Notes under the pieces: model-generated
The model's database searches: none
What the model was told of the DNA's origin: nothing
What the model saw: the letters and a program-made list of their open reading frames with translations, nothing else
Part shown: positions 1 through 64,000 of the stretch, in pieces
Position numbering within the stretch: position 1 is the stretch's first letter
Layout: the number at the start of each line of letters is the position of its first letter
Program-made: the position numbers and the translations under genes
Origin: a virus
Virus record (IMG/VR): IMGVR_UViG_3300027763_000032
Span: 57,011 to 121,010 of that record
Direction: 5' to 3' (one strand)
DNA length: 64,000 nt

Positions 1-1
1 C

Positions 2-454
2 TTAGGTGCGGCTGATGCTGATCGCAACATTATCGGTTTTGGTAGTCAAGAGAATGATTACGAAGATAAAGAACTTAAGAAGTTCTTTGCTCCAGAGTTC
101 CGTAATCGTTTAGATGGTATTATTACATTCAGTAAGTTAAGCAAAGAAACAATGATCAAGATTGTTGGCAAGTTCCTAGTAGAACTTAAAGCACAGGTCA
201 ACGATAAGGGCATTACTGTTACTATTAGCAACGAAGCTATTGACTACTTGGTAGAAAAAGGCTTTGATAGCAAAATGGGTGCTAGACCTTTACAACGTGT
301 TATTGACAAAGACGTTAAGCGTCCATTGTCACGTGAGATGTTGTTTGGTAATCTAAAAGACGGTGGTGCTGTTGAAATTGACGTTAATGACTCTGGTATT
401 ATATTAAAAGTTAAACAGCATGTATCAGAAGAAAACTACCAAACTGTTCTTTAA
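2..454 (+). CDS. ClpA/ClpB-family AAA+ ATPase, C-terminal part (5' truncated by window edge)
   Basis: Frame open from base 2: FAPEFRNRLDGIITF, GFDSKMGARPLQRVI (GAR-x-L-x-R signature of the Clp D2-small domain). Confidence 0.9.
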   Translation, partial: LGAADADRNIIGFGSQENDYEDKELKKFFAPEFRNRLDGIITFSKLSKETMIKIVGKFLVELKAQVNDKGITVTISNEAIDYLVEKGFDSKMGARPLQRVIDKDVKRPLSREMLFGNLKDGGAVEIDVNDSGIILKVKQHVSEENYQTVL

Positions 455-1073
455 CAAGTACATCTATAAGGTAGCAGTTCGTACCCCGTTGTCTACACTG
501 TTTAGAGGTAAAAATCTACCAGTCACTAGACAACAGATCGAAGCATTATCTGAACGCTTTAGTAATGCAAGAGTAGCATCGACTAATATAACCAACGGCT
601 GGCGTACTAGGCAACAGGCTACATCAGCAGATGTCTTTATTGGTCTGATGCTATTAGATCAACTAGAGTCATTAAGTGATTTTACACTTAGAGTTGAAAA
701 TAGTACGTTAGGATTGTACTGCAATGATCAAGATTTTATTTCAAAAATCACTAATATTAACGATATTGATGTAGAAGAAATTGCAGAGCCAGAAACTGAC
801 GAGATTCGAGAGTATTTGTTATTGAATCCCAAGTCTATTATTCGCGGGGAATATACCCACAAGTATAAAGTAACTATTAATGCATTGTGGGAGTCTGCTG
901 ATAACTTTAAAGAATGGGCTATTAAACTACCTAAAATCAAGACTACTAACAACAGATACCGCTTTGGCGGGCACTTTTATGTAGCAGATGAGAAGACTTT
1001 AAGCCTTTGCCACATCTTTTTAGCTGATAAAATACGCAAAGTAGAACAGCTAGTCACTACAACGGAAATTTAA
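420..1073 (+). CDS. hypothetical protein
   Basis: 217-aa ORF overlapping the clp stop, coding-like composition, no motif recognised. Confidence 0.7.
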   Translation: MYQKKTTKLFFNKYIYKVAVRTPLSTLFRGKNLPVTRQQIEALSERFSNARVASTNITNGWRTRQQATSADVFIGLMLLDQLESLSDFTLRVENSTLGLYCNDQDFISKITNINDIDVEEIAEPETDEIREYLLLNPKSIIRGEYTHKYKVTINALWESADNFKEWAIKLPKIKTTNNRYRFGGHFYVADEKTLSLCHIFLADKIRKVEQLVTTTEI

Positions 1074-1090
1074 CCTAACTTCAAAATAGC

Positions 1091-1097
1091 ATAAATA
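1091..1097 (+). promoter_or_regulatory. late-type promoter core ATAAATA
   Basis: Intergenic, about 24 nt upstream of ATG 1121; resembles T4 late promoter TATAAATA and recurs upstream of other genes on both strands. Confidence 0.6.
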
Positions 1098-1120
1098 CTC
1101 TATAATAAGGTATTTGTGCT

Positions 1121-1465
1121 ATGAGAATGGATGAAGTTACAAACTCAGCGATCAATCTTGAAGAAGTAGACCTACACGACGATCTACACTTCTTCATGCA
1201 TAACGATCCTAATTTTTACCGCAAGGTGTTTTTTCCTATGATCAGTAAGGTCAAAGCACACATCAAAGCAGGTAATCGTTGTCACGACGGAGTTTTTCGT
1301 CCCTGTGTAGATAGAGCCGCAGAAGCTTACTGTAAAAAGTTTAATATTCCCGATAATGAAAAGTCAGTGTTTACTGATGTTGACCGCGACGAACTAGCCC
1401 GTAAGATTTTTGGGCAAGAGAAAGATCGCATTGAACAGGGTGACTATGATGGAGATGACAAATGA
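1121..1465 (+). CDS. hypothetical protein (first gene of late block)
   Basis: 114-aa ORF after late-type promoter. Confidence 0.75.
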   Translation: MRMDEVTNSAINLEEVDLHDDLHFFMHNDPNFYRKVFFPMISKVKAHIKAGNRCHDGVFRPCVDRAAEAYCKKFNIPDNEKSVFTDVDRDELARKIFGQEKDRIEQGDYDGDDK

Positions 1466-2223
1466 TTTTATTAGAAGGCGGAAATGTATTTGCCAACGCA
1501 ACTCCATTTGACCACAAAGATGTTCCTGCAATACTTAAAACTGTCAACGGAGCACTAGCCGGTACAGGTATTACTGCTATCCCCGTTGGTTCTGCGGCAA
1601 CTCCCAAGCCAGGTAAAACTAGCGGAGACATGGACGTTATTGTTGACGAACAGGCAGTACTAAACTACTTCAAAGCCAAAGATGCTAAGGCAGGCCGTAA
1701 GGCACTAAACGATTATATCAGCAGTAAAGGATTAGAAACTGCACAAAGCGGTATTAATGTACACGTAAATGTTCCAGTCGGTGGAGAGTTTCATCAAGTA
1801 GATGTTATGGTATCAGCTAATGCTGAGAAAGTATCTAAGTTTCACACACATGCTATTCCTGATAACAGTCCGTACAAGGGTGTTAACAAACAACTGATGA
1901 TGGCTATACTAGCCAAACAGAAAAACTACATGTGGTCTGCATGGCAAGGATTGTTTAGTCGTACACCAGAAGGTAAGAAAGGCGACCTAGTTGCCGACAA
2001 TTTAGATGATGTTGCTAAACACCTATTTGGACCAAATGGTAGTGCTAAAGATTTAGGTAGTGTAGAAAGTATACTTGCGGCTTTGCCAAAGCAAGAAGCA
2101 GATGCATTGTTAGCAAGAGCTAAAGAAGATGCCAACTGGAAAGAAGTGCCAGTCCGTCAAGAAAGTTATCGCATTGGAACTAACGAATGGTTCCGTCATA
2201 TGTTGGATAAGGTACAGCTATGA
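1462..2223 (+). CDS. Pol-beta-superfamily nucleotidyltransferase-like protein
   Basis: VGSAATPKPGKTSGDMDVIV fits hG[GS]x(9-13)DhD; third acidic residue in HQVDVMV. Confidence 0.7.
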   Translation: MILLEGGNVFANATPFDHKDVPAILKTVNGALAGTGITAIPVGSAATPKPGKTSGDMDVIVDEQAVLNYFKAKDAKAGRKALNDYISSKGLETAQSGINVHVNVPVGGEFHQVDVMVSANAEKVSKFHTHAIPDNSPYKGVNKQLMMAILAKQKNYMWSAWQGLFSRTPEGKKGDLVADNLDDVAKHLFGPNGSAKDLGSVESILAALPKQEADALLARAKEDANWKEVPVRQESYRIGTNEWFRHMLDKVQL

Positions 2224-3362
2224 GATTAAGACAACTGTTTAAAGAAGCAGAAGCACCTAAACAGTTAGGTCGCGCATTTAACCACCTAGAAGATCTAGTT
2301 TTCTTTCATGGTACTAAAGGCACACTTGAAGCACTAAGTCATATTAAAGACTTTGCTAGTCAAGAAGGAGCCAATAGTATTCGCATGAAGTGGGACGGCA
2401 ATCCACAAATATATTGGGGTCGTGCAGAAGCCAACGGTCCTTTAATACTTGCAGGACATAATGGCTGGAGCAAAGGTGCTGTAACAGATAGTCCAGAAGC
2501 GGTACAAGATTTTATTGCCAACAAGTCGGGAAGTCCCAAGACTCCTGAAGAGAAAGAAGCAAGAGATAAATTTGCCAGCGAGTTTGCTAGTCTGTATCCC
2601 CTGTTTGACAAAGCTACTCCACGAGACTTTGTAGGCTTTGTGTATGCAGATGGTTTGTTCTTACAACAACCTCCAGCAGATAAAGAAGGCGTATATAACT
2701 TTTGTCCCAATAATAAAAGTCAAACGTGTTATCATGTAAGATCCAATAGCGGATTGGGTAAGCGTATTGCTAATGCACAAGTAATGGTAGTGGGACATGC
2801 GTTCTTTCCAGAGTTTGGTATGCCAGATGCTAGTCAAAAGCCTATCAGTGACTTCAGTCAGTTCAATAGTAATCCACAGTTAATTGTTCTTGGCCCAATA
2901 TACAACAGCAAGCCTGTTAAAATTGATACTACAGCAGTCGATGCCATTGAGCAGTTTGCACAGGCGCACGGTGGTCAAATGGATGGATTCCTACAAGGGC
3001 TTCCGGGACTAAGCGACCTAAAAAATATTATCTACACTTATGTAAATCAAACTGCCAAAGCAAAACAGTTAGACAGTCTAAGCCCAAAACATTTTACAGA
3101 TTGGTTAGCTGTATCAAAGACTAGTCCAGGAAAACAACAAAAGATTAATGATCTAGTTGCGGCAAATCCTACTGCACTGGCAACTATCTTTACATTGGTA
3201 AAAAGAATACAGGCAATGAAAGACGACATCATTGATCAAATTGAAGGCGAACAGGGTGAGATATGGGACACAAATGGCGAAGGTCGTGTTCGATATGCAG
3301 ATCAAAATAAACAGCTAGGTCACGTTAAACTTGTACCTCGCAAGCGTTGGACGCCGACCTAA
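2220..3362 (+). CDS. ATP-dependent ligase/RNA-ligase-fold protein (DUF6267-like)
   Basis: MKWDGNP (KxDG motif I), YADGLF (motif III-like), GEGRV (EGxV motif IV), VKLV (motif V-like); N-terminus MRLRQLFKE. Confidence 0.6.
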   Translation: MRLRQLFKEAEAPKQLGRAFNHLEDLVFFHGTKGTLEALSHIKDFASQEGANSIRMKWDGNPQIYWGRAEANGPLILAGHNGWSKGAVTDSPEAVQDFIANKSGSPKTPEEKEARDKFASEFASLYPLFDKATPRDFVGFVYADGLFLQQPPADKEGVYNFCPNNKSQTCYHVRSNSGLGKRIANAQVMVVGHAFFPEFGMPDASQKPISDFSQFNSNPQLIVLGPIYNSKPVKIDTTAVDAIEQFAQAHGGQMDGFLQGLPGLSDLKNIIYTYVNQTAKAKQLDSLSPKHFTDWLAVSKTSPGKQQKINDLVAANPTALATIFTLVKRIQAMKDDIIDQIEGEQGEIWDTNGEGRVRYADQNKQLGHVKLVPRKRWTPT

Positions 3363-3371
3363 GGACTTATT

Positions 3372-4643
3372 ATGAAACTAAGACAGCTATTTGAAGGACT
3401 AGGACAAGAAGTTGCCATTATATTTGGTCGCTTTAATCCCCCGCACAAGGGACATAGAGCCGCATGGGAACTTGCCGCTAAGAGTCCCGTTTGGTATGTA
3501 GGCACAAACGAAAGCACAGTAGGTCCAAAGGATCCATTACCATATGGTATTAAAGTAGAAGCAATGACTGCCATATGGCCAGAAGTTGAAGGACATATTA
3601 TTGCAGAAACAAGTTGGCTAACACTAGCTAGTCTAGTATACGAAAAGCACGGTGATGTTACACTACTATGCCTAACTGATGAAGATTGGGTTACTAAAAC
3701 TATTGTACAGTACAATGGTAAAGAAGGTGCCCACGGTTTCTATAATTTTAAAACTATTAAACAAAAACCAACACCACGTTTAAGTTCAGCTACTGCCCTA
3801 CGTGATGCAGTTTCTAAAGGTGATCGTGAAGCCTTTGCCACTGCCGCAGGTGTAGATGCTGATACGCCTGTTGCTGGTAAACCGTTCTTTGATCTAGTAG
3901 CAGAATACCTGCTACCATACTCTAATGCACCTGTAAAGAAAACTGCAAAGAAAAAAGTTGCGGCTCCTGTGGAAGGCATAGATGAAGGCTGGAAGGATTT
4001 GGCAATAGGTGGAGCAATGGCTTTGGGCGCTCTAGGTGCAGGACACTCTCAGGCAGCAGACTTGAGTCATTTTAACACACAATATCTACAACAAGTGGTC
4101 AAAGGAGAACATCCTCGTCCAATGGTTAGCATTGATGATGCTAAACAAGAATTACAGGATAGAGCAAACGGTAAGAAACAAGCTACAGCTCCTGCTAGAA
4201 TTGATTTACCGAGCGGATCGAATGGTTTTAGTAAAGAATATCTACAAAAGGCGGCGGACCCAGATCGATTTGGTAGATACATGATTAGCGTAGAAAAGGC
4301 GCAAGAACTATTGAATAAAATAAACAAAGGTACGACAGAAGGTATTATGAGTTTTTTAAAAAGCGAGCCTCCTAAAAAGAAATGGAATCCTGCTAAAGAT
4401 TCAATAGTAGTTAGTAACAAAAAAGACGACGAAGCATGGATCAAACTTTTATTAGATAAACATCGTAGAGGTATCGAACTTACAGATCGTGAATGGAATT
4501 CAATCCAGCAATGGAAACTAAAACGTAATATGAAAGGTGAGGATGCGGCAGGTGTAGGTATTATTACTAAACAGAATTCAACTGTGGATGTAAACAAAGG
4601 TACGCCCCGTAAAAATCTCAAAGCATTTAGACTAGTAAAATGA
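3372..4643 (+). CDS. HIGH-motif (cytidylyltransferase/NMNAT-like) nucleotidyltransferase fused to C-terminal accessory modules
   Basis: IIFGRFNPPHKGH (HxGH), KDPLPY, SSATALR; N-terminus MKLRQLFE. Confidence 0.8.
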   Translation: MKLRQLFEGLGQEVAIIFGRFNPPHKGHRAAWELAAKSPVWYVGTNESTVGPKDPLPYGIKVEAMTAIWPEVEGHIIAETSWLTLASLVYEKHGDVTLLCLTDEDWVTKTIVQYNGKEGAHGFYNFKTIKQKPTPRLSSATALRDAVSKGDREAFATAAGVDADTPVAGKPFFDLVAEYLLPYSNAPVKKTAKKKVAAPVEGIDEGWKDLAIGGAMALGALGAGHSQAADLSHFNTQYLQQVVKGEHPRPMVSIDDAKQELQDRANGKKQATAPARIDLPSGSNGFSKEYLQKAADPDRFGRYMISVEKAQELLNKINKGTTEGIMSFLKSEPPKKKWNPAKDSIVVSNKKDDEAWIKLLLDKHRRGIELTDREWNSIQQWKLKRNMKGEDAAGVGIITKQNSTVDVNKGTPRKNLKAFRLVK

Positions 4644-4927
4644 AACAATATAAGATAACAAGTCAAGACTTAAATCAGGATAGCCCTGATGATTGTTATC
4701 TTGCGCCTGATGATCCTGTACACGAACTAAAAATATTATCAGGCATGGGCGGACTAGGTGCCGAAGCTAGACTACATGAGTATCGTGCTAATCAAGGCAG
4801 TAACATTAGTGTTACCGGCAACAGTAAGGGCGAGCTAATGAAGAAGCATAACATACAGCCAGGAACTCAAGAATGGTTTAAGCTATGGTTTAGTCTGCCT
4901 TATCTCACAGGGGAGCCACCTGTATGA
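4640..4927 (+). CDS. hypothetical protein
   Basis: 95-aa ORF with ATGA overlaps at both ends. Confidence 0.75.
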   Translation: MKQYKITSQDLNQDSPDDCYLAPDDPVHELKILSGMGGLGAEARLHEYRANQGSNISVTGNSKGELMKKHNIQPGTQEWFKLWFSLPYLTGEPPV

Positions 4928-5058
4928 GATTACGCGAACTGTTTGAACATAAAAAAGGCATTCGTGCCAAAAAATATAACAAAAAACCTAAGAAGTTTAT
5001 TGAACCTATTAAACCTAAAAAAGCGGAGTCGCCGCAAACTACTAAGGAACCATCATGA
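4924..5058 (+). CDS. small basic protein, 44 aa (absent from ORF track)
   Basis: MRLRELFEHKKGIRAKKYNKKPKKFIEPIKPKKAESPQTTKEPS*; ATGA coupling on both sides; same N-terminal motif as neighbours. Confidence 0.7.
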   Translation: MRLRELFEHKKGIRAKKYNKKPKKFIEPIKPKKAESPQTTKEPS

Positions 5059-5387
5059 AAATACGTGAACTATTAGAAGCAAAAACTAAAAAAGCCGAAG
5101 CACCTAAGCCTCGTAACTTTGTAGCTAAAAATGCTATTAATACAGGCGCTGGCGCACACAAAGACAAAAAGAAAGCCGCAAAGCAAGGTGATGCTAAACA
5201 CAAGAATAAAGACTATGAAATGGCTGAATCTGCTAGTGCAGGTGCAACTAGTGCGGCTAACGTAGGAGTTGGTCCAGTATACCCTAACAAAACAGGTAAA
5301 ACTAATAAGAATAAAGACGGTACAACAAAAAATGCGCTGGATGTTAAGGGCACTAACTTACTCACCGGTGGCAGCTTAAAACGCTAA
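5055..5387 (+). CDS. basic, probable head-internal protein
   Basis: MKIRELLE start, Lys/Ala-rich, internal AESASAGATS module. Confidence 0.65.
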   Translation: MKIRELLEAKTKKAEAPKPRNFVAKNAINTGAGAHKDKKKAAKQGDAKHKNKDYEMAESASAGATSAANVGVGPVYPNKTGKTNKNKDGTTKNALDVKGTNLLTGGSLKR

Positions 5388-5413
5388 ATATATAAAGATA
5401 ACGGAGTTACCTC

Positions 5414-6472
5414 ATGCAACCACAAGTACAAATGCAAGGACCAGATGACGAAGGCGGAATGGCCCGTGCTGACCTATATAGAGCTGCCAAGCACTCTATG
5501 AAACTGTTTCAAATGATTCAGAATAACCAACAGTTAGAAGGTTGGGTACAAGCAAAGATTACTAAAGCGGCAGATTACTTAGACAGTATCTACCACTATA
5601 TGGAATATCAAGTAAAGTTTGGACAAGGCGCTGTTGCGTCAAGTGTTGATGACATTACTGGAGATATGGAAACTGCCGCTCGTGCCGCAGAAGAAGCCGA
5701 TGACGAAAAAACTGATATGGAAGAATCTATGAACTACGAACAAAAACTACAGGCACTATTAGAAAGTGCCGTTAAGAAAGCCAAGAAAGATTATGATGGC
5801 GATGGCAAAGTTGAAACAAACAAAGATGAAGTTTGGGGATCACGTGCCAAGGCTGCGGCAAAAGCAGGCAAGCCATTCAAAGAAGGTTTCCCAACTGTCG
5901 ATGATGCAAAGAAAAATGCACAGGGTACAGCAGGCATGAAGCCAGGCGAAAAGAAAAAGTCTAGCACTGGTGGTACTATTGAAAAGACAGCAACAGGTAT
6001 CAAACATACTGCTGGTAAGAACTACAGCGGCAAAGGTGCTGAAGCTGATAAGAAAGTCAAAGAAGAAAAGTTTGATCCATTAAAGCACGTTAAGAATCCT
6101 ACTCCAGGTGAGAAGAAAGCCGCTAAAGATGTCAAGCGCGGTAGCTATGCAGATCGTGCGGCAATGTTAAAGTCAGCTGAAAGAGACGGACGTTTAAAAG
6201 AAGCTGATGCTAAATGTAATCACACTGAAAAGGGCGAGAAGTGTCCAGTACACGGTCTAAAAGAATGTGGTAGTACAATGGCATACGAAGCGGCAAAACC
6301 AAGTGCAGGCATGAGTAAAGGTGCTAAGTCAGCATTAGTTAAAAAAGCTAAAGCTGGCGGTGACGTTGGCAAGCCAGGCAAGAGTTTTGACAAAGTAGCC
6401 AAGTCAGCAGGTGGTGGTGAGAAAGGCAAACGTATTGCCGCTGCCGCTATGTGGAAGAACGCTGCCAAATAA
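5414..6472 (+). CDS. modular Lys/Glu-rich protein, probable prohead core/internal protein
   Basis: CTAAATA motif at 5384-5390 and GGAG SD upstream; modules separated by xxE sites; CNH..CPVHGLKEC Zn-like motif. Confidence 0.6.
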   Translation: MQPQVQMQGPDDEGGMARADLYRAAKHSMKLFQMIQNNQQLEGWVQAKITKAADYLDSIYHYMEYQVKFGQGAVASSVDDITGDMETAARAAEEADDEKTDMEESMNYEQKLQALLESAVKKAKKDYDGDGKVETNKDEVWGSRAKAAAKAGKPFKEGFPTVDDAKKNAQGTAGMKPGEKKKSSTGGTIEKTATGIKHTAGKNYSGKGAEADKKVKEEKFDPLKHVKNPTPGEKKAAKDVKRGSYADRAAMLKSAERDGRLKEADAKCNHTEKGEKCPVHGLKECGSTMAYEAAKPSAGMSKGAKSALVKKAKAGGDVGKPGKSFDKVAKSAGGGEKGKRIAAAAMWKNAAK

Positions 6473-6485
6473 GGAATAGACAAAA

Positions 6486-7574
6486 ATGGATATGAAGAAA
6501 ATATTACAAGCCTTTGACGGGGCAACTACAAAGAAGCCTGTTCAAGGTGCTAATGATATGAAGAAGTTTGTATCTATTGTTCGAGAAAGTACGAATCCTT
6601 ACACACCTGCACAAGAATCTGTTATTACAAGTTTTGAAGAAGGTTCAGTAGGCGGTGATGCTAATGCATTTTTATTGGCTGCGGATACTATTCAAGACGA
6701 AGTAATGGCACAGGTCAACAAGATTAAAATCAACGCAGACGAAGCTAGTCTACGTGACATGATGGAAAAGTTTAATGCTTTCATGACTGCTTACCACAAC
6801 GTCGGTAAAGGCATTCTACAACCAGACATGTTTAATGACAGCATGGGAGAAAGCGCAGAAGAACAAGTTGATGAAGCAGGTTCATATCGTCGTCCAGGTA
6901 GCTCATCTGCATACGATAGAGATTATGCATCAAGTGTAAGCGGCATGGGCAAGAAGGATTCATTAGCCTATCAACAAGACGGCGGAGCCAACGACGAAGG
7001 TTGGGGTAAAGAGCCGTATCAAGCACCACAAGACAAACCTAAAATGACCGGCATGTTCTTTTATAATGTGCAACCTGGACAAGAACAAGAGGCGGCCAGC
7101 TTGGGCGTTAAGAAAACCAAGAGCGGTAAATGGGCAAAGACCAAGTATAATACAAGTGGTCGATCATTTAATATGCAAAAAGATCTAGCTGACAAAGCAT
7201 TTGGTGTTGGCAAGTGGTGGGCTCCTAAAAACGAAAGCATTGAAGAAGGTACAGAAAATCGTTGTATGCAATGCGGTATGACAAGTTGCAAGTGTCCAGG
7301 TGATAGTTGCAAGTGTAAACCTATTGCAGGATGGGTACCAGGCAAGGGTTTTAAGAAAGCCATGGAAGAAGCTAAAGAAAAAACAATGAGTCGTGCGGCT
7401 AAAGGCAACGAAAAGTATGGCAAGGACGGAATGAAAGAGCTTGCTAAAGCAGGTCGTGAAGGTGCTAGCGAAGAACAGTTAGATAAAATCCGTGACAAGC
7501 ATGACAAATATAGCGAAGGCCTAAGTTTTAAAGATTATGTAAACTTAGCAGAAGCTAAGAAAGGTCTAGAATAA
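6486..7574 (+). CDS. modular Lys/Glu-rich protein, probable internal head protein
   Basis: AAGGA SD; modules after DE/EE sites; CMQCGMTSCKCPGDSCKC cysteine cluster. Confidence 0.6.
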   Translation: MDMKKILQAFDGATTKKPVQGANDMKKFVSIVRESTNPYTPAQESVITSFEEGSVGGDANAFLLAADTIQDEVMAQVNKIKINADEASLRDMMEKFNAFMTAYHNVGKGILQPDMFNDSMGESAEEQVDEAGSYRRPGSSSAYDRDYASSVSGMGKKDSLAYQQDGGANDEGWGKEPYQAPQDKPKMTGMFFYNVQPGQEQEAASLGVKKTKSGKWAKTKYNTSGRSFNMQKDLADKAFGVGKWWAPKNESIEEGTENRCMQCGMTSCKCPGDSCKCKPIAGWVPGKGFKKAMEEAKEKTMSRAAKGNEKYGKDGMKELAKAGREGASEEQLDKIRDKHDKYSEGLSFKDYVNLAEAKKGLE

Positions 7575-7963
7575 TGAGACTATTAGCATTAGTATTAGCA
7601 GTTGCTTTAACTGGCTGTGCAAGTGTTAAAGATATGATTCCTAGTTTTCAGGATCCTAATCAGTCAGCTAAAATTATTGATGTGCGTCAAAGTGTAGCAC
7701 AGTTAGATTGCAAACAACCACACGCACCGCAAGTTAAACAGATTAAAGATAACCTACAATGGTTTGAACTATATAGTACTAGCAAAGGTTCTAGACAAAA
7801 CGATGTATTACGTTTAATCAAGCCAATGCAAGAGACTGTAGATGATTTTTACAAGCGCAGTACAAGCGAAAAGCAAGGCAGTGATGCATATTGCGAGATT
7901 AAGAAAAAGTTAATGTCTACACAAGCTGAACGTGCGGCTAGTGCAGTACTAGGGAGATTCTAA
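7574..7963 (+). CDS. lipoprotein
   Basis: MRLLALVLAVALTG-C signal peptide II with lipobox. Confidence 0.75.
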   Translation: MRLLALVLAVALTGCASVKDMIPSFQDPNQSAKIIDVRQSVAQLDCKQPHAPQVKQIKDNLQWFELYSTSKGSRQNDVLRLIKPMQETVDDFYKRSTSEKQGSDAYCEIKKKLMSTQAERAASAVLGRF

Positions 7964-8196
7964 TGAACGAACTTATTCAATGTATTAACTCAGGTAAAGG
8001 TTGGGCCGCTGAACGTGCTAACACAGCATATCAGATTGGTCAAGCACTACAAGCTGGACAGATTAATCCAAGCGAAGCAAAAGAATTATTAGAGGACCTA
8101 GTTAGAACAGATAGATTAGATGCTGAAGCAGACGATATGGCTCTTAAGGCCATGTTAGTAACAGGCATCTATGCAGTAATACAAATATGTGGATAA
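7963..8196 (+). CDS. small hypothetical protein
   Basis: 77-aa ORF coupled by TAATG overlap. Confidence 0.7.
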   Translation: MNELIQCINSGKGWAAERANTAYQIGQALQAGQINPSEAKELLEDLVRTDRLDAEADDMALKAMLVTGIYAVIQICG

Positions 8197-8632
8197 TATG
8201 GAACAGTTAATCAACGCATTAAAAATAGCATTTGCTAGCGAATATGCATTTGCACTAAAGGCACAAAACTTTCATTGGAATACAGAGGGTGCAGACTTCT
8301 ACGAATTTCACTTGTTGTTTGAAACAATATATGACGAAGTATACGGAAGCATAGATGCATTCGCAGAAAATATTCGTAAGAGCGGAGGTTATACTCCGGC
8401 AAGTCTAGCTAAGTTTAGTATGCTAACTGTAGTTGAAGATGAAAATGCTGTTCCAGATGCTAGAGCCATGACTGCTGAACTATTAGCAGACAGCGATAAA
8501 TTAGCACAGATGATGGCAATGGTTTACAAGATGGCTGATGCGGCCGGAGAATACGGGCTAAGTAATTTTCTTGCAGAGCGTCAAGATGCACATCGCAAGC
8601 ACAGTTGGTTTTTACGTTCTACACTAAAATGA
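8189..8632 (+). CDS. dps: Dps-family ferritin-like DNA protection protein
   Basis: NFHWNTEGADFYEFHLLFE..YD...DAFAENIR ferroxidase residues; C-terminal HRKHSWFLRS. Confidence 0.92.
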   Translation: MDNMEQLINALKIAFASEYAFALKAQNFHWNTEGADFYEFHLLFETIYDEVYGSIDAFAENIRKSGGYTPASLAKFSMLTVVEDENAVPDARAMTAELLADSDKLAQMMAMVYKMADAAGEYGLSNFLAERQDAHRKHSWFLRSTLK

Positions 8633-8706
8633 ACCCAGATCAATATCCAGTATACCCAGAAGATGATGGCTATGACCGTTTCCGCAATCCTTACAGCCCT
8701 GTTTGA
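8629..8706 (+). CDS. 25-aa microprotein (absent from ORF track)
   Basis: MNPDQYPVYPEDDGYDRFRNPYSPV*; ATG overlaps the dps stop. Confidence 0.45.
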   Translation: MNPDQYPVYPEDDGYDRFRNPYSPV

Positions 8707-8710
8707 CAAT

Positions 8711-8794
8711 ATGATTGAAGGACTTGCTCGCTTTGGTTGGGGCATGGTCGGAGTAGCGTATCCTATTATAGAAAATGATTATGAGAGCAAATGA
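8711..8794 (+). CDS. 27-aa microprotein (absent from ORF track)
   Basis: MIEGLARFGWGMVGVAYPIIENDYESK*; fills the gap to the next gene; no clear SD. Confidence 0.3.
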   Translation: MIEGLARFGWGMVGVAYPIIENDYESK

Positions 8795-9503
8795 ATTTAT
8801 AACTGAATCGTGGAGTCAAAAATACAAAAAGAGTATTAACTGCTCACACCCTAAAGGCTTTAGTCAAAAGGCACACTGTGCCGGCAAGAAGAAACACAAC
8901 GAAAGTGTTGAAATGGAAATGGTCTTCCCTGATTGCAATATGTGTGAATCCCATGGCAATGTTATGGAAATTAAGAAAGGTGCTAAAGACAGCAACGGCT
9001 TTACTAAATGTTGGTCTGGATATCATGCCGCAGGTACAAAACAAGGTAAGAACGGTTCAGTACGTAACTGTGTAAAGAATGAAAGCACAGAGCTAGAAGA
9101 AGAGTTCGATCTTATTGAATCAATTATATCCGACCTAGCTTTACGCAATGGTGTTAACGAAGATGCTGTCTGGGAAGATTTAGAAACACTCACAGACGAT
9201 GAGCTATATGTGTTTGCTGTTACACAACCAGTTAATGAAGATTGGCAAAAAGTCAACAAACATGATAAGACTTCAGGTATGAGTCAAAAGGCTGTTAATG
9301 CCTATCGCAGAGAAAACCCAGGTAGTAAATTAAAAACTGCTGTAACGACTAAACCTAGTAAACTAAAAAGAGGTAGCAAAAGTGCCAAACGTCGATCAAG
9401 CTATTGTTCTAGATCAGCTGGTCAAAAACGTATGCATCATATAGATTGTTCAAAGACTCCAGATAAAGCAATCTGTGCGGCACGTCGTCGTTGGAACTGT
9501 TAA
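8781..9503 (+). CDS. modular basic Cys-rich protein, probable internal head protein
   Basis: MRANEFITE start (second ATG of track ORF); modules CSHPKGFSQKAHC, KCWSGY..NCVK, YCSRS..RRRWNC. Confidence 0.65.
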   Translation: MRANEFITESWSQKYKKSINCSHPKGFSQKAHCAGKKKHNESVEMEMVFPDCNMCESHGNVMEIKKGAKDSNGFTKCWSGYHAAGTKQGKNGSVRNCVKNESTELEEEFDLIESIISDLALRNGVNEDAVWEDLETLTDDELYVFAVTQPVNEDWQKVNKHDKTSGMSQKAVNAYRRENPGSKLKTAVTTKPSKLKRGSKSAKRRSSYCSRSAGQKRMHHIDCSKTPDKAICAARRRWNC

Positions 9504-10264
9504 TGCGAGCAAAAGAGTTCCAGCCAAAAAAACTAGTTATCTTTGATATAGATGACACGCTGGTTCATACACAAACTAAAGTCCACGTGGTCAAAGACGG
9601 ACAGGTAACTAAAGAACTTAACAGTCATGAGTTTACACACTATAAACTACAACCGGGAGAACAGTTTGATTTTGAGAACTTTCGTAACGCACATGACTTT
9701 TTCCACAAAAGTAAACCGATCATTCCAATGATGAATCAACTCAAGCAAGACATCGCTACTGGTAACAAAGTAGTAATGGTAACTGCTCGTGCTGACTTTG
9801 ATGATAAAGAGCTATTCTTAGATACATTCCGCAAGTATGGTGTAGACATGGCAAAAGTTCATGTTTATCGTGCAGGCAATATGACTGGCAAGATTCAAAC
9901 AGAAGAAAAGAAAAAAATTATTATACGTAACTTGTTAGACAAGGACATTTATACTAAAGCCATAATGTATGATGATGCTGTTCCTAACTTAGAATCATTT
10001 GTAGAACTTAAGAAAGAATATCCAAAGACCAAGTTCTATGCCTGGCATGTTAGCTTAGAGGGCAAAGCAAGCGAATATCAACGTACCGATGAAAATTTTG
10101 CTGATGGAAAGCACCCAGAAGATAAAGGTGATGCTAAACGTCACGGCATTAACACTAAAGCATCAGTAAGCAGTTTACGTAAAACTGCTAAACAAGGTGG
10201 CCGTAAAGGTCAACTAGCACACTGGTTAGCTAACATGAAAGCAGGGCGAGCAAAGAAACATTAA
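9503..10264 (+). CDS. HAD-superfamily phosphatase (PseT/RNA-repair-like) with basic C-terminal module
   Basis: LVIFDIDDTLV (DxD), MVTAR, MYDDAVPNL; real start probably the TAATG-coupled ATG 9503 giving MRAKEF. Confidence 0.8.
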   Translation: MRAKEFQPKKLVIFDIDDTLVHTQTKVHVVKDGQVTKELNSHEFTHYKLQPGEQFDFENFRNAHDFFHKSKPIIPMMNQLKQDIATGNKVVMVTARADFDDKELFLDTFRKYGVDMAKVHVYRAGNMTGKIQTEEKKKIIIRNLLDKDIYTKAIMYDDAVPNLESFVELKKEYPKTKFYAWHVSLEGKASEYQRTDENFADGKHPEDKGDAKRHGINTKASVSSLRKTAKQGGRKGQLAHWLANMKAGRAKKH

Positions 10265-10267
10265 AGA

Positions 10268-10374
10268 ACACACTACCTTAGGACCAGTACTCGTTACTGA
10301 CTCAAGTGTGCGCAGGCTGCTGGCGCAGGACGGCCCGATTCGCTACCGGGAATCCTGGAAGTGAGCATTTTTTT
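10268..10374 (+). ncRNA. candidate structured RNA (unassigned family)
   Basis: GC-rich intergenic tract with several nested stems (CACACU/AGUGUG, CAGUA/UACUG, GCGC/GCGC, CAGGA/UCCUG, CCCG/CGGG) followed by a T7 run. Confidence 0.5.
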
Positions 10375-10378
10375 ACGG

Positions 10379-10385
10379 ATAAATA
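10379..10385 (+). promoter_or_regulatory. late-type promoter core (G)ATAAATA
   Basis: Immediately upstream of desaturase ATG 10390. Confidence 0.55.
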
Positions 10386-10389
10386 TTAG

Positions 10390-11094
10390 ATGATTATATT
10401 ATATACGCTAATAGTAACACATATTACAATTGTCTGCGTTACCCTGTTCCTACATAGGGGACAAGCACATAGAGGATTTGTGTTTAATCCCCTGCTAGAA
10501 CACTTTATGAGATTCTGGCTATGGCTAACAACTGGCATGGTTACTAAACAATGGGTGGCTATACACCGCAAGCATCACAGATTTAGTGATGAGTCTGGTG
10601 ATCCGCATAGTCCTCATGTATATGGTATATGGCGAGTACTATTTAAAGGTGCAGGATTATATCATTCTGCAAGCAAAGACGCTGAAATGATCCAACAGTA
10701 CGGTGTAGGTACACCTGATGATTGGGTCGAACGCAACGTGTACACCCAACACAGTCGCCTGGGCATTCTCCTAATGTTAGTCATAGACTTATTGTTATTT
10801 GGGCCGTTAGGCATTGTAGTGTGGGGTGTACAAATGATATGGATTCCATTCTGGGCCGCTGGTGTTATTAACGGTGTCGCTCATTGGATAGGATATCGCA
10901 ATGGCACTACTAAAGATCAAAGCCGCAATATCAGTCCTTGGGGTATTATAATAGGCGGTGAAGAACTGCATAACAACCATCATCTCGAGCCGGCAAACCC
11001 TAAACTAAGCAGACGTTGGTTTGAGTTTGACTTGGGCTGGATGTGGTTTACTGTATTTAAAACACTTAGACTAGCTAAACTTAGATCAGTTTAA
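10390..11094 (+). CDS. membrane fatty-acid (acyl-lipid/acyl-CoA) desaturase
   Basis: Three His boxes HRGQAH, HRKHH, HNNHH plus hydrophobic helices. Confidence 0.92.
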   Translation: MIILYTLIVTHITIVCVTLFLHRGQAHRGFVFNPLLEHFMRFWLWLTTGMVTKQWVAIHRKHHRFSDESGDPHSPHVYGIWRVLFKGAGLYHSASKDAEMIQQYGVGTPDDWVERNVYTQHSRLGILLMLVIDLLLFGPLGIVVWGVQMIWIPFWAAGVINGVAHWIGYRNGTTKDQSRNISPWGIIIGGEELHNNHHLEPANPKLSRRWFEFDLGWMWFTVFKTLRLAKLRSV

Positions 11095-11762
11095 AATTTA
11101 TAGTTAAAACGATCAATTAATGGTTTTGAAGAGTCAGCAACTACAATTCTTAAATGATCTGTGTATAATGTTTGATAGCTAACTAAACGATTTTCAACAT
11201 TTTTATGTTGGGCTGTATTTAATAACAGATCAATCTCACTATTTAAATCACCCGACTCTACTAACATCTGTCGAAGGTCAGCGGCAATATTCTCAGTAGT
11301 TCCTATCTTAGTTGCGGTAGCAATAAAATTACTGCTAACTACATCATACAAACTTCCGCTAGTAGATAACCACATTTCCCAAAACGGTGATTGTGAAGTA
11401 TTCCTTACTAAATCCGAGGACTTAGATAATATTGACACTTTCTTTTTATACATGTCTGTAGGACAGCATAAAGTTTCTGTAAATTCAGCAAACGACGGAG
11501 TATTGCCAAATGCACGGATTAGGGGGTCGATAAAATTGTCTGCTGGATTATAAATTTCCGACCCATAAATTAAATAATGATACAGACTGTTATACCATTG
11601 CCATGGGTTCCTAACAAACAAATATACGTTAGGACGATGAAAATCATTGGATGGTAGCCTATGTCCAAAATCCTCAATTGTTATTGATTTCAAAACTTCT
11701 CTAACCCAGTTCCCACCAGTCTTAGGCATGTGCAGATATAGCGCATTATTAGTAACTATCAT
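11091..11762 (-). CDS. sulfotransferase-family protein
   Basis: LYLHMPKTGGNWV (5'-PSB-like HxPKTGG) and FVRNPWQWYNSLY (3'-PB-like RxP...S.Y); likely start MIVTNN at 11762. Confidence 0.75.
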   Translation of the reverse strand: MIVTNNALYLHMPKTGGNWVREVLKSITIEDFGHRLPSNDFHRPNVYLFVRNPWQWYNSLYHYLIYGSEIYNPADNFIDPLIRAFGNTPSFAEFTETLCCPTDMYKKKVSILSKSSDLVRNTSQSPFWEMWLSTSGSLYDVVSSNFIATATKIGTTENIAADLRQMLVESGDLNSEIDLLLNTAQHKNVENRLVSYQTLYTDHLRIVVADSSKPLIDRFNYKF

Positions 11763-11769
11763 ATAGAAA

Positions 11770-11786
11770 TATTTATATGATAAATA
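11770..11786. promoter_or_regulatory. back-to-back divergent ATAAATA late-type promoter cores
   Basis: TATTTAT at 11770-11776 (minus strand, towards the sulfotransferase) and ATAAATA at 11780-11786 (plus strand, towards ATG 11792). Confidence 0.55.
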
Positions 11787-11791
11787 ATAGC

Positions 11792-12175
11792 ATGAGAGCA
11801 AAAGAATTTATTGTTGAGCAGGGCAAGGGCGGAATGAAGAAAATTGATCCCGCCTTTAAAGCCGCGATGAAAAATGCCATGACCATTCCTTCAATGAATC
11901 AAAGTACAGGTTCAGCGTACTTAGGGTGGAGAATGAACATTGCTCTTGCAGGTGCTCCTGATTATCCAACCAAGATGGAAGCAGATAACTGGATTGGTGG
12001 AGATCCTTTAATTAGTACATATACAGAAGAAGAATATGAAATGGTCAAGGCCGCATCATTAGCAGTAGGCGGAGGCTCTATTCAAAATTGGTCTGGCAAA
12101 CGCAGTGAAGAACTGCCAGATACTAATAAAACAAGCACAGTGGCTAAACCAAAACGTAACAAATACGGCGTATGA
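11792..12175 (+). CDS. hypothetical protein with MRAKEFIVE leader
   Basis: ATG 11792 directly after the promoter core; leader shared with neighbours. Confidence 0.7.
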   Translation: MRAKEFIVEQGKGGMKKIDPAFKAAMKNAMTIPSMNQSTGSAYLGWRMNIALAGAPDYPTKMEADNWIGGDPLISTYTEEEYEMVKAASLAVGGGSIQNWSGKRSEELPDTNKTSTVAKPKRNKYGV

Positions 12176-12486
12176 AAATAAACGAACTATTAACAGAAGC
12201 ACCCATTGACTTTGATCCTAGTGAACCAATGAATCCCTTAGTACATAGTCATCAGGGAGCCAATCCAGGCAAGCTACAATATCGTATGCTACGTGCGGCA
12301 GGACAGTTAAAGGATCTTGCCAAAAGAGCAGAACACGCTAGTCCTTTAGAATGGGAAATGATTTCCAAAAACTTTTCAGAGCTAGCAATGAACGTTGAAC
12401 AGATTAGACATGGTCTAGAAGAACTTGCCGCACAACGTAAAAAGGGTGGCGTCCGTTCAAGAGGCATTGATCCAAACATTGGATAA
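12172..12486 (+). CDS. hypothetical protein with MKINELLTE leader
   Basis: 104-aa ORF, ATGA coupled. Confidence 0.7.
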   Translation: MKINELLTEAPIDFDPSEPMNPLVHSHQGANPGKLQYRMLRAAGQLKDLAKRAEHASPLEWEMISKNFSELAMNVEQIRHGLEELAAQRKKGGVRSRGIDPNIG

Positions 12487-12493
12487 AATATAG

Positions 12494-12522
12494 TTGACAC
12501 AGTCAACACAAGGCTATATAAT
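12494..12522 (+). promoter_or_regulatory. sigma70 consensus promoter
   Basis: TTGACA-17 nt-TATAAT, a perfect match; AAGGAG SD downstream. Confidence 0.85.
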
Positions 12523-12544
12523 AAGGCGATACTAAGGAGAAGTT

Positions 12545-12805
12545 ATGGGCGCACGTACCTATGGGCCAGAAGAAAAGGCCAAACTAGAAAGACTCATCAA
12601 CGAAGGCGTACAAATCAAATATGAAATGGAAAGCCTGTCAGAAGGACTCAAAGAAACTGTTAAAGCAGTTGCCGAAGAGTTAGAAATTAAACCCTCACTA
12701 ATTAACAAAGCCATCAGCATTGCCCATAAGGGTAATTGGAATGACGTATTCAGCGACTTTGACGATCTTGAAACATTGATCGTAACTGTAGGCAAGGATA
12801 AATGA
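12545..12805 (+). CDS. small helical DNA-binding protein (T4 DsbA/GapR-like)
   Basis: Size and pattern LERLINEG....E.ESL.E.LKE.VK..AEELEIKPSLINKAI resemble this family; by-eye call. Confidence 0.5.
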   Translation: MGARTYGPEEKAKLERLINEGVQIKYEMESLSEGLKETVKAVAEELEIKPSLINKAISIAHKGNWNDVFSDFDDLETLIVTVGKDK

Positions 12806-13095
12806 TCGACACAATATTTGCACCAACTATACAATGGATTAAAGATGACTTTAAGTCTAATAGAGTTCGCTTTGCTGTTGAGTTGCTTGCTTGGACTATC
12901 AGTATTGGTTGCAGTATTACTATGGCGCTCACAGTCCCTACTCCACCGCTTATTATTCTTTATCCTATTTGGATTGCTGGCTGTGCCATGTATGCTTGGG
13001 CTAGTTGGACTAGGAAATCTTTTGGTATGCTGGCTAACTATATACTGTTGACCACTATTGATAGCATTGGCCTAATTAGGATGCTAAGTAATTAA
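12802..13095 (+). CDS. small membrane protein
   Basis: Three hydrophobic segments. Confidence 0.7.
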   Translation: MIDTIFAPTIQWIKDDFKSNRVRFAVELLAWTISIGCSITMALTVPTPPLIILYPIWIAGCAMYAWASWTRKSFGMLANYILLTTIDSIGLIRMLSN

Positions 13096-13105
13096 GAGAA
13101 AGGTT

Positions 13106-13160
13106 TAGTCAGCCATAAATGACTACATTGGTATTTGTGAGCCCTAAATCACATAAGGAG
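13106..13160 (+). promoter_or_regulatory. tandem hairpins plus SD in the DNA polymerase leader (candidate translational operator)
   Basis: TAGTCA-GCCATAAA-TGACTA and TGTGA-GCCCTAAA-TCACA; second stem ends 2 nt before AAGGAG. Confidence 0.6.
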
Positions 13161-13164
13161 AAAT

Positions 13165-15834
13165 ATGAGCTATGTAGATGCTCTCTTTGACAGAGAGAAC
13201 GACACTATTAAAGTTGTCGAACGAAACAACAAAGGCGAACGGGTCTATAAAGAACACCCTGTACGCTACACATTTTACTATCCGGACCAACGAGGTAAGT
13301 TCACAAGTATTTACGGTGAACCTCTTACTAAGGTAGTATGCAAGAACACTAAAGACTTCCGTAAAGAAGTTTCTATTGCTTCAAATAAAGAACTGTACGA
13401 AAGCGATATTAATCCAATCTTTGTACACCTATCCGAAAACTATTTAAATCAAGATGCACCTAAGCTAAACATCTGCTTCTTCGACATTGAGGTAGACTTT
13501 GATCCAGAACGTGGCTATAGCACTCCAGAAGATGCTTTCATGCCAATCACTGCTATCACTGTTTACCTAAAGTGGATGAAGAAGTTAATCACATTAGCAA
13601 TGCCTCCTAAGGGCATGAAGATGGAAGATGCTGTTAAACTAGTTGCTGATATTCCTGATACACATTTGTTCGACAACGAAGGTGACATGTTGGAAACATT
13701 CCTGGATCTAATCCAAGATGCTGATATTATCAGTGGTTGGAACAGTGAAGGCTATGACGTTCCCTATACTGTTAATCGTGTTACTCGTGTATTAAGCAAA
13801 GAAGATACTAAACGTTTCTGCCTTTGGGGACAGTTGCCTAAGAAACGTGAATATGAAAAATATGGGAAGCAGGCTGTTACATATGACTTCCACGGTCGTG
13901 TACACTTAGACAGTCTTGAACTATATCGCAAATACACTTATGAAGAACGTCACACATATCGATTAGACGCCATCGGTGAAATGGAAGTAGGCGAAAACAA
14001 AACTGTCTACGAAGGTACACTGGATCAACTGTACAACAATGACTTCCATAAGTTTATTGTCTATAACAGACAAGATACCTTACTGCTAAACAAACTAGAT
14101 GACAAATTAAAGTTTATTGACCTTGCTAATACACTGGCACACGAATGTACTGTATTGTTACAGACTACAATGGGTGCGGTTGCTGTAACTGAGCAGGCTA
14201 TTATTAATGAATGCCATCGTAGAGGATTCCAAGTTCCTAATAGACAAAAACGTGACGAGGATGCTGATAATTCAGCCGCAGGTGCGTATGTTGCCTATCC
14301 CAAAGAAGGTATTCATGAATGGATTGGTTCCTTAGACATTAACAGTCTTTATCCCTCAGCTATTCGTGCGCTCAACATGGGTCCAGAGACTATTGTTGGA
14401 CAGTTACGCCAGACTGAAACAGATAACTTTATCCACGAACAAATGACGCTCAAGAAGAAGTCATTTGCCGCAAGTTGGGAAGGTATGTTTGGATCACTAG
14501 AATATCAGTATGTTATGGAACAACGTATCGATAAAACTATTATTATTGATTGGGAAGATGGTAATAGTACAGAACATTCAGCCGCAGAAGTATACAAGTT
14601 AATATTTGACAGCAATCAATCCTGGATGATTTCAGCCAACGGCACACTCTTTACCTACGAGAAAGAAGGTATCATTCCTGGACTACTAAAACGTTGGTAT
14701 GCTGAACGTAAGGAAATGCAGGCCAAACTTAAAGACTGTATCAAAGCAGAGAATAAAGTAGAAGAAGAATATTGGGATAAAAGACAGCTAGTTAAGAAGA
14801 TTAACCTAAATAGTCTATATGGTGCTATCCTTAATGCTGGTTGTAGATTCTTTGACAAGCGTATTGGACAGTCAACTACCCTAACAGGACGACAGATTGT
14901 TAAACATATGGCTGGTAAAGTAAACGAGATTATTACAGGTGATTTTGATTATCGTGGTAAGGCAATTATCTACGGTGATACTGACAGTTGTTATTTTTCC
15001 GGCTACACTACATTAAAGAAAGATATCGACTCTGGTGCTATTCCGTGGACTAAAGAAAACGTCATTGCTCTCTACGATCAAGTAGGTGATGAGGTTAATA
15101 AAACATTCCCAGGCTTTATGGAAAATGCATTTCATTGTCCTCACAGCCGGGGAGAAGTTATCAAAGCAGGTCGTGAAATTGTTGCAATTAAAGGCTTGTT
15201 CATTACTAAGAAACGATATGCTGTTCTTTACTTTGATAAAGAAGGCAAGCGCACTGACGTAGATGGCAAGCCCGGCAAGATCAAGGCCATGGGGTTAGAT
15301 CTGAAACGCAGTGACACACCCGAATTTATTCAAAACTTCTTGAGTGATATTCTAGAACGAGTACTAACTGTAGGGTCAGAAGAAGCAGTACTAGAACACA
15401 TTACTAGGTTCCGTAGTGAGTTTAAGGCTCGACCCGGTTGGGAGAAAGGTAGTCCAAAACGTGCAAACAACATTACCGAGTATCAGGCCAAGGAAGCCAA
15501 AGCAGGTAAAGCCAACATGCCTGGACATGTTCGAGCAAGTATTAATTGGAATACTCTACGCCGTATGAACGGTGACAAGTATTCAATGCAAATTACAGAT
15601 GGACAGAAGGTCATTGTCTGTAAACTAAAGCCTAATCCAATTGGCTTTACCTCAGTTGCCTATCCGGTAGACGAACTACGTTTGCCTAAATGGTTTATGG
15701 AATTACCATTTGACGACGCAGAAATGGAACAGACTATTATTGATAACAAACTAGAAAACCTTATTGGTGTTTTAGGATGGGACATTAAGAGTACGGAAGA
15801 AAAGAACACTTTTAATCAACTCTTTGAGTTTTAA
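13165..15834 (+). CDS. family B DNA polymerase (gp43-like)
   Basis: Exo FFDIEVD, WNSEGYD, YNRQD; pol SLDINSLYPS, KINLNSLYG, YGDTDS; no intein. Confidence 0.97.
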   Translation: MSYVDALFDRENDTIKVVERNNKGERVYKEHPVRYTFYYPDQRGKFTSIYGEPLTKVVCKNTKDFRKEVSIASNKELYESDINPIFVHLSENYLNQDAPKLNICFFDIEVDFDPERGYSTPEDAFMPITAITVYLKWMKKLITLAMPPKGMKMEDAVKLVADIPDTHLFDNEGDMLETFLDLIQDADIISGWNSEGYDVPYTVNRVTRVLSKEDTKRFCLWGQLPKKREYEKYGKQAVTYDFHGRVHLDSLELYRKYTYEERHTYRLDAIGEMEVGENKTVYEGTLDQLYNNDFHKFIVYNRQDTLLLNKLDDKLKFIDLANTLAHECTVLLQTTMGAVAVTEQAIINECHRRGFQVPNRQKRDEDADNSAAGAYVAYPKEGIHEWIGSLDINSLYPSAIRALNMGPETIVGQLRQTETDNFIHEQMTLKKKSFAASWEGMFGSLEYQYVMEQRIDKTIIIDWEDGNSTEHSAAEVYKLIFDSNQSWMISANGTLFTYEKEGIIPGLLKRWYAERKEMQAKLKDCIKAENKVEEEYWDKRQLVKKINLNSLYGAILNAGCRFFDKRIGQSTTLTGRQIVKHMAGKVNEIITGDFDYRGKAIIYGDTDSCYFSGYTTLKKDIDSGAIPWTKENVIALYDQVGDEVNKTFPGFMENAFHCPHSRGEVIKAGREIVAIKGLFITKKRYAVLYFDKEGKRTDVDGKPGKIKAMGLDLKRSDTPEFIQNFLSDILERVLTVGSEEAVLEHITRFRSEFKARPGWEKGSPKRANNITEYQAKEAKAGKANMPGHVRASINWNTLRRMNGDKYSMQITDGQKVIVCKLKPNPIGFTSVAYPVDELRLPKWFMELPFDDAEMEQTIIDNKLENLIGVLGWDIKSTEEKNTFNQLFEF

Positions 15835-15838
15835 AAGG

Positions 15839-15867
15839 TTGACAACAGATATTAATCACTATACAAT
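15839..15867 (+). promoter_or_regulatory. sigma70-type promoter
   Basis: TTGACA-17 nt-TACAAT; AAGGAG SD before ATG 15886. Confidence 0.75.
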
Positions 15868-15885
15868 ACACATAAGGAGAATCAT

Positions 15886-16620
15886 ATGATTAAGGACATT
15901 TTAACAGACATCGTAGCACATACACACAGCTTAGGGTTTTTACCTTTAGTAAAAATTACAGGCGATAAGACTACAACAACCATCGAGTCAATGGCTGAAG
16001 ATCGTTCAGTTATCGTAACTGCTAGTGCTCACAAGGCAGTTGACGTATTTGAAGGCACATTTGGTATGCCAAACTTAGACAAGTTAAATCTTCACTTGAA
16101 GAATCCAGAATATAAAGAGAACGCAAAAATTGATGTTACTAAGGCGCAACGTAATGGTGAAGAAATTCCTGTAGGATTACACTTTGAAAATCAAGCAGGC
16201 GATTTTCAAAACGACTATCGCTTTATGAATGCCGACATCATTAACGAAAAGTTAAAGACTGTTAAATTTAAAGGCGCAAGCTGGGACGTAAGTTTTGAAC
16301 CGAGCGTTACTGCTATTCAACGTTTGAAGTTGCAATCAGCAGTTCATACAGAAGAGACAGTTTTTCAAGTTCGCACAGAAGATGGTAACTTGGTATTTTT
16401 CTTCGGTGACGCAAGCACTCACGCAGGTTCGTTTGTATTTCAACCAAATGTTACTGGTAAACTAAAGCACACATGGGCATGGCCTGTGCAACAAGTTATT
16501 AGCATACTAAATCTTTCTGGTAATGTTACTATGAAGATTAGCGATGCAGGTGCTATGCAAATTACTGTTGATTCCGGTGTTACAGAATATAACTATATTT
16601 TACCAGCACAATCTAAATAA
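15886..16620 (+). CDS. probable sliding clamp (gp45-like)
   Basis: 244 aa, two-domain alternating beta/alpha pattern, C-terminal YNYILPA, adjacent to PolB whose tail (NQLFEF) resembles a clamp-binding motif. Confidence 0.65.
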   Translation: MIKDILTDIVAHTHSLGFLPLVKITGDKTTTTIESMAEDRSVIVTASAHKAVDVFEGTFGMPNLDKLNLHLKNPEYKENAKIDVTKAQRNGEEIPVGLHFENQAGDFQNDYRFMNADIINEKLKTVKFKGASWDVSFEPSVTAIQRLKLQSAVHTEETVFQVRTEDGNLVFFFGDASTHAGSFVFQPNVTGKLKHTWAWPVQQVISILNLSGNVTMKISDAGAMQITVDSGVTEYNYILPAQSK

Positions 16621-16970
16621 TGAATAGTGTACAAGTATTTTCCGGATGTCTAGCGTTCTTAGTTCTATGTGGTGTTGTATATCGCCACATAGGATTTGCA
16701 AAAATGAAAGAATGTTATGGCATGTGGTTTACAAAGGAATACTGGACCGACTACAACACTGTGGAGTTTGCCAGTTGGGCGGCGAAGGCCTGTATTATTG
16801 TTCCTGGCTTAATATTTGGTATACAAATTTGGTGGTTATATTTCTTTACATTGGCAACAAGTCTAACACTTATTTGGGCTAGTGAGAAAAAGCTACTTCC
16901 AACTCTAGTAGGATTTAACACTATATGGGTATGGATTAGTTGCATGGTATTGGCAAAACATTTAATATGA
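16620..16970 (+). CDS. membrane protein
   Basis: Several hydrophobic helices. Confidence 0.7.
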   Translation: MNSVQVFSGCLAFLVLCGVVYRHIGFAKMKECYGMWFTKEYWTDYNTVEFASWAAKACIIVPGLIFGIQIWWLYFFTLATSLTLIWASEKKLLPTLVGFNTIWVWISCMVLAKHLI

Positions 16971-18499
16971 ATAAAAACTTAACAGCAACGCAAAACGATT
17001 ATGCATATTTCTTGCCAGCTACGTCGGGCTTCTACTCAACGTTTATAGGCAAGCAAAGATATGGTAATTATGTAGACCCTGCACGTATTCCACCGAGTCT
17101 TACTAACGGAGTAGAAAGTCTTAACTATCTTAATCCAGACAAGGGTCAGTTTTACTTTGATCATTGTTTGTATTCAGCAGGTCATGCTAACTTAGACCTT
17201 AACAAGCCAGACGAAACTGAGGACATGTTCCGCAACAGAGATCGTAATACCAGTTGGGTATTAGGTGACTCAGGCGGATTCCAGATTGGTAAAGGTGTTT
17301 GGCCTGCTGACTGGAAAGATCCCAACTGTCCTAAAGCCGCATTAAAACGCAAACAAGTTTTAACGTGGATGGATAGTCTTATGGACTATGGCATGGGCCT
17401 TGATATTCCAGCGTGGGTCGCTCGTAGCCCTGCAGGACGTGCGGCAACTGGTATTAGCACATATAACGAAGCAGTCCAAGGCACGTTTATCAATAATGAA
17501 TACTTTATTAACAATCGTAACGGCAACTGTAAGTTCTTAAATGTTCTTCAAGGTGAAAACCATACTGATGCTGAAGGTTGGTATCAGCATATGAAGAAAT
17601 ATAGTGATCCAACAATCTATGGCGACCGTGCATTTAATGGTTGGGGCATGGGCGGACAAAACATGTGTGATATTCACCTTGTACTCAAACGTCTAGTAGC
17701 ATTACGCTTTGATGGCCTGCTAGAAAAAGGTCAACAAGATTGGATGCACTTTTTAGGTACTAGTAAGTTAGAATGGGCCGTACTATTAACTGACATTCAA
17801 CGTGCTGTACGCAAGCATCACAATAGTCAGTTCACTATTAGTTTTGATTGTGCAAGTCCATTCCTAGCAACTGCTAATGGACAGATCTATATCAACACAG
17901 AAACAGACGATCGTACCAAATGGGTCTATCGTATGCAATCGTCGGCTGATGATAAAAAATATTCTACTGATACTAGACTATTTAAAGATGCAGTATTACA
18001 AGATAAAATATTTGAACGATTTGAGTCAAGTCCTATTATTGATCAAATGCAAATGAAAGATATTTGCATCTATAAGCCAGGCGACCTAAATAAGAATGGT
18101 AAAGAAGGTAAGACGTCTTGGGATAGTTTTAGCTATGCTTTAATGATGGGGCATAATGTTTGGATGCATATTAATGCCGTTCAAGAAGCCAATCGCCAAT
18201 ATGATTTGGGCAAATTGCCGTCCATGTTAGTTGACGAACGCTTTGATAGAGTGTATTATAAGGACATAGTAGAAGCAATATTTTCAACTAGTGATAGAGG
18301 TATAGCTGATGCTGTTGTAGAAGAATACAGCAGATATTGGATGAGTATTATTGGTACTAGAGGTGCAACAGGTAAAAAGACAGTAAACGCACAAACACAT
18401 GCGGACATACACTTTGAAATCGAAGCTAACTTAGAGCCGGAAAAGAAAGCCAAAGTTGAACCTAAAGAAATTATCCTTAACCCGAGTTTATTTGAATGA
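16967..18499 (+). CDS. dpdA: TGT-fold guanine transglycosylase, DpdA-like
   Basis: GDSGGFQIG signature, LDIP, VLQG, GWGMGG, MHFLG, SFDCASP match TGT barrel motifs; start at ATGA overlap 16967. Confidence 0.75.
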   Translation: MNKNLTATQNDYAYFLPATSGFYSTFIGKQRYGNYVDPARIPPSLTNGVESLNYLNPDKGQFYFDHCLYSAGHANLDLNKPDETEDMFRNRDRNTSWVLGDSGGFQIGKGVWPADWKDPNCPKAALKRKQVLTWMDSLMDYGMGLDIPAWVARSPAGRAATGISTYNEAVQGTFINNEYFINNRNGNCKFLNVLQGENHTDAEGWYQHMKKYSDPTIYGDRAFNGWGMGGQNMCDIHLVLKRLVALRFDGLLEKGQQDWMHFLGTSKLEWAVLLTDIQRAVRKHHNSQFTISFDCASPFLATANGQIYINTETDDRTKWVYRMQSSADDKKYSTDTRLFKDAVLQDKIFERFESSPIIDQMQMKDICIYKPGDLNKNGKEGKTSWDSFSYALMMGHNVWMHINAVQEANRQYDLGKLPSMLVDERFDRVYYKDIVEAIFSTSDRGIADAVVEEYSRYWMSIIGTRGATGKKTVNAQTHADIHFEIEANLEPEKKAKVEPKEIILNPSLFE

Positions 18500-19044
18500 A
18501 ACGTGATTACACAGACGGTATTAGTGAAGCAGTAAATTTCTTCATTGGTAATGAGGTTGAACACACTCCTGCATTTGGCATGCGTACTTTGTTTGTTACA
18601 GGCATTCATAACGAACAAGTCATTGAACACTTACTAGGTGATCAAAACTGTTTGCTTGACACTAGTAAACATATTAAGCATATCTTCTTTGGTGCTAATC
18701 ACAGTTTCAATCCGCAATGGAATGATTACGAAGGTTGGAAGGCATGGGAAGAAATGATCACATATTTCCTAGATCGAGACTATCTATGTAGTTTAGATAT
18801 TCCGTTAAGTGCTGTAGAAGAATTTAATGATGGCGGATTAAACGACTACAATAATTTTATTCCTCAAATTAGAATTCCAATTCCCTATATTAAATTATGG
18901 AATTATAATACAATGCTTAAAATTGATGACAAAGATTTTAAAGCAACTAATCCCGGCGTGTGGACTCATAGTCTACACAATCTTAAAGACCGTAGCAAGT
19001 TCACTCCGTGGGCAGACTACAAAAACGACACAATCTTAAAATGA
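18496..19044 (+). CDS. hypothetical protein coupled to dpdA-like gene
   Basis: ATGA overlaps at both ends; GNEVEHTP, FFGANHSF. Confidence 0.75.
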   Translation: MKRDYTDGISEAVNFFIGNEVEHTPAFGMRTLFVTGIHNEQVIEHLLGDQNCLLDTSKHIKHIFFGANHSFNPQWNDYEGWKAWEEMITYFLDRDYLCSLDIPLSAVEEFNDGGLNDYNNFIPQIRIPIPYIKLWNYNTMLKIDDKDFKATNPGVWTHSLHNLKDRSKFTPWADYKNDTILK

Positions 19045-19436
19045 TTATTAAACAAGACATTCGACCAAATAAAATGATCTGGGTTACATTCCGTAAGGAA
19101 GGTATTCACTGCTATCCGGCGGCGGCTACAGATCCAAAACTAGCAACAGGAGATGAATATGATGTATCGTTTCTCGGTACTCCTCATCGCCATATCTTTC
19201 ATTTCAGGGTGTGGCTCAGTGTGCAACACAATGATAGGGACGTCGAGTTCATCCAGTTCAAACGATGGCTCGAGTCGCTGTATAATGGTCAAGGTTCCGT
19301 TTTGAGCCTTGATTACAAGAGTTGTGAAATGATGTCAGATGATTTACATGGCATTATTTCCAATAGGTATCCAGATCGTGAGGTTTGGATTGAGGTCTCC
19401 GAAGACGGAGAAAATGGTTCATTTATTAAATATTAA
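19041..19436 (+). CDS. QueD-paralog T-fold protein, DpdL-like
   Basis: FLGTPHRHIFHF = LxxxHRHxF in place of the QueD CxxxHGH; RDVEFIQFK; SCEMM. Confidence 0.65.
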   Translation: MIIKQDIRPNKMIWVTFRKEGIHCYPAAATDPKLATGDEYDVSFLGTPHRHIFHFRVWLSVQHNDRDVEFIQFKRWLESLYNGQGSVLSLDYKSCEMMSDDLHGIISNRYPDREVWIEVSEDGENGSFIKY

Positions 19437-19454
19437 TCTTTAGGAAATACTAAG

Positions 19455-19685
19455 ATGAAAAGAGAAGTCGTTCAGATTTTTGACGATCTAGAGGCCCTGC
19501 TGAATTTTTGCAGGTTAAATATGGCACCTTTTAACGAGGCAGACCTTTATAATAAGGGTTCAAAAGTTTGGAGAGATTACGAATACAGTAAGCGTCCCCG
19601 CAACTATGAGCGTAAAGAGTATCAAGGCAATAAGCCACGCAACAACGGTGGTTACAATAATAACTATCGCAACGGTCGTCAGTAA
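19455..19685 (+). CDS. small hypothetical protein with N/G/R-rich tail
   Basis: 76-aa ORF with SD. Confidence 0.65.
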   Translation: MKREVVQIFDDLEALLNFCRLNMAPFNEADLYNKGSKVWRDYEYSKRPRNYERKEYQGNKPRNNGGYNNNYRNGRQ

Positions 19686-20789
19686 ATGGCAACTGTCTAT
19701 CTAGTAGACCTTGAGCCTGTAGAAACTCGCTACACGGCTCAATGGAAGACTCATCTTCCTGCTATCTTACGAAAGAGAGGACATGATGTTCAAATTTTAT
19801 CTGGGCCTGAAGATATTCCTACAGCCACTACTCCTGGTGCTTTTCTTAATTTTGGTGGCACCAATATATACAAGTCTGCTCAAGTTGAGCAAATGGGCAG
19901 GCTATTTTGTAACGGAGCCGTTCATCCCGGCGATCACTTTATCTTTACTGATGCTTGGCATCCTGGTATCATAAACTTAAAGTATATGAGCGAACTACTA
20001 GGTATTCCTGTAGTTACACATGGCCTATGGCATGCTGGTAGTTATGATCCTCAGGATTTCCTAGGACGCTTAGTTGGTAAAAAGGGGTGGGTTAGACACG
20101 CAGAACAAAGTTTTTTCTATGCGTTTGATCACAACTACTTTGCTACTAAATTCCATATTGAGTTATTCCATAGAGAATTGCTCAACGGAGGATTCCAAAC
20201 AGAGAATCCCTGGTATGAAGATGAACTAAGTGAGATCCTAGCAGGTGAGTACACTAAGATTGTACGCACAGGTTGGCCTATGGAGTATATGGACTCAACG
20301 CTAACTATGTATAAAAACATGCCCAAGCGTGATCTTATCTTGTTCCCGCATCGCATTGCTCCAGAAAAACAAGTAGATATCTTCCGTGATTTAGCACAAC
20401 ACCTACCACAATATGAATTTGTTGTTTGTCAAGATCAACAACTAACTAAAAATGAATATCATAATCTATTAGGTGAAGCTAAACTAGTGTTTAGCGCCAA
20501 TCTACAAGAAACGTTAGGCATCAGTTGGTACGAAGGTGCAGTAGTAGATGCTATACCCATGGTGCCAGATAGATTAAGCTACAGTGAAATGGCTTTTGAT
20601 ACCTTTAAGTATCCGAGTGAATGGACTGAAAGTTACGAGGCTTACGATTCTGCAAGACCTGCTGTTTGCAATAAGATCATGCAGTACATGAATCATTACG
20701 ATCAGTTCTTACCGCAACTAAAAAAACAAACGGAGGCTCTACGTGAGCAATACTTCACAGCTAACGGACTGTATAACAATATCAAGTGA
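19686..20789 (+). CDS. GT-B glycosyltransferase
   Basis: FPHRIAPEKQ and QETLGISWYEG (GT4-like E-x7-E region); N-terminal FTDAWHPG, WHAGSYDP. Confidence 0.8.
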   Translation: MATVYLVDLEPVETRYTAQWKTHLPAILRKRGHDVQILSGPEDIPTATTPGAFLNFGGTNIYKSAQVEQMGRLFCNGAVHPGDHFIFTDAWHPGIINLKYMSELLGIPVVTHGLWHAGSYDPQDFLGRLVGKKGWVRHAEQSFFYAFDHNYFATKFHIELFHRELLNGGFQTENPWYEDELSEILAGEYTKIVRTGWPMEYMDSTLTMYKNMPKRDLILFPHRIAPEKQVDIFRDLAQHLPQYEFVVCQDQQLTKNEYHNLLGEAKLVFSANLQETLGISWYEGAVVDAIPMVPDRLSYSEMAFDTFKYPSEWTESYEAYDSARPAVCNKIMQYMNHYDQFLPQLKKQTEALREQYFTANGLYNNIK

Positions 20790-21150
20790 CGTTGGCGTTA
20801 TTGCACAAGAAGTAGGATCTGTATGTTCCGATACTATTACTCTTGATACCAGTATTTGGAATATGAGTTCGGGCACTGGCACTAGCTATTACTATACAGG
20901 TGCTGGTGTTACAGGGTCTTCTGGAACTATAACTATAAGTGGTGCCGGTAGCGGCGCTAGTGGGTACACTATTGGTAACATCAATACGTCTACATTCAAT
21001 TGGAAGACTGAGGAGTTTGTAGATTGCCTACCAGATTTTGATAGAATTCAAAAGATGTGCGACCAATATCCTGGATTGAAAATAGCATACGAAAAATTTG
21101 TAACAACGTATAAGTTAGTGAAAGATGATTATGATAGTCCAAAAGATTAA
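20743..21150 (+). CDS. T/S/G-rich hypothetical protein
   Basis: GTG start with GGAGG SD; C-terminal YPGLKIAYEKF. Confidence 0.6.
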   Translation: MSNTSQLTDCITISSDVGVIAQEVGSVCSDTITLDTSIWNMSSGTGTSYYYTGAGVTGSSGTITISGAGSGASGYTIGNINTSTFNWKTEEFVDCLPDFDRIQKMCDQYPGLKIAYEKFVTTYKLVKDDYDSPKD

Positions 21151-21604
21151 AAACCAATTCTTTTCCTTTTTAGAAAACCGAGATCGCAAGCGTATCATTA
21201 TGGATAGGCAATGTAACGAGCCTTTGCTAACTCGTTACTATTTGTTCTTAAAGGATCGTAAGCGTTTTCCATTTAATGTATTCCTACATAAATTTCACAA
21301 AGGTGACCCAGGCGATGTACACGATCATCCATGGCCGTACTTTACTTTAATTTTAGCAGGCGGCTATTACGAATGGGTGCCTAAATTTGCTAACGAGATT
21401 ATGATTGGCGAAATTCGTATGTGGCGAGGTCCCGGCCATTTTAGATTTTGTAGTTCTACTAGCTATCATCGAATTGAATTAAAAGAAGGCATTACGCCTT
21501 GGACCTTGTTTATGCCAGGTCCGCAAAGACGAGAATGGGGATTTCTTGTCAATAATAAATGGATACACACTGATGAGTACCTTGAAACAAACAAGCAACA
21601 TTAA
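21125..21604 (+). CDS. cupin-fold metal-binding protein
   Basis: LHKF...VHDHPW.YFTLIL.GGYYE and distal HRIEL. Confidence 0.65.
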   Translation: MIMIVQKIKNQFFSFLENRDRKRIIMDRQCNEPLLTRYYLFLKDRKRFPFNVFLHKFHKGDPGDVHDHPWPYFTLILAGGYYEWVPKFANEIMIGEIRMWRGPGHFRFCSSTSYHRIELKEGITPWTLFMPGPQRREWGFLVNNKWIHTDEYLETNKQH

Positions 21605-21992
21605 AAACGGATTGGTTGGAAGTACGGTGTCTTTTACTGAGACTACTACCGCTACATCAAATCCTTATATAACTACTACTTCAGGAACATCCGGGCAGTT
21701 TTTAACATCAACCGGAAGTAATGGCACGACATGGACTACTGGTACTACTCCATACGATGCTGTAATGTCTATTAATCAATCCAAACCGGCTACTATAGAA
21801 GTTAAAGGTAATATGGTTATTAACGGGCGAGACTTAGAAGAACGGTTAGATACAATTGAAAAAGTCTTGCAAATTCCAGAAAGAGATGTTAAACTAGAAA
21901 AGAAGCATCCAAAGCTAAAGAAGCTGTATGATGAATACATTAATGCATTGGGTAAGTACAGAACATTCGACGCAATAAAAGGAGATGAATGA
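21573..21992 (+). CDS. T/S/G-rich hypothetical protein (paralog-like of 20743)
   Basis: Low-complexity N-terminal half, C-terminal HPKLKKLYDEY. Confidence 0.6.
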   Translation: MSTLKQTSNIKNGLVGSTVSFTETTTATSNPYITTTSGTSGQFLTSTGSNGTTWTTGTTPYDAVMSINQSKPATIEVKGNMVINGRDLEERLDTIEKVLQIPERDVKLEKKHPKLKKLYDEYINALGKYRTFDAIKGDE

Positions 21993-22222
21993 TGGAACTA
22001 CATGAATCAGTTAGAGATACCTACAAAGAAATGGTTATTAAAGAACACGAAGGCTTTCGCCTAACATTAAAGAAACACGAAGTACTAATGCCTAAAGGAT
22101 TGTTTAGTATTGATATGGTTCAAGAAAGTCTGAAAGACGGCAAAGTAGTTGAGTCACAAGTTTATAATTTCTTTATGACTAAAGAAGAATTGCAAAATCT
22201 TGCACAGGGCTTAACTGCATGA
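21989..22222 (+). CDS. hypothetical protein
   Basis: ATGA coupled, AGGAG SD. Confidence 0.65.
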   Translation: MMELHESVRDTYKEMVIKEHEGFRLTLKKHEVLMPKGLFSIDMVQESLKDGKVVESQVYNFFMTKEELQNLAQGLTA

Positions 22223-22728
22223 AAAAAATATACTACAGTTGGAAAGACGTCGAAGGTGCTTGTTTAGATATTGCTAGACAAGTAATTTCTAGCCAATGGC
22301 GGCCTGACTATATTGTAGGCATTACTCGCGGTGGTGCAATCCCCGCAGTAATGTTAAGTCAGTTTTTTAATATTCCCATGCGTCCACTTCAAGTGTCTTT
22401 AAGAGACGGTGGCGATTGTGTTAGCGATCTAGGCATGGCTGAAGATGCGTTTGGTCATGAAGAAGATCCTAAAAATATCCTTATTGTAGATGACATCAAT
22501 GATCAAGGATCAACTATTGCTTGGATCAAACAAGATTGGCCAAGCGGATGTTTTCCAGATCACAATCAATGGACAAAGACATGGGGGCATAACGTTCGGT
22601 TTGCTACATTAACAAATAATATGGCCAGTAAAGAAACTGTTGACTATTCAGTATGGGAAGTCAACAAAGCAGAGGAAGATTGCTGGCTAGTTTATCCGTG
22701 GGAAGAGTTTTGGCGCAATGACAACTGA
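22219..22728 (+). CDS. purine phosphoribosyltransferase (Gpt/Hpt-like type I PRTase)
   Basis: IVGITRGG and ILIVDDINDQGST PRPP-binding loop. Confidence 0.88.
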   Translation: MKKIYYSWKDVEGACLDIARQVISSQWRPDYIVGITRGGAIPAVMLSQFFNIPMRPLQVSLRDGGDCVSDLGMAEDAFGHEEDPKNILIVDDINDQGSTIAWIKQDWPSGCFPDHNQWTKTWGHNVRFATLTNNMASKETVDYSVWEVNKAEEDCWLVYPWEEFWRNDN

Positions 22729-23089
22729 TATTGAAAGGGCACTTGATGAAAAACGAGCACCGTGGACAGGTATTGAATACCGAACCAAAGACTATTGGGT
22801 CTTCCGAGATGCATACCCAGTTACGGAAGGACATCTGTTATTTGTGCCTACCAAAGAAGACTGGGACCATCTCTGGGACTGCTACAAAGCCGCATATAAA
22901 TTCGGTTACATGGGAGTCGAATCGGGTAGGTGGGACGCTTTTAATGTCGGACAAAACTGTGGCGAGGCTGCTGGGCAAACAGTAATGTATCCGCATGTAC
23001 ATATGATTCCTCGACGTGCAGGAGATATGGAAGATCCTCGTGGCGGAGTTCGTCATGTTATTCCAGAAAAAGGAAACTACAAAAAATGA
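22718..23089 (+). CDS. HIT-family nucleotide hydrolase
   Basis: DAYPVTEGHLLFVP, GQNCGEAAGQTVMYPHVHMIPR. Confidence 0.88.
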   Translation: MTTDIERALDEKRAPWTGIEYRTKDYWVFRDAYPVTEGHLLFVPTKEDWDHLWDCYKAAYKFGYMGVESGRWDAFNVGQNCGEAAGQTVMYPHVHMIPRRAGDMEDPRGGVRHVIPEKGNYKK

Positions 23090-23265
23090 GTAAATGTACC
23101 TGCGGTCGAACTACTAACGAACCATGGTGTGATGGTAGTCACACATTAACCGAAGCACAATATCAAGAACGTTGCAGAGAAGTTGAACTTGAGGAATACA
23201 AACGTCAAGCTCAAGAATTATGGAATGACTCCTGCACTAGCATTAGGTCTAATGATGTCAAGTGA
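23086..23265 (+). CDS. CDGSH-type 2Fe-2S protein, 59 aa (absent from ORF track)
   Basis: MSKCTCGRTTNEPWCDGSH matches C-x-C-x2-(S/T)-x3-P-x-C-D-G-S-H exactly; ATGA overlap with the HIT stop. Confidence 0.85.
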   Translation: MSKCTCGRTTNEPWCDGSHTLTEAQYQERCREVELEEYKRQAQELWNDSCTSIRSNDVK

Positions 23266-23458
23266 GTGCGATGTTCGTATTGACTGGGATAACCAAAATG
23301 GATTTTGGTGGAATGAAACTTGTGCATTAGTATTGGAAGTTTTTGGATTGCCCGGAAATAGATACGAGTCTCATCCAGACTCAGACTATATGCTGTTTAA
23401 ATTTAAATCAAAAAAGGATGCAGACCTATGCCGCATACTGTTAAGCGAACGATTCTAA
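23252..23458 (+). CDS. hypothetical protein
   Basis: Likely start MMSSEC at 23252, since the upstream part of the track ORF overlaps the CDGSH gene. Confidence 0.55.
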   Translation: MMSSECDVRIDWDNQNGFWWNETCALVLEVFGLPGNRYESHPDSDYMLFKFKSKKDADLCRILLSERF

Positions 23459-23631
23459 TAACTATAGCAATTGCTGTATATGTTGCTGTAATGTTTTTAA
23501 TATTTCCAATGATGATGCCAAAAAAAGGTGATGTTATTAGAATTGACTGCACATGGAGTGAGATAAGTCCAGACTTTAGTCCAGAAATGAAACAAGCGTG
23601 TCGTAAGGCTCGTATATCAAATCCCACATGA
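23428..23631 (+). CDS. small membrane-anchored protein
   Basis: One hydrophobic helix followed by a two-Cys segment. Confidence 0.55.
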   Translation: MPHTVKRTILITIAIAVYVAVMFLIFPMMMPKKGDVIRIDCTWSEISPDFSPEMKQACRKARISNPT

Positions 23632-23930
23632 TAAAATTTAACTTCAGCTTACTAAATCCTTTTAAGCACGAAAACTTCATCGACTTGTATAATTGGCACG
23701 GTAGAATTACTAAAAATAAATCTTGGGAAGTAGAGTTAAACTACTATGCTTACGAATGGTTTGTTGTTAACATAGATCTATCTTGGAAGGGCAGTGATCA
23801 TGCAGGACCTAGTTTTGAAATTGGTTTATTTGGTTATAATCTAGGTGGCAATATATACGACAATAGACATTGGGATTATGAAAATAAATGTTGGGAATCT
23901 CTTGACAACGACCTAAATAAAGTAGTATAA
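23628..23930 (+). CDS. aromatic-rich hypothetical protein
   Basis: ATGA coupled, 100 aa. Confidence 0.6.
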   Translation: MIKFNFSLLNPFKHENFIDLYNWHGRITKNKSWEVELNYYAYEWFVVNIDLSWKGSDHAGPSFEIGLFGYNLGGNIYDNRHWDYENKCWESLDNDLNKVV

Positions 23931-23931
23931 T
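23902..23931 (+). promoter_or_regulatory. sigma70-type promoter upstream of folE, with embedded CTAAATA
   Basis: TTGACA-18 nt-TATAAT. Confidence 0.6.
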
Positions 23932-23971
23932 AACACAAAGACATCCACGTCATTAACTCGGAGAATTATAA

Positions 23972-24802
23972 TTGACAAACAAATTTACACCAGATCCTGT
24001 TCTTAAAGAACCGCCAGAATTTAAAACAGATGAATATGTACCTTTAAAGAAAGAAGTGTATGTTAAAAAAGAAACTGGCTTAGATGCTATGGCAGGTGAT
24101 GGCGGATACCAGGAAGCATACTTTGCAGATGTTATCCGCACTAAAATGAAACGTGATAATAAACGTTTTTGGGCTGGCGACAACATTAGCGATTATCTAC
24201 ACGAAGGCGATGTAGAAAAATTAATTGACGAAACAACAGAAGCATTTGAACTAGTGCTAGATCGTTTGCTAATTGACCGTGAAAACGATCCCAACAGTCA
24301 AGGCACAGCAAGGCGCCTTGCTAAGATGTATTTTAATGAAATAATGGCAGGAAGATATGAACCAGGCCCAGACGCAACAGCTTTTCCAAATGACTCTGCA
24401 GACCGCTACGAAGGTATGCTTGTGGTTCGCAGTGAGTTACGTTCCATGTGTTCTCATCATCACCAGCCTGTTAGTGGGGTTGCCTACATCGGTATCATTG
24501 CCGCTAATAAACTTATTGGTTTATCTAAGTATACTAGAATAGCACAGTGGTGTGCCCGAAGAGGAACACTACAAGAAGAATTGTGTAACGATATTGCCCG
24601 AGAAGTTAGCAAGGCAACTGACTCAGAAAACGTAGCAGTCTATGTCCAAGCAGTACACGGATGCTGTGAGAATCGCGGTATTATGGCACACTCTAGTCTA
24701 ACACAGACTACAGTATTGCGTGGAACATTTAAAGATGATCCTCACACAAAGAAAGAGTTTTTTGACAACATTAAACTTCAACAAGAGTTTGCACCACGAT
24801 GA
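23972..24802 (+). CDS. folE: GTP cyclohydrolase I
   Basis: SMCSHHHQP, GLSKYTRI, QEELC, AVHGCCENRG; TTG start with GGAG SD. Confidence 0.93.
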   Translation: MTNKFTPDPVLKEPPEFKTDEYVPLKKEVYVKKETGLDAMAGDGGYQEAYFADVIRTKMKRDNKRFWAGDNISDYLHEGDVEKLIDETTEAFELVLDRLLIDRENDPNSQGTARRLAKMYFNEIMAGRYEPGPDATAFPNDSADRYEGMLVVRSELRSMCSHHHQPVSGVAYIGIIAANKLIGLSKYTRIAQWCARRGTLQEELCNDIAREVSKATDSENVAVYVQAVHGCCENRGIMAHSSLTQTTVLRGTFKDDPHTKKEFFDNIKLQQEFAPR

Positions 24803-25470
24803 CCTACTGTTTAATACCAATGACTGTTCCTGAGATTAATAATCTTTTAGGGGCTAATTTTGTAAATACATTTCAAACTGAGATGGATTTAATTATTGCT
24901 CCTTTAAGAAAATATATTGCAAAAGGATATCCGTTAGCACTAGGTAAAGAGCAGTGGGAGTACGTGGTTTCTGAATCTATTCCTAATGCAGAATGGTGTG
25001 GTGCAGGAAAAAGCATTATCGATGTTAAGATTGGTAGCATAGGTATAGATGTCAAGGGCGTTAGTAAAGAAGAAACATCAACGTCGACTACCGAAGCTAG
25101 TATGTTCCAATCATTTAAAGAAGAAACAAAATTATATTTCAATAAAAAAGATACTGAAAGTATTTGGAATCTATTTGTCGATGGGTGGCTTTCTAAAGTT
25201 AAATCTGTAGATGAATATTATCTTATTGGTATTGTTAGAGAAAAAGAAACGCTTAACTGCTCACTGTGTGCATTTAAGGTTGCTGACACTAATCTATTAT
25301 ACGAGGACGATCTTTGTAAGTTCACAAAAAAGTCTATGAAAGTATCAGGATTAGCAGATTCTGCATTTATTGAAACAAGAGTTTACAGTAGCAAAACTAG
25401 ATTAGAAATTAAATTTAAAAGCAAGGTTTGGCAAGACCCTAACTATGCTTTACCAATTTACAAATTTTAA
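24799..25470 (+). CDS. putative PD-(D/E)xK restriction-endonuclease-like nuclease
   Basis: EQWEYVV helix, then IIDVKIGSIGIDVKGV (D..DxK); visibly AT-richer than flanks. Confidence 0.5.
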   Translation: MTYCLIPMTVPEINNLLGANFVNTFQTEMDLIIAPLRKYIAKGYPLALGKEQWEYVVSESIPNAEWCGAGKSIIDVKIGSIGIDVKGVSKEETSTSTTEASMFQSFKEETKLYFNKKDTESIWNLFVDGWLSKVKSVDEYYLIGIVREKETLNCSLCAFKVADTNLLYEDDLCKFTKKSMKVSGLADSAFIETRVYSSKTRLEIKFKSKVWQDPNYALPIYKF

Positions 25471-25480
25471 GGAGACCCAA

Positions 25481-25672
25481 ATGTCACAACTAAGCAAACT
25501 AGCAAAAGTAAATGAAAATATTAGCATAAATCGTTACGACAACGGTTGGATGGTTGAAATCGGTGGACGAGATAAAAAAGAAGAATGGAAAACAACCAAG
25601 ACACTTTGCAACTCAGAAGAAGAAGTTATTACTCTTATCAAAGAGTGGAACACATTACCTTTAGACGTTTAA
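25481..25672 (+). CDS. small hypothetical protein
   Basis: AAGGAG SD before MSQLSKLAK. Confidence 0.65.
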   Translation: MSQLSKLAKVNENISINRYDNGWMVEIGGRDKKEEWKTTKTLCNSEEEVITLIKEWNTLPLDV

Positions 25673-25682
25673 GGAGAATATT

Positions 25683-26378
25683 ATGTTTGGAACAAACTTT
25701 ACAGGCGGTGATGTACTAAGTTACCGTAGTGCTAGCGAAATTAACTCAGCGATGGGGCGTGTCTATGGACACATGAGCCTTGCTGTTATTGTATCAATGA
25801 TTGTCAGTTACTTTGTGGGTACTAGTCCAGAGTTACTACAATTCTTTTTTACAGGTGTAATGAAGTGGATTGTAATCTTTGCACCGCTTGCGGCAATCTT
25901 TGGTGTTGCTATGGTGCTAGGTAATAATCCTAGCAAAGGCGTAGCACAGTTATGCCTACATGGATTTGCGGCACTAATGGGATTGAGCTTTGCTACAATC
26001 TTTGCCGTGTTCAATATGGGATCAATTGTTAGTGCCTTTATGGGTGCGGCAATCTTGTTTGGTGTAATGAGTGGTTACGGCTACTTTACCAAACGTAGTT
26101 TAGAAAGCATGGGGCAATTTATGTTTATAGGTTTGATTGCCATTGTTATTGCCAGCATTGTCAATATCTTTATTGGATCAAGTGTAATGGCCATGGTCAT
26201 TAGTGCCTTGGCAATTATTATCTTCCTAGGACTGACTGCCTATGATACACAACGTATTCGTGAAGAACTAAGTGTAGACACTACTCCGGCCGCCGAAGTC
26301 AGCGGTGCTTTAAGCCTATACATGAACTTTATTAACTTGTTTTTAAACTTGTTACAACTATTTGGAGAAAGAAAATAA
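25683..26378 (+). CDS. Bax inhibitor-1/YccA-family membrane protein
   Basis: Seven hydrophobic helices, GLTAYDTQRI, ALSLYMNFINLFLNLLQLFG. Confidence 0.9.
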   Translation: MFGTNFTGGDVLSYRSASEINSAMGRVYGHMSLAVIVSMIVSYFVGTSPELLQFFFTGVMKWIVIFAPLAAIFGVAMVLGNNPSKGVAQLCLHGFAALMGLSFATIFAVFNMGSIVSAFMGAAILFGVMSGYGYFTKRSLESMGQFMFIGLIAIVIASIVNIFIGSSVMAMVISALAIIIFLGLTAYDTQRIREELSVDTTPAAEVSGALSLYMNFINLFLNLLQLFGERK

Positions 26379-26593
26379 TGAACTCAATAGATATGGCCAA
26401 TGACCTAATATTTAGGGCAAAAAACTTACAAGAGTTTGTAGTTGAAACTGATGTGCCGGAAGATTTTAGATTTAATGGTGTAATACCATTTGACATGCAG
26501 ATTAAAGATAGTATAATAAGTGCTAAGGTAATGGCACTCGACTTTGACGAAGCTGTTACACAACTCGATAACTTTTTAGAAAGCTGTAAATGA
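26378..26593 (+). CDS. hypothetical protein
   Basis: TAATG coupled, 71 aa. Confidence 0.6.
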   Translation: MNSIDMANDLIFRAKNLQEFVVETDVPEDFRFNGVIPFDMQIKDSIISAKVMALDFDEAVTQLDNFLESCK

Positions 26594-26763
26594 ATCCGCA
26601 ACACTTATATACTATCCGCTGGACACAACCATATGCCACTTACCAAATGCGCCCATATCTTCGCCAACTTCGTAACGACTACGAAGTTCAAATTGAAGAT
26701 AAACTGGCTCGTGGTCAGTTTGATGATGCGAAAGCAGTCTTAGAAAGAATTATGAAATTATGA
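26590..26763 (+). CDS. 57-aa hypothetical protein (absent from ORF track)
   Basis: MNPQHLYTIRWTQPY...ERIMKL*; overlaps with neighbours at both ends and fills the gap exactly. Confidence 0.6.
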   Translation: MNPQHLYTIRWTQPYATYQMRPYLRQLRNDYEVQIEDKLARGQFDDAKAVLERIMKL

Positions 26764-27050
26764 ACTGGTTAAAACTTAAATTTCGAGATTGGATAAACAG
26801 CGCACAAGACATATACGAGACGTCTGGTCGACAAAATCGATTAGTTAGTAGTGCTGAAGAAAAGTCTATCGGTGATGATCCTGTATTAAATTTCAAAGTT
26901 TATTCAGCGGTAGGTGGTAAGGTTGTAGAGTTTAGACGTTATGATCGCAAGAGTGATCGTAACGATAGTACTACATACATTATTACAAATGATCAAGACT
27001 TTGGTGAACGTATTGCAAAAATTGCTACAATGGAAAATTTAAAAGCATGA
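26760..27050 (+). CDS. hypothetical protein
   Basis: ATGA coupled. Confidence 0.65.
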   Translation: MNWLKLKFRDWINSAQDIYETSGRQNRLVSSAEEKSIGDDPVLNFKVYSAVGGKVVEFRRYDRKSDRNDSTTYIITNDQDFGERIAKIATMENLKA

Positions 27051-27388
27051 ACGCACAGGTACCTGCAGAAGGCATTTTAAAACATAACGAGTGGGGCGAC
27101 TCAAAAGTTTATCGAGTTTTATGCGAATGTGGAGATAGCAGTCACGAACACAACGTATGGGTAGAAGCTGACGACCACGACATTTCAGTTACTATCTATA
27201 CTACAACTAAGACTAACTTTTGGTCTAAAACACGTTGGTATCATATTTGGACTTTACTATCTAAAGGCTACATCGATACAGAATCAACTGTTTGTTTAAA
27301 AAGACAAAGTGCTTTGAACTATGCAGAAACATTAAAAAGTGCTATAATAGATGTAGAAGAATTTAGGAAGAACAATGTCAAAAATTAA
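27047..27388 (+). CDS. hypothetical protein with CECG..H motif
   Basis: ATGA coupled. Confidence 0.65.
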   Translation: MNAQVPAEGILKHNEWGDSKVYRVLCECGDSSHEHNVWVEADDHDISVTIYTTTKTNFWSKTRWYHIWTLLSKGYIDTESTVCLKRQSALNYAETLKSAIIDVEEFRKNNVKN

Positions 27389-28232
27389 AATTGCAGAATT
27401 ATTTTATAGTGTGCAGGGCGAAGGACGCTACATGGGCGTCCCGTCTGTATTTCTACGCACATTTGGTTGTAACTTTAAGTGTGCCGGCTTTGGCATGCCA
27501 CGTGGCGAACTAAGTCACGAAGCAACGGATATTGCGGCTACGCATACTATGATCAAGTCTTTTCAAAATTATAAAGACTTGCCACTAGTTAGCACAGGTT
27601 GTGATAGCTATGCTAGTTGGATGCCCGAGTTTAAAGATCTAAGCCCATTGCTCTCAAGCGATGCTATTGCCGATGGTATTATGGATATGCTACCCTACGA
27701 AGAATGGCGAGATGAACATCTTGTTATTACAGGTGGCGAACCTTTGTTAGGTTGGCAACGTGCCTATCCAGACTTGTTAGATAATCCTAAGATGGCAAGT
27801 CTTAAGGAAATTACCTTTGAGACAAACGGTACTCAATCTTTAACAGACGAATTTAGATCTTATTTGCACAACTGGAAGAAAGCTAGTCCAGATCGAGAAA
27901 TTACATTTAGTGTAAGTGCTAAACTGCCATGTAGCGGTGAAGCATGGGATGAAGCAATTAAACCACAAACAGTGTGCGAGTATGAATGGTTTGGTACAGC
28001 ATATTTGAAATTTGTTATTGCCACAGAACAAGACTTTGCCGATGCAGAGTGTGCTATTGCCGCTTATCGCACAGCAGGGTTTAAAGGACACGTTTACCTA
28101 ATGCCTGTGGGTGGTGTAGAAAGTGTCTATGCGATGAATAATAAGAATGTAGCTATATTGGCTATGAAACACGGCTTACGTTATAGTGACCGTTTGCAAG
28201 TGCCGTTATTTAAAAATGAGTGGGGAACCTAA
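27375..28232 (+). CDS. queE: 7-carboxy-7-deazaguanine synthase (radical SAM)
   Basis: SVQGEG, FLRTFGCNFKC...GCDS, VITGGEP, FETNGT, LKFVI, VYLMP. Confidence 0.82.
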   Translation: MSKIKIAELFYSVQGEGRYMGVPSVFLRTFGCNFKCAGFGMPRGELSHEATDIAATHTMIKSFQNYKDLPLVSTGCDSYASWMPEFKDLSPLLSSDAIADGIMDMLPYEEWRDEHLVITGGEPLLGWQRAYPDLLDNPKMASLKEITFETNGTQSLTDEFRSYLHNWKKASPDREITFSVSAKLPCSGEAWDEAIKPQTVCEYEWFGTAYLKFVIATEQDFADAECAIAAYRTAGFKGHVYLMPVGGVESVYAMNNKNVAILAMKHGLRYSDRLQVPLFKNEWGT

Positions 28233-28684
28233 TGAATAAATGGATTGAAAAGTTGTTTGGCATTGATAAGATCAAAGCTAGAACTGAAGAGGCATTAAAG
28301 CAAGCAGAAGAATCTATCCAAGTTGCTAATAAGGCCGCAACTGCCGCAGAAGCCGCAGTTAAAGCAGAAGAAATGGCAAAGTTAGGTCCAAAAGAAAGAG
28401 CTACTGCCAAAGGCGAACCTTATGTAGCAGTGTTGGATACTAAAGTAAACCCGGACAATGTACGTAATGGCTTTTTTGAGCTTGACTGGAACGACCTTTT
28501 TGTGTTACAATTGAAACAAGCTGGTTACGGATTTGATGGTGATGCTGACGAAGAAATTGTAGATCGTTGGTTTAGAGGCCTGTGCAAAGACGTAGCTAAC
28601 GAAGAAGGTATTGATATGACTGACCGAGGTGCTGGTTATATTAATGTTCGTAAGTTAACCGAAGACAAAAGCGAAGTTTCATGA
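28229..28684 (+). CDS. hypothetical protein
   Basis: ATGA coupled; Ala-rich helix then NGFFELDWN. Confidence 0.7.
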   Translation, partial: LMNKWIEKLFGIDKIKARTEEALKQAEESIQVANKAATAAEAAVKAEEMAKLGPKERATAKGEPYVAVLDTKVNPDNVRNGFFELDWNDLFVLQLKQAGYGFDGDADEEIVDRWFRGLCKDVANEEGIDMTDRGAGYINVRKLTEDKSEVS

Positions 28685-29646
28685 CATATATTTTAGTAGA
28701 TACTGCTAACACATTCTTCCGTGCCCGTCACGTCATTAAAGGTGACGCTGACACTAAGTTAGGCATGGCATTTCATATTACACTTAACAGTATCCGCAAG
28801 GCTTGGCAAGACTTTGGAGGCACACATGTTGTCTTCTGTCTCGAAGGTCGCTCATGGCGCAAAGACTATTACACTCCATATAAAGCACAGAGAGCGGCGG
28901 CTCGTGCGGCTAAGACTGTAAAAGAACAAGAAGAAGAAACCCTGTTTTGGGAATCGTTTGACGCATTTAAAGATTTTATTACAGAAAAAACTAACTGTAC
29001 AGTATTACAGCATCAGCAACTAGAAGCTGACGATTTAATTGCCGGTTGGATACAGAGTCATCCAAATGACGATCATGTGATTATTAGTACCGATACAGAT
29101 TTTGTACAATTAATTGCTCCTAACGTAAAACAGTACAACGGAGTTATGGAAACTACAATTACACACGAAGGTATCTTTGATAAAAAAGGCAAGCGTGTGA
29201 TTGACAATAAGACTAAAGCTGAAAAAGTTATTCCAGATCCACAATGGTTATTGTTTGAAAAATGTATTCGAGGCGATACTAGCGATAATGTATTCAGTGC
29301 ATATCCTAAAGTGCGTAAGAATAAATTAGAAGAAGCCTTTACTGATAGGGCAAACAAGGGATTCGCGTGGAACAATCTCATGCTTCAGCGTTGGGTTGAT
29401 CATAACGGGGTCGAACATCGTGTGTTAGAAGACTACGAACGTAATCGTCGACTTATTGATCTTACTCAACAACCCGAAGATATTAAAAATATTATTAAAG
29501 AAACAATCTCTACTAATGCGGTTGCTAAAGAAGTTACACAAGTTGGCATTAGACTTTTAAAATTTGCTCAATTATATGATCTACAGAAAGTGTCTGATCA
29601 GGCAGATAGCTATGCCAAACCATTAAATGCAAGGTACGTAAAATGA
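28681..29646 (+). CDS. 5'-3' exonuclease / T4 RNase H-like flap nuclease
   Basis: ILVDTAN, EADDLIA, STDTDFVQL, GDTSDNV. Confidence 0.9.
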   Translation: MTYILVDTANTFFRARHVIKGDADTKLGMAFHITLNSIRKAWQDFGGTHVVFCLEGRSWRKDYYTPYKAQRAAARAAKTVKEQEEETLFWESFDAFKDFITEKTNCTVLQHQQLEADDLIAGWIQSHPNDDHVIISTDTDFVQLIAPNVKQYNGVMETTITHEGIFDKKGKRVIDNKTKAEKVIPDPQWLLFEKCIRGDTSDNVFSAYPKVRKNKLEEAFTDRANKGFAWNNLMLQRWVDHNGVEHRVLEDYERNRRLIDLTQQPEDIKNIIKETISTNAVAKEVTQVGIRLLKFAQLYDLQKVSDQADSYAKPLNARYVK

Positions 29647-30119
29647 CAGAAATACATGCAAAGCCCGTTGTTGACGGTAAATTTTGGATTGTGGAACAAG
29701 ATGAGAATAAAGTCGGTGTTCTAAAATTAACTGAGCAAAAGAAATTTGTCTTTAGTTCAAAAGATACTATTACGGTATTTGACACTAAGAAAAAATTGTT
29801 TGAGGCATTTGGATCAAATTTCTTTGTAGCTAAAAAGAAAAATGAAGAAGTTGAGGATCTAGACAGAGAAGTACACGGGTATCCAACAAGTAGTGCTCCT
29901 TACAATCCCATGTATGATGTAAAGAAACATTTACCACTCTTTACTAAAAGTAACAAATCAAAATCAGTTTATTGTGCAGGCTACTACATTATCAAATTTG
30001 ATAAAGGTTGGGTTAAGAGTTTTTGTCCTAAACTTATAACTGTTGAGCGTTATCAGTATGAAGGTCCATTTAAAACTGAAATGGAAATGAAACATAGGTT
30101 AAACAATGCAAACAGATAA
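29643..30119 (+). CDS. hypothetical protein
   Basis: ATGA coupled, 158 aa. Confidence 0.7.
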   Translation: MTEIHAKPVVDGKFWIVEQDENKVGVLKLTEQKKFVFSSKDTITVFDTKKKLFEAFGSNFFVAKKKNEEVEDLDREVHGYPTSSAPYNPMYDVKKHLPLFTKSNKSKSVYCAGYYIIKFDKGWVKSFCPKLITVERYQYEGPFKTEMEMKHRLNNANR

Positions 30120-30348
30120 GATTAATACAACTGTATTGACACAGTTTATGAATCAGGTCAAGGCCGCAGATACTGCTAATCAAAGAGAAATTAGATTAGA
30201 CATTGCCACTGCTAAAAACATTACACATACATTAGCAGTGGTAATGACTAGACTAGCAGGCAACTATGAAGGGCTAATGCAAGCACAGACTAAGGAAGAA
30301 CCAGTAATTACTGTTCAAATGGACGGTGGAATGTGGGCCGAAAAGTGA
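30106..30348 (+). CDS. hypothetical protein
   Basis: 80 aa, overlapping start. Confidence 0.65.
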   Translation: MQTDKINTTVLTQFMNQVKAADTANQREIRLDIATAKNITHTLAVVMTRLAGNYEGLMQAQTKEEPVITVQMDGGMWAEK

Positions 30349-30358
30349 TGTAAGTGCG

Positions 30359-30365
30359 ATAAATA
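30359..30365 (+). promoter_or_regulatory. late-type promoter core (G)ATAAATA
   Basis: Intergenic, upstream of GGAG SD and ATG 30396. Confidence 0.55.
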
Positions 30366-30395
30366 TATACGTAGTTATTCGGAGATATGTATATT

Positions 30396-30680
30396 ATGAG
30401 TCGACCTAAACCAACAGTAGTACTTGAAAGCGTTAATAAAAAAACGTATAAGAGTGATCAAATCCTGGAAGCGGAAGCTATTTGGGCCGTTTTCCATTTA
30501 GGAAAACCGTTTAACTTAAAAAGTCAAAACAGTCTAAGTGGTTATCCGGGTAGCAAGTATAAGAAAGTCAGTTTTTCAAATCCTGGCCATGCACATAATC
30601 TTGCTAAAAAATTAAACACTTTATTCAATAGCAAAGACTTTGCTGTTTATAAACTAACAACTGGTGAAGAAATAAAGTGA
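30396..30680 (+). CDS. hypothetical protein
   Basis: MSRPKPTVVLE...YKKVSFSNPGHA. Confidence 0.7.
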   Translation: MSRPKPTVVLESVNKKTYKSDQILEAEAIWAVFHLGKPFNLKSQNSLSGYPGSKYKKVSFSNPGHAHNLAKKLNTLFNSKDFAVYKLTTGEEIK

Positions 30681-31072
30681 ACAGAAAAACCTACACTAAA
30701 ATATTCTTAAAACAAGCCGATGTGGCTTTGACTGAAGAAAACATTAGTGCTAGTATGCGAGTGTGGTGGCAAAACAACAGAACCAAAAGTGAAGGCGGTC
30801 TACGTCTAACCGAAAAAGGTTTGGACTTTGTAAGAACCACTTTGGATTTGGCTGTTTACGAAGTTCCCTTTCCAACCGGATTCGATTTGAAACCACAAGT
30901 AATTATATTTTTGGACAGATTTATTGACTGTCCATATTTCTTAACAGACCGCTCAATAACAGTACTTTCGGAAAGAAAGTGTTTTGAGTTGTACCTATTT
31001 AATGGTGATGTCCAAAAATACGGAATCACCAAAGCCATGCGTAGCAAAAAAGCCACAGACGAAAATAGTTAA
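30677..31072 (+). CDS. hypothetical protein
   Basis: GTGA coupled, 131 aa. Confidence 0.7.
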   Translation: MNRKTYTKIFLKQADVALTEENISASMRVWWQNNRTKSEGGLRLTEKGLDFVRTTLDLAVYEVPFPTGFDLKPQVIIFLDRFIDCPYFLTDRSITVLSERKCFELYLFNGDVQKYGITKAMRSKKATDENS

Positions 31073-31080
31073 AAAAGTTC

Positions 31081-31109
31081 TTGACTTTTCTAGCGTTTTG
31101 CGTTATAAT
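31081..31109 (+). promoter_or_regulatory. sigma70-type promoter
   Basis: TTGACT-17 nt-TATAAT. Confidence 0.8.
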
Positions 31110-31161
31110 ACTAATACTGCGAAACAAAAGCAGACTAATTTTTTAACACACAGGAGCTAGT

Positions 31162-32256
31162 ATGGCAAAAGCAGAAGTTATCAATCGTCAAGTGAGCCCG
31201 AACGGTGCGAAGAACGCTATTCGTAAGGCATTTAAGAAACAGCGTCCATTGTTCCTCTGGGGTCCCCCAGGCATTGGTAAGTCTGATGTCATTCATCAGT
31301 TAGGCGCAGAAATGGATGCTCATGTTATTGACATTCGTTTGAGTCTTTGGGAACCTACCGACATTAAGGGTATTCCTTACTTTGATAGCAACTCAGGTAC
31401 TATGGTTTGGGGTAGCCCAAGCGAACTGCCTACAAAAGAGTTTGCTTCTAAATTCCCCCACGTTATTTTGTTCTTAGACGAAATGAACTCTGCGGCTCCT
31501 AGCGTACAAGCGGCGGCTTATCAGTTGATTTTGAATCGTCGTGTTGGACAATATCATTTGCCAGATAACGTTCTTATTGTTGCGGCTGGTAACCGTGAAG
31601 CAGATAAGGGTGTTACTTACCGTATGCCTGCTCCGTTGGCTAACCGTTTTGTTCACTTGGAAATGCGTGTAGATTTTGATGACTGGTCACAATGGGCTAC
31701 TGTAAACAAAGTACATCCAGATGTGGTCGGTTACTGCACCTTTGCTAAGAAAGACCTGTACGACTTTGATCCAAAGTCTAGCTCACGTGCCTTTGCTACT
31801 CCACGTAGCTGGTCCTTTGTTAGCGAACTGTTGGAAGATGACGACACTAGCAACGACACATTGACCGATTTGATTGCGGGTGCGGTAGGAGAAGGTTTGG
31901 CTATTAAATTTATGGCTCATCGTAAGATTAGCTCTAAACTGCCTAAGCCAGAAGACATCCTTGCAGGCAAAGTTAAGAAAATGGAAACTAAGGAAATTAG
32001 TGCCATGTATTCTTTGACTGTGTCATTGTGCTATGAGCTCAAAGATGCGGCTGACAAGAATGACAAGAAGTTTAACGACAAAGTCAACTACTTCTTCCAA
32101 TTTATGATGGACAATTTTGAAACTGAATTGGTTGTGATGGGTACTAAACTTGCTCTTACCCAATACCAGTTGCCGTTGGATCCAGATGAGATTGCATGTT
32201 TTGATGACTTCCATACTAAGTTTGGCAAGTACATTGCGGCGGCTCAAACTAAGTAA
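31162..32256 (+). CDS. MoxR-like AAA+ ATPase
   Basis: Walker A GPPGIGKS, Walker B LFLDE, AAGNR, PLANRF. Confidence 0.9.
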   Translation: MAKAEVINRQVSPNGAKNAIRKAFKKQRPLFLWGPPGIGKSDVIHQLGAEMDAHVIDIRLSLWEPTDIKGIPYFDSNSGTMVWGSPSELPTKEFASKFPHVILFLDEMNSAAPSVQAAAYQLILNRRVGQYHLPDNVLIVAAGNREADKGVTYRMPAPLANRFVHLEMRVDFDDWSQWATVNKVHPDVVGYCTFAKKDLYDFDPKSSSRAFATPRSWSFVSELLEDDDTSNDTLTDLIAGAVGEGLAIKFMAHRKISSKLPKPEDILAGKVKKMETKEISAMYSLTVSLCYELKDAADKNDKKFNDKVNYFFQFMMDNFETELVVMGTKLALTQYQLPLDPDEIACFDDFHTKFGKYIAAAQTK

Positions 32257-32262
32257 CCAAAA

Positions 32263-32290
32263 ATAAAAGGTGTAGAAATGCACCTTTTAT
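32263..32290 (+). terminator. intergenic hairpin, probable intrinsic (possibly bidirectional) terminator
   Basis: ATAAAAGGTG-TAGAAATG-CACCTTTTAT perfect 10-bp inverted repeat. Confidence 0.7.
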
Positions 32291-32291
32291 C

Positions 32292-32320
32292 TTGACTTTT
32301 ATATAGAATGACTGTATAAT
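32292..32320 (+). promoter_or_regulatory. sigma70-type promoter
   Basis: TTGACT-17 nt-TATAAT. Confidence 0.8.
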
Positions 32321-32351
32321 ACATATATACAGTAAAACACTAGGAGCAAAA

Positions 32352-33530
32352 ATGGCACATAGTACCGATCCAATTATTGATAAAATTGTAGTAGCCCGAG
32401 TAGGTCTATTACTCCGCCACCCATTCTTTGGTAATATGGCAACTCGCATGAAGCTTATTGACGCTAGCGATTGGTTGCCTACTGCCGCTACTGACTTCCG
32501 TAACTTCTACTTTAACCGCGAGTTTTTTGACAAGATGACTCCGCGTCAAGTTGAGTTTGTTGTTGCACACGAAATCTTGCATTGCGTATTTGACCATATG
32601 ATGCGTAACGAAGGTCGTGAAAAACAAATTTGGAACATTGCCGCTGACTATTGTGTTAACGGTATTTTGAAACGTGACCGTATTGGTGATGATCCTCCTG
32701 TCAAGTTCTTTTATGATCGCAAGTACGACAACTGGTCAGCTGAACAAGTATATGACGAAATCTTTAATAAGTATGATGAAGAACAACTTAACCAATTAGG
32801 TCAGATGTTAGATCATCATATGGATCCAGAAGGCGGCAAAGATGGACAGCCTCAGTATTCTAAAGACGAGTTAAAAAAGATCCGCGACGAGATCAAAGAA
32901 GCAATGATTCAAAGTGCCAATGCCGCAGGTGCAGGTAATGTGCCAGGTGAAATTGCACGTATGATCAAAGACATGACTGAGCCTAAAATGGATTGGCGCG
33001 AGATGTTGCGTATGAATATCCAAAGTCTTGTTAAGAATGACTTTAGTTTTAGCCGTCCTAACCGTAAAGGTCAAATGACTGGTGCTGTATTGCCCGGTTG
33101 TAATTTTGACACTAGCATTGACGTATGCGTAGCACTTGACATGTCAGGTTCTATTAGCGATGAAATGGGTGCGGATTTCTTAGGTGAAGTCAAAGGCATT
33201 ATGCAAGAGTTTAAAGATTTTAATATTAAGATTTGGTGTTTTGATACCAAAGTCTATAATGAGCAAGACTATGACTCTTACAACGGCGATGAGATTGACG
33301 AATACGAAATCATGGGCGGTGGCGGTACAGAATTTGACTGTAACTGGGACTACATGAAGGAACATGATATTCGTCCTAAGAAGTTTATTATGTTTACAGA
33401 CGGTTATCCTTGGAGTTCATGGGGTGACGAAGACTACTGTGATACAATCTTTGTTATCCACGGTAACGACACTATTGTTCCCCCATTTGGTAGCTATGCC
33501 TACTACGATATGGAAACGTCAACTGCCTAA
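32352..33530 (+). CDS. metallopeptidase-like (HExxH) plus VWA domain protein (DUF2201-like)
   Basis: AHEILHC; LDMSGS MIDAS; GGGGTEF; MFTDG. Confidence 0.85.
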   Translation: MAHSTDPIIDKIVVARVGLLLRHPFFGNMATRMKLIDASDWLPTAATDFRNFYFNREFFDKMTPRQVEFVVAHEILHCVFDHMMRNEGREKQIWNIAADYCVNGILKRDRIGDDPPVKFFYDRKYDNWSAEQVYDEIFNKYDEEQLNQLGQMLDHHMDPEGGKDGQPQYSKDELKKIRDEIKEAMIQSANAAGAGNVPGEIARMIKDMTEPKMDWREMLRMNIQSLVKNDFSFSRPNRKGQMTGAVLPGCNFDTSIDVCVALDMSGSISDEMGADFLGEVKGIMQEFKDFNIKIWCFDTKVYNEQDYDSYNGDEIDEYEIMGGGGTEFDCNWDYMKEHDIRPKKFIMFTDGYPWSSWGDEDYCDTIFVIHGNDTIVPPFGSYAYYDMETSTA

Positions 33531-33814
33531 TGTTATCGCTAGATAAGATTAATCCCCTTAATGTATTAGGGTGCAGGGAGGTCGGTGATCCTCCTCCCCA
33601 TTTCCATTATCTCCAATTAAATCTCAAGTATAATATAGTAGAATCTGTTAGACAATGGATTTACGAAAATCTGCATAGTAGATTCTATCTAGGAGAGAGT
33701 TTACAACTTGATGAGAATCAATTTACAATAAAAATCAAAATTGGATTTGAAGAGCCAAAAGAAGCCAGTTTCTTTTTGCTTGCTTGTCCACTTTTAAAGT
33801 ATACAAATCATTAA
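33530..33814 (+). CDS. hypothetical protein
   Basis: TAATG coupled. Confidence 0.65.
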   Translation: MLSLDKINPLNVLGCREVGDPPPHFHYLQLNLKYNIVESVRQWIYENLHSRFYLGESLQLDENQFTIKIKIGFEEPKEASFFLLACPLLKYTNH

Positions 33815-33853
33815 AGTGATATATAATAGTACTTACAACCAAAGGAGTAAAAC

Positions 33854-34084
33854 ATGACTGAAACAACTACACAACCAGAAGCACAAACTACACCAGAAGC
33901 ACCAGCATCTGTAGATTTAACTGTACAAGACCTTGCAGGCCTACGTTCAGTAATCGATGTAGCAAGTTCACGTGGCGCATTTAAAGCCGCTGAGATGGAA
34001 GCTGTTGGAAAATTATTCAATAAGCTAAATGCATTCTTGGACCAAGTAGCTAAACAACAGCCTGCCCCAGCAGAAGGACAATAA
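33854..34084 (+). CDS. hypothetical protein
   Basis: AAGGAG SD; SSRGAFKAAEM. Confidence 0.7.
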   Translation: MTETTTQPEAQTTPEAPASVDLTVQDLAGLRSVIDVASSRGAFKAAEMEAVGKLFNKLNAFLDQVAKQQPAPAEGQ

Positions 34085-34088
34085 TCTA

Positions 34089-34703
34089 ATGGCCGATATC
34101 AAACACATTGGAAGGTTCAAATCAAACGGACGTAAATGTCTGATTGCATATAGAACACTGCCCGGTGAAAGTGATTCTGCATTAGTTATCCAAACTGAAA
34201 ATTTGACTGACGAAAATCACGACTCACTAATGAAGTTAGTTGAGTCGCAAGGTGCTCAATCAAGTTATGAATTTGCAGAGGTCCTGGCACGAACAAGATT
34301 CCAAGACGGTAGCATTATGCTATCTAACTTGCATAGTAATAAAAAATTACTTAAAGTAAAAACCAGCGAGATCGAAGTAGTTCCAAATATGAAGGCTGTT
34401 ATTAGTTTAGATCAACTAAATCAACTAATTGCTGAACAAAAAGGAATTAGTGTTAACGATCTAGCATTAGGTAATCAAACATCTGTGCAAGACGTTGCTA
34501 AAGTAAATGATCTAACAGTTGAAGAAGAAACTGTTCCACAAAAAGCATTTGAAACTAAACAATTAGATCAGCCACTTACTGATACTGACCTTGCAAAGAA
34601 ATATCGTTCCGATGCAGATCGTCTGAGCAAGGAAGCCGCTCAACTTCGTAGGATGGCTGAAGAGCTAGTTCCAACAAAGAAGAAAGCTGCCGTTGACGAG
34701 TGA
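34089..34703 (+). CDS. hypothetical protein
   Basis: 204 aa with C-terminal coiled coil. Confidence 0.7.
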   Translation: MADIKHIGRFKSNGRKCLIAYRTLPGESDSALVIQTENLTDENHDSLMKLVESQGAQSSYEFAEVLARTRFQDGSIMLSNLHSNKKLLKVKTSEIEVVPNMKAVISLDQLNQLIAEQKGISVNDLALGNQTSVQDVAKVNDLTVEEETVPQKAFETKQLDQPLTDTDLAKKYRSDADRLSKEAAQLRRMAEELVPTKKKAAVDE

Positions 34704-35020
34704 CAAAAAAGTCTTTGCCAAAAGACGTAGTTGAGTCGTGGCCAGAGATTTTTAGTGATATAGATGTTCGTGCAATACCGTTAGAGTATCTTGATTCCAT
34801 ACGGATCATTTTTGAAAACGGTAAAGTATGGGATATAGACATTGCCAAATATGCTAAACACTCTGGTGAAGATGACTTAGAAGGCCATCTTAAAGAACTA
34901 CTCAGCAACTACGAAGAGTCTATACAACATATAGACTTTCGCTTAGATGTCGCTAAAGTTAAAAAAGATGTGATAAAACAAACTAAGAGTTTTCTTAAAA
35001 AACCGAAAAGAGAAAAATGA
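34700..35020 (+). CDS. hypothetical protein
   Basis: GTGA coupled. Confidence 0.65.
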   Translation: MTKKSLPKDVVESWPEIFSDIDVRAIPLEYLDSIRIIFENGKVWDIDIAKYAKHSGEDDLEGHLKELLSNYEESIQHIDFRLDVAKVKKDVIKQTKSFLKKPKREK

Positions 35021-35553
35021 TAGCAGGAATGTTTGCAGTAGATAGTGTTGGGGGAATGGGATGGAAAGGTTCAATGCCTTGGCCTAATAACCCCGACGAT
35101 ATGAAATGGTTTAAAGCCACTACACAAAATCAAATTGTTGTCATGGGTAGAAAGACTTGGGATAGTCCCGATATGCCAAGTCCGCTACCAGGAAGACATA
35201 ATGTAGTGTTTACTAACAACTTTTTTGATCAAGACGATATTGAACAAATACGTGGCGATGTATGCGAAGCATTAGTCAGTTTAAAAAGCCACAATAAAAG
35301 AAAAAATATTTTTGTTATAGGTGGTCCAAATTTGCTTATGCAAAGTAGACCTGTACTTGAAAGAGTGTATCTTACTCGAATTTCAGGTGGATACTTAAAT
35401 GACACAACTATTGACCTAGTGGATTTTCTAGACGGAATGGTATTACACCAAACTGTTAATCTTGGATCTTGTATAGTAGAAGAATATCATAATGAAGCAA
35501 TATCATCAAGCGTTAAAGCATATACTAATAAACGGAAAAAACAAGACCGATAG
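35017..35553 (+). CDS. folA: dihydrofolate reductase
   Basis: GMGWKGSMPW, DMKWFK, VVMGRKTWDS, PLPGRHNVV, VIGG. Confidence 0.92.
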   Translation: MIAGMFAVDSVGGMGWKGSMPWPNNPDDMKWFKATTQNQIVVMGRKTWDSPDMPSPLPGRHNVVFTNNFFDQDDIEQIRGDVCEALVSLKSHNKRKNIFVIGGPNLLMQSRPVLERVYLTRISGGYLNDTTIDLVDFLDGMVLHQTVNLGSCIVEEYHNEAISSSVKAYTNKRKKQDR

Positions 35554-36319
35554 AACGGGGGTAGGAACCCGTAGCGTATTTGGTTATCAAATGCGTTTTA
35601 ATCTGCAAGAAGGTTTTCCAGCTACAACTACTAAGAAGCTCGCCTGGCGAGCGGTTGTAAGCGAACTCCTTTGGTTCTTAGAGGGCAGTGGTGACGAACG
35701 CCGGCTTGCGGAGATCCTACACGGTACTAGAGATTTATCTAAAACAACAATATGGACTGCCAATGCTAAAGCAGACTATTGGTTACCTAGAGCACACTTT
35801 GAAGGTGACCTAGGTCGCGTCTACGGAGTACAGTGGAGAGACTTTCTAGGTGTTGACCAAGTACAACGACTAATCGACGGTATTAAGAACGACCCTAGCG
35901 GACGTAGACATATCCTTTCAGCATGGAATCCTGCCGAACTTACAGATATGGCGCTACCGCCATGTCATGTATTAAGTCAATTTGATGTGACTGACGGTTA
36001 TCTAAGCTGTCAAATGTATCAGCGTAGTTGCGATATGTTCTTAGGTGTACCTTTTAACATTGCCAGCTATAGTTTGCTAACACACATTATCGCTCGCGAG
36101 TGCGGTCTTAAGGTGGGGGACTTTGTTTGGACTGGTGGTGACTGCCATATCTACAACAATCACTTTGAAGCTGTGGAAGTTCAGCTAGGCAGAGAACCTA
36201 AGCCATTACCTACACTAGTTTTTACAACAGGCAAAAAAATCGCCGACTATACTGTCGACGATTTTGTATTGGATAACTATAATCCAGATCCAGCTATTAA
36301 AGCTGAAATGGCTGTTTAA
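35492..36319 (+). CDS. thyA: thymidylate synthase
   Basis: GRVYGVQWR, MALPPCH, YQRSCDMFLGVPFNIASY, GDCHIYNNH. Confidence 0.97.
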   Translation: MKQYHQALKHILINGKNKTDRTGVGTRSVFGYQMRFNLQEGFPATTTKKLAWRAVVSELLWFLEGSGDERRLAEILHGTRDLSKTTIWTANAKADYWLPRAHFEGDLGRVYGVQWRDFLGVDQVQRLIDGIKNDPSGRRHILSAWNPAELTDMALPPCHVLSQFDVTDGYLSCQMYQRSCDMFLGVPFNIASYSLLTHIIARECGLKVGDFVWTGGDCHIYNNHFEAVEVQLGREPKPLPTLVFTTGKKIADYTVDDFVLDNYNPDPAIKAEMAV

Positions 36320-39300
36320 CGTATAAACGCTTCTATCACTTTAACTCCAGTATCATCACTAGATTCTAACGCAATAGCAAATACATCATTAGCATGTGGT
36401 ACAGCGGCTACTGCACATCCGTCATTGGCAGCTACTAGTCGTTGACCTTTACGTACTGCGCCAATAACCTTAACAGGAACTCTTCCTTTTAGTGCAACTG
36501 CTACGCCACCTTCTAGATCTTTGTTCATTAGATAAGCAGGTTTATCACTAACGACACCAATTGCTAGATCACCGTAGCTACTAGCAGTAACTTCTTTTTC
36601 ACCACCAATAGTTAATACTGTTCCAACTTCATAGTCAGCATCTGGTAGATATTTTTCTGCCAAGTCAGCAAAATATGCTTCGTTAGCAATACCTATAAAT
36701 CTATCAGCAGTAATTTCATTTGCACTAAAATTACCACTACTATTCCTAGCTACAATACTGCTTCCGACATTGCTTGAACTAGCATTAACGCCAATTGTAA
36801 CATTGTCGCCGCCACCCGGTACATAAGGAAGAACACCTTCATTTAATGTTACATAATTGCCAGCAGTTAATTGTCCCACGTAGTTACCTGATAGACTACC
36901 AGTTGAAATAGTAAAATTGTCAGCAAACTCAGCAGTAATAGTAATACCGCCTGAACCGTCAAATGATTGACTGCCTTTTAAGATGCCGCCTAATGTTATA
37001 GTTCTAGCTTGATGTAATTTGTCAGCTGTTGCGGCTTTACCGGTAAAGTAAGCACTAGTACCTGAGCCCGTTCCTTGACTTAAAACTACTGTTCCGTTTG
37101 GAGATAATACATCGCCGTTTACTCGAGCAATTACCGTTCCGTATCCGTTAACGCCATCGCCAAGTGTAAGTTTATTTTGGTTAGTATCATATGAGAATGT
37201 TGTTTGGTCAGCGTATATGCTTCTTGGCTGGCTTCCTGTGCCAGGCAATCCACCTGTAACAAATACAGGATAAAATGTTCCTACATCAGTTGGTTTGTCA
37301 GCAACTAAAATTTGAGAAGAATTACCTACACTAATCTGTGATAAATTTTTCCATTCAGGCACAGTTCCTGTGCTAGATAGTACATATCCAGCGGCGCCTA
37401 TTGAAAGATAGTTGGTAGTATTAGCGGCTGTTTGATATGGTATGTCGCCAAGTGTACCGTCGGATAAGTTTTTAGCCTTAGTAGCTGTTGCCGCGTTACC
37501 GCCAATTCCGTTGCCGTTGTCTGTTGCTACAATAGTTAATGATCCTGCGCCCGCAACTGTTTGACTTGAAAAGGCAACAGTTAAAGTCTGTTGACCTAAT
37601 GCAGGAGAATCAGCAACTATAGCAGTAATTGTTACTGTACCAGTGATTGCTGTACCTGTTACTTTGGCGCCTACTCTCCAATCAGCAAGACCTTGGAAAG
37701 TCCACGGTGCCAAAGAAGTACCCGAACCAGTAAATGTATCAACAAGCACAGTTATTGTTAATGCAATATAGTCAATAGCTGTGACTTTTCCGGACATTGT
37801 TATAGTATCGCCGCTTTGTGCTTTAGTTATTTTAATCCTATCATTAACCTGCCAACCTGGTACTTTTTGTACTGTCCAAGTTTTAGAACCAGTACCTACA
37901 GTATTAGTAGTTACTGAAACAAGATCATCGTAGCCGTTACCTGTAGGCACACTACCCGTATTGGCAACTGTATTAACATTAGATACAACAATAGTAGTAG
38001 ACGTTGCCGCACCGCTTGTCCCTACTAGAGTAGCATTGGTATTAGTAAGAGAAATTGGAACAGCAGTTGGAGCAATATTGATATTCCAAGTAGAGTTAGC
38101 TGTTGCTCCCACACCGTCTGTACGCGGTACTTTAAGGTTAGATCTTGCCTGTGTATCAGTTGATGCGTTTGTTCCGCCTGCGGCAATACCTAAAATACCG
38201 CCAACACCAAATTTAGCATCAACATAAGACTTAGGCACAGCCTGTTGATCACTGGCAACTGCTCCAGTTAATGTAACTGTTGCAAATGTTGGATCAGTTG
38301 GTTTGCCAACTAGGTCAGTGTATTCAATGCTGATATTTGCACTGCCGTCAAACGGTTTGCCGTTAATATTTCTTGGGGTTTTTAATACTGTAGCAGTACT
38401 AGCATTACCTTCAAATGTTGTTGCAGAGATTGTGCTAGATCCGTCAAGATTTCTTTTACGTGCAACTAGTGTATCTCCACTATTTGTAGCCATAAAGCTA
38501 GCTTGTAGATACGATGTTCCGACTCTTAATGTATTAGCCTGTGTTGCGGTGCCATCAAAGTTTGTAGCATATACAGTAGCCCATTTAGCATTAATACTGC
38601 CTAGGTTAAACCCAGAACTTGTTAGGTCTGGTCTAATACCAGCCTGATCAATTATTAATGGAAATACCGGTGTTGTATTTTGTTTAACTGAAAACGTAAT
38701 ACGCTGGCCGCCCAATCTAGCAGATATTTGTGGCTGATTGGCAATGACTTCAATTTTTAGATCGTCGTTTGCGCCTAAAGTGAGACCTTCATCAACACTG
38801 ACTTTAACTTGATATGGTAATGTTAATAAATTGTTTACTGGGCTTAGGTATTGATCTGGAGTTTTTCCGCCAAGACGTAGTGCATTTGAAACTGTACCCC
38901 AAAGTCTATATGTTCCGCCGCCGTTAGATCCGCTTACGCCAACTGCATCAACGTTAGGGAATGTAATACCACGCTTAATTTGTTTAGAAGACGGGTCTGT
39001 AAATCCAACAATTGTACTATCAGGGTCAGCAATGTTTAATACAAATTCATCTTCAGATATAATAAAGTTAACTGCACCGTTGACAGTAGCGGCAATGATT
39101 CCATGAGGCGTATTATTAGCATCAATAACGTTGCGGCTGACCATTTGTGTAATACCAGTGCCTGCATTTTGCGGGCCAACAGTTAACCAATCTGCTGTTA
39201 GGCCGCCAATTCTAACTTTTAATTGATCTTTATTAGAGTCAAACCATAAGTCGCCAGGTGTCGGGAATGGTGGCTCTGTTGCACTGTATTCTGCGCCGGT

Positions 39301-39579
39301 TAGGGTTTTCCATACTTTTGCAGTAGCAGACACATCGCCAGTGTGTACTTTTAATTTTTTGTTAGTTGTATCGTACCATACTTGTCCAGAAATAGCATTT
39401 GGAGGCGGCTGTTGTCTTGCAAAATTCTCCAACATGTGTACAAATGTTTCGTTTTGAATTTCTCCGTAACCGGCATAATTTTTACCGACTAACTGAATAT
39501 CAAGAGTTTGATCAACTGTACCATCTTGTACAGTTGTTACCACTGTTGTATTATCCCATCTGTTTATTGTATATGACAT
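36316..39579 (-). CDS. tail fibre protein with C-terminal autocleavage-chaperone-like domain
   Basis: Shared N-terminal module (GKNYAGYG..ENF..LENFA..GQVWYD), GxAxxAxxL fibre repeats, C-terminal ADLAEKY..GTV..IGVVS..VALKGRVPVKV. Confidence 0.8.
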   Translation of the reverse strand: MSYTINRWDNTTVVTTVQDGTVDQTLDIQLVGKNYAGYGEIQNETFVHMLENFARQQPPPNAISGQVWYDTTNKKLKVHTGDVSATAKVWKTLTGAEYSATEPPFPTPGDLWFDSNKDQLKVRIGGLTADWLTVGPQNAGTGITQMVSRNVIDANNTPHGIIAATVNGAVNFIISEDEFVLNIADPDSTIVGFTDPSSKQIKRGITFPNVDAVGVSGSNGGGTYRLWGTVSNALRLGGKTPDQYLSPVNNLLTLPYQVKVSVDEGLTLGANDDLKIEVIANQPQISARLGGQRITFSVKQNTTPVFPLIIDQAGIRPDLTSSGFNLGSINAKWATVYATNFDGTATQANTLRVGTSYLQASFMATNSGDTLVARKRNLDGSSTISATTFEGNASTATVLKTPRNINGKPFDGSANISIEYTDLVGKPTDPTFATVTLTGAVASDQQAVPKSYVDAKFGVGGILGIAAGGTNASTDTQARSNLKVPRTDGVGATANSTWNINIAPTAVPISLTNTNATLVGTSGAATSTTIVVSNVNTVANTGSVPTGNGYDDLVSVTTNTVGTGSKTWTVQKVPGWQVNDRIKITKAQSGDTITMSGKVTAIDYIALTITVLVDTFTGSGTSLAPWTFQGLADWRVGAKVTGTAITGTVTITAIVADSPALGQQTLTVAFSSQTVAGAGSLTIVATDNGNGIGGNAATATKAKNLSDGTLGDIPYQTAANTTNYLSIGAAGYVLSSTGTVPEWKNLSQISVGNSSQILVADKPTDVGTFYPVFVTGGLPGTGSQPRSIYADQTTFSYDTNQNKLTLGDGVNGYGTVIARVNGDVLSPNGTVVLSQGTGSGTSAYFTGKAATADKLHQARTITLGGILKGSQSFDGSGGITITAEFADNFTISTGSLSGNYVGQLTAGNYVTLNEGVLPYVPGGGDNVTIGVNASSSNVGSSIVARNSSGNFSANEITADRFIGIANEAYFADLAEKYLPDADYEVGTVLTIGGEKEVTASSYGDLAIGVVSDKPAYLMNKDLEGGVAVALKGRVPVKVIGAVRKGQRLVAANDGCAVAAVPHANDVFAIALESSDDTGVKVIEAFIR

Positions 39580-39608
39580 CTAGTAGCCCCTAAAACTAAC
39601 GTTATTAT

Positions 39609-39615
39609 TATTTAT
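39609..39615 (-). promoter_or_regulatory. late-type promoter core (G)ATAAATA
   Basis: Minus strand, about 30 nt upstream of ATG 39579. Confidence 0.6.
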
Positions 39616-39629
39616 CGCTCTTTGTTCTT

Positions 39630-41714
39630 TTAAATTAATGCAAAAAGTTTCCAATTTGTAGCATTTCCTGTAGGGTTTGTTTGTCCTGCTGGTACGTTTG
39701 CAATACAAATCCATTCTTTGTAGTCAAAAATTACAAGATCATTAACTGAGTATGCTGTAGCATTATCCCAATCACCCACTGGCACATAGTCAGTAATATA
39801 TTCCCATGCTAAACTGTTATTTGGTTGTTCAGTAACGACAAATCGCTTGTAAAATCTAGTGGTTACAATGCTAGCTAGCGGTGCTGGAATTACCTGTGTT
39901 TCTATGATATCTTCTACTACTGAGAAGTTTTCATAACTACCTTCACCTTTATTAACTGTATTTTTACTAAATGCAATAGTTTCAGTGCCAGTTAATTCAG
40001 TACCCGTTTGTACTGGTTTATATTGTATAGCGTTAACAACAATTGCCAAATGTGTTGCATGAATTTTAGCAATAGTTCCAAGAATAGCAACACCTTGAGG
40101 GTTATTAACGCCATTATATATAGAAGCAGTATACGTTAAAATTTCAGCTATTTTTTCATTTGCCGCTTCAATTCCGGGCTGTGTTGTTATGTCAAAATCG
40201 CTAATATCTAGTGTTAATGCAATTGGTCGAATACTAACACGCTCATCTACATATTTCTTATTTGGTACATCTGATAAATTACTAGTAACATAATTTAAAT
40301 CTGGTGCATTAGTAAGCGTCTTACCGTCAACATCTATAAAATCTGTAGCAGATGTTATAACTAAATCAGTTGTACTACTAGTAATTGTATTACCGGTAAT
40401 ATTCAATCCAGCGTCCATATCTAACGTGGTTAAATCACCTAGGGTTTTTAAACTTGAATTAACTACAGTAGCTCCTAGTGTAGTGGCCGACAATACAGGA
40501 TTATAATTAATGCTATAAGTCTTGCCAGTAACTATATTAAAATTCTCTGAACTATCCCAACTTGTATGTGCATAAGAATAAGTTAATGTTTTGTCGGTAG
40601 TACCATGTAAAGTAATTCCGCCACCGTCGGCATCGGTATCTGTTACTACACCAGTTGGTGATTTGTTTAGTTCAATATTTTTATCTTCAACTTGTAATGT
40701 AGTTGAATTAATTGTAAAGTTGTCACCTTCAATGATCAAATTACCCGAAACTCTTAAATCTCCAGTAATATCAACTGTCTTTGTTGGGGCTCGATTAAAA
40801 AATCCAACTCTTTGATTTACAGAATCAATGTATATTGCTGTCTTTACACCGCCTACTGGTTGTTTTGTTTTAATTTCAATTGCTCTACTTGACTCACTAT
40901 TTTCAATAACAAAATTGCCGCCTTCAAGTTTTAAACTAGTATCGCCTTGGGCAGAAGTTGTAGTACCAGGATCTCCGCCTAATAATCTAACTCCCGATAC
41001 TGATTGTACCGTTAATGATCCAACAATTGTGCCGTCTTGGTTATTGTATAAAATATCGTCTGCAACTTTAGTTTCGCCTAATGCAGTAACTAGTCCTTCA
41101 GCACGAGAAACAGTGACATTAAACTTAGTGCCAATTAATGTGCCTGCTGAAAATCCAACTCCTATAGGACCGGTGAATCCTTCAATTGCCAATGCTGGTG
41201 TAAATGCACTGTTGCTGAATATACCTAATAATACTCCATTAACAAAAAGTTTAGCAACTACTTTAAGTCTGTTATTAGTATCAATAATATTGTCAATTAT
41301 GAATCCTGAAGTTTTTTGTTGTTCTGTATAGACTGGGCCTGCTAATGTTAAATCAACTCCGTCATAGAAAAATAATTGATTTGTTTCGTTATTGATCCAC
41401 AGATCGCCGGGCACTAAATTAAGAGGACGTATAGAACTTACAAGTGGTCCGCCGCTGGCTCTAAAAGTATTTCCGTCATAGACATTTAATCTACCAGTGC
41501 TAGTATTATACCATAGTTGTCCTTTGATAGGATGTTCTGGTTCTGAACTACTGGAAAAATTTTCTAATAACTTTATCAAGTTTTCATTAAACACTTGACC
41601 AAAATTTGTAACATTTTTTCCGATTAACGTAAGACTACTACTGCCGGTGTCAAATTGACCGTCTGGAATCTCTGCTAATACGTTACCGTCAGTTTTATTA
41701 ATTTTATATGTCAT
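39630..41714 (-). CDS. tail fibre/baseplate-associated protein with C-terminal CBM5/12-like module
   Basis: Same N-terminal module; C-terminal WDNATAYSVNDLVIFDYKEWIC. Confidence 0.75.
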   Translation of the reverse strand: MTYKINKTDGNVLAEIPDGQFDTGSSSLTLIGKNVTNFGQVFNENLIKLLENFSSSSEPEHPIKGQLWYNTSTGRLNVYDGNTFRASGGPLVSSIRPLNLVPGDLWINNETNQLFFYDGVDLTLAGPVYTEQQKTSGFIIDNIIDTNNRLKVVAKLFVNGVLLGIFSNSAFTPALAIEGFTGPIGVGFSAGTLIGTKFNVTVSRAEGLVTALGETKVADDILYNNQDGTIVGSLTVQSVSGVRLLGGDPGTTTSAQGDTSLKLEGGNFVIENSESSRAIEIKTKQPVGGVKTAIYIDSVNQRVGFFNRAPTKTVDITGDLRVSGNLIIEGDNFTINSTTLQVEDKNIELNKSPTGVVTDTDADGGGITLHGTTDKTLTYSYAHTSWDSSENFNIVTGKTYSINYNPVLSATTLGATVVNSSLKTLGDLTTLDMDAGLNITGNTITSSTTDLVITSATDFIDVDGKTLTNAPDLNYVTSNLSDVPNKKYVDERVSIRPIALTLDISDFDITTQPGIEAANEKIAEILTYTASIYNGVNNPQGVAILGTIAKIHATHLAIVVNAIQYKPVQTGTELTGTETIAFSKNTVNKGEGSYENFSVVEDIIETQVIPAPLASIVTTRFYKRFVVTEQPNNSLAWEYITDYVPVGDWDNATAYSVNDLVIFDYKEWICIANVPAGQTNPTGNATNWKLFALI

Positions 41715-44161
41715 TATCTATAGTCCGAATCGTAATCTGTTAATTTGCCTGTCCAAATAATCATATTTAGAGCTAGGAACGGGTTCATAATACTAAACGG
41801 TTGGCCAAATGGTCCGCCAACTGGTTCTGTTAATATGCCGCCGCTTGTTCTTAAAAGTCTGCCTGTATCGTTTGCACCACCTAAACCCTTAACTGGAATA
41901 GAATCAGTATCAGCCAATTCTGTTGGGCTGTATGCGCCAAATCTTCCATCTCGATTGCCTGTTAAATCATGTTCGTGATCAGGAAGATTATTTACTGTTA
42001 AATTCATCTGTTCATCGCCAGCGCCAATACGTACAACTGTGGGATCAGCATAGTCAATAGTTGCGTTTGGATCAGTAACTCGGCCAGCTGGACTTGTAAT
42101 AGTATCAATCTTTGACGAAATACTATTTCTATCAGGAACTTTTTTACCATTAAACATATTATCAGCGCCAAGCGGGAAGCGACCTCTTAAGTCAGGAAGT
42201 TTAAATGTGTCAAATCCTTTTGTTCCTAACGGATTATTTGTAGCGTCATATGCATTGGCATTGCCGTATAGTCCAGAAATTACATTATATAATGCTTCAT
42301 ATCGTATTCTAGGAACTTCTGATCCGTCACATAGTAACCAACCCATTGGAGGTGTAAGGCCTGCGTATGGCACAACGGTACCCACTGGCAGTTGCGGGAT
42401 TGCTGAAAATAATGTATTCTTTTTAATTTTCTTAAGGCCGGCAGTTCCTTGACTTATTAAGAAATCATCAGCTTCGCCCAAGTCGGCTGCTTTTGCTACT
42501 TCTGCTTTATCAGAAACAAATGTTTCACTAAGATTAGTAACAAACTGTTTTCTATTACCTAATACTCCAGACGGACTAATAGTTCCAGCAATGGCTTGCG
42601 GGCCTGTAGCTGTTCCGTTAAATGTTATATAAGTTCGTGTTCCTTCAATAACATTATATGTTCCACGATATGCCACTGGAGTAATATTAGATACAACTAC
42701 TACGGTACCTGCCGGAAAAGGTATTACAGTTTGAGCATCAAATTCAAGTTTAATAACAGTTCCGTTACCCGATGCAACAGTAGTAGTCACCGGATTAGTT
42801 CCAGTCTTGCCATCAAATTCAATTTCGTTACTAGTTACATCACCAATCATTTCAAAGATTGTTGAACTAGCTAAGTTTGTAGCAGATCCATCTACTGTTC
42901 CCTTGACAGTTCCTATTAATTTTCCATTAAACTCAGTTGCGGCAAATACTTTATTAGCATATATGTTATTAAATTGTTTTCCGCCTTCGACTGTAGGATC
43001 AGACCCAATTGAAGAACCATTATTAGTTGCAGGTAATATGTTTGTTCCAACAGTGATTTTACCATCTAAACTAATATTTCCGCCAACAAATAAACTCTTT
43101 TCAATACCTGCTCCACCCGCTAATTGGAATGCTCCTGTAACAATACTTGTAGAATCTGTTGTTCCCTTAATGAATAACTGCCCTGACGAGTCTGGATTTT
43201 CTTCTGTTAACCCAAGTCGTATATTTCCACTAATGTCTAATGCTTCTTGCGGAGCAATGTTGTTAATACCCACACGCTCTTGACTGTCTACACGGATAAC
43301 AACTCGTTCGTTACCGTTGTTATTAACACGAATATCTAGACTAGATCCGGATGTCTTTTGGTAAATGTATCCAACACCGTTGTCAACTGCAAGTTCCATT
43401 TGGCCGTCTGCGCCGATTTGAATACCTGTGTTGCTTTTAACGTTAAGACCTTTATAGTTGTTAGTAATTACATCGCCGCGTAAAAAATTGTCTGCTTCAA
43501 GACCGGTTGACAAATATCCCGATACAATTAACTTACTGGCTTTTTCTGCTGTACCAAAATAACCGTTATATAGGCTACTAAGCGTTACACCTGCGTAGAT
43601 ATAAGGAAAGCCGGGTAAAGTAGTTTTAGGTTGAAATTTTTCAGTGCTGAATATTGCTACACGGAATCCACCAACATAATTACTAATAACAGTACGCTCA
43701 ATATTATCAGTGTCTCTAAAACTTTCTGGTTCAGCTCCGGTTCTAGCTCCTGCACTAAAGCGTGGACCAACTAAGATCCAACCCGATCCAGAGAATAAGA
43801 ATAATTGTTGTGTATCAGTATTAACCCATAGATCGCCCGGTAAACTGTTACCCGCATCTGGTTGATTTCCGCTAGATTTTTTAAGTCCGCCTGCGGCAAC
43901 CCACTGAGTTCCATCATATACATTTAATTGTTTTATACTAGCATTAGTGTCATACCATAGTTGACCCTTAACTGGATTGACTGGTTCGCTAGTGTTTGCA
44001 AAATTTTCTAATAGGTGTAGGAAGTTTTCACCAAGTGCTTGTCCATAACCTGTAGTATTTCGTCCTGGAAAATTAAGACTGGTAACTGAATTCGTAGTAT
44101 TATCATCTACGGCTAACGGAGTGTTATTAATTTGATCGGTAAAACGAATTTGGTATGCCAT
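41714..44161 (-). CDS. short-tail-fibre-like protein with tail collar domain
   Basis: Same N-terminal module; PVGTVVPYAG..P.GWLLCDG..F.LPDLRGRF collar motif; terminal MNPFLALNMII. Confidence 0.85.
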   Translation of the reverse strand: MAYQIRFTDQINNTPLAVDDNTTNSVTSLNFPGRNTTGYGQALGENFLHLLENFANTSEPVNPVKGQLWYDTNASIKQLNVYDGTQWVAAGGLKKSSGNQPDAGNSLPGDLWVNTDTQQLFLFSGSGWILVGPRFSAGARTGAEPESFRDTDNIERTVISNYVGGFRVAIFSTEKFQPKTTLPGFPYIYAGVTLSSLYNGYFGTAEKASKLIVSGYLSTGLEADNFLRGDVITNNYKGLNVKSNTGIQIGADGQMELAVDNGVGYIYQKTSGSSLDIRVNNNGNERVVIRVDSQERVGINNIAPQEALDISGNIRLGLTEENPDSSGQLFIKGTTDSTSIVTGAFQLAGGAGIEKSLFVGGNISLDGKITVGTNILPATNNGSSIGSDPTVEGGKQFNNIYANKVFAATEFNGKLIGTVKGTVDGSATNLASSTIFEMIGDVTSNEIEFDGKTGTNPVTTTVASGNGTVIKLEFDAQTVIPFPAGTVVVVSNITPVAYRGTYNVIEGTRTYITFNGTATGPQAIAGTISPSGVLGNRKQFVTNLSETFVSDKAEVAKAADLGEADDFLISQGTAGLKKIKKNTLFSAIPQLPVGTVVPYAGLTPPMGWLLCDGSEVPRIRYEALYNVISGLYGNANAYDATNNPLGTKGFDTFKLPDLRGRFPLGADNMFNGKKVPDRNSISSKIDTITSPAGRVTDPNATIDYADPTVVRIGAGDEQMNLTVNNLPDHEHDLTGNRDGRFGAYSPTELADTDSIPVKGLGGANDTGRLLRTSGGILTEPVGGPFGQPFSIMNPFLALNMIIWTGKLTDYDSDYR

Positions 44162-44163
44162 GT

Positions 44164-44778
44164 TTACGCTCCGTTAAAACCTGTTAGACTTTGCACTCTA
44201 ACGGTGTAATCAATTTGAATTAAACGATTTAGTGATTTTTGTACAGGATGGAATATAACATGAGTTAATAATTTACCTGTTCCTGTTGGATTGTAAGCCC
44301 TAAGACCTAACTCATCAAACACATATTCACCGTCTAAGTATGTTGTGTTGTCAAATGCTTCTTGATTATTAGGCTCGCCGTAGTCTAGCAAGCAAGTGAC
44401 TAAAATATCTGTATAGTTTGTTCCGGTAACATGACGAACATCAATCTTATTACGAGTTGGATCAACGTTATTTGTGCTACGATCGTTGACTACTTTGGTA
44501 TAGGTTTCGTTGTACAAACTACTATTTGATCCCGTTGTATTTGGCGTCAAATATGTAATGATTCCTGTTGGGTCTACTGCTGTGCCACCGTTGCCGAAGC
44601 TCATTTGATATATTGTTCCTATACCCTCGTTTGCGAGACTCTGTGCCAAGGCAATGCTCATATTCTCATAATGAATAGCATTACGTTTGTTAACGATTAC
44701 TTCTTGAGAGACGGGATCCCAAATTTTAATATGTCCTTGGAGTAATATTCCCGAATTTTCATCTGGTTTTGTTGTCAT
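44164..44778 (-). CDS. probable virion structural protein
   Basis: Located in the structural operon; ATAAATA core at 44800-44806. Confidence 0.65.
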   Translation of the reverse strand: MTTKPDENSGILLQGHIKIWDPVSQEVIVNKRNAIHYENMSIALAQSLANEGIGTIYQMSFGNGGTAVDPTGIITYLTPNTTGSNSSLYNETYTKVVNDRSTNNVDPTRNKIDVRHVTGTNYTDILVTCLLDYGEPNNQEAFDNTTYLDGEYVFDELGLRAYNPTGTGKLLTHVIFHPVQKSLNRLIQIDYTVRVQSLTGFNGA

Positions 44779-44799
44779 GTTGTTTTCACCTATACAATG

Positions 44800-44806
44800 T
44801 ATTTAT
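44800..44806 (-). promoter_or_regulatory. late-type promoter core ATAAATA
   Basis: Intergenic, 22 nt upstream of ATG 44778. Confidence 0.55.
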
Positions 44807-44819
44807 TTTAATAGTTTTC

Positions 44820-47800
44820 TTATACTTTATTCTTGTCCGGCATCAAAGCGTAAGTTGATCTAATAAACTTAGCCGGATCAGACCCGGAATCAGCTAAACC
44901 AACCCCTTCTGTAGTCCATGCTTGTCCCACACGCTTTTGAACTACAATATACTGCCCTGCTTCGGGTACTTCAGTTAATCGGATCTGCATTGGCTGCTGA
45001 TTGCTTGCAGAAGTTACTGAAAATTCTGCTTCATATGCTTTGTCGCCGCTTGGACTATCTGGTCCAAGATTAGGATTCCAAATAGTATACGAGGTTTTAC
45101 GTAATCTACGACCCGCTACAAATACTTCTACATCATTACACTGGTTGTATGCTGACGGTATGGTTTTTCTATACCAACTAGCATCTGCAACAGGTACAGT
45201 TAGTTTAAAATCTAATTGTATCTTTAGATACTTAATTCCCTTAGAAATTACTCTACTAGTTGGTACTTGATTATTAATATTGAATATTAATGATCCTATT
45301 GTATTTGCACTAGTAGCTGTAACTGTAAATGTAGTCAAACTGTCAATAGACGTAATAATTGCTAGGGCGCCAAAATTTCCTGCGCCAGAAACTTTACTAA
45401 CAACTTGTCCTACAAGTAGGCCGCTTGTATTATTAGGAATAGTTATTCCATTTTTTACATAAGACCCAGTTAATGTAACTGTAGATACTAACCCCGCAGT
45501 ACTAATAGTGCCTGCAATGGTTACAGTTTTTACATCTTCTGTTCCCTTAAACACTATAGAACCGTAGGTATTTGCAGTAGTTGATTTAATAGTAATTTGC
45601 GTATTACTATTAACTTCAGTAATTACAGTAAGGCCGCCAATTGATCCGTCACCGCTAATTTTAGTTAGTACCATACCTGCACGGAATATACTGTTAGCAT
45701 TTGATAGGCCAGTTATTGTAGTAGTTAGACTTGCATCTGTTACTATACCGCTAGCTGAAACTGTTGTAAATTGTGGCAGTGACGAAATTGGAGGATTATA
45801 TATTACTAAATCATATGCACCAACTGATTTTGCAGGGGTTACGAATGTTAATTGTGTATTACTTATTCTGTTAACTACACAATCAACATCGCCAACAAAT
45901 ACCTTAACATTAATTTTAAATCCAGTTCCAGTAACGGTCACTGTTTGGCTTCCAGACAAGTCAGCTGTTTGATCTTCTCCTGGGAATGTCACTGATGTTA
46001 TTGTTAGTTCTGGAGAGTTAGTATAAATGCTAGCGCCATTAGTGTATCCGTCCGATACAGTTACCGATGACATAAATTCATCTTTATACGGAACAGTTTG
46101 AATGACACTTTGATCTCTTACTAAAGTTCCTTCGGCATAAACAGTTTTAACTCCAGTGCCTAAAGTACCTCGTTTTAGTTGTCGAATAACATTACCGTCT
46201 TTTTTCAAGTACTCAATGCGTTCACTATCAATAAACACTACACCAGGTTTGTTTAATCTAGCACTTGGTTCAGGTAGTACTGATCCGTCAACTAGCTCTA
46301 TAGCGGTGTCATAATAATTTAATGTCTTAGCTAGTGTGGTTGAGGACGCATCATCAATTCTTGAGTAAGAATTTTTGTTTAGCATGTCTTTGAATATTTT
46401 ATAACCAAAACTACTTCTTGTTACTTTATTACTAAATGCAATTATGTCTATAATATCAGTTTCTACAAAATCTATTCTTGGTGTAAAACTAATATGATTC
46501 ATATTGCTTTCTAGTGCATAATCAACGTCTGGGGTTAACAGCTTATTGTTTAGAGTTATCCAAACATATTGAGAAGCCACAGCAGGTCTACGCAGTTTAA
46601 TACGTCCGCCGGCTAACTGATTATATCTGTAATATTCTTTGGCTCCAGCAACTAGCGTTGATGCTGAAGTAGTTCTATCATGCTCACGTTCAATTTCAAG
46701 TATATCATGGTTACTAAAAGTAATAACAGTGATTACTGTGTTAGCAGTATATTCTCCTAACAACTCGATAGATAAATTATTATCTGTGGAAATTATATTG
46801 TAGTCAGAATTTGCAACTATTGATAATGAAATTTTATCTCCAGTTTTTGCAACACCTTTTTTAACTTTAAGTTGATTGTTAATTGGGAACCAAAAGTAGT
46901 CAATACCTTGCACAATGTTTACACCGTTAACTGCTACAATAACTGTGCTACTGTCTACAGTATTAAATGCATATCTTGAACTGTCAACAGTATATGTTCT
47001 ACTAGTTCCTGCTACTATAAAATAGAAAGTATCAGCAGGTCTCAAAATACTACCGTCAGTTACTACTAACACATTATTAGCTAGAGGTTTAACAAATTCA
47101 GGATCTGTTGTTAGTTCGTATGTAGTGTCTACACCGTTATGCACAATAGTTTGTTTTTGTACTTTACTAATTGAGTCAACTGCTGATCCTAAAATTGTAT
47201 AGTTGATAATTGCGCCTTCAGTAGGCGGTACAGCAAATCGTATACCAATAGTACCCACTAAGGTATATTGACTATCTGTTTTAAAAACAATTACGTCAAC
47301 TGCTTCACCGTCAATAGTTACAAATGCTGTTGCGTTAGTACTCCATCTAGCAACTGATACAAATTCATCAGTAGTTCCATCGCCAACAAAATAATCTAAA
47401 TCAAGAATATTTAAACCGTTTTGACTTAGGCTAGTAATAACAATTTCAGAATTAGTTGGATAGCTGGTAATTAATTCTATTTGATTTGTGATTGTATCAA
47501 CTGAATAATTAACATTTTGTTTAATGACATTTCCAGCTACTTTTACAATAACAGATGATGATGTTCCTGGACGCTGTCCAATGTCATAGACTTCTATTCC
47601 AGCTTGTTTTAGATAACGATTGCTTTCAATTATAGGGGCACCATCACCAATTTTATGGTAGACAGTGATATCGACTGTATCTACAACTTGGCCGGTAACT
47701 ACTTCTTCTGGGGCATAGCTTGAGGTAGGTGTAACAAATCCGTCACCGTCAACATTGATGTCTTCTGCGGCTAATCCGGTAGCACTTACATAGGCAAAGT

Positions 47801-50800
47801 CGCCGCCAAATAATTGAGTATCGTATTGTATATCACTAGGTTTAAAGCTACCATCACTAGTATTCTTTCTTAGTATGATACTATCCCCAGCTTGAATGTC
47901 TATGCCAAATGCTGTGGTGAATGTTGTGTTATTAGGTATTACAATCGGACCTGTACTTACACCGTCACCGATAAAAGAATTCATAATAGCATCTTGATTT
48001 ACAATACTTGGGAAATTCTCAATTTCATTTTGTACAGTATTAACTTTTCCGTTAAGTGTAACTGTGGCTCCAGGCGTTATTATTCCTGCAGTTGTTACAA
48101 CATCAAATCTATCGTTGCCGGTTGCTAATGCCTTAGCGTATGTACTTGTTATACGTACACTAGTGCTGTTAATAACTTCACCAATATAATACGTTTTACC
48201 AGAAGCATATCCCTGAATAGTACCATTGCTCAGTGTGCCGGTTATTCTAATGCTTTGTCCGACTAGTCTTAAACCGCTTGGTAAAATCAATCTTCCAAAA
48301 ATATCAAATATTTGTACAGAAGCAATAGTGCTTGTTCCCTCGTATGCAACCAGTTGACTAGCACCAGTAGTTATTAAAGCAATTGCATTATCTCTAGCGA
48401 ATTGTGCTGTAACTGCATTTTGCTGGGTAACAATATAATCTGAATTTAAATTATTGTAGATTTCCTGCTTGGCATCTTTTACTTCTTGTCGTTGATCTAT
48501 TAACTGTTGATCGCCAAAAACAATTGCATTGTCTAATGCAATTTGCGCTTGAAGCAATAGAGCCTCGGCGGCAGTTCTAGCATCAAATAGTATATCAAGC
48601 TGACGTGTTAGATCCGCAAGTAATGTAATGTTAAAATCTTTATCTTCTTGAGCAGTAGCTAAGCCGTTTACAATAGCTAGTTTTTCATTTTTAACAGCAA
48701 TTAATTTGTCAAGTAAAGGTTTGACTTTAATATAATTTGGATCATCTAGTCGTCTATTAAAAGTTTCTGTTGTTCTAAACGAATATGTGCCAGACGCTGC
48801 CTGTACTAATGCTTTAGTTAATGTTATTTTTGCGCCAACAATGTCTGATACAGTAGTATTTGACTGAATGCCAGTTCCTAAAACTAACTGACCTTTTTTA
48901 ATTCCATTGGCGTTAGTAACAGACAAAGATGAGCTATTAACATCTCCGGTACCTAGCGGAGTTGCTGTGATATAACTTCTATTGCCGGTCCAGTATACGT
49001 TGATGTATTCTATTTCTGTAGGAGCATAGTTTAAGGTAAATGATCTAGCAATGCCGTCACTCTTAATTAAGAAGTCTGTGAAGTCTGGATCAAATTGATC
49101 GTAGCCTGTGGTAAACCAAGGCAATGCGTCATATCCCGACCCTACATCAAAACCAATACCTGCAATTTCTACGCCGCCGTAATCAACGCCTTGCATTAGT
49201 TGACCGAGATCCTTGCCTAGTTGACCGAATTCAGGATTATAAAAATAATTGATTCTATCAGCCGCATCTAACAAGCTAATATTTTTGTGGTATTCAATTA
49301 CAACTTTAGATAAGTTTGCCGGTGCTGAATTAAACTGCAATATTCCTTTATAACGAGGATATGAGTAACTAGGATCAAGTTCATTGAATACTATGTAATC
49401 AGCCCCTAAAATTTCTCCGTTGTTATCAGATACTGTGGTGCGTGTTTTGATAACATCAATTGGCCACTTTAATTCAAATCTAGTTTTAGATCCGCTGGCA
49501 ATAAATGTTTCCTTGGCTAATATTGAACCAAATGTATATTCAGGGGATACTCTATCAAATTTAATACCAATCTTTGTTGATCGTACTAGACTGTTAGATA
49601 ATATAGCCACTGCTCTAGCAGGTGTGCCGCCATCGGCAATTGATCCTTCTATTCTAATAATAGGAGTTACTAGGAAATTTTCTTTAAATGGGTCACTAAT
49701 AACAATAGTAGAAATTTTGCCAGATGATAGATACGCCTTAGCACTAATAGTAGCAGGTGCCGGTTCAATAGTTACAATAGGAGCAGTTACATAACCTGAG
49801 CCGCCATCTACTATTCGTATTTCTGTTAAATTAAATCCAGTGCTGTATAACCAATCACTATATGGATATTGCTTGATGTCATTGCTACTGTATGTTAATA
49901 TGCCGTCTGAAATACTAGTTTGAAACGGTATTACTGTATTAGTAGTCTGGTCATATTTTGGCGGTAAGTCAAAATCAGACACTTGACTACCAGTTGGTTC
50001 AAAAATTTCATAAGTGCTAACAAACTCACGAATTTTACTTCTATAAGGTTTAGCCTCATTGATATATTCTTGATAACTAGGCAAGTTATCGTTTTGATAC
50101 GTAGGTTTTTGTTTTAAAGGACCAAGATTATGTTTTGATCGTACAAAACTTGTTTTAAAGGCCCAGTCAATAGACTTTTGCTCACTAAATGCATATCTTA
50201 AACTGGCAAAGAATAATTCTTTATATTCTTTGGCCAAGTTGTCAACAAAAATTATATTTTTAATTGTATTAAGAATAATTGTTAATTCAGCTTTGGGTTG
50301 ATCGTCAAACACGTAAGAGTCAAATGTTGGGCCGTCAAAACCTTCTGCATTATCTGCAAAGCGATATAGATTATCAGTAAACTTAATTGTGCCGGACTGA
50401 CGACCAACAATTTTATAATTAACTGTTGTTTCAAGAACTTCTTGGTTGTCAATTTTTTCTAATAGTACCCAACCGCCAATACCTTGATTGTTAACCTTTA
50501 CTATTTCGCCAATTTCAATATTGGCACTAGGTAGCTGATATGCAAAATCAAGAATATGATCTAATTTAGTAAACTCACTGTATCCTGCAGAATACCAATC
50601 AATATATTTCCAATAACGAGTAGTGTCATATGTCTGTGAACGTTCTCTAAACCATGTTTTCTTTAAAGAGTTCCATGTGTACAGTGCCCATCTATTGTTT
50701 GCAGTTTCGTCTGAGGTAACTAAAACAGATAGTGTTCTTACAGATAAACTAGTTGACTCAAGGTATCCGTTACCTGGTTTGTCAACAGTCGCTGAAATAA

Positions 50801-53800
50801 TTTGACCTTTTGATCCAAGTATAGTAGTAATCTTTGCGCCGGACCCTATTCCAGTAATTGTTACTTCTGGCGGATTAATATATCCTTTACCCGAAGTTAG
50901 TATATTAACTCTAGCAAGTTTTCCGTTTTCAATTACCGGAGATAGTACTGCTCTAACAATCTCATTTGTTCCTACAAATCTAATTTGACTATAAGAACTA
51001 ATTTCATAGTCATATTTTCCCGAACCTAAACTTGGTGCTTCATCTTTAGAATTTAAACTAGTAAGGTCAACATCATCTATTATAGATTGCGCGGCCATTA
51101 CAGAATTAACACGTTCAATAAACTGTTTAAGTGCTTCGACTCTATTAATAAACATGCTTTGTCTTGGTCGACTCTGGATACCGTATTTTAATTTTGCTGG
51201 AAGTTTTGCATCAGGAACTTCGTTGCCTAGTTTATCAAAACCTGATAAACTGTCAATCCATTTTTGTTCAATGTATTTGTTAATTGGTTTATCGATATCA
51301 CTTGTAGACAATAATTGATAGTGACTGTGTATATTTGATTGTTCAAAATTGTCAATGATCCAGTAACGAACATTTAACGATACTTTTCTGCTGGCAATTA
51401 AATCTTTACAGTTAACTAGCGAGAACTGATTTGTGCCATGAAACGATATGTAGCTGACTCCCATGTTTTTAGGACTACTAATATAATTTGCAACGTCCCT
51501 AGCAGAAACTGATCTACCAGTAACATTAGGAACTGTGACTTTATTTTTAACCCAGAAATAATATATATTTTTAAATGTTTTACTAATTGTGTCAAATGTT
51601 TTACTAATACTATAAACAGTACTTCCATATTTGCTAGTACCGCTGATGCCGAGAGTTAATCCTGCTTCAGTATCGGCTAGTTTGTCCCACTCTGATGGTG
51701 TGTATTCGCTTTGGACCCACTCGTATACACTTACTAATTGATCTTCAAATAGCGTATTCCATGAATTGGCTTTATATAATATAGGGCCTTGATTAGGGTC
51801 AATAAACTTGGCACTACTTAAATCCCACCATAACTGCCCAACATTTTTTTCTTTCCAACTCATTAGTGTATCTACTACCACTGTATCATCGCCAATAGAG
51901 TAAGTTGCAGGATCGTAGTATGTTTTAAACTTTAATTCATCTTCAGCAATGCTTAAGATTTTACCTTGTAAGGGATCTACAATATCAAGATATGTAATTA
52001 TACTACTATCTTCAATGTCATATAAGAATACAGATTTAATTTTATCTATATTAACTAATTGACTAGGCGTTCTAAATTTATACCAAGATTTATTTTCAGA
52101 ATAAAATTCATGCACTGCGCCAGTTAACGTATTGTAATCACTAATATATACCCTATCGGACATGGCAATAGCAGATCCATATTTAGATCCAACTGCATCG
52201 CCTACGTCTAAACTATCAGAGAAAATAAATTTATTTTCATAATGATCGTACAACATTACACTACCTGATCCTAATTCAGTTTCTAAAAATGTTGTAGAAT
52301 CAAGATCAAAGACAGTCTTATTGTTATCAAATTGTGTACGAGATAATTGGCGTCCGCCAGCACTGGCAATTGCTAATTGGTCTCCAACTGTATTAAATTT
52401 AACAGTTGATCCAAAATATTCACTGCCTCTATTATAAGGATTACTTAATTTTTCTTTAAGTACATATTCTCCAGGAGTATATGCTTCTTTAACGTTAACT
52501 ACTAGCGTAGCAGTAGCATCGTCATATGAAGTTACAACACCAACCATATAATTAGATAAATCATGCGTGATAGTAACACGTTGTAAATCTAAAATGTTTA
52601 AGGGTTTTGGTATAGTTACTGCTGATGGATTAGAATTATAATTTGTACCTCTAGTTAATAGTTCGCCGGCAACGACTGCGCCAGTAGATGGATTAACTTG
52701 CGTAACTTTATAACTTGCTTTGCCGTCACCGCCTGAGATGAAAACAATATCATTTACTGCATAGTTAGTTCCAGCGGCAACAATTACTGGATTTGCTCTT
52801 AGTGTGCCAAAAGTTGCAACTATGTTTAATCGCAATCCAATACCACTTTTTCGTACAGTAAAAGTTTTTATTCCGGGAGTAATTGTTATTTTAGTTGTAG
52901 TAGAAGTTGTCACTCCCGGTAATATAACAGACCATTCAGTAAATGCAGAAGGAATATTATAGTATACTTCAACTGCCCCTTCGTTTAGATGAGCATTAGA
53001 GTATGTTGGTGCTCCTATTGCTAGTTTGACGCCATCTTTAGACACTGCAATAGTAGAACCAAAATTTGACTTTGCTGGTAAAGTAGATTCTATAGTTTGT
53101 ACGTCTTTATTAAATTCGTAATTATTAGAGTAGTTCCATACACGAATTTTATCATTTCCATTAATTGAAGCGTCACTAAAAGAAAGAATAACATTACCGT
53201 TGGCGGCTACTGACATGTCTTTTAACTCAAGGCCTGCCGCAAATTCGCTAGTGAATACTACCGGAGAGCCAACTGTTGCGCTACTGCTAACAAATGTTGA
53301 ATCAAGAGCATTTGCTACAAGTTTTGAAATGTAGTATACTGTCAATGAAGGTGCAACAGTTGCAGAGCCCTTTGATGCTACAAATAATTTGTCGCCAACT
53401 ATTGCTACCTTGTGTCCAAAAAATTGATTATTTGTTTTGGTAGGTGCAGTTACCAAGTTTGAAAATACATAATATCCATTAGCGTTACGGGTGTATAAAA
53501 CTACGTATCCGTGATTTGCATACACTGGCATTGCTCCTGCACGATTTTCTAATACAAAGACTTCTCCGCCAGGAGTAGCTGATATTGTAAAACGTATTGG
53601 ATCTATAATTTGTGACACATAATATGTTCTGCCAGCAACTATAGTACCAAGTGCAGTATTTGAAAAGACAATTGGTCCGTTAAGAATAAAATTAGCAGTA
53701 GTTCCCGCTGACAGTATTAATCTGTTACCGTTTGATGTTGTTGAACCTACAACCAGAGGTGCGGCATTTGCGGCAGGTGCGCCTGCGGCCAAATAAAGAC

Positions 53801-56800
53801 CATCGCCTCTTACAGAGGTTGACGAAGCAAAAGAATTATTTGTCAACAGTATTGTTGGATTAGGATCGTTAGCATCCTGTGTAGTAACGGGACTTAGCTC
53901 TTCTCTGTATGCCCAATTAGATTTAGCAGTAGGTCTAGTATAGTAGAGCATACTGTTTTCTATTGAAACTATCATCACTGTGCTAGCTTCATTCACAGAT
54001 ACATTAATACCAAAATGTGATTTGTTATTAGCAACTGTTGTTGGATTGTAGCTGTTTTGATATTTCCAAACTGCCCATTGATTGTCAATGCCGTCTACCC
54101 AAACTAAGTCACCGTCTTTCTTCTTGGCTATTCCTAAGTTATTAATAATCTCAATTGACGGTACTCGTACTGATACAAACTTGTATAAATTTAAAGTTAA
54201 GTCAACGGTGTTTGCGGTATTAAGTAATTTTGGTTTGTCAAATTCAATGTAATCTACGCCAACCGCAGTAACTTTATAAAACCCTTCTAGCGTTGCTATA
54301 GAATTATTAATACCAATATAGTTGTCAACTTTAATATCAGTATCAACAACTCTGTTTAAAGTGATTCTAATAGTGTTTTGTGTAATGACAAATTTTCTAA
54401 TTAAATTTTCAAATAATGTAAATCGATAAACATTCCAAGTATTTTTATCATTGGCAACCCAGAAATAATATCCGTCATTTAATTTGTTAATATTAACAGA
54501 CACTATCTCGTCTACGGTGTTTAATTTGTATTCAACATCTTCAGCATTAACGTAGCCCGCAGTCGATACATAATAATTTGGCAACTGATGAGTTTCAAAT
54601 GGTGCATGTGAATATGTTTTGCTCTTTAGGTAGACCTGGTCGGGCAAAATTCTATAAACAAAATCTAATAATGAATTATCAATAGATTTAACTAGTTCAA
54701 CTGGCTGCGGATTAATTAAAAACTTAACTTCGTCTAGTCTAAACTCAACTTCGTCAAAGCTGGCATTGGCGCCGTATTGTCCTACACGGATAGCCCACTC
54801 TTCATAAAATTCTAAACTTTCTTTAGTACTAGTGCTTAGTGCGTCAAACAATTTAGCAAAACTATTTTCAGTACCTTTTTCAGTAATGAAACCTTGATAA
54901 AACTTATACTGACTTACATCGTCGTTAATAATGTTTTCAAGGTATTGTCTCTTTTGGTACCCAATAAGATGTTGTGCAAATTTTTGTTGGTCTAAATCAA
55001 AACTGTCAGTATCTAAGTCATAGAAGTCAGGGAATTGATTAGCTCGATAATCCCAGTTGGGAATTAACTTAGGTTCAGGTCTGGCTTCTAACTTATTCCA
55101 TTCAGAATGATCAAATTGTTCGCTACCTGGAACATTAGTTTTTGCGCTGTAATAAAATTCTTTGTACTTGACCGTATCACCTAATTTGTAATCAGTCCAT
55201 ACTTTCCAAAATTTAACTATTGCACGATCGTAGATAAATCCTGGGATATCAAAGTCGCCGTTCCAGTTAGTTGTTCTATAGCCAACTACTTTAATACGTT
55301 CTTGTCTATATCCCTGTACTTGGTCATATATTACATCATTGAATATAGTAGTATTGTCTAAAATAAGAACATGTTCTTTTTGTACTAAATTTAAAGTAGC
55401 ATGGTAAATGCCGTCAGCAGTATTTTTAGGAGACAGAGTGAATAAGTTTCCTTCTCTAGTATTACCTGTGTACAATGAGGATAGAGCCGCGCCGTCTTGT
55501 TTTAATATTGAATATTCATAAAAGCTGTCGTATATGTTATCAACTACTGAATATTTTTGACTAAATTTAACTTCTTCTGCACAAGGGCTTACACTTATTA
55601 CTGCGCCGGCTGACCAATTTTGAGTTGTCCAAAACGCAAATTCTTTTGCGCTAGTTTGAAAATCAGTTATTGTTCTAATAGTAGAATTAAAATTTTCAAA
55701 CAGAACACCAATTGATTTTAAATAGGCTCCGTAGCCTAGTAGAAAATCAACTACTTCTTGAATAGTTCTTAATTCTGCGCCATAGTGTAATGTAGAAACA
55801 GCGTCTTCAAACTTTGTTCTAATAACAATTTGTCTGCCACCGGTTAGTGGCAACGACGGCAATTTAGCAAAATATTTTATTTCAAATACTGCTGATGCTT
55901 GATGCGATACTGTTGTTCTATAGTATTGATTATTAAAAAATATAATTTTATCTTTGGTATAATATTGATTAGCGGTCCAAGTGGTAAAGCTAGCAGACAC
56001 GCCACCTATATTAATTTCAGAATCGTGATTAATGATTAGAGGTTTTAAATATTTAAATGCTGGAAGAAATTTATTATAACCTCTAATAATAAAACCGGTT
56101 GTTGCTTTTTCTATAATTACTGCGCTGTAGTCAATAGAAGCTACAGGACTACTAGTGTTAAGAATTATATTGTAATTTTCTTCTGGTATAAACACATTGC
56201 CTGTGTTTAAAGGATTACGACTATCTAATATTAATTTGAACTTTTCTTTGGTGGTAAACCCGCCAAGTTTGCTTGACAAACGCACTATTAGATTTGTTAG
56301 TTCGTTTTTGTAAACTGAGATTTCTGAAAGAGATTGTCTTCCAATAATATAATCAGTAATATAATTTACTAGTCCAGCAGTATGTACTCTAGATGCACTA
56401 TCTGATGTACTAGGAGTAATTAAATTAACAACATTAAATCTTAAATTTCCGTTATCAACTTTATAAACCAACTGACCAGTATCGTCTCTATACTGTCGAG
56501 TACGGTCAAAACAACTGGCAAATACCTGTGCGGGTCTTAGTATAGTTAATGCGGTTATTAAAGAGAATGGGTACTCTGCGCTACGTCTCCATGCAGATTC
56601 AATTGGCGCTTGATCGCCAAATCTAAATTTACCTTCAATTAATGATGATGTATAACCGTCAATAATACCAATGTCACTAGGGGCTAGTAATTCACCGTCT
56701 TCATTTACAGGCAACATTGATAACAAGTGCGGTCGTACAAATTTAGAATTCTTAACAAAATTACTATTAGGAGATTTGACTATACCGTTGGCTAGATCAT

Positions 56801-59800
56801 TCCATAAAATTAAATTGTTGCTAGTATATGGTGCAGGGCCGTACTCAGCGTCCCACCAAGTTGGTTTGATACTGAGCCCTAACATCTCCCACGGATGGGT
56901 ATGTGGGCGGTCAGTATCGTATACTAATTTAAATATACCTCTCCAGAATCCTGGAAGTTCTGTACCGGTTGATGATCTAAATTCTCTGTAGTTATATGTT
57001 TTTGGATTATTACGTACAAAGAAAGAATGTTTAGTATAATCGTCAGCTATTAAATTTGACCAGTGCAGGAAGTCCCCTGCCATAATGCTGTTTAGGTCGT
57101 CAAACGATACATCGGTAGTTCTGCTGTATCCTGGAATAAAATCATAGATATCAAATAGTCTAGTATCATATGCAACTTTAATATTGTTGTAAATTCTACG
57201 TTCAAATTCTAATAATAAGTCATCTCTAAAATCATTAAATGCCACTGTGATGCTACCATCATGGCCCTGAATAACTTTAGTCGGAGTTTGATAAGTGGTA
57301 TCAATAAAAATTTGAGGTTCAAATTTAGGATACAATCCGTACTTTGTTGGTGTTGGTGGTAAAAAACATCCATCTGTTTTTTCGTATTGTACAATTTTTA
57401 AATTGTCACCAGATGCAATTGTCGATAAGATTTTTACAAAATTAACATCAGCAAATTCATAATCTTTACCGTAGACTAACAAATTGTCATTTACATATAC
57501 AAGTACAGCATGTTCACTGACTGTAGTTAGATCAAAATCAAAAATCAAAGGATACTCAGTAATAGAGTCATCAATTATTTCTTGCTCAAAAATAAAGCTA
57601 GGACCTGCAGGTATCATGTCGCTTAGATAGTACGGACTAGCTGTTGTAAAGTCTTTAACTACTTCTTTTAAAATTAAATCTAGATGAATTCGTGTTACAC
57701 CATCATATCCGTAATCAGTTGCTTTACGTAATAAGTTTCTTTTAAATTTTGCATAATCAAGTCTAGCTGTTTTTAATGCATTAATTACATTATAATTTTT
57801 ATTAGTAATATGATATGCTATAGGTAACAACGGCGCGGCATGCTGAACAATCTTTGTTCCTAGCGGTGTAATATTTCCTAGATCTCGAAGACTTGCTGAT
57901 CCAGGTACCGTACCTATAAACGAATCGATATTGTCTGCAATTGAACTTACGTGATTATTAATTTCGCCTAATGTAAATGTGTCTAGGCTTAAGTTTTGAG
58001 GATTATGTTCTAAGTTAGATGGAAATTCATAATAACCATTAACTTTTGGTGCTGAAGAAGTTGTTTTAACTATCAACACATCGTCAACAACTAAATCCTT
58101 AAAGAATTCAACATAGGCTTGATTGTTAATAATAGTGATTGTATACTCAGTGTTATATTTTCTTTGTCCGTTTACATAGACTCTAACAGTTAAGTCAGTT
58201 AATAAACCACTGTCTGCATATGCATCAATTAAAAACATGTTACGCACTTGATCAATTACATATTGTCTAACAACATATTGTTTAGTTTTTGCAGTAGCAA
58301 TAGACCATCCATTTGCATGATCAAAAGAAGTTAATGTATTATTAAGACGTAGGTAGCCTAGTTCTATATTAATAGGCGCTACTAAAGTTGTGTTACTTTG
58401 ATAGGTATGCTTGTCTGTATGAAGATTAAAATTAAAAACAATATCTCCAAAGTTTCCAATATTCCTATATGTAATATTAAATCCTAGTTCGGTATCATAT
58501 GTAGTGCCAAGTTGATAACTGAATAATTTTGTTCCGCTAAATGTAGTGCCAGGATATTTTGTTGTGTTTCCATAGCTTATTCCGGTAGGGTCTACTACTT
58601 CAAACAATGGGCTTTGATTAATGTCAGTCTTGGCCTGGCTCTGCATCCATGTACCATCCATATAGTGGAACATTGCTCCTCTATAACTACGGCCTTCTGT
58701 TACTAAAACAGTTTCGCCGTCTTGTGGGTCAGTATCATCTGTAGGCAATAATGTAATTCTACGTTGCCCTAGATGTGTAACAAAACTTACTGTAAATATT
58801 CTACCAGAAACTCTAACGTCGGTGTCTGCTGTAAATAGCACACGCATGCCTTCAACTAGATTAATGTTATCAACATTATATCCGTAGCTACCTTCAATTG
58901 TAGAAAATACATCTGTAGTAAAGGTATCAACTAATGTCACGTTCTGTTTAGCAATACGTCCAAAATTCCATAATTGGATGTTTGAATTAAATTCAATAAT
59001 TGGACGCTTGGCCCTTGCTGTTTGATCTAATATCAGTGGTTGATTATTTGCTGTTGCAGATGCTTCAATTAGATTTCTATGGAACCAGCGGTTATGGCGA
59101 CTCCATGGGTTTCTATCTTTGCTTCCTCTATTAATAACCAAGTAATCTTTATTTGCTGGAAAATTATTGTTTACATCAAATCCCTGTGTGTCAAAATTTT
59201 CATTATCAAACTCAACTTCTAAATCAGAAGTATATGCAGACGGCGTTTCAAGATCTTTTTCTGCTACTAGGATAATTGCAGTACCAACACCCTCAACATA
59301 CCAATTACCTGTTGAGTATTTCTCAGGAGTTACCTGTCCAGAGAATGATAGTTTCATTCCGTTAGATAAGGTAGTTCCACTACTAGTAGTGTAATATTTT
59401 TTACCAATGATCTCATTGTCAACGTCTATCTGAGTTGATTCAGTGATATCAAAAACTGTAAAATAGCCCGATGTGTTTATATCAGTTTCGCTAACGTAAT
59501 ATAAAATATTAGGAGCATTTAACGGTACTGTAAATTCAATTGATCCTTTTTTAACATGTGAAGTAGAAGGAACAATTACATTTTTATCATTTCTTACAGT
59601 GATGCCGTTAGTGTATAAGTCTGCATCGCCCGTAGTTCTAACAGTCTTAAATGCAAATGGGCGGTCTTCACAATCTATTTCAAAGGTATATGTTTGTCCG
59701 CGATATAATTTAAATTTAGGGTTTGCTGTTAGGCCGTCAGGGGTAAACAAATAAGCAATATTGTCAACTTCGTTGATTAATTTAACAATATATGTACTGT

Positions 59801-60302
59801 TAATGTCTGTTGACTGTCCTAAAACTGTAATCGGTTGTGGACCCGTTGGTAACCAATAGTATTCTCTATAGTTAACAAATTTATCCCAATCAATATTAGG
59901 ATTCCATGCATAGTATTCTTCGCTATTAACTTTGCTGTGATCTAAAGTAGTTCCTGCAAAGAAATTTAATTGATTGATATAATCATTATAATCTTTAAAA
60001 AATGTAACATTATCTAAAGAATCTTTAGAAATAATAGCCGGTTCGAGTTGATATGCGGCTCTGTCAACGCTGACTTCTTCTAAGTATCTGTCTGCCGATG
60101 TAAATGCAGGTGTATTTTTACGACCAATAAAAGCGTTTACTTTTCCAACAGTTCCCTCGTTGATCATTTGATCAACTGTAGCACTTAAGAATTTTTGGTT
60201 TGCCGGAGTTCTATAATATTTAGGAAGAAAATCTAACGACGTTCTTTTATTATTGTCTCCAATAGGTAACGCTGATTCTTGTTGGTTGTTATCGAATGCC
60301 AT
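44820..60302 (-). CDS. giant (5160 aa) baseplate/virion structural protein, multi-domain
   Basis: Uninterrupted ORF downstream of the gp6-like wedge gene; FG-GAP-like propeller repeats, IPT/TIG-like domain, CBM-like W..Y..GD motifs, GxGY repeats. Confidence 0.8.
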   Translation of the reverse strand: MAFDNNQQESALPIGDNNKRTSLDFLPKYYRTPANQKFLSATVDQMINEGTVGKVNAFIGRKNTPAFTSADRYLEEVSVDRAAYQLEPAIISKDSLDNVTFFKDYNDYINQLNFFAGTTLDHSKVNSEEYYAWNPNIDWDKFVNYREYYWLPTGPQPITVLGQSTDINSTYIVKLINEVDNIAYLFTPDGLTANPKFKLYRGQTYTFEIDCEDRPFAFKTVRTTGDADLYTNGITVRNDKNVIVPSTSHVKKGSIEFTVPLNAPNILYYVSETDINTSGYFTVFDITESTQIDVDNEIIGKKYYTTSSGTTLSNGMKLSFSGQVTPEKYSTGNWYVEGVGTAIILVAEKDLETPSAYTSDLEVEFDNENFDTQGFDVNNNFPANKDYLVINRGSKDRNPWSRHNRWFHRNLIEASATANNQPLILDQTARAKRPIIEFNSNIQLWNFGRIAKQNVTLVDTFTTDVFSTIEGSYGYNVDNINLVEGMRVLFTADTDVRVSGRIFTVSFVTHLGQRRITLLPTDDTDPQDGETVLVTEGRSYRGAMFHYMDGTWMQSQAKTDINQSPLFEVVDPTGISYGNTTKYPGTTFSGTKLFSYQLGTTYDTELGFNITYRNIGNFGDIVFNFNLHTDKHTYQSNTTLVAPINIELGYLRLNNTLTSFDHANGWSIATAKTKQYVVRQYVIDQVRNMFLIDAYADSGLLTDLTVRVYVNGQRKYNTEYTITIINNQAYVEFFKDLVVDDVLIVKTTSSAPKVNGYYEFPSNLEHNPQNLSLDTFTLGEINNHVSSIADNIDSFIGTVPGSASLRDLGNITPLGTKIVQHAAPLLPIAYHITNKNYNVINALKTARLDYAKFKRNLLRKATDYGYDGVTRIHLDLILKEVVKDFTTASPYYLSDMIPAGPSFIFEQEIIDDSITEYPLIFDFDLTTVSEHAVLVYVNDNLLVYGKDYEFADVNFVKILSTIASGDNLKIVQYEKTDGCFLPPTPTKYGLYPKFEPQIFIDTTYQTPTKVIQGHDGSITVAFNDFRDDLLLEFERRIYNNIKVAYDTRLFDIYDFIPGYSRTTDVSFDDLNSIMAGDFLHWSNLIADDYTKHSFFVRNNPKTYNYREFRSSTGTELPGFWRGIFKLVYDTDRPHTHPWEMLGLSIKPTWWDAEYGPAPYTSNNLILWNDLANGIVKSPNSNFVKNSKFVRPHLLSMLPVNEDGELLAPSDIGIIDGYTSSLIEGKFRFGDQAPIESAWRRSAEYPFSLITALTILRPAQVFASCFDRTRQYRDDTGQLVYKVDNGNLRFNVVNLITPSTSDSASRVHTAGLVNYITDYIIGRQSLSEISVYKNELTNLIVRLSSKLGGFTTKEKFKLILDSRNPLNTGNVFIPEENYNIILNTSSPVASIDYSAVIIEKATTGFIIRGYNKFLPAFKYLKPLIINHDSEINIGGVSASFTTWTANQYYTKDKIIFFNNQYYRTTVSHQASAVFEIKYFAKLPSLPLTGGRQIVIRTKFEDAVSTLHYGAELRTIQEVVDFLLGYGAYLKSIGVLFENFNSTIRTITDFQTSAKEFAFWTTQNWSAGAVISVSPCAEEVKFSQKYSVVDNIYDSFYEYSILKQDGAALSSLYTGNTREGNLFTLSPKNTADGIYHATLNLVQKEHVLILDNTTIFNDVIYDQVQGYRQERIKVVGYRTTNWNGDFDIPGFIYDRAIVKFWKVWTDYKLGDTVKYKEFYYSAKTNVPGSEQFDHSEWNKLEARPEPKLIPNWDYRANQFPDFYDLDTDSFDLDQQKFAQHLIGYQKRQYLENIINDDVSQYKFYQGFITEKGTENSFAKLFDALSTSTKESLEFYEEWAIRVGQYGANASFDEVEFRLDEVKFLINPQPVELVKSIDNSLLDFVYRILPDQVYLKSKTYSHAPFETHQLPNYYVSTAGYVNAEDVEYKLNTVDEIVSVNINKLNDGYYFWVANDKNTWNVYRFTLFENLIRKFVITQNTIRITLNRVVDTDIKVDNYIGINNSIATLEGFYKVTAVGVDYIEFDKPKLLNTANTVDLTLNLYKFVSVRVPSIEIINNLGIAKKKDGDLVWVDGIDNQWAVWKYQNSYNPTTVANNKSHFGINVSVNEASTVMIVSIENSMLYYTRPTAKSNWAYREELSPVTTQDANDPNPTILLTNNSFASSTSVRGDGLYLAAGAPAANAAPLVVGSTTSNGNRLILSAGTTANFILNGPIVFSNTALGTIVAGRTYYVSQIIDPIRFTISATPGGEVFVLENRAGAMPVYANHGYVVLYTRNANGYYVFSNLVTAPTKTNNQFFGHKVAIVGDKLFVASKGSATVAPSLTVYYISKLVANALDSTFVSSSATVGSPVVFTSEFAAGLELKDMSVAANGNVILSFSDASINGNDKIRVWNYSNNYEFNKDVQTIESTLPAKSNFGSTIAVSKDGVKLAIGAPTYSNAHLNEGAVEVYYNIPSAFTEWSVILPGVTTSTTTKITITPGIKTFTVRKSGIGLRLNIVATFGTLRANPVIVAAGTNYAVNDIVFISGGDGKASYKVTQVNPSTGAVVAGELLTRGTNYNSNPSAVTIPKPLNILDLQRVTITHDLSNYMVGVVTSYDDATATLVVNVKEAYTPGEYVLKEKLSNPYNRGSEYFGSTVKFNTVGDQLAIASAGGRQLSRTQFDNNKTVFDLDSTTFLETELGSGSVMLYDHYENKFIFSDSLDVGDAVGSKYGSAIAMSDRVYISDYNTLTGAVHEFYSENKSWYKFRTPSQLVNIDKIKSVFLYDIEDSSIITYLDIVDPLQGKILSIAEDELKFKTYYDPATYSIGDDTVVVDTLMSWKEKNVGQLWWDLSSAKFIDPNQGPILYKANSWNTLFEDQLVSVYEWVQSEYTPSEWDKLADTEAGLTLGISGTSKYGSTVYSISKTFDTISKTFKNIYYFWVKNKVTVPNVTGRSVSARDVANYISSPKNMGVSYISFHGTNQFSLVNCKDLIASRKVSLNVRYWIIDNFEQSNIHSHYQLLSTSDIDKPINKYIEQKWIDSLSGFDKLGNEVPDAKLPAKLKYGIQSRPRQSMFINRVEALKQFIERVNSVMAAQSIIDDVDLTSLNSKDEAPSLGSGKYDYEISSYSQIRFVGTNEIVRAVLSPVIENGKLARVNILTSGKGYINPPEVTITGIGSGAKITTILGSKGQIISATVDKPGNGYLESTSLSVRTLSVLVTSDETANNRWALYTWNSLKKTWFRERSQTYDTTRYWKYIDWYSAGYSEFTKLDHILDFAYQLPSANIEIGEIVKVNNQGIGGWVLLEKIDNQEVLETTVNYKIVGRQSGTIKFTDNLYRFADNAEGFDGPTFDSYVFDDQPKAELTIILNTIKNIIFVDNLAKEYKELFFASLRYAFSEQKSIDWAFKTSFVRSKHNLGPLKQKPTYQNDNLPSYQEYINEAKPYRSKIREFVSTYEIFEPTGSQVSDFDLPPKYDQTTNTVIPFQTSISDGILTYSSNDIKQYPYSDWLYSTGFNLTEIRIVDGGSGYVTAPIVTIEPAPATISAKAYLSSGKISTIVISDPFKENFLVTPIIRIEGSIADGGTPARAVAILSNSLVRSTKIGIKFDRVSPEYTFGSILAKETFIASGSKTRFELKWPIDVIKTRTTVSDNNGEILGADYIVFNELDPSYSYPRYKGILQFNSAPANLSKVVIEYHKNISLLDAADRINYFYNPEFGQLGKDLGQLMQGVDYGGVEIAGIGFDVGSGYDALPWFTTGYDQFDPDFTDFLIKSDGIARSFTLNYAPTEIEYINVYWTGNRSYITATPLGTGDVNSSSLSVTNANGIKKGQLVLGTGIQSNTTVSDIVGAKITLTKALVQAASGTYSFRTTETFNRRLDDPNYIKVKPLLDKLIAVKNEKLAIVNGLATAQEDKDFNITLLADLTRQLDILFDARTAAEALLLQAQIALDNAIVFGDQQLIDQRQEVKDAKQEIYNNLNSDYIVTQQNAVTAQFARDNAIALITTGASQLVAYEGTSTIASVQIFDIFGRLILPSGLRLVGQSIRITGTLSNGTIQGYASGKTYYIGEVINSTSVRITSTYAKALATGNDRFDVVTTAGIITPGATVTLNGKVNTVQNEIENFPSIVNQDAIMNSFIGDGVSTGPIVIPNNTTFTTAFGIDIQAGDSIILRKNTSDGSFKPSDIQYDTQLFGGDFAYVSATGLAAEDINVDGDGFVTPTSSYAPEEVVTGQVVDTVDITVYHKIGDGAPIIESNRYLKQAGIEVYDIGQRPGTSSSVIVKVAGNVIKQNVNYSVDTITNQIELITSYPTNSEIVITSLSQNGLNILDLDYFVGDGTTDEFVSVARWSTNATAFVTIDGEAVDVIVFKTDSQYTLVGTIGIRFAVPPTEGAIINYTILGSAVDSISKVQKQTIVHNGVDTTYELTTDPEFVKPLANNVLVVTDGSILRPADTFYFIVAGTSRTYTVDSSRYAFNTVDSSTVIVAVNGVNIVQGIDYFWFPINNQLKVKKGVAKTGDKISLSIVANSDYNIISTDNNLSIELLGEYTANTVITVITFSNHDILEIEREHDRTTSASTLVAGAKEYYRYNQLAGGRIKLRRPAVASQYVWITLNNKLLTPDVDYALESNMNHISFTPRIDFVETDIIDIIAFSNKVTRSSFGYKIFKDMLNKNSYSRIDDASSTTLAKTLNYYDTAIELVDGSVLPEPSARLNKPGVVFIDSERIEYLKKDGNVIRQLKRGTLGTGVKTVYAEGTLVRDQSVIQTVPYKDEFMSSVTVSDGYTNGASIYTNSPELTITSVTFPGEDQTADLSGSQTVTVTGTGFKINVKVFVGDVDCVVNRISNTQLTFVTPAKSVGAYDLVIYNPPISSLPQFTTVSASGIVTDASLTTTITGLSNANSIFRAGMVLTKISGDGSIGGLTVITEVNSNTQITIKSTTANTYGSIVFKGTEDVKTVTIAGTISTAGLVSTVTLTGSYVKNGITIPNNTSGLLVGQVVSKVSGAGNFGALAIITSIDSLTTFTVTATSANTIGSLIFNINNQVPTSRVISKGIKYLKIQLDFKLTVPVADASWYRKTIPSAYNQCNDVEVFVAGRRLRKTSYTIWNPNLGPDSPSGDKAYEAEFSVTSASNQQPMQIRLTEVPEAGQYIVVQKRVGQAWTTEGVGLADSGSDPAKFIRSTYALMPDKNKV

Positions 60303-60316
60303 GTAATATTCCTTCT

Positions 60317-63300
60317 TTACGCACTTGTGATGTCATTGTTGTTTAACGGAATTGATGTTAGTACTGTGCCACTTGCATTAATTCTTGCCGCAGTAATCTC
60401 TGAAATGATCTCAATATCATCAACTGTTGCAGAGCTAATTAATAGTTCATCTGCATTTGACGTTATTTCAAATAAACTACCAAATGCTAAATCTTGTTGT
60501 TTTGGTACAATTACTATGTTTACTAGGTTGGGACTTAGTTGACGAATAATATATGCAGACAGTTCTCCAAAATAAAACGTATCTCCAAATTCCCAATTTT
60601 CTAAAGCAAAAAATTCGTTAATTGCAGTTATGACTCCCGACTTAATGTCATTGTCACTTATTACTACATTAGAATTTTTTACCACTTTGAATACACCCTG
60701 TAGGCTAGTGGCGGCATTTTTACCAAATAGAGGTTTGTATTTTGCAGGGTGATAAACGATCTCATCGCTTATTGATTTTACTTTGTTGATGTCTGTACTA
60801 AAATTTGTGTATAGTGCATCACTGCTAGGAGGCAACGGCTTAGTAATTACTTCACCTGCAAGCCAACGTCTGTATAATACATCATATGTTTTAGTCAACA
60901 TAAAGATATCTATGATGTTTGTTGCGGCAGGGTCTAATCTTGCCGCGTTATCTGCGGCATGTATATACTGAAATTTTAAATTATCTCTGCCCAAGAAACC
61001 TCTATATTCATTAGTAATTATAAAACTAGTTGAGGCTTTATTAAACGTCTTAACTAGATTTTCTTTAATAATATAAATTAACTGGCCGTCATCTAAGGTT
61101 AAAGGAACTGCTTCTTGGCTTAGATATACGTTGATTAAGTCATTTGTATTTTCAATGTAATAAAAATCTGTAGATCCGTCCAGTGCAACTTGTCGCTTTT
61201 GAAAAATAAATTTAGATGTGGTATTTGTTGATGGGCTAACAATGTTTTTAAATAGTTCTGGGTCATCAACTATGCCGTCTTCATTGCTGTCAAAGAAGCT
61301 GATAGAAATTTTCTTAGTGTCAATATAGCCGTCACTACCTAAATATTCGTCAATAATTTCCCAATCAAAATTTTGATTAAACGCAGACAACACGTCAGGC
61401 TGTGTATTAATACTCATGACTGAAATTTTATCTCTAATTACTTTTCCTGTAGATGGATCGTAGACCTTAGAAGTACTATCAAAGAAAAATCTCATTTCTT
61501 TAAAACTTTCAAATACATATCTTAGGCCGCGATACGTTGCAAGATATGATGTTCCGTCAGTTTCAAACAATAATATCCAGCTTGCGTCTAGTTGTTGATT
61601 ACTTGAATCGCCGGTTTTTCCTAGACTAAATGCAGATTTTTTATCAATATTAGATTCTGTAATAATTTTCCATACAGTATCTGAGCTGTCATATCTTAGA
61701 GCAAAATTCTTATTGGCAGCAATTAAATCAATAATTTTATTCTTAACGCTATCTTCAAGCGCAGTAACAAATTTTGGCACCGCAGTATCACAAACAGCAC
61801 CTGATGGCACTATTTCGTTTAGTGTTACCGGGCCGAGTCCCGAAGGTAATACGCCAAGATTTTTTGCTGTACCGTCTCCGACTACCTGTACAACTCGTGT
61901 CCAAATTCCTGTTTTAGCAGATACAGGTGCACCGGCTTCGTCAATTAGTTTATTATCACTACTGAACAATTTACCAGGAGGCGGAGTAAATTTTAACATT
62001 GCCCCGGGAATGATAAATCTTAAATTTGAAAATGTAGCAGATCCTAATTTTTTAATTGCAGTAGTCTGCGTATTATCATTAATATATCCCGTTGATATAT
62101 TTGTAGCAGAAGTAACTTGTGTAAAAGAAGAAAATGCAACTCCCAACGATACAAACGCATAGCTGTCTAAATAAAAATCTTTAATTGTACGACTAGCAAG
62201 TACCGGTTCTATTTGATTCAATACTGCATTTTCAATATCAGTTCTAGTGTTGTATGAAAATTTAAAACTGCCAATGATAGGCTCTTTGTATAAAATGCCG
62301 TCTGTTCCAAACAAATTAGTATGGCTATATTTTCCGGTAGAATCTTTTAGATCAAAGTATCTACTGATGCCGGAACTTACTCGGTTAACTGATTTGACTT
62401 TAATAATTTCTTGATTAACACTCAATGGGAATACGTTGTAGTCTTCTCCGGTAATCATACGATTTTGTGTATAGTATGTTGACGGTGCGTTAGTTTTAAT
62501 GCTGTCACTTGTTTCGCTTGCGGAAGCATTTTGAACAGTATAGTTTAATCCAGCTGAGACTGATAGTATTTCTTGTTTGCCAGATTTGTTACTGATGTAG
62601 GGAATATCAAATGTTACGTTTTTAATATTAGAAGGACTAATTGCATATTCAAATCCATTACTAACTCGGTAGTATACTCTAAAATTGCCTTGAGGCAAAT
62701 CGCCAAACGTGCCGTCAGCAAAGTTTAAACGAACACGATCACCTGTGCGTGTAATTACTGAAAATATTTTTCTAACACTTTTAGAAAGAGAATTATATAT
62801 GATATTATTGCCTTCAACTGCATCAACTTTTGTCCATTCTTGAGACAATAGTCCTGCGCTGTCTAAACTGTACAGCCAAATATCTGAGTTGTTAATATTA
62901 GAACTATCTAGGTCAACAGTTTCATTTGTACTCGGTCGTTGAATAGAAAATGTTCCCTGATTTAAACTTCCCTGACGGAAGTGAACAAAGAATCCAGTAT
63001 TAGTGCTAGGAGAACCGCCACCGTCGTCACGATATAAAAATGCCAAGTTAGTACCGGGCATTGGTGGCTCTTCATAGATGTTTAGAGAATTTTTAATTGC
63101 ACAAGATACAATTTCAAAATTCATATTTCTGCCATCAATGTTCTTGGTAAATCCATAAATTGGAGCATCTGTGTTAGTTGCATTAAAACGATATTGCTGT
63201 GTTCTAATGCCAGCAATAGTTCCAGAATCTTGTGGTTTGCCAAACTGTCCAGTTGACGGCAATGCAGAATTTACTACTTTTATGAACTGTTCGTACCAAT

Positions 63301-63751
63301 TGGTATTGGCACTATCGTTCCACACAATTGTTTGGTTAGCAAGGCTACGGCCGTTGCTGTCTATAATAGCTTCACTAGTTCTTACTGAGCTAAACTTTAA
63401 TAGACCATTAGCACATTGATTTCTTTTGGGGTTATAACTGAGTAGACGTGCTAGACGTAGGACACTTTCACGGCGGTCTGCTAGTTCAAGAAAATTCTCA
63501 CGAGCATTTAAATCAAAGCGGAAGGCAAGATTCTGTCCAAGAAAGGCAATTAGATCAATTAGGGCTAGGTACTCGCTTGACTCAATATAGTCGTTAAAGT
63601 CTTCTGGGTAGTTTTCACGCAGATATGTGATCATTGTTCGACGTAGATTGTCGAAATCGTAGCTTTTAAAATCAGCGTTTTTAAAGCTCTGGTATACCTT
63701 TTTCCAGTCTTCTGCCGCAATTAATTTGTTTTGTCTATCTATACTTGACAT
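60317..63751 (-). CDS. baseplate wedge subunit (T4 gp6-like)
   Basis: DFxxLR..MI.YL, NDYIESSEY..LIDL.A, IKTNAP..YYTQNRMITGEDY. Confidence 0.8.
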   Translation of the reverse strand: MSSIDRQNKLIAAEDWKKVYQSFKNADFKSYDFDNLRRTMITYLRENYPEDFNDYIESSEYLALIDLIAFLGQNLAFRFDLNARENFLELADRRESVLRLARLLSYNPKRNQCANGLLKFSSVRTSEAIIDSNGRSLANQTIVWNDSANTNWYEQFIKVVNSALPSTGQFGKPQDSGTIAGIRTQQYRFNATNTDAPIYGFTKNIDGRNMNFEIVSCAIKNSLNIYEEPPMPGTNLAFLYRDDGGGSPSTNTGFFVHFRQGSLNQGTFSIQRPSTNETVDLDSSNINNSDIWLYSLDSAGLLSQEWTKVDAVEGNNIIYNSLSKSVRKIFSVITRTGDRVRLNFADGTFGDLPQGNFRVYYRVSNGFEYAISPSNIKNVTFDIPYISNKSGKQEILSVSAGLNYTVQNASASETSDSIKTNAPSTYYTQNRMITGEDYNVFPLSVNQEIIKVKSVNRVSSGISRYFDLKDSTGKYSHTNLFGTDGILYKEPIIGSFKFSYNTRTDIENAVLNQIEPVLASRTIKDFYLDSYAFVSLGVAFSSFTQVTSATNISTGYINDNTQTTAIKKLGSATFSNLRFIIPGAMLKFTPPPGKLFSSDNKLIDEAGAPVSAKTGIWTRVVQVVGDGTAKNLGVLPSGLGPVTLNEIVPSGAVCDTAVPKFVTALEDSVKNKIIDLIAANKNFALRYDSSDTVWKIITESNIDKKSAFSLGKTGDSSNQQLDASWILLFETDGTSYLATYRGLRYVFESFKEMRFFFDSTSKVYDPSTGKVIRDKISVMSINTQPDVLSAFNQNFDWEIIDEYLGSDGYIDTKKISISFFDSNEDGIVDDPELFKNIVSPSTNTTSKFIFQKRQVALDGSTDFYYIENTNDLINVYLSQEAVPLTLDDGQLIYIIKENLVKTFNKASTSFIITNEYRGFLGRDNLKFQYIHAADNAARLDPAATNIIDIFMLTKTYDVLYRRWLAGEVITKPLPPSSDALYTNFSTDINKVKSISDEIVYHPAKYKPLFGKNAATSLQGVFKVVKNSNVVISDNDIKSGVITAINEFFALENWEFGDTFYFGELSAYIIRQLSPNLVNIVIVPKQQDLAFGSLFEITSNADELLISSATVDDIEIISEITAARINASGTVLTSIPLNNNDITSA

Positions 63752-63770
63752 ACTCAGTCCTCATTATAGA

Positions 63771-63777
63771 TATTTAT
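63771..63777 (-). promoter_or_regulatory. late-type promoter core (G)ATAAATA
   Basis: 20 nt upstream of ATG 63751, GAGG SD in between. Confidence 0.6.
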
Positions 63778-63801
63778 CGTATAGATAAAGTGGGCAGTTT
63801 A

Positions 63802-63999
63802 TTAACCGAGTAGACTGTTGTCTTTGTCAAACTTAAATCGCAGGCTTTCTGATATATTGTATATCAAATAAGTTAGCTCGCACTCTATTTGTATGCCGCT
63901 TTCATATTCACTTACTATGACATTTTGAACTCTAACACGAGGATCATGGTTAATAATAGTGGATACATTTTCTACTATAAGACTTTTAACTTCTTCAGT
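63802..63999 (-). CDS. baseplate wedge gp25-like protein, C-terminal part (truncated by window edge)
   Basis: ..VENVSTIINHDPRVRVQNVIV..GIQIECELTY..; position just upstream of the gp6-like gene. Confidence 0.7.
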   Translation of the reverse strand, partial: TEEVKSLIVENVSTIINHDPRVRVQNVIVSEYESGIQIECELTYLIYNISESLRFKFDKDNSLLG

Positions 64000-64000
64000 T

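What the first reader, a model, noticed from the sequence alone, without database searches (positions are those of the whole stretch)
1121..12486. Array of about ten genes sharing a capsid-targeting-like N-terminal peptide
Seen: MRLRQLFKE (2220), MKLRQLFE (3372), MRLRELFE (4924), MKIRELLE (5055), MRANEFITE (8781), MRAKEF (9503), MRAKEFIVE (11792), MKINELLTE (12172), plus weaker MILLE (1462) and MRMDE (1121). The pattern was not noticed in the replication genes. Established: T4 internal proteins IPII/IPIII use the leader MKTYQEFIAE for head packaging, and the gp21 protease removes it after Glu. Inference: this block is a cargo cassette of enzymes and basic proteins that are packaged and injected with the DNA, larger and more enzymatic than T4's.
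Basis: partly seen in the sequence, partly recalled or inferred. Interest (0 to 1): 0.78.

Follow-up and report, generated by a model that had tools for sequence, protein, structure and literature searches.

The report
T4-like capsid-targeting leader on phage genes
Eight otherwise unrelated genes of this uncultured lake jumbo phage begin with the same 8-9-residue peptide, which closely matches the tags that phage T4 uses to load proteins into its head and then cuts off, so these proteins are probably packed into the capsid; no virion data exist.

Summary
Eight + strand ORFs (window 2220-12172) start with M-[RK]-[ALI]-[RKN]-[EQ]-[LF]-[FIL], mostly with Glu at position 8 or 9. The motif occurs nowhere else in six frames of the 121-kb fragment, against 0.1 expected. 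It is a protein-level N-terminal add-on: the bodies are unrelated, codons vary synonymously, and homologous enzymes occur with and without it.

The same kind of pattern, run on T4 as a control, finds the starts of ipII, ipIII, alt and gene 24, all cut by gp21. The window's three sub-types mirror them. Near-identical relatives carry a T4-type head module with an S77 (gp21-like) protease, and a T4-late-type promoter box precedes the array.

Best reading (about 0.7): a capsid-targeting propeptide removed by the head protease. Tagged proteins include an RNA-ligase-like enzyme, a HIGH nucleotidyltransferase, a HAD phosphatase and basic proteins.

The "cassette" claim is only partly right. About 8-9 of 21 genes are tagged. 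MILLE (1462) is domain core, not a tag. MRMDE (1121) is a degenerate tag. Packaging and injection are untested.

This scan has noted the same and similar leaders on other phage DNA.

The parts
1091..1098 (+). T4-late-type promoter box ATAAATAC, 30 nt before the ATG of gene 1121 (first gene of the array)
   Evidence: The same box lies 25-34 nt upstream of giant virion-type and tail/baseplate-region genes in G000 and in the syntenic G001, and 12 nt upstream of a small gene in the gp67 position next to portal. Its role as a late promoter is inferred.
1121..1465 (+). 114-aa acidic protein with a degenerate leader (MRMDE)
   Evidence: Distant orthologues start with canonical leaders such as MKIKDLFEN and MKIQDLFEN. 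No family match.
2220..3362 (+). Leader MRLRQLFKE (2220-2246) plus a DUF6267 covalent nucleotidyltransferase with an RNA-ligase-like fold (KWDG motif)
   Evidence: Pfam DUF6267, 8.5e-16. AlphaFold2 pLDDT 94.8, with the leader at pLDDT 56 and outside the fold. Best structural matches are Rnl2-type RNA ligases, Z 6.5-7.4. K57, W58, D59 and G60 are nearly invariant.
3372..4643 (+). Leader MKLRQLFE (3372-3395) plus a HIGH-motif (GRFNPPHKGH) nucleotidyltransferase with a long C-terminal extension
   Evidence: PHROG cytidyltransferase, 7e-13. Weak Pfam CTP_transf_like match. The S-WAM2 and L240 homologues lack the leader.
4924..5058 (+). Leader MRLRELFE plus a 36-residue lysine-rich tail (pI 10.3)
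5055..5387 (+). Leader MKIRELLE plus a basic 110-aa protein (pI 10.1)
   Evidence: phrog_1359, 1.5e-8.
8781..9503 (+). Leader MRANEFITE, then a basic WSxKYKxSINC..GKKK module, then a Cys-rich region and DUF6321
   Evidence: Pfam DUF6321, 3e-9. The module follows the leader in several unrelated proteins.
9503..10264 (+). Leader variant MRAKEF(QPK) without a terminal Glu, fused directly to a HAD phosphatase (DIDDT) with a basic tail
   Evidence: phrog_415 'polynucleotide kinase', 4.5e-11. Weak Pfam HAD IIIB match. Orthologues start MRAKDFIKN or MRAQEFIVE.
11792..12175 (+). Leader MRAKEFIVE plus a 118-aa body. This family is the commonest carrier of this leader type and is often found in tandem copies
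   Evidence: 118 members in 74 of 120 IMG/VR loci, of which 111 carry a leader. Alignment A2. The fold is poorly predicted, pLDDT 70.
12172..12486 (+). Leader MKINELLTE plus a 95-aa body of unknown function
   Evidence: The leader is nearly the same as the T4 gp24 propeptide MAKINELLRE.
12494..12522 (+). Perfect sigma-70-type promoter (TTGACA-17-TATAAT) that marks the end of the array, in front of the dsbA-like gene and DNA polymerase
   Evidence: 12 of 12 matches.

Best explanation
The shared peptide is a capsid-targeting propeptide of the T4 type, one residue shorter than T4's.

Proposed steps (all inferred unless marked as shown):
1. The genes are transcribed late, from a T4-late-like promoter.
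2. The N-terminal amphipathic tag (basic residue, hydrophobic, basic/polar, acidic, two hydrophobics, x, Glu) docks the new protein onto the scaffolding core of the assembling prohead.
3. The phage's gp21-type (Peptidase S77) protease then cuts after the Glu at position 8 or 9, which has a hydrophobic residue at P3, as in T4's L/I-x-E rule.
4. The mature proteins stay inside the head and leave with the DNA at the next infection.

Shown here: the motif, its strict N-terminal position and its protein-level conservation; its add-on nature; its match to the N-termini of T4 ipII, ipIII, alt and gene 24; a T4-type head module in near-identical relatives; and the late-type promoter box.

Not shown: docking, cleavage, residence in the virion and ejection.

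The tagged proteins are an RNA-ligase-like nucleotidyltransferase, a HIGH nucleotidyltransferase, a HAD phosphatase, two lysine-rich proteins and three proteins of unknown function. They would act before any phage gene is expressed, perhaps in nucleic-acid repair or counter-defence. That last point is speculative.
For: 1. Motif statistics: 8 observed against 0.1 expected, all at ORF starts on one strand. In relatives, 192 hits on the gene strand and 0 on the other. Glu at positions 8/9 was not forced by the search.
2. Protein-level signal: the second codon positions are the most conserved (partly forced by the amino-acid classes of the search motif), hydrophobic classes are kept through different codons, and upstream there is only an ordinary Shine-Dalgarno sequence.
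3. Not paralogy: the bodies share no similarity.
4. Add-on: the S-WAM2 homologues of genes 2220 and 3372 start directly at the domain. The syntenic relative L240 has truly leaderless copies, with a stop 3 codons upstream, while two other genes in the same locus keep the tag. Of 86 DUF6267 representatives, 26 have the canonical leader, about 39 have other N-extensions (many leader-like) and 21 have none. The leader lies outside the AlphaFold2 fold.
5. T4 control: the pattern hits the starts of ipII and ipIII (MKTYQEFIAE), alt (MELITELFDE), gene 24 (MAKINELLRE) and 61.1, plus an internal gp22 site. Compare MRAKEFIVE, MRLRELFE and MKINELLTE here. The published CTS has targeting residues at 4 and 7 and processing residues at 8 and 10 (PMC9026906).
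6. Head module: G001 (syntenic, 95% identical DUF6267) and G002 have an S77 protease at 92-93 bits. In G001 it is flanked by portal, a putative scaffold and the major capsid protein, and it is 32% identical to T4 gp21. The complete genomes G006 and G007 carry both the leader and the protease. The putative scaffold and the capsid protein start MLDALKQLFEN and MSELLES.
7. Modular insertion: in long-form orthologues a basic module sits exactly between the leader's Glu and 'AEAPKQL', and itself ends in VNE.
8. Late-type box at 1091.
9. Six of the eight tagged proteins are basic, pI 9.1-10.3.
Against: There are no virion proteomics, no cleavage data and no cultured relative with this leader.

The protease and putative scaffold are not on this 121-kb fragment, which CheckV rates 33% complete. 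They are inferred from relatives.

Gene 9503 lacks the terminal Glu.

In the same three-gene enzyme group, 1462 is untagged here, and close relatives work without tags on 2220 and 3372. Packaging is therefore not essential for these enzymes.

One tagged protein in G006 carries a Tat export signal right after the tag, which is odd for a head-internal protein.

The T4 gp24 example shows that such a propeptide can also sit on a shell protein, so a tag does not prove that a protein is injected cargo.

The leader conservation seen in alignment A2 is partly circular, because those loci were found with the leader pattern.
Confidence: 0.7

Rival explanations
1. The peptide is only a gp21-type processing or assembly propeptide on head-associated proteins, such as shell, vertex or core parts. 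It is not an address label for injected cargo. The proteins are cleaved in the prohead but are structural or are degraded.
For: T4 gene 24, a vertex protein, carries MAKINELLRE, almost the same as the window's MKINELLTE. An internal site in the T4 scaffold gp22 also matches. The putative scaffold and the capsid protein of G001 begin with related motifs.
Against: Three tagged proteins are soluble-enzyme folds: ligase-like, HIGH nucleotidyltransferase and HAD. Leaderless versions exist in phages, which is not what capsid parts would show. Tagged small basic proteins resemble the T4 internal proteins.
Confidence: 0.12
2. The peptide is a recognition tag (N-degron or adaptor site) for the phage-encoded Clp machinery, which would time the destruction or unfolding of these proteins. 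A ClpA-like ATPase and DnaJ lie directly upstream, and ClpP is elsewhere in the genome.
For: The ClpA-like gene ends at window 454, just before the array. ClpP is present in G000, G001, G007 and G008. The same DnaJ-ClpA-array order is seen in L240. Known ClpX N-motifs are also Met-basic-hydrophobic (from my own knowledge, not tested here).
Against: The complete genome G006 has at least 7 strong leaders and the S77 protease but no ClpP. T4 uses near-identical tags and, to my knowledge (not checked here), has no Clp genes. A conserved Glu with a hydrophobic residue at P3 fits a Glu-specific head protease, not a degron.
Confidence: 0.06
3. The peptide is a docking or recognition tag for some other common partner, such as a modifying enzyme or another virion or cell structure.
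For: The 11792 family often lies beside tail-fibre-like genes. One tagged protein has a Tat signal.
Against: No partner gene co-occurs consistently. The commonest untagged neighbour family is in only 39 of 120 loci. In G006 the tagged genes lie in five different neighbourhoods. The match to T4's gp21-cut N-termini is specific.
Confidence: 0.07
4. The conservation lies in the mRNA, for example a translational operator (like a T4 RegA site) or an initiation enhancer spanning the start codon.
For: The leader codons are A-rich (AGA, AAA, GCA, GAA) and many starts overlap the preceding stop codon.
Against: Second codon positions are the most conserved (partly forced by the amino-acid classes of the search motif) and third positions the least. 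Position 6 uses TTT, CTA, TTA, CTG, ATA and TTC, all hydrophobic. Nothing upstream is conserved beyond a Shine-Dalgarno sequence.
Confidence: 0.03

Closest known systems
Capsid targeting sequence (CTS) of phage T4 internal proteins IPII and IPIII (MKTYQEFIAE), removed by the gp21 prohead protease (Mullaney and Black 1996, as reviewed in PMC9026906 and PMC3012670)
   Same: It sits at the extreme N-terminus, is about 10 residues long, and has the core E-F-I-x-E ending in Glu with a hydrophobic residue at P3. It is placed on unrelated, mostly basic proteins. A T4-type protease, putative scaffold and capsid module is present in relatives. The genes lie in small arrays or are dispersed.
   Different: It is one residue shorter (MRAKEFIVE). 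Position 2 is Arg or Lys and position 4 is basic or polar instead of Tyr. There are three interchangeable sub-types. It is attached to enzymes of 250-420 aa, with an optional basic WSxKYK module behind it. The phages are uncultured freshwater jumbo phages, and nothing has been shown experimentally.
N-terminal propeptides of T4 Alt (MELITELFDE) and of the vertex protein gp24 (MAKINELLRE), both cut by gp21
   Same: The window's sub-types MRLRELFE / MRLRQLFKE and MKINELLTE / MKIRELLE match these two almost residue for residue. Alt sets the precedent for a packaged, injected enzyme.
   Different: gp24 is a shell protein, not cargo. Alt is also trimmed at its C-terminus. No homology exists between the mature parts.
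Long propeptides of ejection proteins in phiKZ-like and SPN3US giant phages (PMC5694885)
   Same: Many head-internal proteins are cut by a gp21-related protease after Glu.
   Different: Those propeptides are 80-130 residues long with an A/S-x-E motif and no shared short N-terminal tag. Those phages are from a different lineage.

Membership tests
T4-type CTS / gp21 propeptide system | A short (about 10 aa) peptide at the extreme N-terminus, shared by proteins with unrelated mature parts | tested here: met
   There are 8 leaders of 8-9 aa at ORF starts. The bodies are unrelated. Conservation ends at residue 9.
T4-type CTS / gp21 propeptide system | Sequence resembles the T4 tags: acidic residue, F/L, I/F/L, x, E | tested here: met
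   The pattern ATG-N(6-15)-GAR-YTN-HTN-NNN-GAR finds the starts of T4 ipII, ipIII, alt, 24 and 61.1. The window's leaders fit the same core.
T4-type CTS / gp21 propeptide system | A cleavage site after Glu with L/I (hydrophobic) at P3 | tested here: met
   7 of 8 leaders end in LFKE, LFE, LLE, FITE, FIVE or LLTE. 9503 (MRAKEFQPK) does not. Actual cleavage was not tested.
T4-type CTS / gp21 propeptide system | A gp21-family (Peptidase S77) prohead protease in the same phage | tested here: inconclusive
   It is absent from this 121-kb fragment, which is 33% complete. It is present in the syntenic G001 and in G002 and in the complete genomes G006 and G007 that carry the leader. The G001 protease is 32% identical to T4 gp21, E = 2e-20.
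T4-type CTS / gp21 propeptide system | A T4-type scaffolding core and capsid module (portal, core proteins, scaffold, gp23-type capsid protein) | tested here: inconclusive
   Not on this fragment. In G001 the order is portal (phrog_213), a small 78-aa gene, a 277-aa gene, the protease (phrog_207), a scaffold-position gene (phrog_10922, which has no annotated function) and the major head protein (phrog_138).
T4-type CTS / gp21 propeptide system | Late expression together with head genes | tested here: inconclusive
   The ATAAATAC box at window 1091 is the same box found 25-34 nt before giant virion-type and tail/baseplate-region genes. No expression data.
T4-type CTS / gp21 propeptide system | Tagged proteins are found in virions, lack the tag there, and enter the host with the DNA | not testable with these tools
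   The phage is uncultured, and no cultured phage in the collection carries this leader.
Clp N-degron | The tag depends on a Clp protease encoded by the phage | tested here: not met
   The complete genome G006 has the leaders but no ClpP match. Use of the host's Clp is not excluded.

The most novel reading that the evidence does not exclude
This clade of freshwater jumbo phages uses a portable 9-residue address label to load a whole nucleic-acid-repair or nucleotide-handling kit into the capsid. The kit would be an RNA-ligase-like enzyme, a HIGH nucleotidyltransferase and a HAD/PNK-like phosphatase; in some relatives the Pol-beta-like partner is also tagged. It would be delivered with the DNA to neutralise host RNA-cleaving or NAD-depleting defences before any phage gene is read. 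The label is gained and lost gene by gene, so each phage tunes its 'injectome'.
Probability: 0.2. Interest if true: 0.8.

Novelty: new variant of a known kind. Interest (0 to 1): 0.55.

Why it matters
If the tag works as in T4, protein injection by T4-like jumbo phages goes well beyond a few small anti-restriction proteins. It would be a modular delivery system for enzymes, and its cargo could be read from sequence alone in hundreds of uncultured genomes.

The tag gives a simple rule for predicting which proteins act at time zero of infection. It is also a compact candidate label for loading foreign proteins into capsids.

The natural with-tag and without-tag variants of the same enzymes give ready-made controls for testing what pre-loading buys the phage.

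Tried and rejected
- **Chance:** rejected.
- **Recent gene duplication:** rejected. There is no similarity beyond the leader.
- **RNA-level element:** rejected as the main cause.
- **TATAAATA as the late promoter:** only two sites, so it is not the general box. ATAAATAC fits better.
- **Cultured relatives with proteomes:** Phosso, Atu_ph07 and PA5oct have the 9-aa motif only at control level. The looser T4-type pattern gives a few candidate tags there, which I did not follow up.
- **Homologues of the tagged proteins in cultured phages:** megablast of the region gave nothing and tblastn of the 11792 protein gave nothing. The 8781 protein matches cyanophage and pelagiphage proteins only in its C-terminal modules. 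In S-SCSM2R that part lies inside an 815-aa protein, so it says nothing about the tag.
- **PDB sequence searches:** 2220, 3372 and 9503 gave nothing useful. Foldseek on the 2220 model gave no significant match; only VIA-align gave a consistent ligase signal.
- **The 11792 protein:** the Atlas search gave no lead and its AlphaFold2 model is too weak to search with.
- **A fixed partner gene near tagged genes:** none was found.
Full report
**What is there.** The window is the second half of a 121,010-bp IMG/VR virus record that CheckV rates 33% complete. Its DNA polymerase is closest to those of T4-related jumbo phages: Phosso 52%, Atu_ph07 47%, and Rak2-like phages.

The motif M[RK][LIAVM][RKN][EQD][LFI][FLIQ] occurs exactly eight times in the six-frame translation of the whole record. 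All eight are on the + strand, at the start of ORFs of 44-423 codons, between window 2220 and 12172. Shuffled sequence gives 0.1 on average.

I fetched 80 related loci using the enzyme body of gene 2220, not the leader. A relaxed motif gives 192 hits there, all on the gene strand and none on the other, and all but three at ORF starts. In 131 distinct leaders the unconstrained positions 8 and 9 are Glu in 45 and 63 cases. Information content falls to background from position 10.

**What kind of signal it is.** The eight proteins share nothing beyond the leader, so this is not a paralogous family. Upstream there is only an ordinary ribosome-binding site. Within the leader the second codon positions are the most conserved, partly because the search motif fixes the amino-acid classes. 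The hydrophobic positions use many different codons (TTT, CTA, TTA, CTG, ATA, TTC). Together this points to selection on the peptide, not on the RNA.

The leader is an add-on.
- Cyanophage S-WAM2 has the same DUF6267 and cytidylyltransferase gene pair, and both genes start directly at the conserved domain.
- A syntenic relative of the same clade (L240) has truly leaderless copies of both enzymes, with an in-frame stop three codons upstream. Two other genes in that locus keep their tags.
- Nearly all of 120 close homologues of gene 2220 carry a leader.
- Of 86 representatives from clusters at 50% identity, 26 have a canonical leader, about 39 have other N-extensions (many leader-like), and 21 have none.
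- In the AlphaFold2 model of the 2220 protein (pLDDT 94.8), the first ten residues have pLDDT 56 and lie outside the fold.

**Comparison with T4, run as a control.** I ran the pattern ATG-N(6-15)-GAR-YTN-HTN-NNN-GAR on the T4 genome. It finds the starts of ipII and ipIII (MKTYQEFIAE), alt (MELITELFDE), gene 24 (MAKINELLRE) and 61.1 (MKTFKEFIKE), plus an internal site in the scaffold gene 22. IPII, IPIII, Alt and gp24 all lose an N-terminal propeptide to the gp21 protease, and gp22 is degraded by it. The IPIII peptide is the experimentally defined capsid-targeting sequence (PMC9026906, PMC5694885, PMC3012670).

The window's three sub-types mirror the T4 tags, with one residue fewer:

| Window leader | T4 counterpart |
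|---|---|
| MRAKEFIVE / MRANEFITE | IPII and IPIII, MKTYQEFIAE |
| MRLRELFE / MRLRQLFKE | Alt, MELITELFDE |
| MKINELLTE / MKIRELLE | gp24, MAKINELLRE |

Seven of the eight leaders end in a hydrophobic-x-Glu or hydrophobic-hydrophobic-Glu site of the kind gp21 cuts.

**The head machinery.** The fragment itself has no S77 protease. G001 is a 167.5-kb syntenic contig whose DUF6267 gene is 95% identical, and G002 is 100% identical. Each has one S77 protease, at 92-93 bits. In G001 the gene order is portal, a 78-aa gene beginning MILRELFYF, a 277-aa gene, the protease, a scaffold-position gene beginning MLDALKQLFEN, and the major capsid protein beginning MSELLES. The protease is 32% identical to T4 gp21. 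The leader's core motif is about four times commoner in these six head proteins than in the proteome, though the numbers are small.

An exact class-2 leader pattern occurs in at least 120 IMG/VR stretches. Two of them are complete genomes of 338 kb (G006) and 524 kb (G007), and both have the protease. In G006, 7 strong and about 5 weaker leaders sit on 404 N-termini, whereas the best of 1,806 internal Met sites scores far lower. The tagged genes are dispersed over five places, as the T4 tagged genes are.

**Timing.** The octamer ATAAATAC lies 25-34 nt upstream of the starts of giant virion-type genes and tail/baseplate-region genes. It lies 12 nt upstream of the small gene next to portal. It also lies 30 nt upstream of gene 1121, the first gene of the array. 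The array ends at a perfect sigma-70-type promoter (12494-12522), in front of a dsbA-like gene and the DNA polymerase. Late transcription of the array is therefore likely but inferred.

**The tagged proteins.**

| Gene | Description | Evidence |
|---|---|---|
| 2220 | Covalent nucleotidyltransferase with KWDG; closest folds are Rnl2-type RNA ligases (Z 6.5-7.4, a middling score, but the hits are consistent) | |
| 3372 | HIGH-motif nucleotidyltransferase | |
| 9503 | HAD phosphatase matching a 'polynucleotide kinase' PHROG | |
| 4924, 5055 | Lysine-rich, pI above 10 | |
| 8781 | Basic WSxKYKxSINC module plus DUF6321 | |
| 11792 | Commonest carrier family, often in tandem copies | |
| 12172 | Unknown function | |

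In long-form orthologues of 2220, the WSxKYK module is inserted exactly between the leader's Glu and the residues AEAPKQL, and it ends in VNE. Both forms would therefore give the same mature N-terminus if cut after Glu.

Only 8-9 of about 21 genes in 1121-12486 are tagged. The untagged ones include a lipoprotein, a ferritin/Dps-like protein, a fatty-acid desaturase, two large charged proteins and a minus-strand gene. MILLE at 1462 is the conserved start of the domain, not a tag. MRMDE at 1121 is a decayed tag, because its orthologues carry canonical ones.

**Rivals.**
- A Clp degron is suggested by the ClpA-like and DnaJ genes just upstream. However, the complete genome G006 has the leaders and no ClpP.
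- A fixed partner enzyme was not found.
- An RNA-level element does not fit the codon pattern.
- The main remaining uncertainty lies within the T4 analogy. The tag may mark head-associated or merely processed proteins, not injected cargo.
- One G006 protein has a Tat signal directly behind the tag. This is unexplained.

**Novelty and limits.** The mechanism proposed is the known T4 one. Four things are new: the shorter tag; its three interchangeable forms; its presence on sizeable enzymes; and its wide spread in uncultured freshwater jumbo phages, with gene-by-gene gain and loss. No cultured phage in the collection carries it, so there is no proteomic support. Other notes of this scan report the same leader set and similar CTS-like leaders on other phage DNA. 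Those notes are unchecked and I do not count them as evidence.

Noticed in passing
window 1462-4643; proteins P0122, P0168, P0170, P0171, P0199, P0210: The three neighbouring genes are found fused in various combinations in other genomes. They are the 1462 'LLEGGNVF' protein, the 2220 ligase-like DUF6267 and the 3372 HIGH nucleotidyltransferase. The fusions suggest that they work together.
   Followed up: partly
window 8808-8900; long-form DUF6267 orthologues such as P0030 and P0037: A mobile basic module of about 35 aa (WSxKYKxSINCxxPKGFSQxAHCxGRKK) follows the leader in several unrelated proteins. It also occurs inside larger proteins. Its function is unknown.
   Followed up: partly
G006 297068-297964 (L235:17068-17964): A leader-tagged 298-aa protein has a twin-arginine (Tat) export signal directly behind the tag, MRISEIIVE-APTDVSRRGFLKG.
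   Followed up: partly
T4 NC_000866 18966-19130 (gene 61.1): The 54-aa hypothetical protein gp61.1 of T4 begins MKTFKEFIKE, a CTS-like N-terminus that came up in the control scan.
   Followed up: no
window 6486-7574 and orthologues: A different N-terminal peptide, MDMK(K/Q)IL(Q/A)A(F/L)D, is strictly conserved in a 362-aa charged protein family while the following residues vary. It may be a second kind of tag.
   Followed up: no
alignment A2 (11792 family), residues 105-127 of the window protein: There is a conserved C-terminal S-x-E (Glu invariant) followed by TN..SPV..FKGYK. It could be a second Glu-specific cleavage site or a basic tail motif.
   Followed up: no
G001 90661-91221 versus window 9503-10264: In the close relative G001 the HAD domain is missing. 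The leader (MRAKEIFEN) is joined directly to the basic C-terminal tail, an example of modular remodelling behind the tag.
   Followed up: no
genome 54330-57464 and 6323-6916 (upstream of and partly within the window, to 454): The phage encodes DnaJ, a 750-aa ClpA/ClpB-like ATPase and ClpP. The complete genome G007 has two ClpP copies and G006 has none.
   Followed up: partly
window 7574-7963, 8189-8632, 10390-11094: Untagged auxiliary genes sit inside the array: a lipoprotein (MRLLALVLAVALTGC), a ferritin/Dps-like protein (Pfam Ferritin, 1.3e-21) and a fatty-acid desaturase (4.9e-14).
   Followed up: no
window 10264-10390: A 125-nt G+C-rich intergenic stretch ends in a T-run after gene 9503. 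It may be a terminator or a structured RNA, and the simple terminator scan did not list it.
   Followed up: no

Follow-up and report, generated by a model that had tools for sequence, protein, structure and literature searches.

A probable QueC-less, DpdL-type pathway for 7-deazaguanine DNA modification in an uncultured PA5oct-like jumbo phage

In the Cellulophaga phage phiST, all of the dG in the DNA is replaced by 2'-deoxy-7-deazaguanosine (dDG), and the phage encodes FolE, QueD, QueE, DpdL, and DpdA3 but no QueC (PMC10516641). DpdL, which is defined by the motif LxxxHRHxF (PMC10516641), is predicted to be a decarboxylase. A DpdA is encoded by every phage that is known to have a 7-deazaguanine in its DNA, and the base is held to be inserted post-replicatively (PMC10516641). 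Cui et al. did not observe dDG in E. coli with the dpdL and dpdA genes of either phiST or the Acidovorax phage ACP17 (PMC10516641). ACP17 and nt-1 are T4-like phages with DpdA2; phages of the nt-1 type differ in that they carry QueC and ArcS, and their products are dPreQ0 and dG+. Finally, the DNA of PA5oct, a Pseudomonas jumbo phage (Wroclawvirus), carries modified G (PMC12191111), but the paper names only QueE and PTPS and no transglycosylase.

We analyzed a 64,000-nucleotide stretch of viral DNA (the window) from within a 121-kb contig. The contig comes from an uncultured PA5oct-like jumbo (giant) phage and represents about 33% of its genome. We propose that this locus probably encodes a QueC-less, DpdL-type pathway for 7-deazaguanine DNA modification. 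The initial annotation had suggested a 7-deazaguanine system with a DpdA-like transglycosylase, which our results support. The genes of the module lie where that annotation placed them, and all are on the + strand (Table 1). We counted the presence of each gene across 80 related loci, and in the 14 long related loci that we examined, the order from polB to QueE is always retained.

Table 1. Genes at the locus, with positions in the window and the evidence for each
Feature	Coordinates	Strand	Evidence
Family B DNA polymerase (polB)	13165..15834	+	PF00136, E 3.5e-37; PF03104, E 2.7e-17
Clamp-like protein, putative sliding clamp	15886..16620	+	phrog_12062, E 8.5e-34
116-aa hydrophobic, membrane-like ORF	16620..16970	+	no family match
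DpdA-like DNA-guanine transglycosylase (putative), 510 aa, unclassified TGT-fold lineage	16967..18499	+	AF2/Foldseek/VIA fold; catalytic residues
X182, conserved 182-aa protein of unassigned function	18496..19044	+	in 74/80 related loci
DpdL (QueD paralog; predicted CDG decarboxylase)	19071..19436	+	LGTPHRHIF; phrog_17812, E 1e-31
76-aa basic protein with N/G/Y/R-rich tail	19455..19685	+	no family match
GT4-like (GT-B, Glycos_transf_1-type) glycosyltransferase	19686..20789	+	EX7E motif ETLGISWYE
Cupin-like protein	21125..21604	+	phrog_4786 'cysteine dioxygenase', E 2e-34
Gpt-like purine PRTase	22219..22728	+	PF00156, 43.2 bits (cut-off 26.3)
HIT-family nucleotide hydrolase/transferase	22718..23089	+	PF01230, 36.6 bits (cut-off 21.5); PHVHMIPR
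FolE, GTP cyclohydrolase I	23972..24802	+	PF01227, 132.9 bits (cut-off 27)
Variable 223-aa ORF	24799..25470	+	no Pfam, NCBIfam, PHROG, or PADLOC match
Bax-inhibitor-1-family membrane protein	25683..26378	+	PF01027, 179.8 bits
113-aa Cys/His protein just upstream of queE	27047..27388	+	CxCx4(H/C)xH motif
QueE, 7-carboxy-7-deazaguanine synthase, radical SAM	27375..28232	+	phrog_2076, E 4e-47

The conserved run begins with polB, whose product shares 44-48% identity with its counterparts in Vibrio phage 2.275.O and PA5oct. Both of these phages have homologues of the clamp-like gene at the same position, and the protein may be a sliding clamp. (In Phosso, the protein at the equivalent position is annotated as a sliding clamp.) As first noted, the TGT-like gene is downstream of polB and the clamp with a single membrane-like ORF between them; this ORF is found in just part of the group (26 of 80 loci).

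The putative transglycosylase does not match any curated TGT or DpdA model: it fails PF01702, and we found no match in Pfam, NCBIfam, PHROG, or PADLOC. Its AF2 model (pLDDT 89.3) has TGTs as all of its top 50 hits in Foldseek (E 2e-7, probability 1.0), and VIA aligns it to TGT with Z = 20.1 over 306 residues. It has the same TIM-barrel as the TGTs of Z. mobilis and T. maritima (Z = 19-20 over about 305 residues) and shares the DSGGFQ motif with them. Across 53 homologues, D101-S-G-G, D146, N192, H261, G264, and D294 are invariant, and the conserved residues align to D102, D156, and D280 of TGT. Unlike the bacterial enzymes, to which it is just 13-15% identical, it lies amid genes for DNA replication and deazaguanine synthesis, and none of the cysteines of the TGT-type zinc site are conserved among its homologues. 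Also, a Pfam search revealed neither a PUA domain nor any other domain for tRNA recognition. In support of a role in DNA modification, members of this family are found within deazaguanine clusters in Vibrio phage 2.275.O, in PA5oct, and in a 289-kb IMG/VR contig.

Placing this protein among the DpdA subfamilies, as had been suggested, gave DpdA2 as the nearest type, but remotely. The hhalign probabilities are 96% for ACP17, 94% for BUDD, and 89% for nt-1, but this likeness is limited to about 185 core columns, and BLAST found no similarity to DpdA2 of the ACP17/nt-1 type. The DpdA3 of phiST is more distant: it has 259 amino acids instead of 510, BLAST found no similarity, and the hhalign probability is only 50%. 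Judging from these comparisons, the protein appears to be a distinct lineage of DpdA that is absent from the literature we searched. The same lineage would include a candidate DpdA for PA5oct, hitherto unnamed and likewise absent from that literature.

The initial annotation also reported folE, queE, and a QueD paralog. The first two are genuine, as the matches in Table 1 indicate. FolE has an N-terminal extension of about 80 amino acids and is 55% identical to FolE from Vibrio phage 2.275.O. QueE matches phrog_2076 ('QueE-like radical SAM') over its full length, and five NCBIfam models for QueE match at E = 3e-13 to 3e-10, each below its cut-off. It shares 29-31% identity with the proteins annotated as QueE in PA5oct, ACP17, and Vibrio 2.275.O, and C32, C36, and C76 are invariant. 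The QueD paralog is indeed a T-fold paralog, but its identity as DpdL had been missed: its LGTPHRHIF fits the DpdL motif, and it is 54.5% identical to DpdL from ACP17, 53% identical to that of PA5oct, and 32% identical to phiST gp040.

No QueC or QueF had been seen in the window, and a search beyond it had been suggested for queC, queD, and queF. A QueD is encoded elsewhere on our contig, 35 kb upstream of the window (PF01242, 54.8 bits); its motif, CxxxHGY, is that of QueD from phiST, ACP17, and BUCT-ZZ01. QueC, QueF, and the TGT of Pfam had no match anywhere on the 121-kb contig. We found no real QueC in five related contigs (150-223 kb) or in the complete genome of PA5oct, and QueC was not found in ACP17 or phiST either. 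If gene order is kept, then the related contigs would cover about 325 kb of the roughly 370-kb genome. Because our contig is about a third of the genome, it is only through these relatives that a QueC elsewhere is made unlikely. The missing QueC supports the earlier view that the pathway does not continue to preQ0 or G+. A branch at 7-carboxy-7-deazaguanine (CDG) is supported as well, but this branch point has already been described: it is the DpdL of the phiST-type pathway (PMC10516641). The pathway appears to stop at CDG because it is of this QueC-less type.

We predict that FolE would convert GTP to dihydroneopterin triphosphate, the distant QueD would form 6-carboxy-tetrahydropterin, and QueE would form CDG. 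DpdL would then strip the carboxyl group from CDG to give free 7-deazaguanine, which the TGT-fold protein would swap for guanine in the phage DNA after replication. The exchanged base would shield the DNA from restriction enzymes, and the Gpt-like PRTase probably recycles the released guanine into the nucleotide pool. The predicted minimum product is dDG.

The locus resembles that of phiST in having FolE, QueD with CxxxHGY, QueE, DpdL with LxxxHRHxF, and a transglycosylase of the TGT superfamily but no QueC, and in both phages the modification genes adjoin replication genes. Unlike in phiST, the pathway genes are dispersed across 11 kb, and queD lies 35 kb away. Also, tblastn did not find the GT4-like gene or X182 in phiST, and the annotated dpd locus of phiST shows no PRTase. 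In ACP17, which has the same accessory set, the genes for FolE, the X182 homologue, DpdA, the GT-like protein, DpdL, and QueE form a single run. X182 is 32% identical to the ORF directly upstream of dpdA in ACP17 and 40% identical to a protein of PA5oct. (A structural search with the AF2 model of X182, pLDDT 79, gave nothing convincing: Foldseek E ≥ 0.05 and VIA-wide Z ≤ 6.0.) PA5oct is syntenic across polB, the clamp-like gene, a small ORF, the DpdA-like gene (36% identity), the GT-like gene (39%), DpdL (53%), and on to QueE and RNase H (53%), and it also lacks QueC. However, the shared genes are annotated as hypothetical in PA5oct, its DpdL has HFH instead of HRH, and its X182 is elsewhere in the genome. 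The modification in PA5oct seems to be incomplete and confined to GA/GG contexts, which is a point against our proposal, as are the E. coli experiments that gave no dDG with the phiST or ACP17 genes and, for the transglycosylase, the mismatch to curated models and the unconserved zinc-site cysteines.

Other genes between dpdL and queE had been annotated as a cupin, a PRTase, a HIT protein, a nuclease, and a CDGSH protein, and the first three calls hold. The cupin-like gene is in 35 related loci, but the loci of PA5oct, ACP17, and phiST contain nothing equivalent. The HIT gene is in 29 related loci, and its product may take part in the pathway. Among the NCBIfam models, the PRTase comes closest to xanthine PRTase (E = 2e-12, below the cut-off). 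The 113-aa protein matches nothing in Pfam, zf-CDGSH included, and the CDGSH call could not be confirmed; all 15 homologues compared retain C26, C28, and H35 and have H or C at position 33. The cupin, the HIT protein, and the Cys/His protein are conserved in this phage group but not beyond it. The supposed nuclease, the 223-aa ORF, is a variable insert outside the conserved module: it is in 1 of 80 related loci, as compared to 23 for the flanking FolE and 18 for QueE. The Bax-inhibitor gene, found in one related locus, is another such insert. The 76-aa basic protein occurs in 56 of the 80 loci, each time with dpdL on one side and the GT gene on the other.

The glycosyltransferase had been called correctly as GT-like, and it is the only one of the extra genes that is linked to DpdL over many lineages; the PRTase is linked more weakly. 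The GT protein is 39-49% identical to the proteins encoded near DpdL in PA5oct, ACP17, and Phosso. In this group the distance between the GT-like gene and DpdL is 0-3 kb, and a GT4-like gene sits no more than 3 kb from DpdL in six other phage lineages (Phosso, the PA5oct group, ACP17, BUDD/X1, BCSR5, and BUCT-ZZ01). This linkage was not found in the literature we searched. Such an enzyme, possibly in combination with X182 and an NDP-sugar, might add a sugar to deazaguanine to yield a sugar-bearing deazapurine. Its target could be either the free base or the DNA, with the electron-rich C7 or an exocyclic group as examples of possible sites. We consider this possible but doubtful. In its favor, besides the linkage to DpdL, tblastn found no such gene in phiST, which has plain dDG, or in DpdA2 phages of the QueC type, such as nt-1; X182 is common to this group, PA5oct, and ACP17; and dpdL and dpdA of ACP17 did not, by themselves, yield dDG in E. 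coli. Although the EX7E motif is present and distant relatives pass PF00534 or PF13692 (BUDD at 45.7 bits and BUCT-ZZ01 at 28.3 bits), and some of the Atlas neighbours are PF00534, the window's own protein has no significant hit in Pfam. Furthermore, the acceptor chemistry is purely speculative, since 7-deazaguanine lacks a hydroxyl, and no gene for NDP-sugar synthesis was identified in the window. Phage GT-B enzymes often target hmC-DNA, the host envelope, or proteins.

Another alternative is that the phage makes CDG and the host's QueC (or some other host enzyme) finishes preQ0, which the transglycosylase then inserts in the manner of DpdA1 and DpdA2, and that DpdL has a different role. Most bacteria encode QueC, as we saw in control genomes. 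Also, members of this DpdA-like family occur with QueC in a 289-kb IMG/VR contig and in Vibrio phage 2.275.O (where the neighbours are QueF-like, YhhQ-like, QueC, amidohydrolase, and FolE), so the family can probably handle bases of the preQ0 type. However, DpdL goes with the loss of QueC in every complete genome that we checked (PA5oct, ACP17, and phiST), and the DNA of phiST has dDG, not dPreQ0, so we think this is improbable. It is also quite unlikely that the base enters before or during replication, with the PRTase making a nucleotide, the phage polymerase incorporating the dNTP, and the TGT-fold protein acting on tRNA (the classical substrate of TGT) or in repair or proofreading: a purine PRTase is in the cluster here next to a HIT nucleotide enzyme, and in Synechococcus phage BUCT-ZZ01 a xanthine-guanine PRTase has queE on one side and queD on the other, but guanine salvage is a simpler account of the PRTase, the dpdA-like gene is directly behind polB and the clamp, like dpdA1 in phage 9g, and both the failure to detect a tRNA-recognition domain and the DpdA of the known phages, whose insertion step is held to be post-replicative, argue against it.

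We therefore favor a QueC-less, DpdL-type pathway in this PA5oct-like jumbo phage, with dDG as its minimum product. The tight link between the glycosyltransferase and DpdL suggests that dDG may not be the end product, and as a glycosyltransferase gene accompanies the modification set, the final base in the DNA may be one that has not been described before.

We propose that this gene cluster encodes a 7-deazaguanine DNA-modification pathway of the phiST type with a new lineage of DpdA. For the system as a whole, this is the best-supported reading, and we consider it probable. 7-Deazaguanine would be inserted into the DNA after replication by the new DpdA lineage, with 2'-deoxy-7-deazaguanosine (dDG) as the minimum product. 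This type of pathway is already known. All of the functional steps that go further than fold, motifs, homology, and gene linkage are ones that we infer. The one experimental anchor is the published data for Pseudomonas phage PA5oct, whose DNA resists cleavage at several G-containing restriction sites and which is restricted by nucleases that sense modified G (PMC12191111).

The window spans bases 57011-121010 of a linear 121-kb viral contig in IMG/VR that is about 33% complete (CheckV). Based on gene content and synteny, we place the contig with the PA5oct-like jumbo phages: compared to PA5oct, polB, the clamp-like gene, RNase H, and the AAA ATPase are 38-56% identical and their order is kept. 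Metagenomes are rich in close relatives (on contigs of up to ~357 kb). All of the genes in the initial annotation are present as + strand open frames. The window and other parts of the contig also contain giant ORFs (see table).

Features of the modification cluster and of related loci. Coordinates without a prefix are window positions; G000:C1 is the whole contig, and L001, L003, L088, and L091 are the loci of the contig's queD, PA5oct, BUCT-ZZ01, and phage 9g.
Feature	Coordinates	Strand	Match or occurrence
DpdA-like protein, 510 aa	16967-18499	+	
X182, 182 aa	18496-19044		
Putative DpdL	19071-19436	+	
GT4-like gene (GT)	19686-20789	+	
ORF beside cupin gene, 135 aa	20743-21150		35-38 related loci (both flanking ORFs)
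ORF beside cupin gene, 148 aa	21546-21992		35-38 related loci (both flanking ORFs)
PRTase	22219-22728	+	
HIT	22718-23089	+	
FolE	23972-24802	+	
ORF between folE and queE, 223 aa	24799-25470	+	1 of 80 related loci
Bax-inhibitor-1-family membrane protein, between folE and queE	25683-26378		1 of 80 related loci
Protein first called CDGSH	27047-27388	+	
QueE	27375-28232	+	
Thymidylate-synthase-family gene	35492-36319		PF00303, 347 bits
Giant ORF, 5160 aa	44820-60302	-	
Giant ORF, 3577 aa	G000:C1:9144-19877		
Giant ORF, 4713 aa	G000:C1:23795-37936		
QueD, 35 kb upstream of the window	G000:C1:21560-22075 (L001:1453-1968)		PF01242, 54.8 bits
PA5oct DpdL homologue EST35_0318	L003:12766-13143		
BUCT-ZZ01 module	L088:1-7700		
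Phage 9g polymerase, clamp, and dpdA	L091:36-3960		

The 510-amino-acid protein has no match in Pfam (E ≤ 0.01), PHROGs, or PADLOC (E ≤ 1), no meaningful match in NCBIfam, and no match to PDB sequences (phmmer). PF01702 (TGT) does not match anywhere on the contig, even at E ≤ 10, and the family's profile, when compared to PDB sequences, matched TGTs only below threshold (E ~1.3). Because sequence and profile searches were uninformative, the fold had to be predicted. With the AF2 model (pLDDT 89.3), the best 50 Foldseek matches were all TGTs (E = 2e-7, probability 1.0), and VIA-align aligned 306 residues of the model to TGT (Z = 20.1, rmsd 4.5), so the protein is predicted to have a TIM-barrel TGT fold. 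Across 53 diverse homologues, D101-S102-G-G104, D146, N192, H261, G264, and D294 are invariant, and the three aspartates D101, D146, and D294 align with D102 (of DSGGxQ), D156, and the nucleophile D280 of TGT. The profile search aligns the family to TGT 101-232, and its motifs also line up with the DSGG, HxLG, and SYD motifs of DpdA2-type proteins (hhalign). The zinc site of tRNA TGTs (CxCxxC...H) is not conserved: no cysteine in the family alignment is invariant or nearly so. Between the predicted fold and the invariant catalytic aspartates, the initial annotation of this gene as a dpdA-like TGT holds up. The family is large: searched exhaustively, it comprises 942 clusters at 50% identity, and each of two homologue searches gave at least ~8,000 clusters at 90% identity.

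Among DpdA1-4, where the initial annotation had suggested that this protein be placed, it is remotely nearest to DpdA2. BLASTP against DpdA2-type proteins found nothing beyond the DSGG motif, while hhalign gave probabilities of 96% for ACP17, 94% for BUDD, and 89% for nt-1, over ~185 core columns. (We call these three proteins DpdA2 type from the layout of the nt-1 locus and from Cui et al., PMC10516641.) The similarity to the DpdA3 of phiST (BLASTP E = 0.27; hhalign 50% over 81 columns) or to the DpdA1 of phage 9g (hhalign probability of 0.6%) does not indicate membership in either subfamily, and there was no Pfam match to PF20314 (DUF6610/DpdA4). By ordinary sequence criteria, the protein is a remote relative of DpdA2 and not a member, and the description that fits best is a lineage of its own within the DpdA/TGT superfamily. 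Phage 9g resembles the window only in the order of polymerase, clamp, and dpdA, as the two DpdAs are unrelated at the profile level. This recurrent placement hints that base exchange is coupled to replication.

From its genomic context and from the modified G in PA5oct DNA, we predict that the 510-amino-acid protein exchanges guanine in DNA for a 7-deazaguanine. In PA5oct, a member of this family, EST35_0316, occupies the same position after polB and the clamp, and the GT-like gene there is EST35_0317. The report on modification in PA5oct names only QueE and a PTPS, and no transglycosylase (PMC12191111); the family member is likely to be the PA5oct transglycosylase. In Vibrio phage 2.275.O, a family member adjoins QueF-like, YhhQ-like, QueC, amidohydrolase, and FolE genes, and another family member is on a 289-kb contig that carries QueC.

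The gene that was first described as a QueD paralog most plausibly starts at 19071, and its product contains LGTPHRHIF. The protein is a T-fold paralog of QueD in which LxxxHRHxF replaces CxxxHGH, and LxxxHRHxF is the signature that defines DpdL, a predicted decarboxylase of 7-carboxy-7-deazaguanine (CDG) (PMC10516641). By this signature, we identify the product as a putative DpdL. The motif is retained in the 65 related loci that have a homologue, and the protein shares 54.5% identity with its ACP17 counterpart and 32% with gp040 of phiST. In the PA5oct homologue, the sequence is LGYPHFHYF, where HFH replaces the defining HRH, and this variant may matter for which base PA5oct makes.

The main alternative is that GT, perhaps with X182, decorates the deazaguanine base, which we view as possible but unlikely. 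In support of decoration, the linkage of GT to DpdL spans lineages: a GT-like gene is 0-3 kb from DpdL in Phosso, the PA5oct-like phages, ACP17, Xanthomonas phages BUDD and X1, Burkholderia phage BCSR5, and Synechococcus phage BUCT-ZZ01. (tblastn did not find this gene in phiST or in QueC-type phages.) Also, dpdL and dpdA of ACP17 by themselves gave no dDG in E. coli (PMC10516641). However, 7-deazaguanine has no obvious acceptor group. As for GT itself, the window's protein has no match in Pfam or among PDB sequences, but it has the EX7E motif, and its relatives from BUDD (45.7 bits) and BUCT-ZZ01 (28.3/26.5 bits) are over the cut-off for the Glycos_transf_1-type Pfam family (PA5oct and ACP17 are under it); we treat it as a putative glycosyltransferase. 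A homologue search with GT as the query had only close relatives among the matches listed and added no diversity. A DUF3524/GTDC1-like N-terminal domain, which is a feature of the tRNA queuosine mannosyltransferase, is absent from the Pfam lists of the window and the relatives. We also considered whether GT serves a hydroxymethyl-pyrimidine pathway. The sole thymidylate-synthase-family gene scores as ThyA, and it is probably a true ThyA rather than a hydroxymethylase, so there is no indication of hmC or hmU. In the cultured T4-like cyanophage BUCT-ZZ01, the module contains two glycosyltransferases: the run is QueE, xanthine-guanine PRTase, QueD, FolE, a second GT (447 amino acids), a DpdA2-type protein, DpdL, and the GT-like gene.

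DpdL accompanies FolE, QueD, QueE, and DpdA here, without QueC. The initial annotation was correct that the window has neither QueC nor QueF, and neither has a match on the rest of the contig. The complete genomes of PA5oct, ACP17, and phiST likewise lack QueC, and there was no credible QueC in five related contigs (150-223 kb). Assuming that gene order is conserved, these five contigs extend ~162 kb to the upstream side of dpdA and ~163 kb to its downstream side, or over most of a ~370-kb genome. (One related contig had a 23-bit match to the C-terminal 58 positions only, which we judged not to be QueC.) It is improbable that a QueC from the host completes preQ0. In phiST, the gene set of FolE, QueD, QueE, DpdL, and DpdA goes with the complete replacement of dG by dDG (PMC10516641). 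Given the absence of QueC, the presence of DpdL, and this precedent, the suggestion that the pathway stops at or branches from CDG appears to be right, and it is already accounted for by the known DpdL branch.

The other genes of the phiST-type pathway are present. Searching for queD beyond the window, as was originally suggested, identified a QueD with the motif CSTLHGY, which is a CxxxHGY variant shared with the QueD that is annotated in phiST, ACP17, and BUCT-ZZ01. This queD is far from the other pathway genes. We also looked for a preQ1-type riboswitch, but no Rfam family had a match at queD or in window positions 12000-33000. FolE and QueE are firm family matches. QueE matches the radical-SAM family phrog_2076 (E = 4e-47) and five NCBIfam QueE models (E = 3e-13 to 3e-10, all below the cut-offs). 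The usual cysteine spacings in QueE are CX3CXphiC and CX14CX2C, and this protein differs, with an unusual Cx3Cx39C spacing; the three cluster cysteines (C32, C36, and C76) are invariant in all 22-23 homologues.

Across 14 long related loci, the gene order is fixed as polB, clamp, DpdA, X182, DpdL, a 76-amino-acid ORF, GT, and eventually QueE, with PRTase, HIT, FolE, and other ORFs between GT and QueE. Only some of these loci have the small membrane ORF and the cupin. PolB, PRTase, and HIT are firm family matches, and the cupin is supported by phrog_4786. The ORFs on either side of the cupin gene both have a low-complexity start that is rich in Thr, Ser, and Gly and a charged C-terminal part. 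Two of the original descriptions were not borne out: the "nuclease" between folE and queE has no family match, and the "CDGSH protein" has no Pfam match and conserves just CxCx4(H/C)xH, instead of the full zf-CDGSH motif CxCx2(S/T)x3PxCDG(S/A/T)H. The former "nuclease" and the Bax-inhibitor-1-family gene are so rare among related loci that they look like variable, strain-specific inserts outside of the pathway.

X182 is common to this group, PA5oct, and ACP17 only. Its model is moderately confident (pLDDT 79) and has no convincing structural relatives (best Foldseek E = 0.05). In a VIA-wide search, the best Z was 6.0, with STAS-like and QueE partial barrels tied and within the noise range. Its profile had no match in PDB, and Atlas gave nothing above 0.86. 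We rejected equivalence to the genes that occupy comparable positions in Phosso ("glycosylase"), BUCT-ZZ01, and BUDD, as the hhalign probabilities were under 1%.

Of the accessory genes, the GT-like gene and the Gpt-like PRTase are the two whose linkage to the pathway extends outside of this phage group; BUCT-ZZ01 also has such a PRTase, between queE and queD. The simplest role for the PRTase would be to recycle the guanine that is freed by base exchange. A nucleotide-level route via the PRTase, in which the TGT-fold protein would act on tRNA, seems quite unlikely.

DpdA is the signature gene for finding phage genomes with 7-deazaguanine modifications. Although very common, the 510-amino-acid lineage is missed by the models of Pfam, NCBIfam, PADLOC, and PHROG, so modified genomes are being undercounted. 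In the papers found by our literature search, setting aside the supplements of PMC10516641, we saw no description of this lineage or of GT as a regular partner of DpdL. The lineage supplies the missing transglycosylase candidate for PA5oct, a therapeutic-candidate phage whose modified G has been recognized only through restriction patterns. What sits on G affects restriction enzymes, CRISPR tools, sequencing chemistry, and the defence nucleases that sense modifications. It is possible but doubtful that DpdL and the GT4-like protein (with X182 in some lineages) together make a sugar-bearing 7-deazaguanine in DNA, which the new DpdA lineage installs. If so, a glycosylated purine would be on record in DNA for the first time, the DpdA lineage that installs it would be very common in environmental metagenomes (thousands of clusters at 90% identity), and cultured carriers would already exist in PA5oct, ACP17, Phosso, and BUCT-ZZ01.
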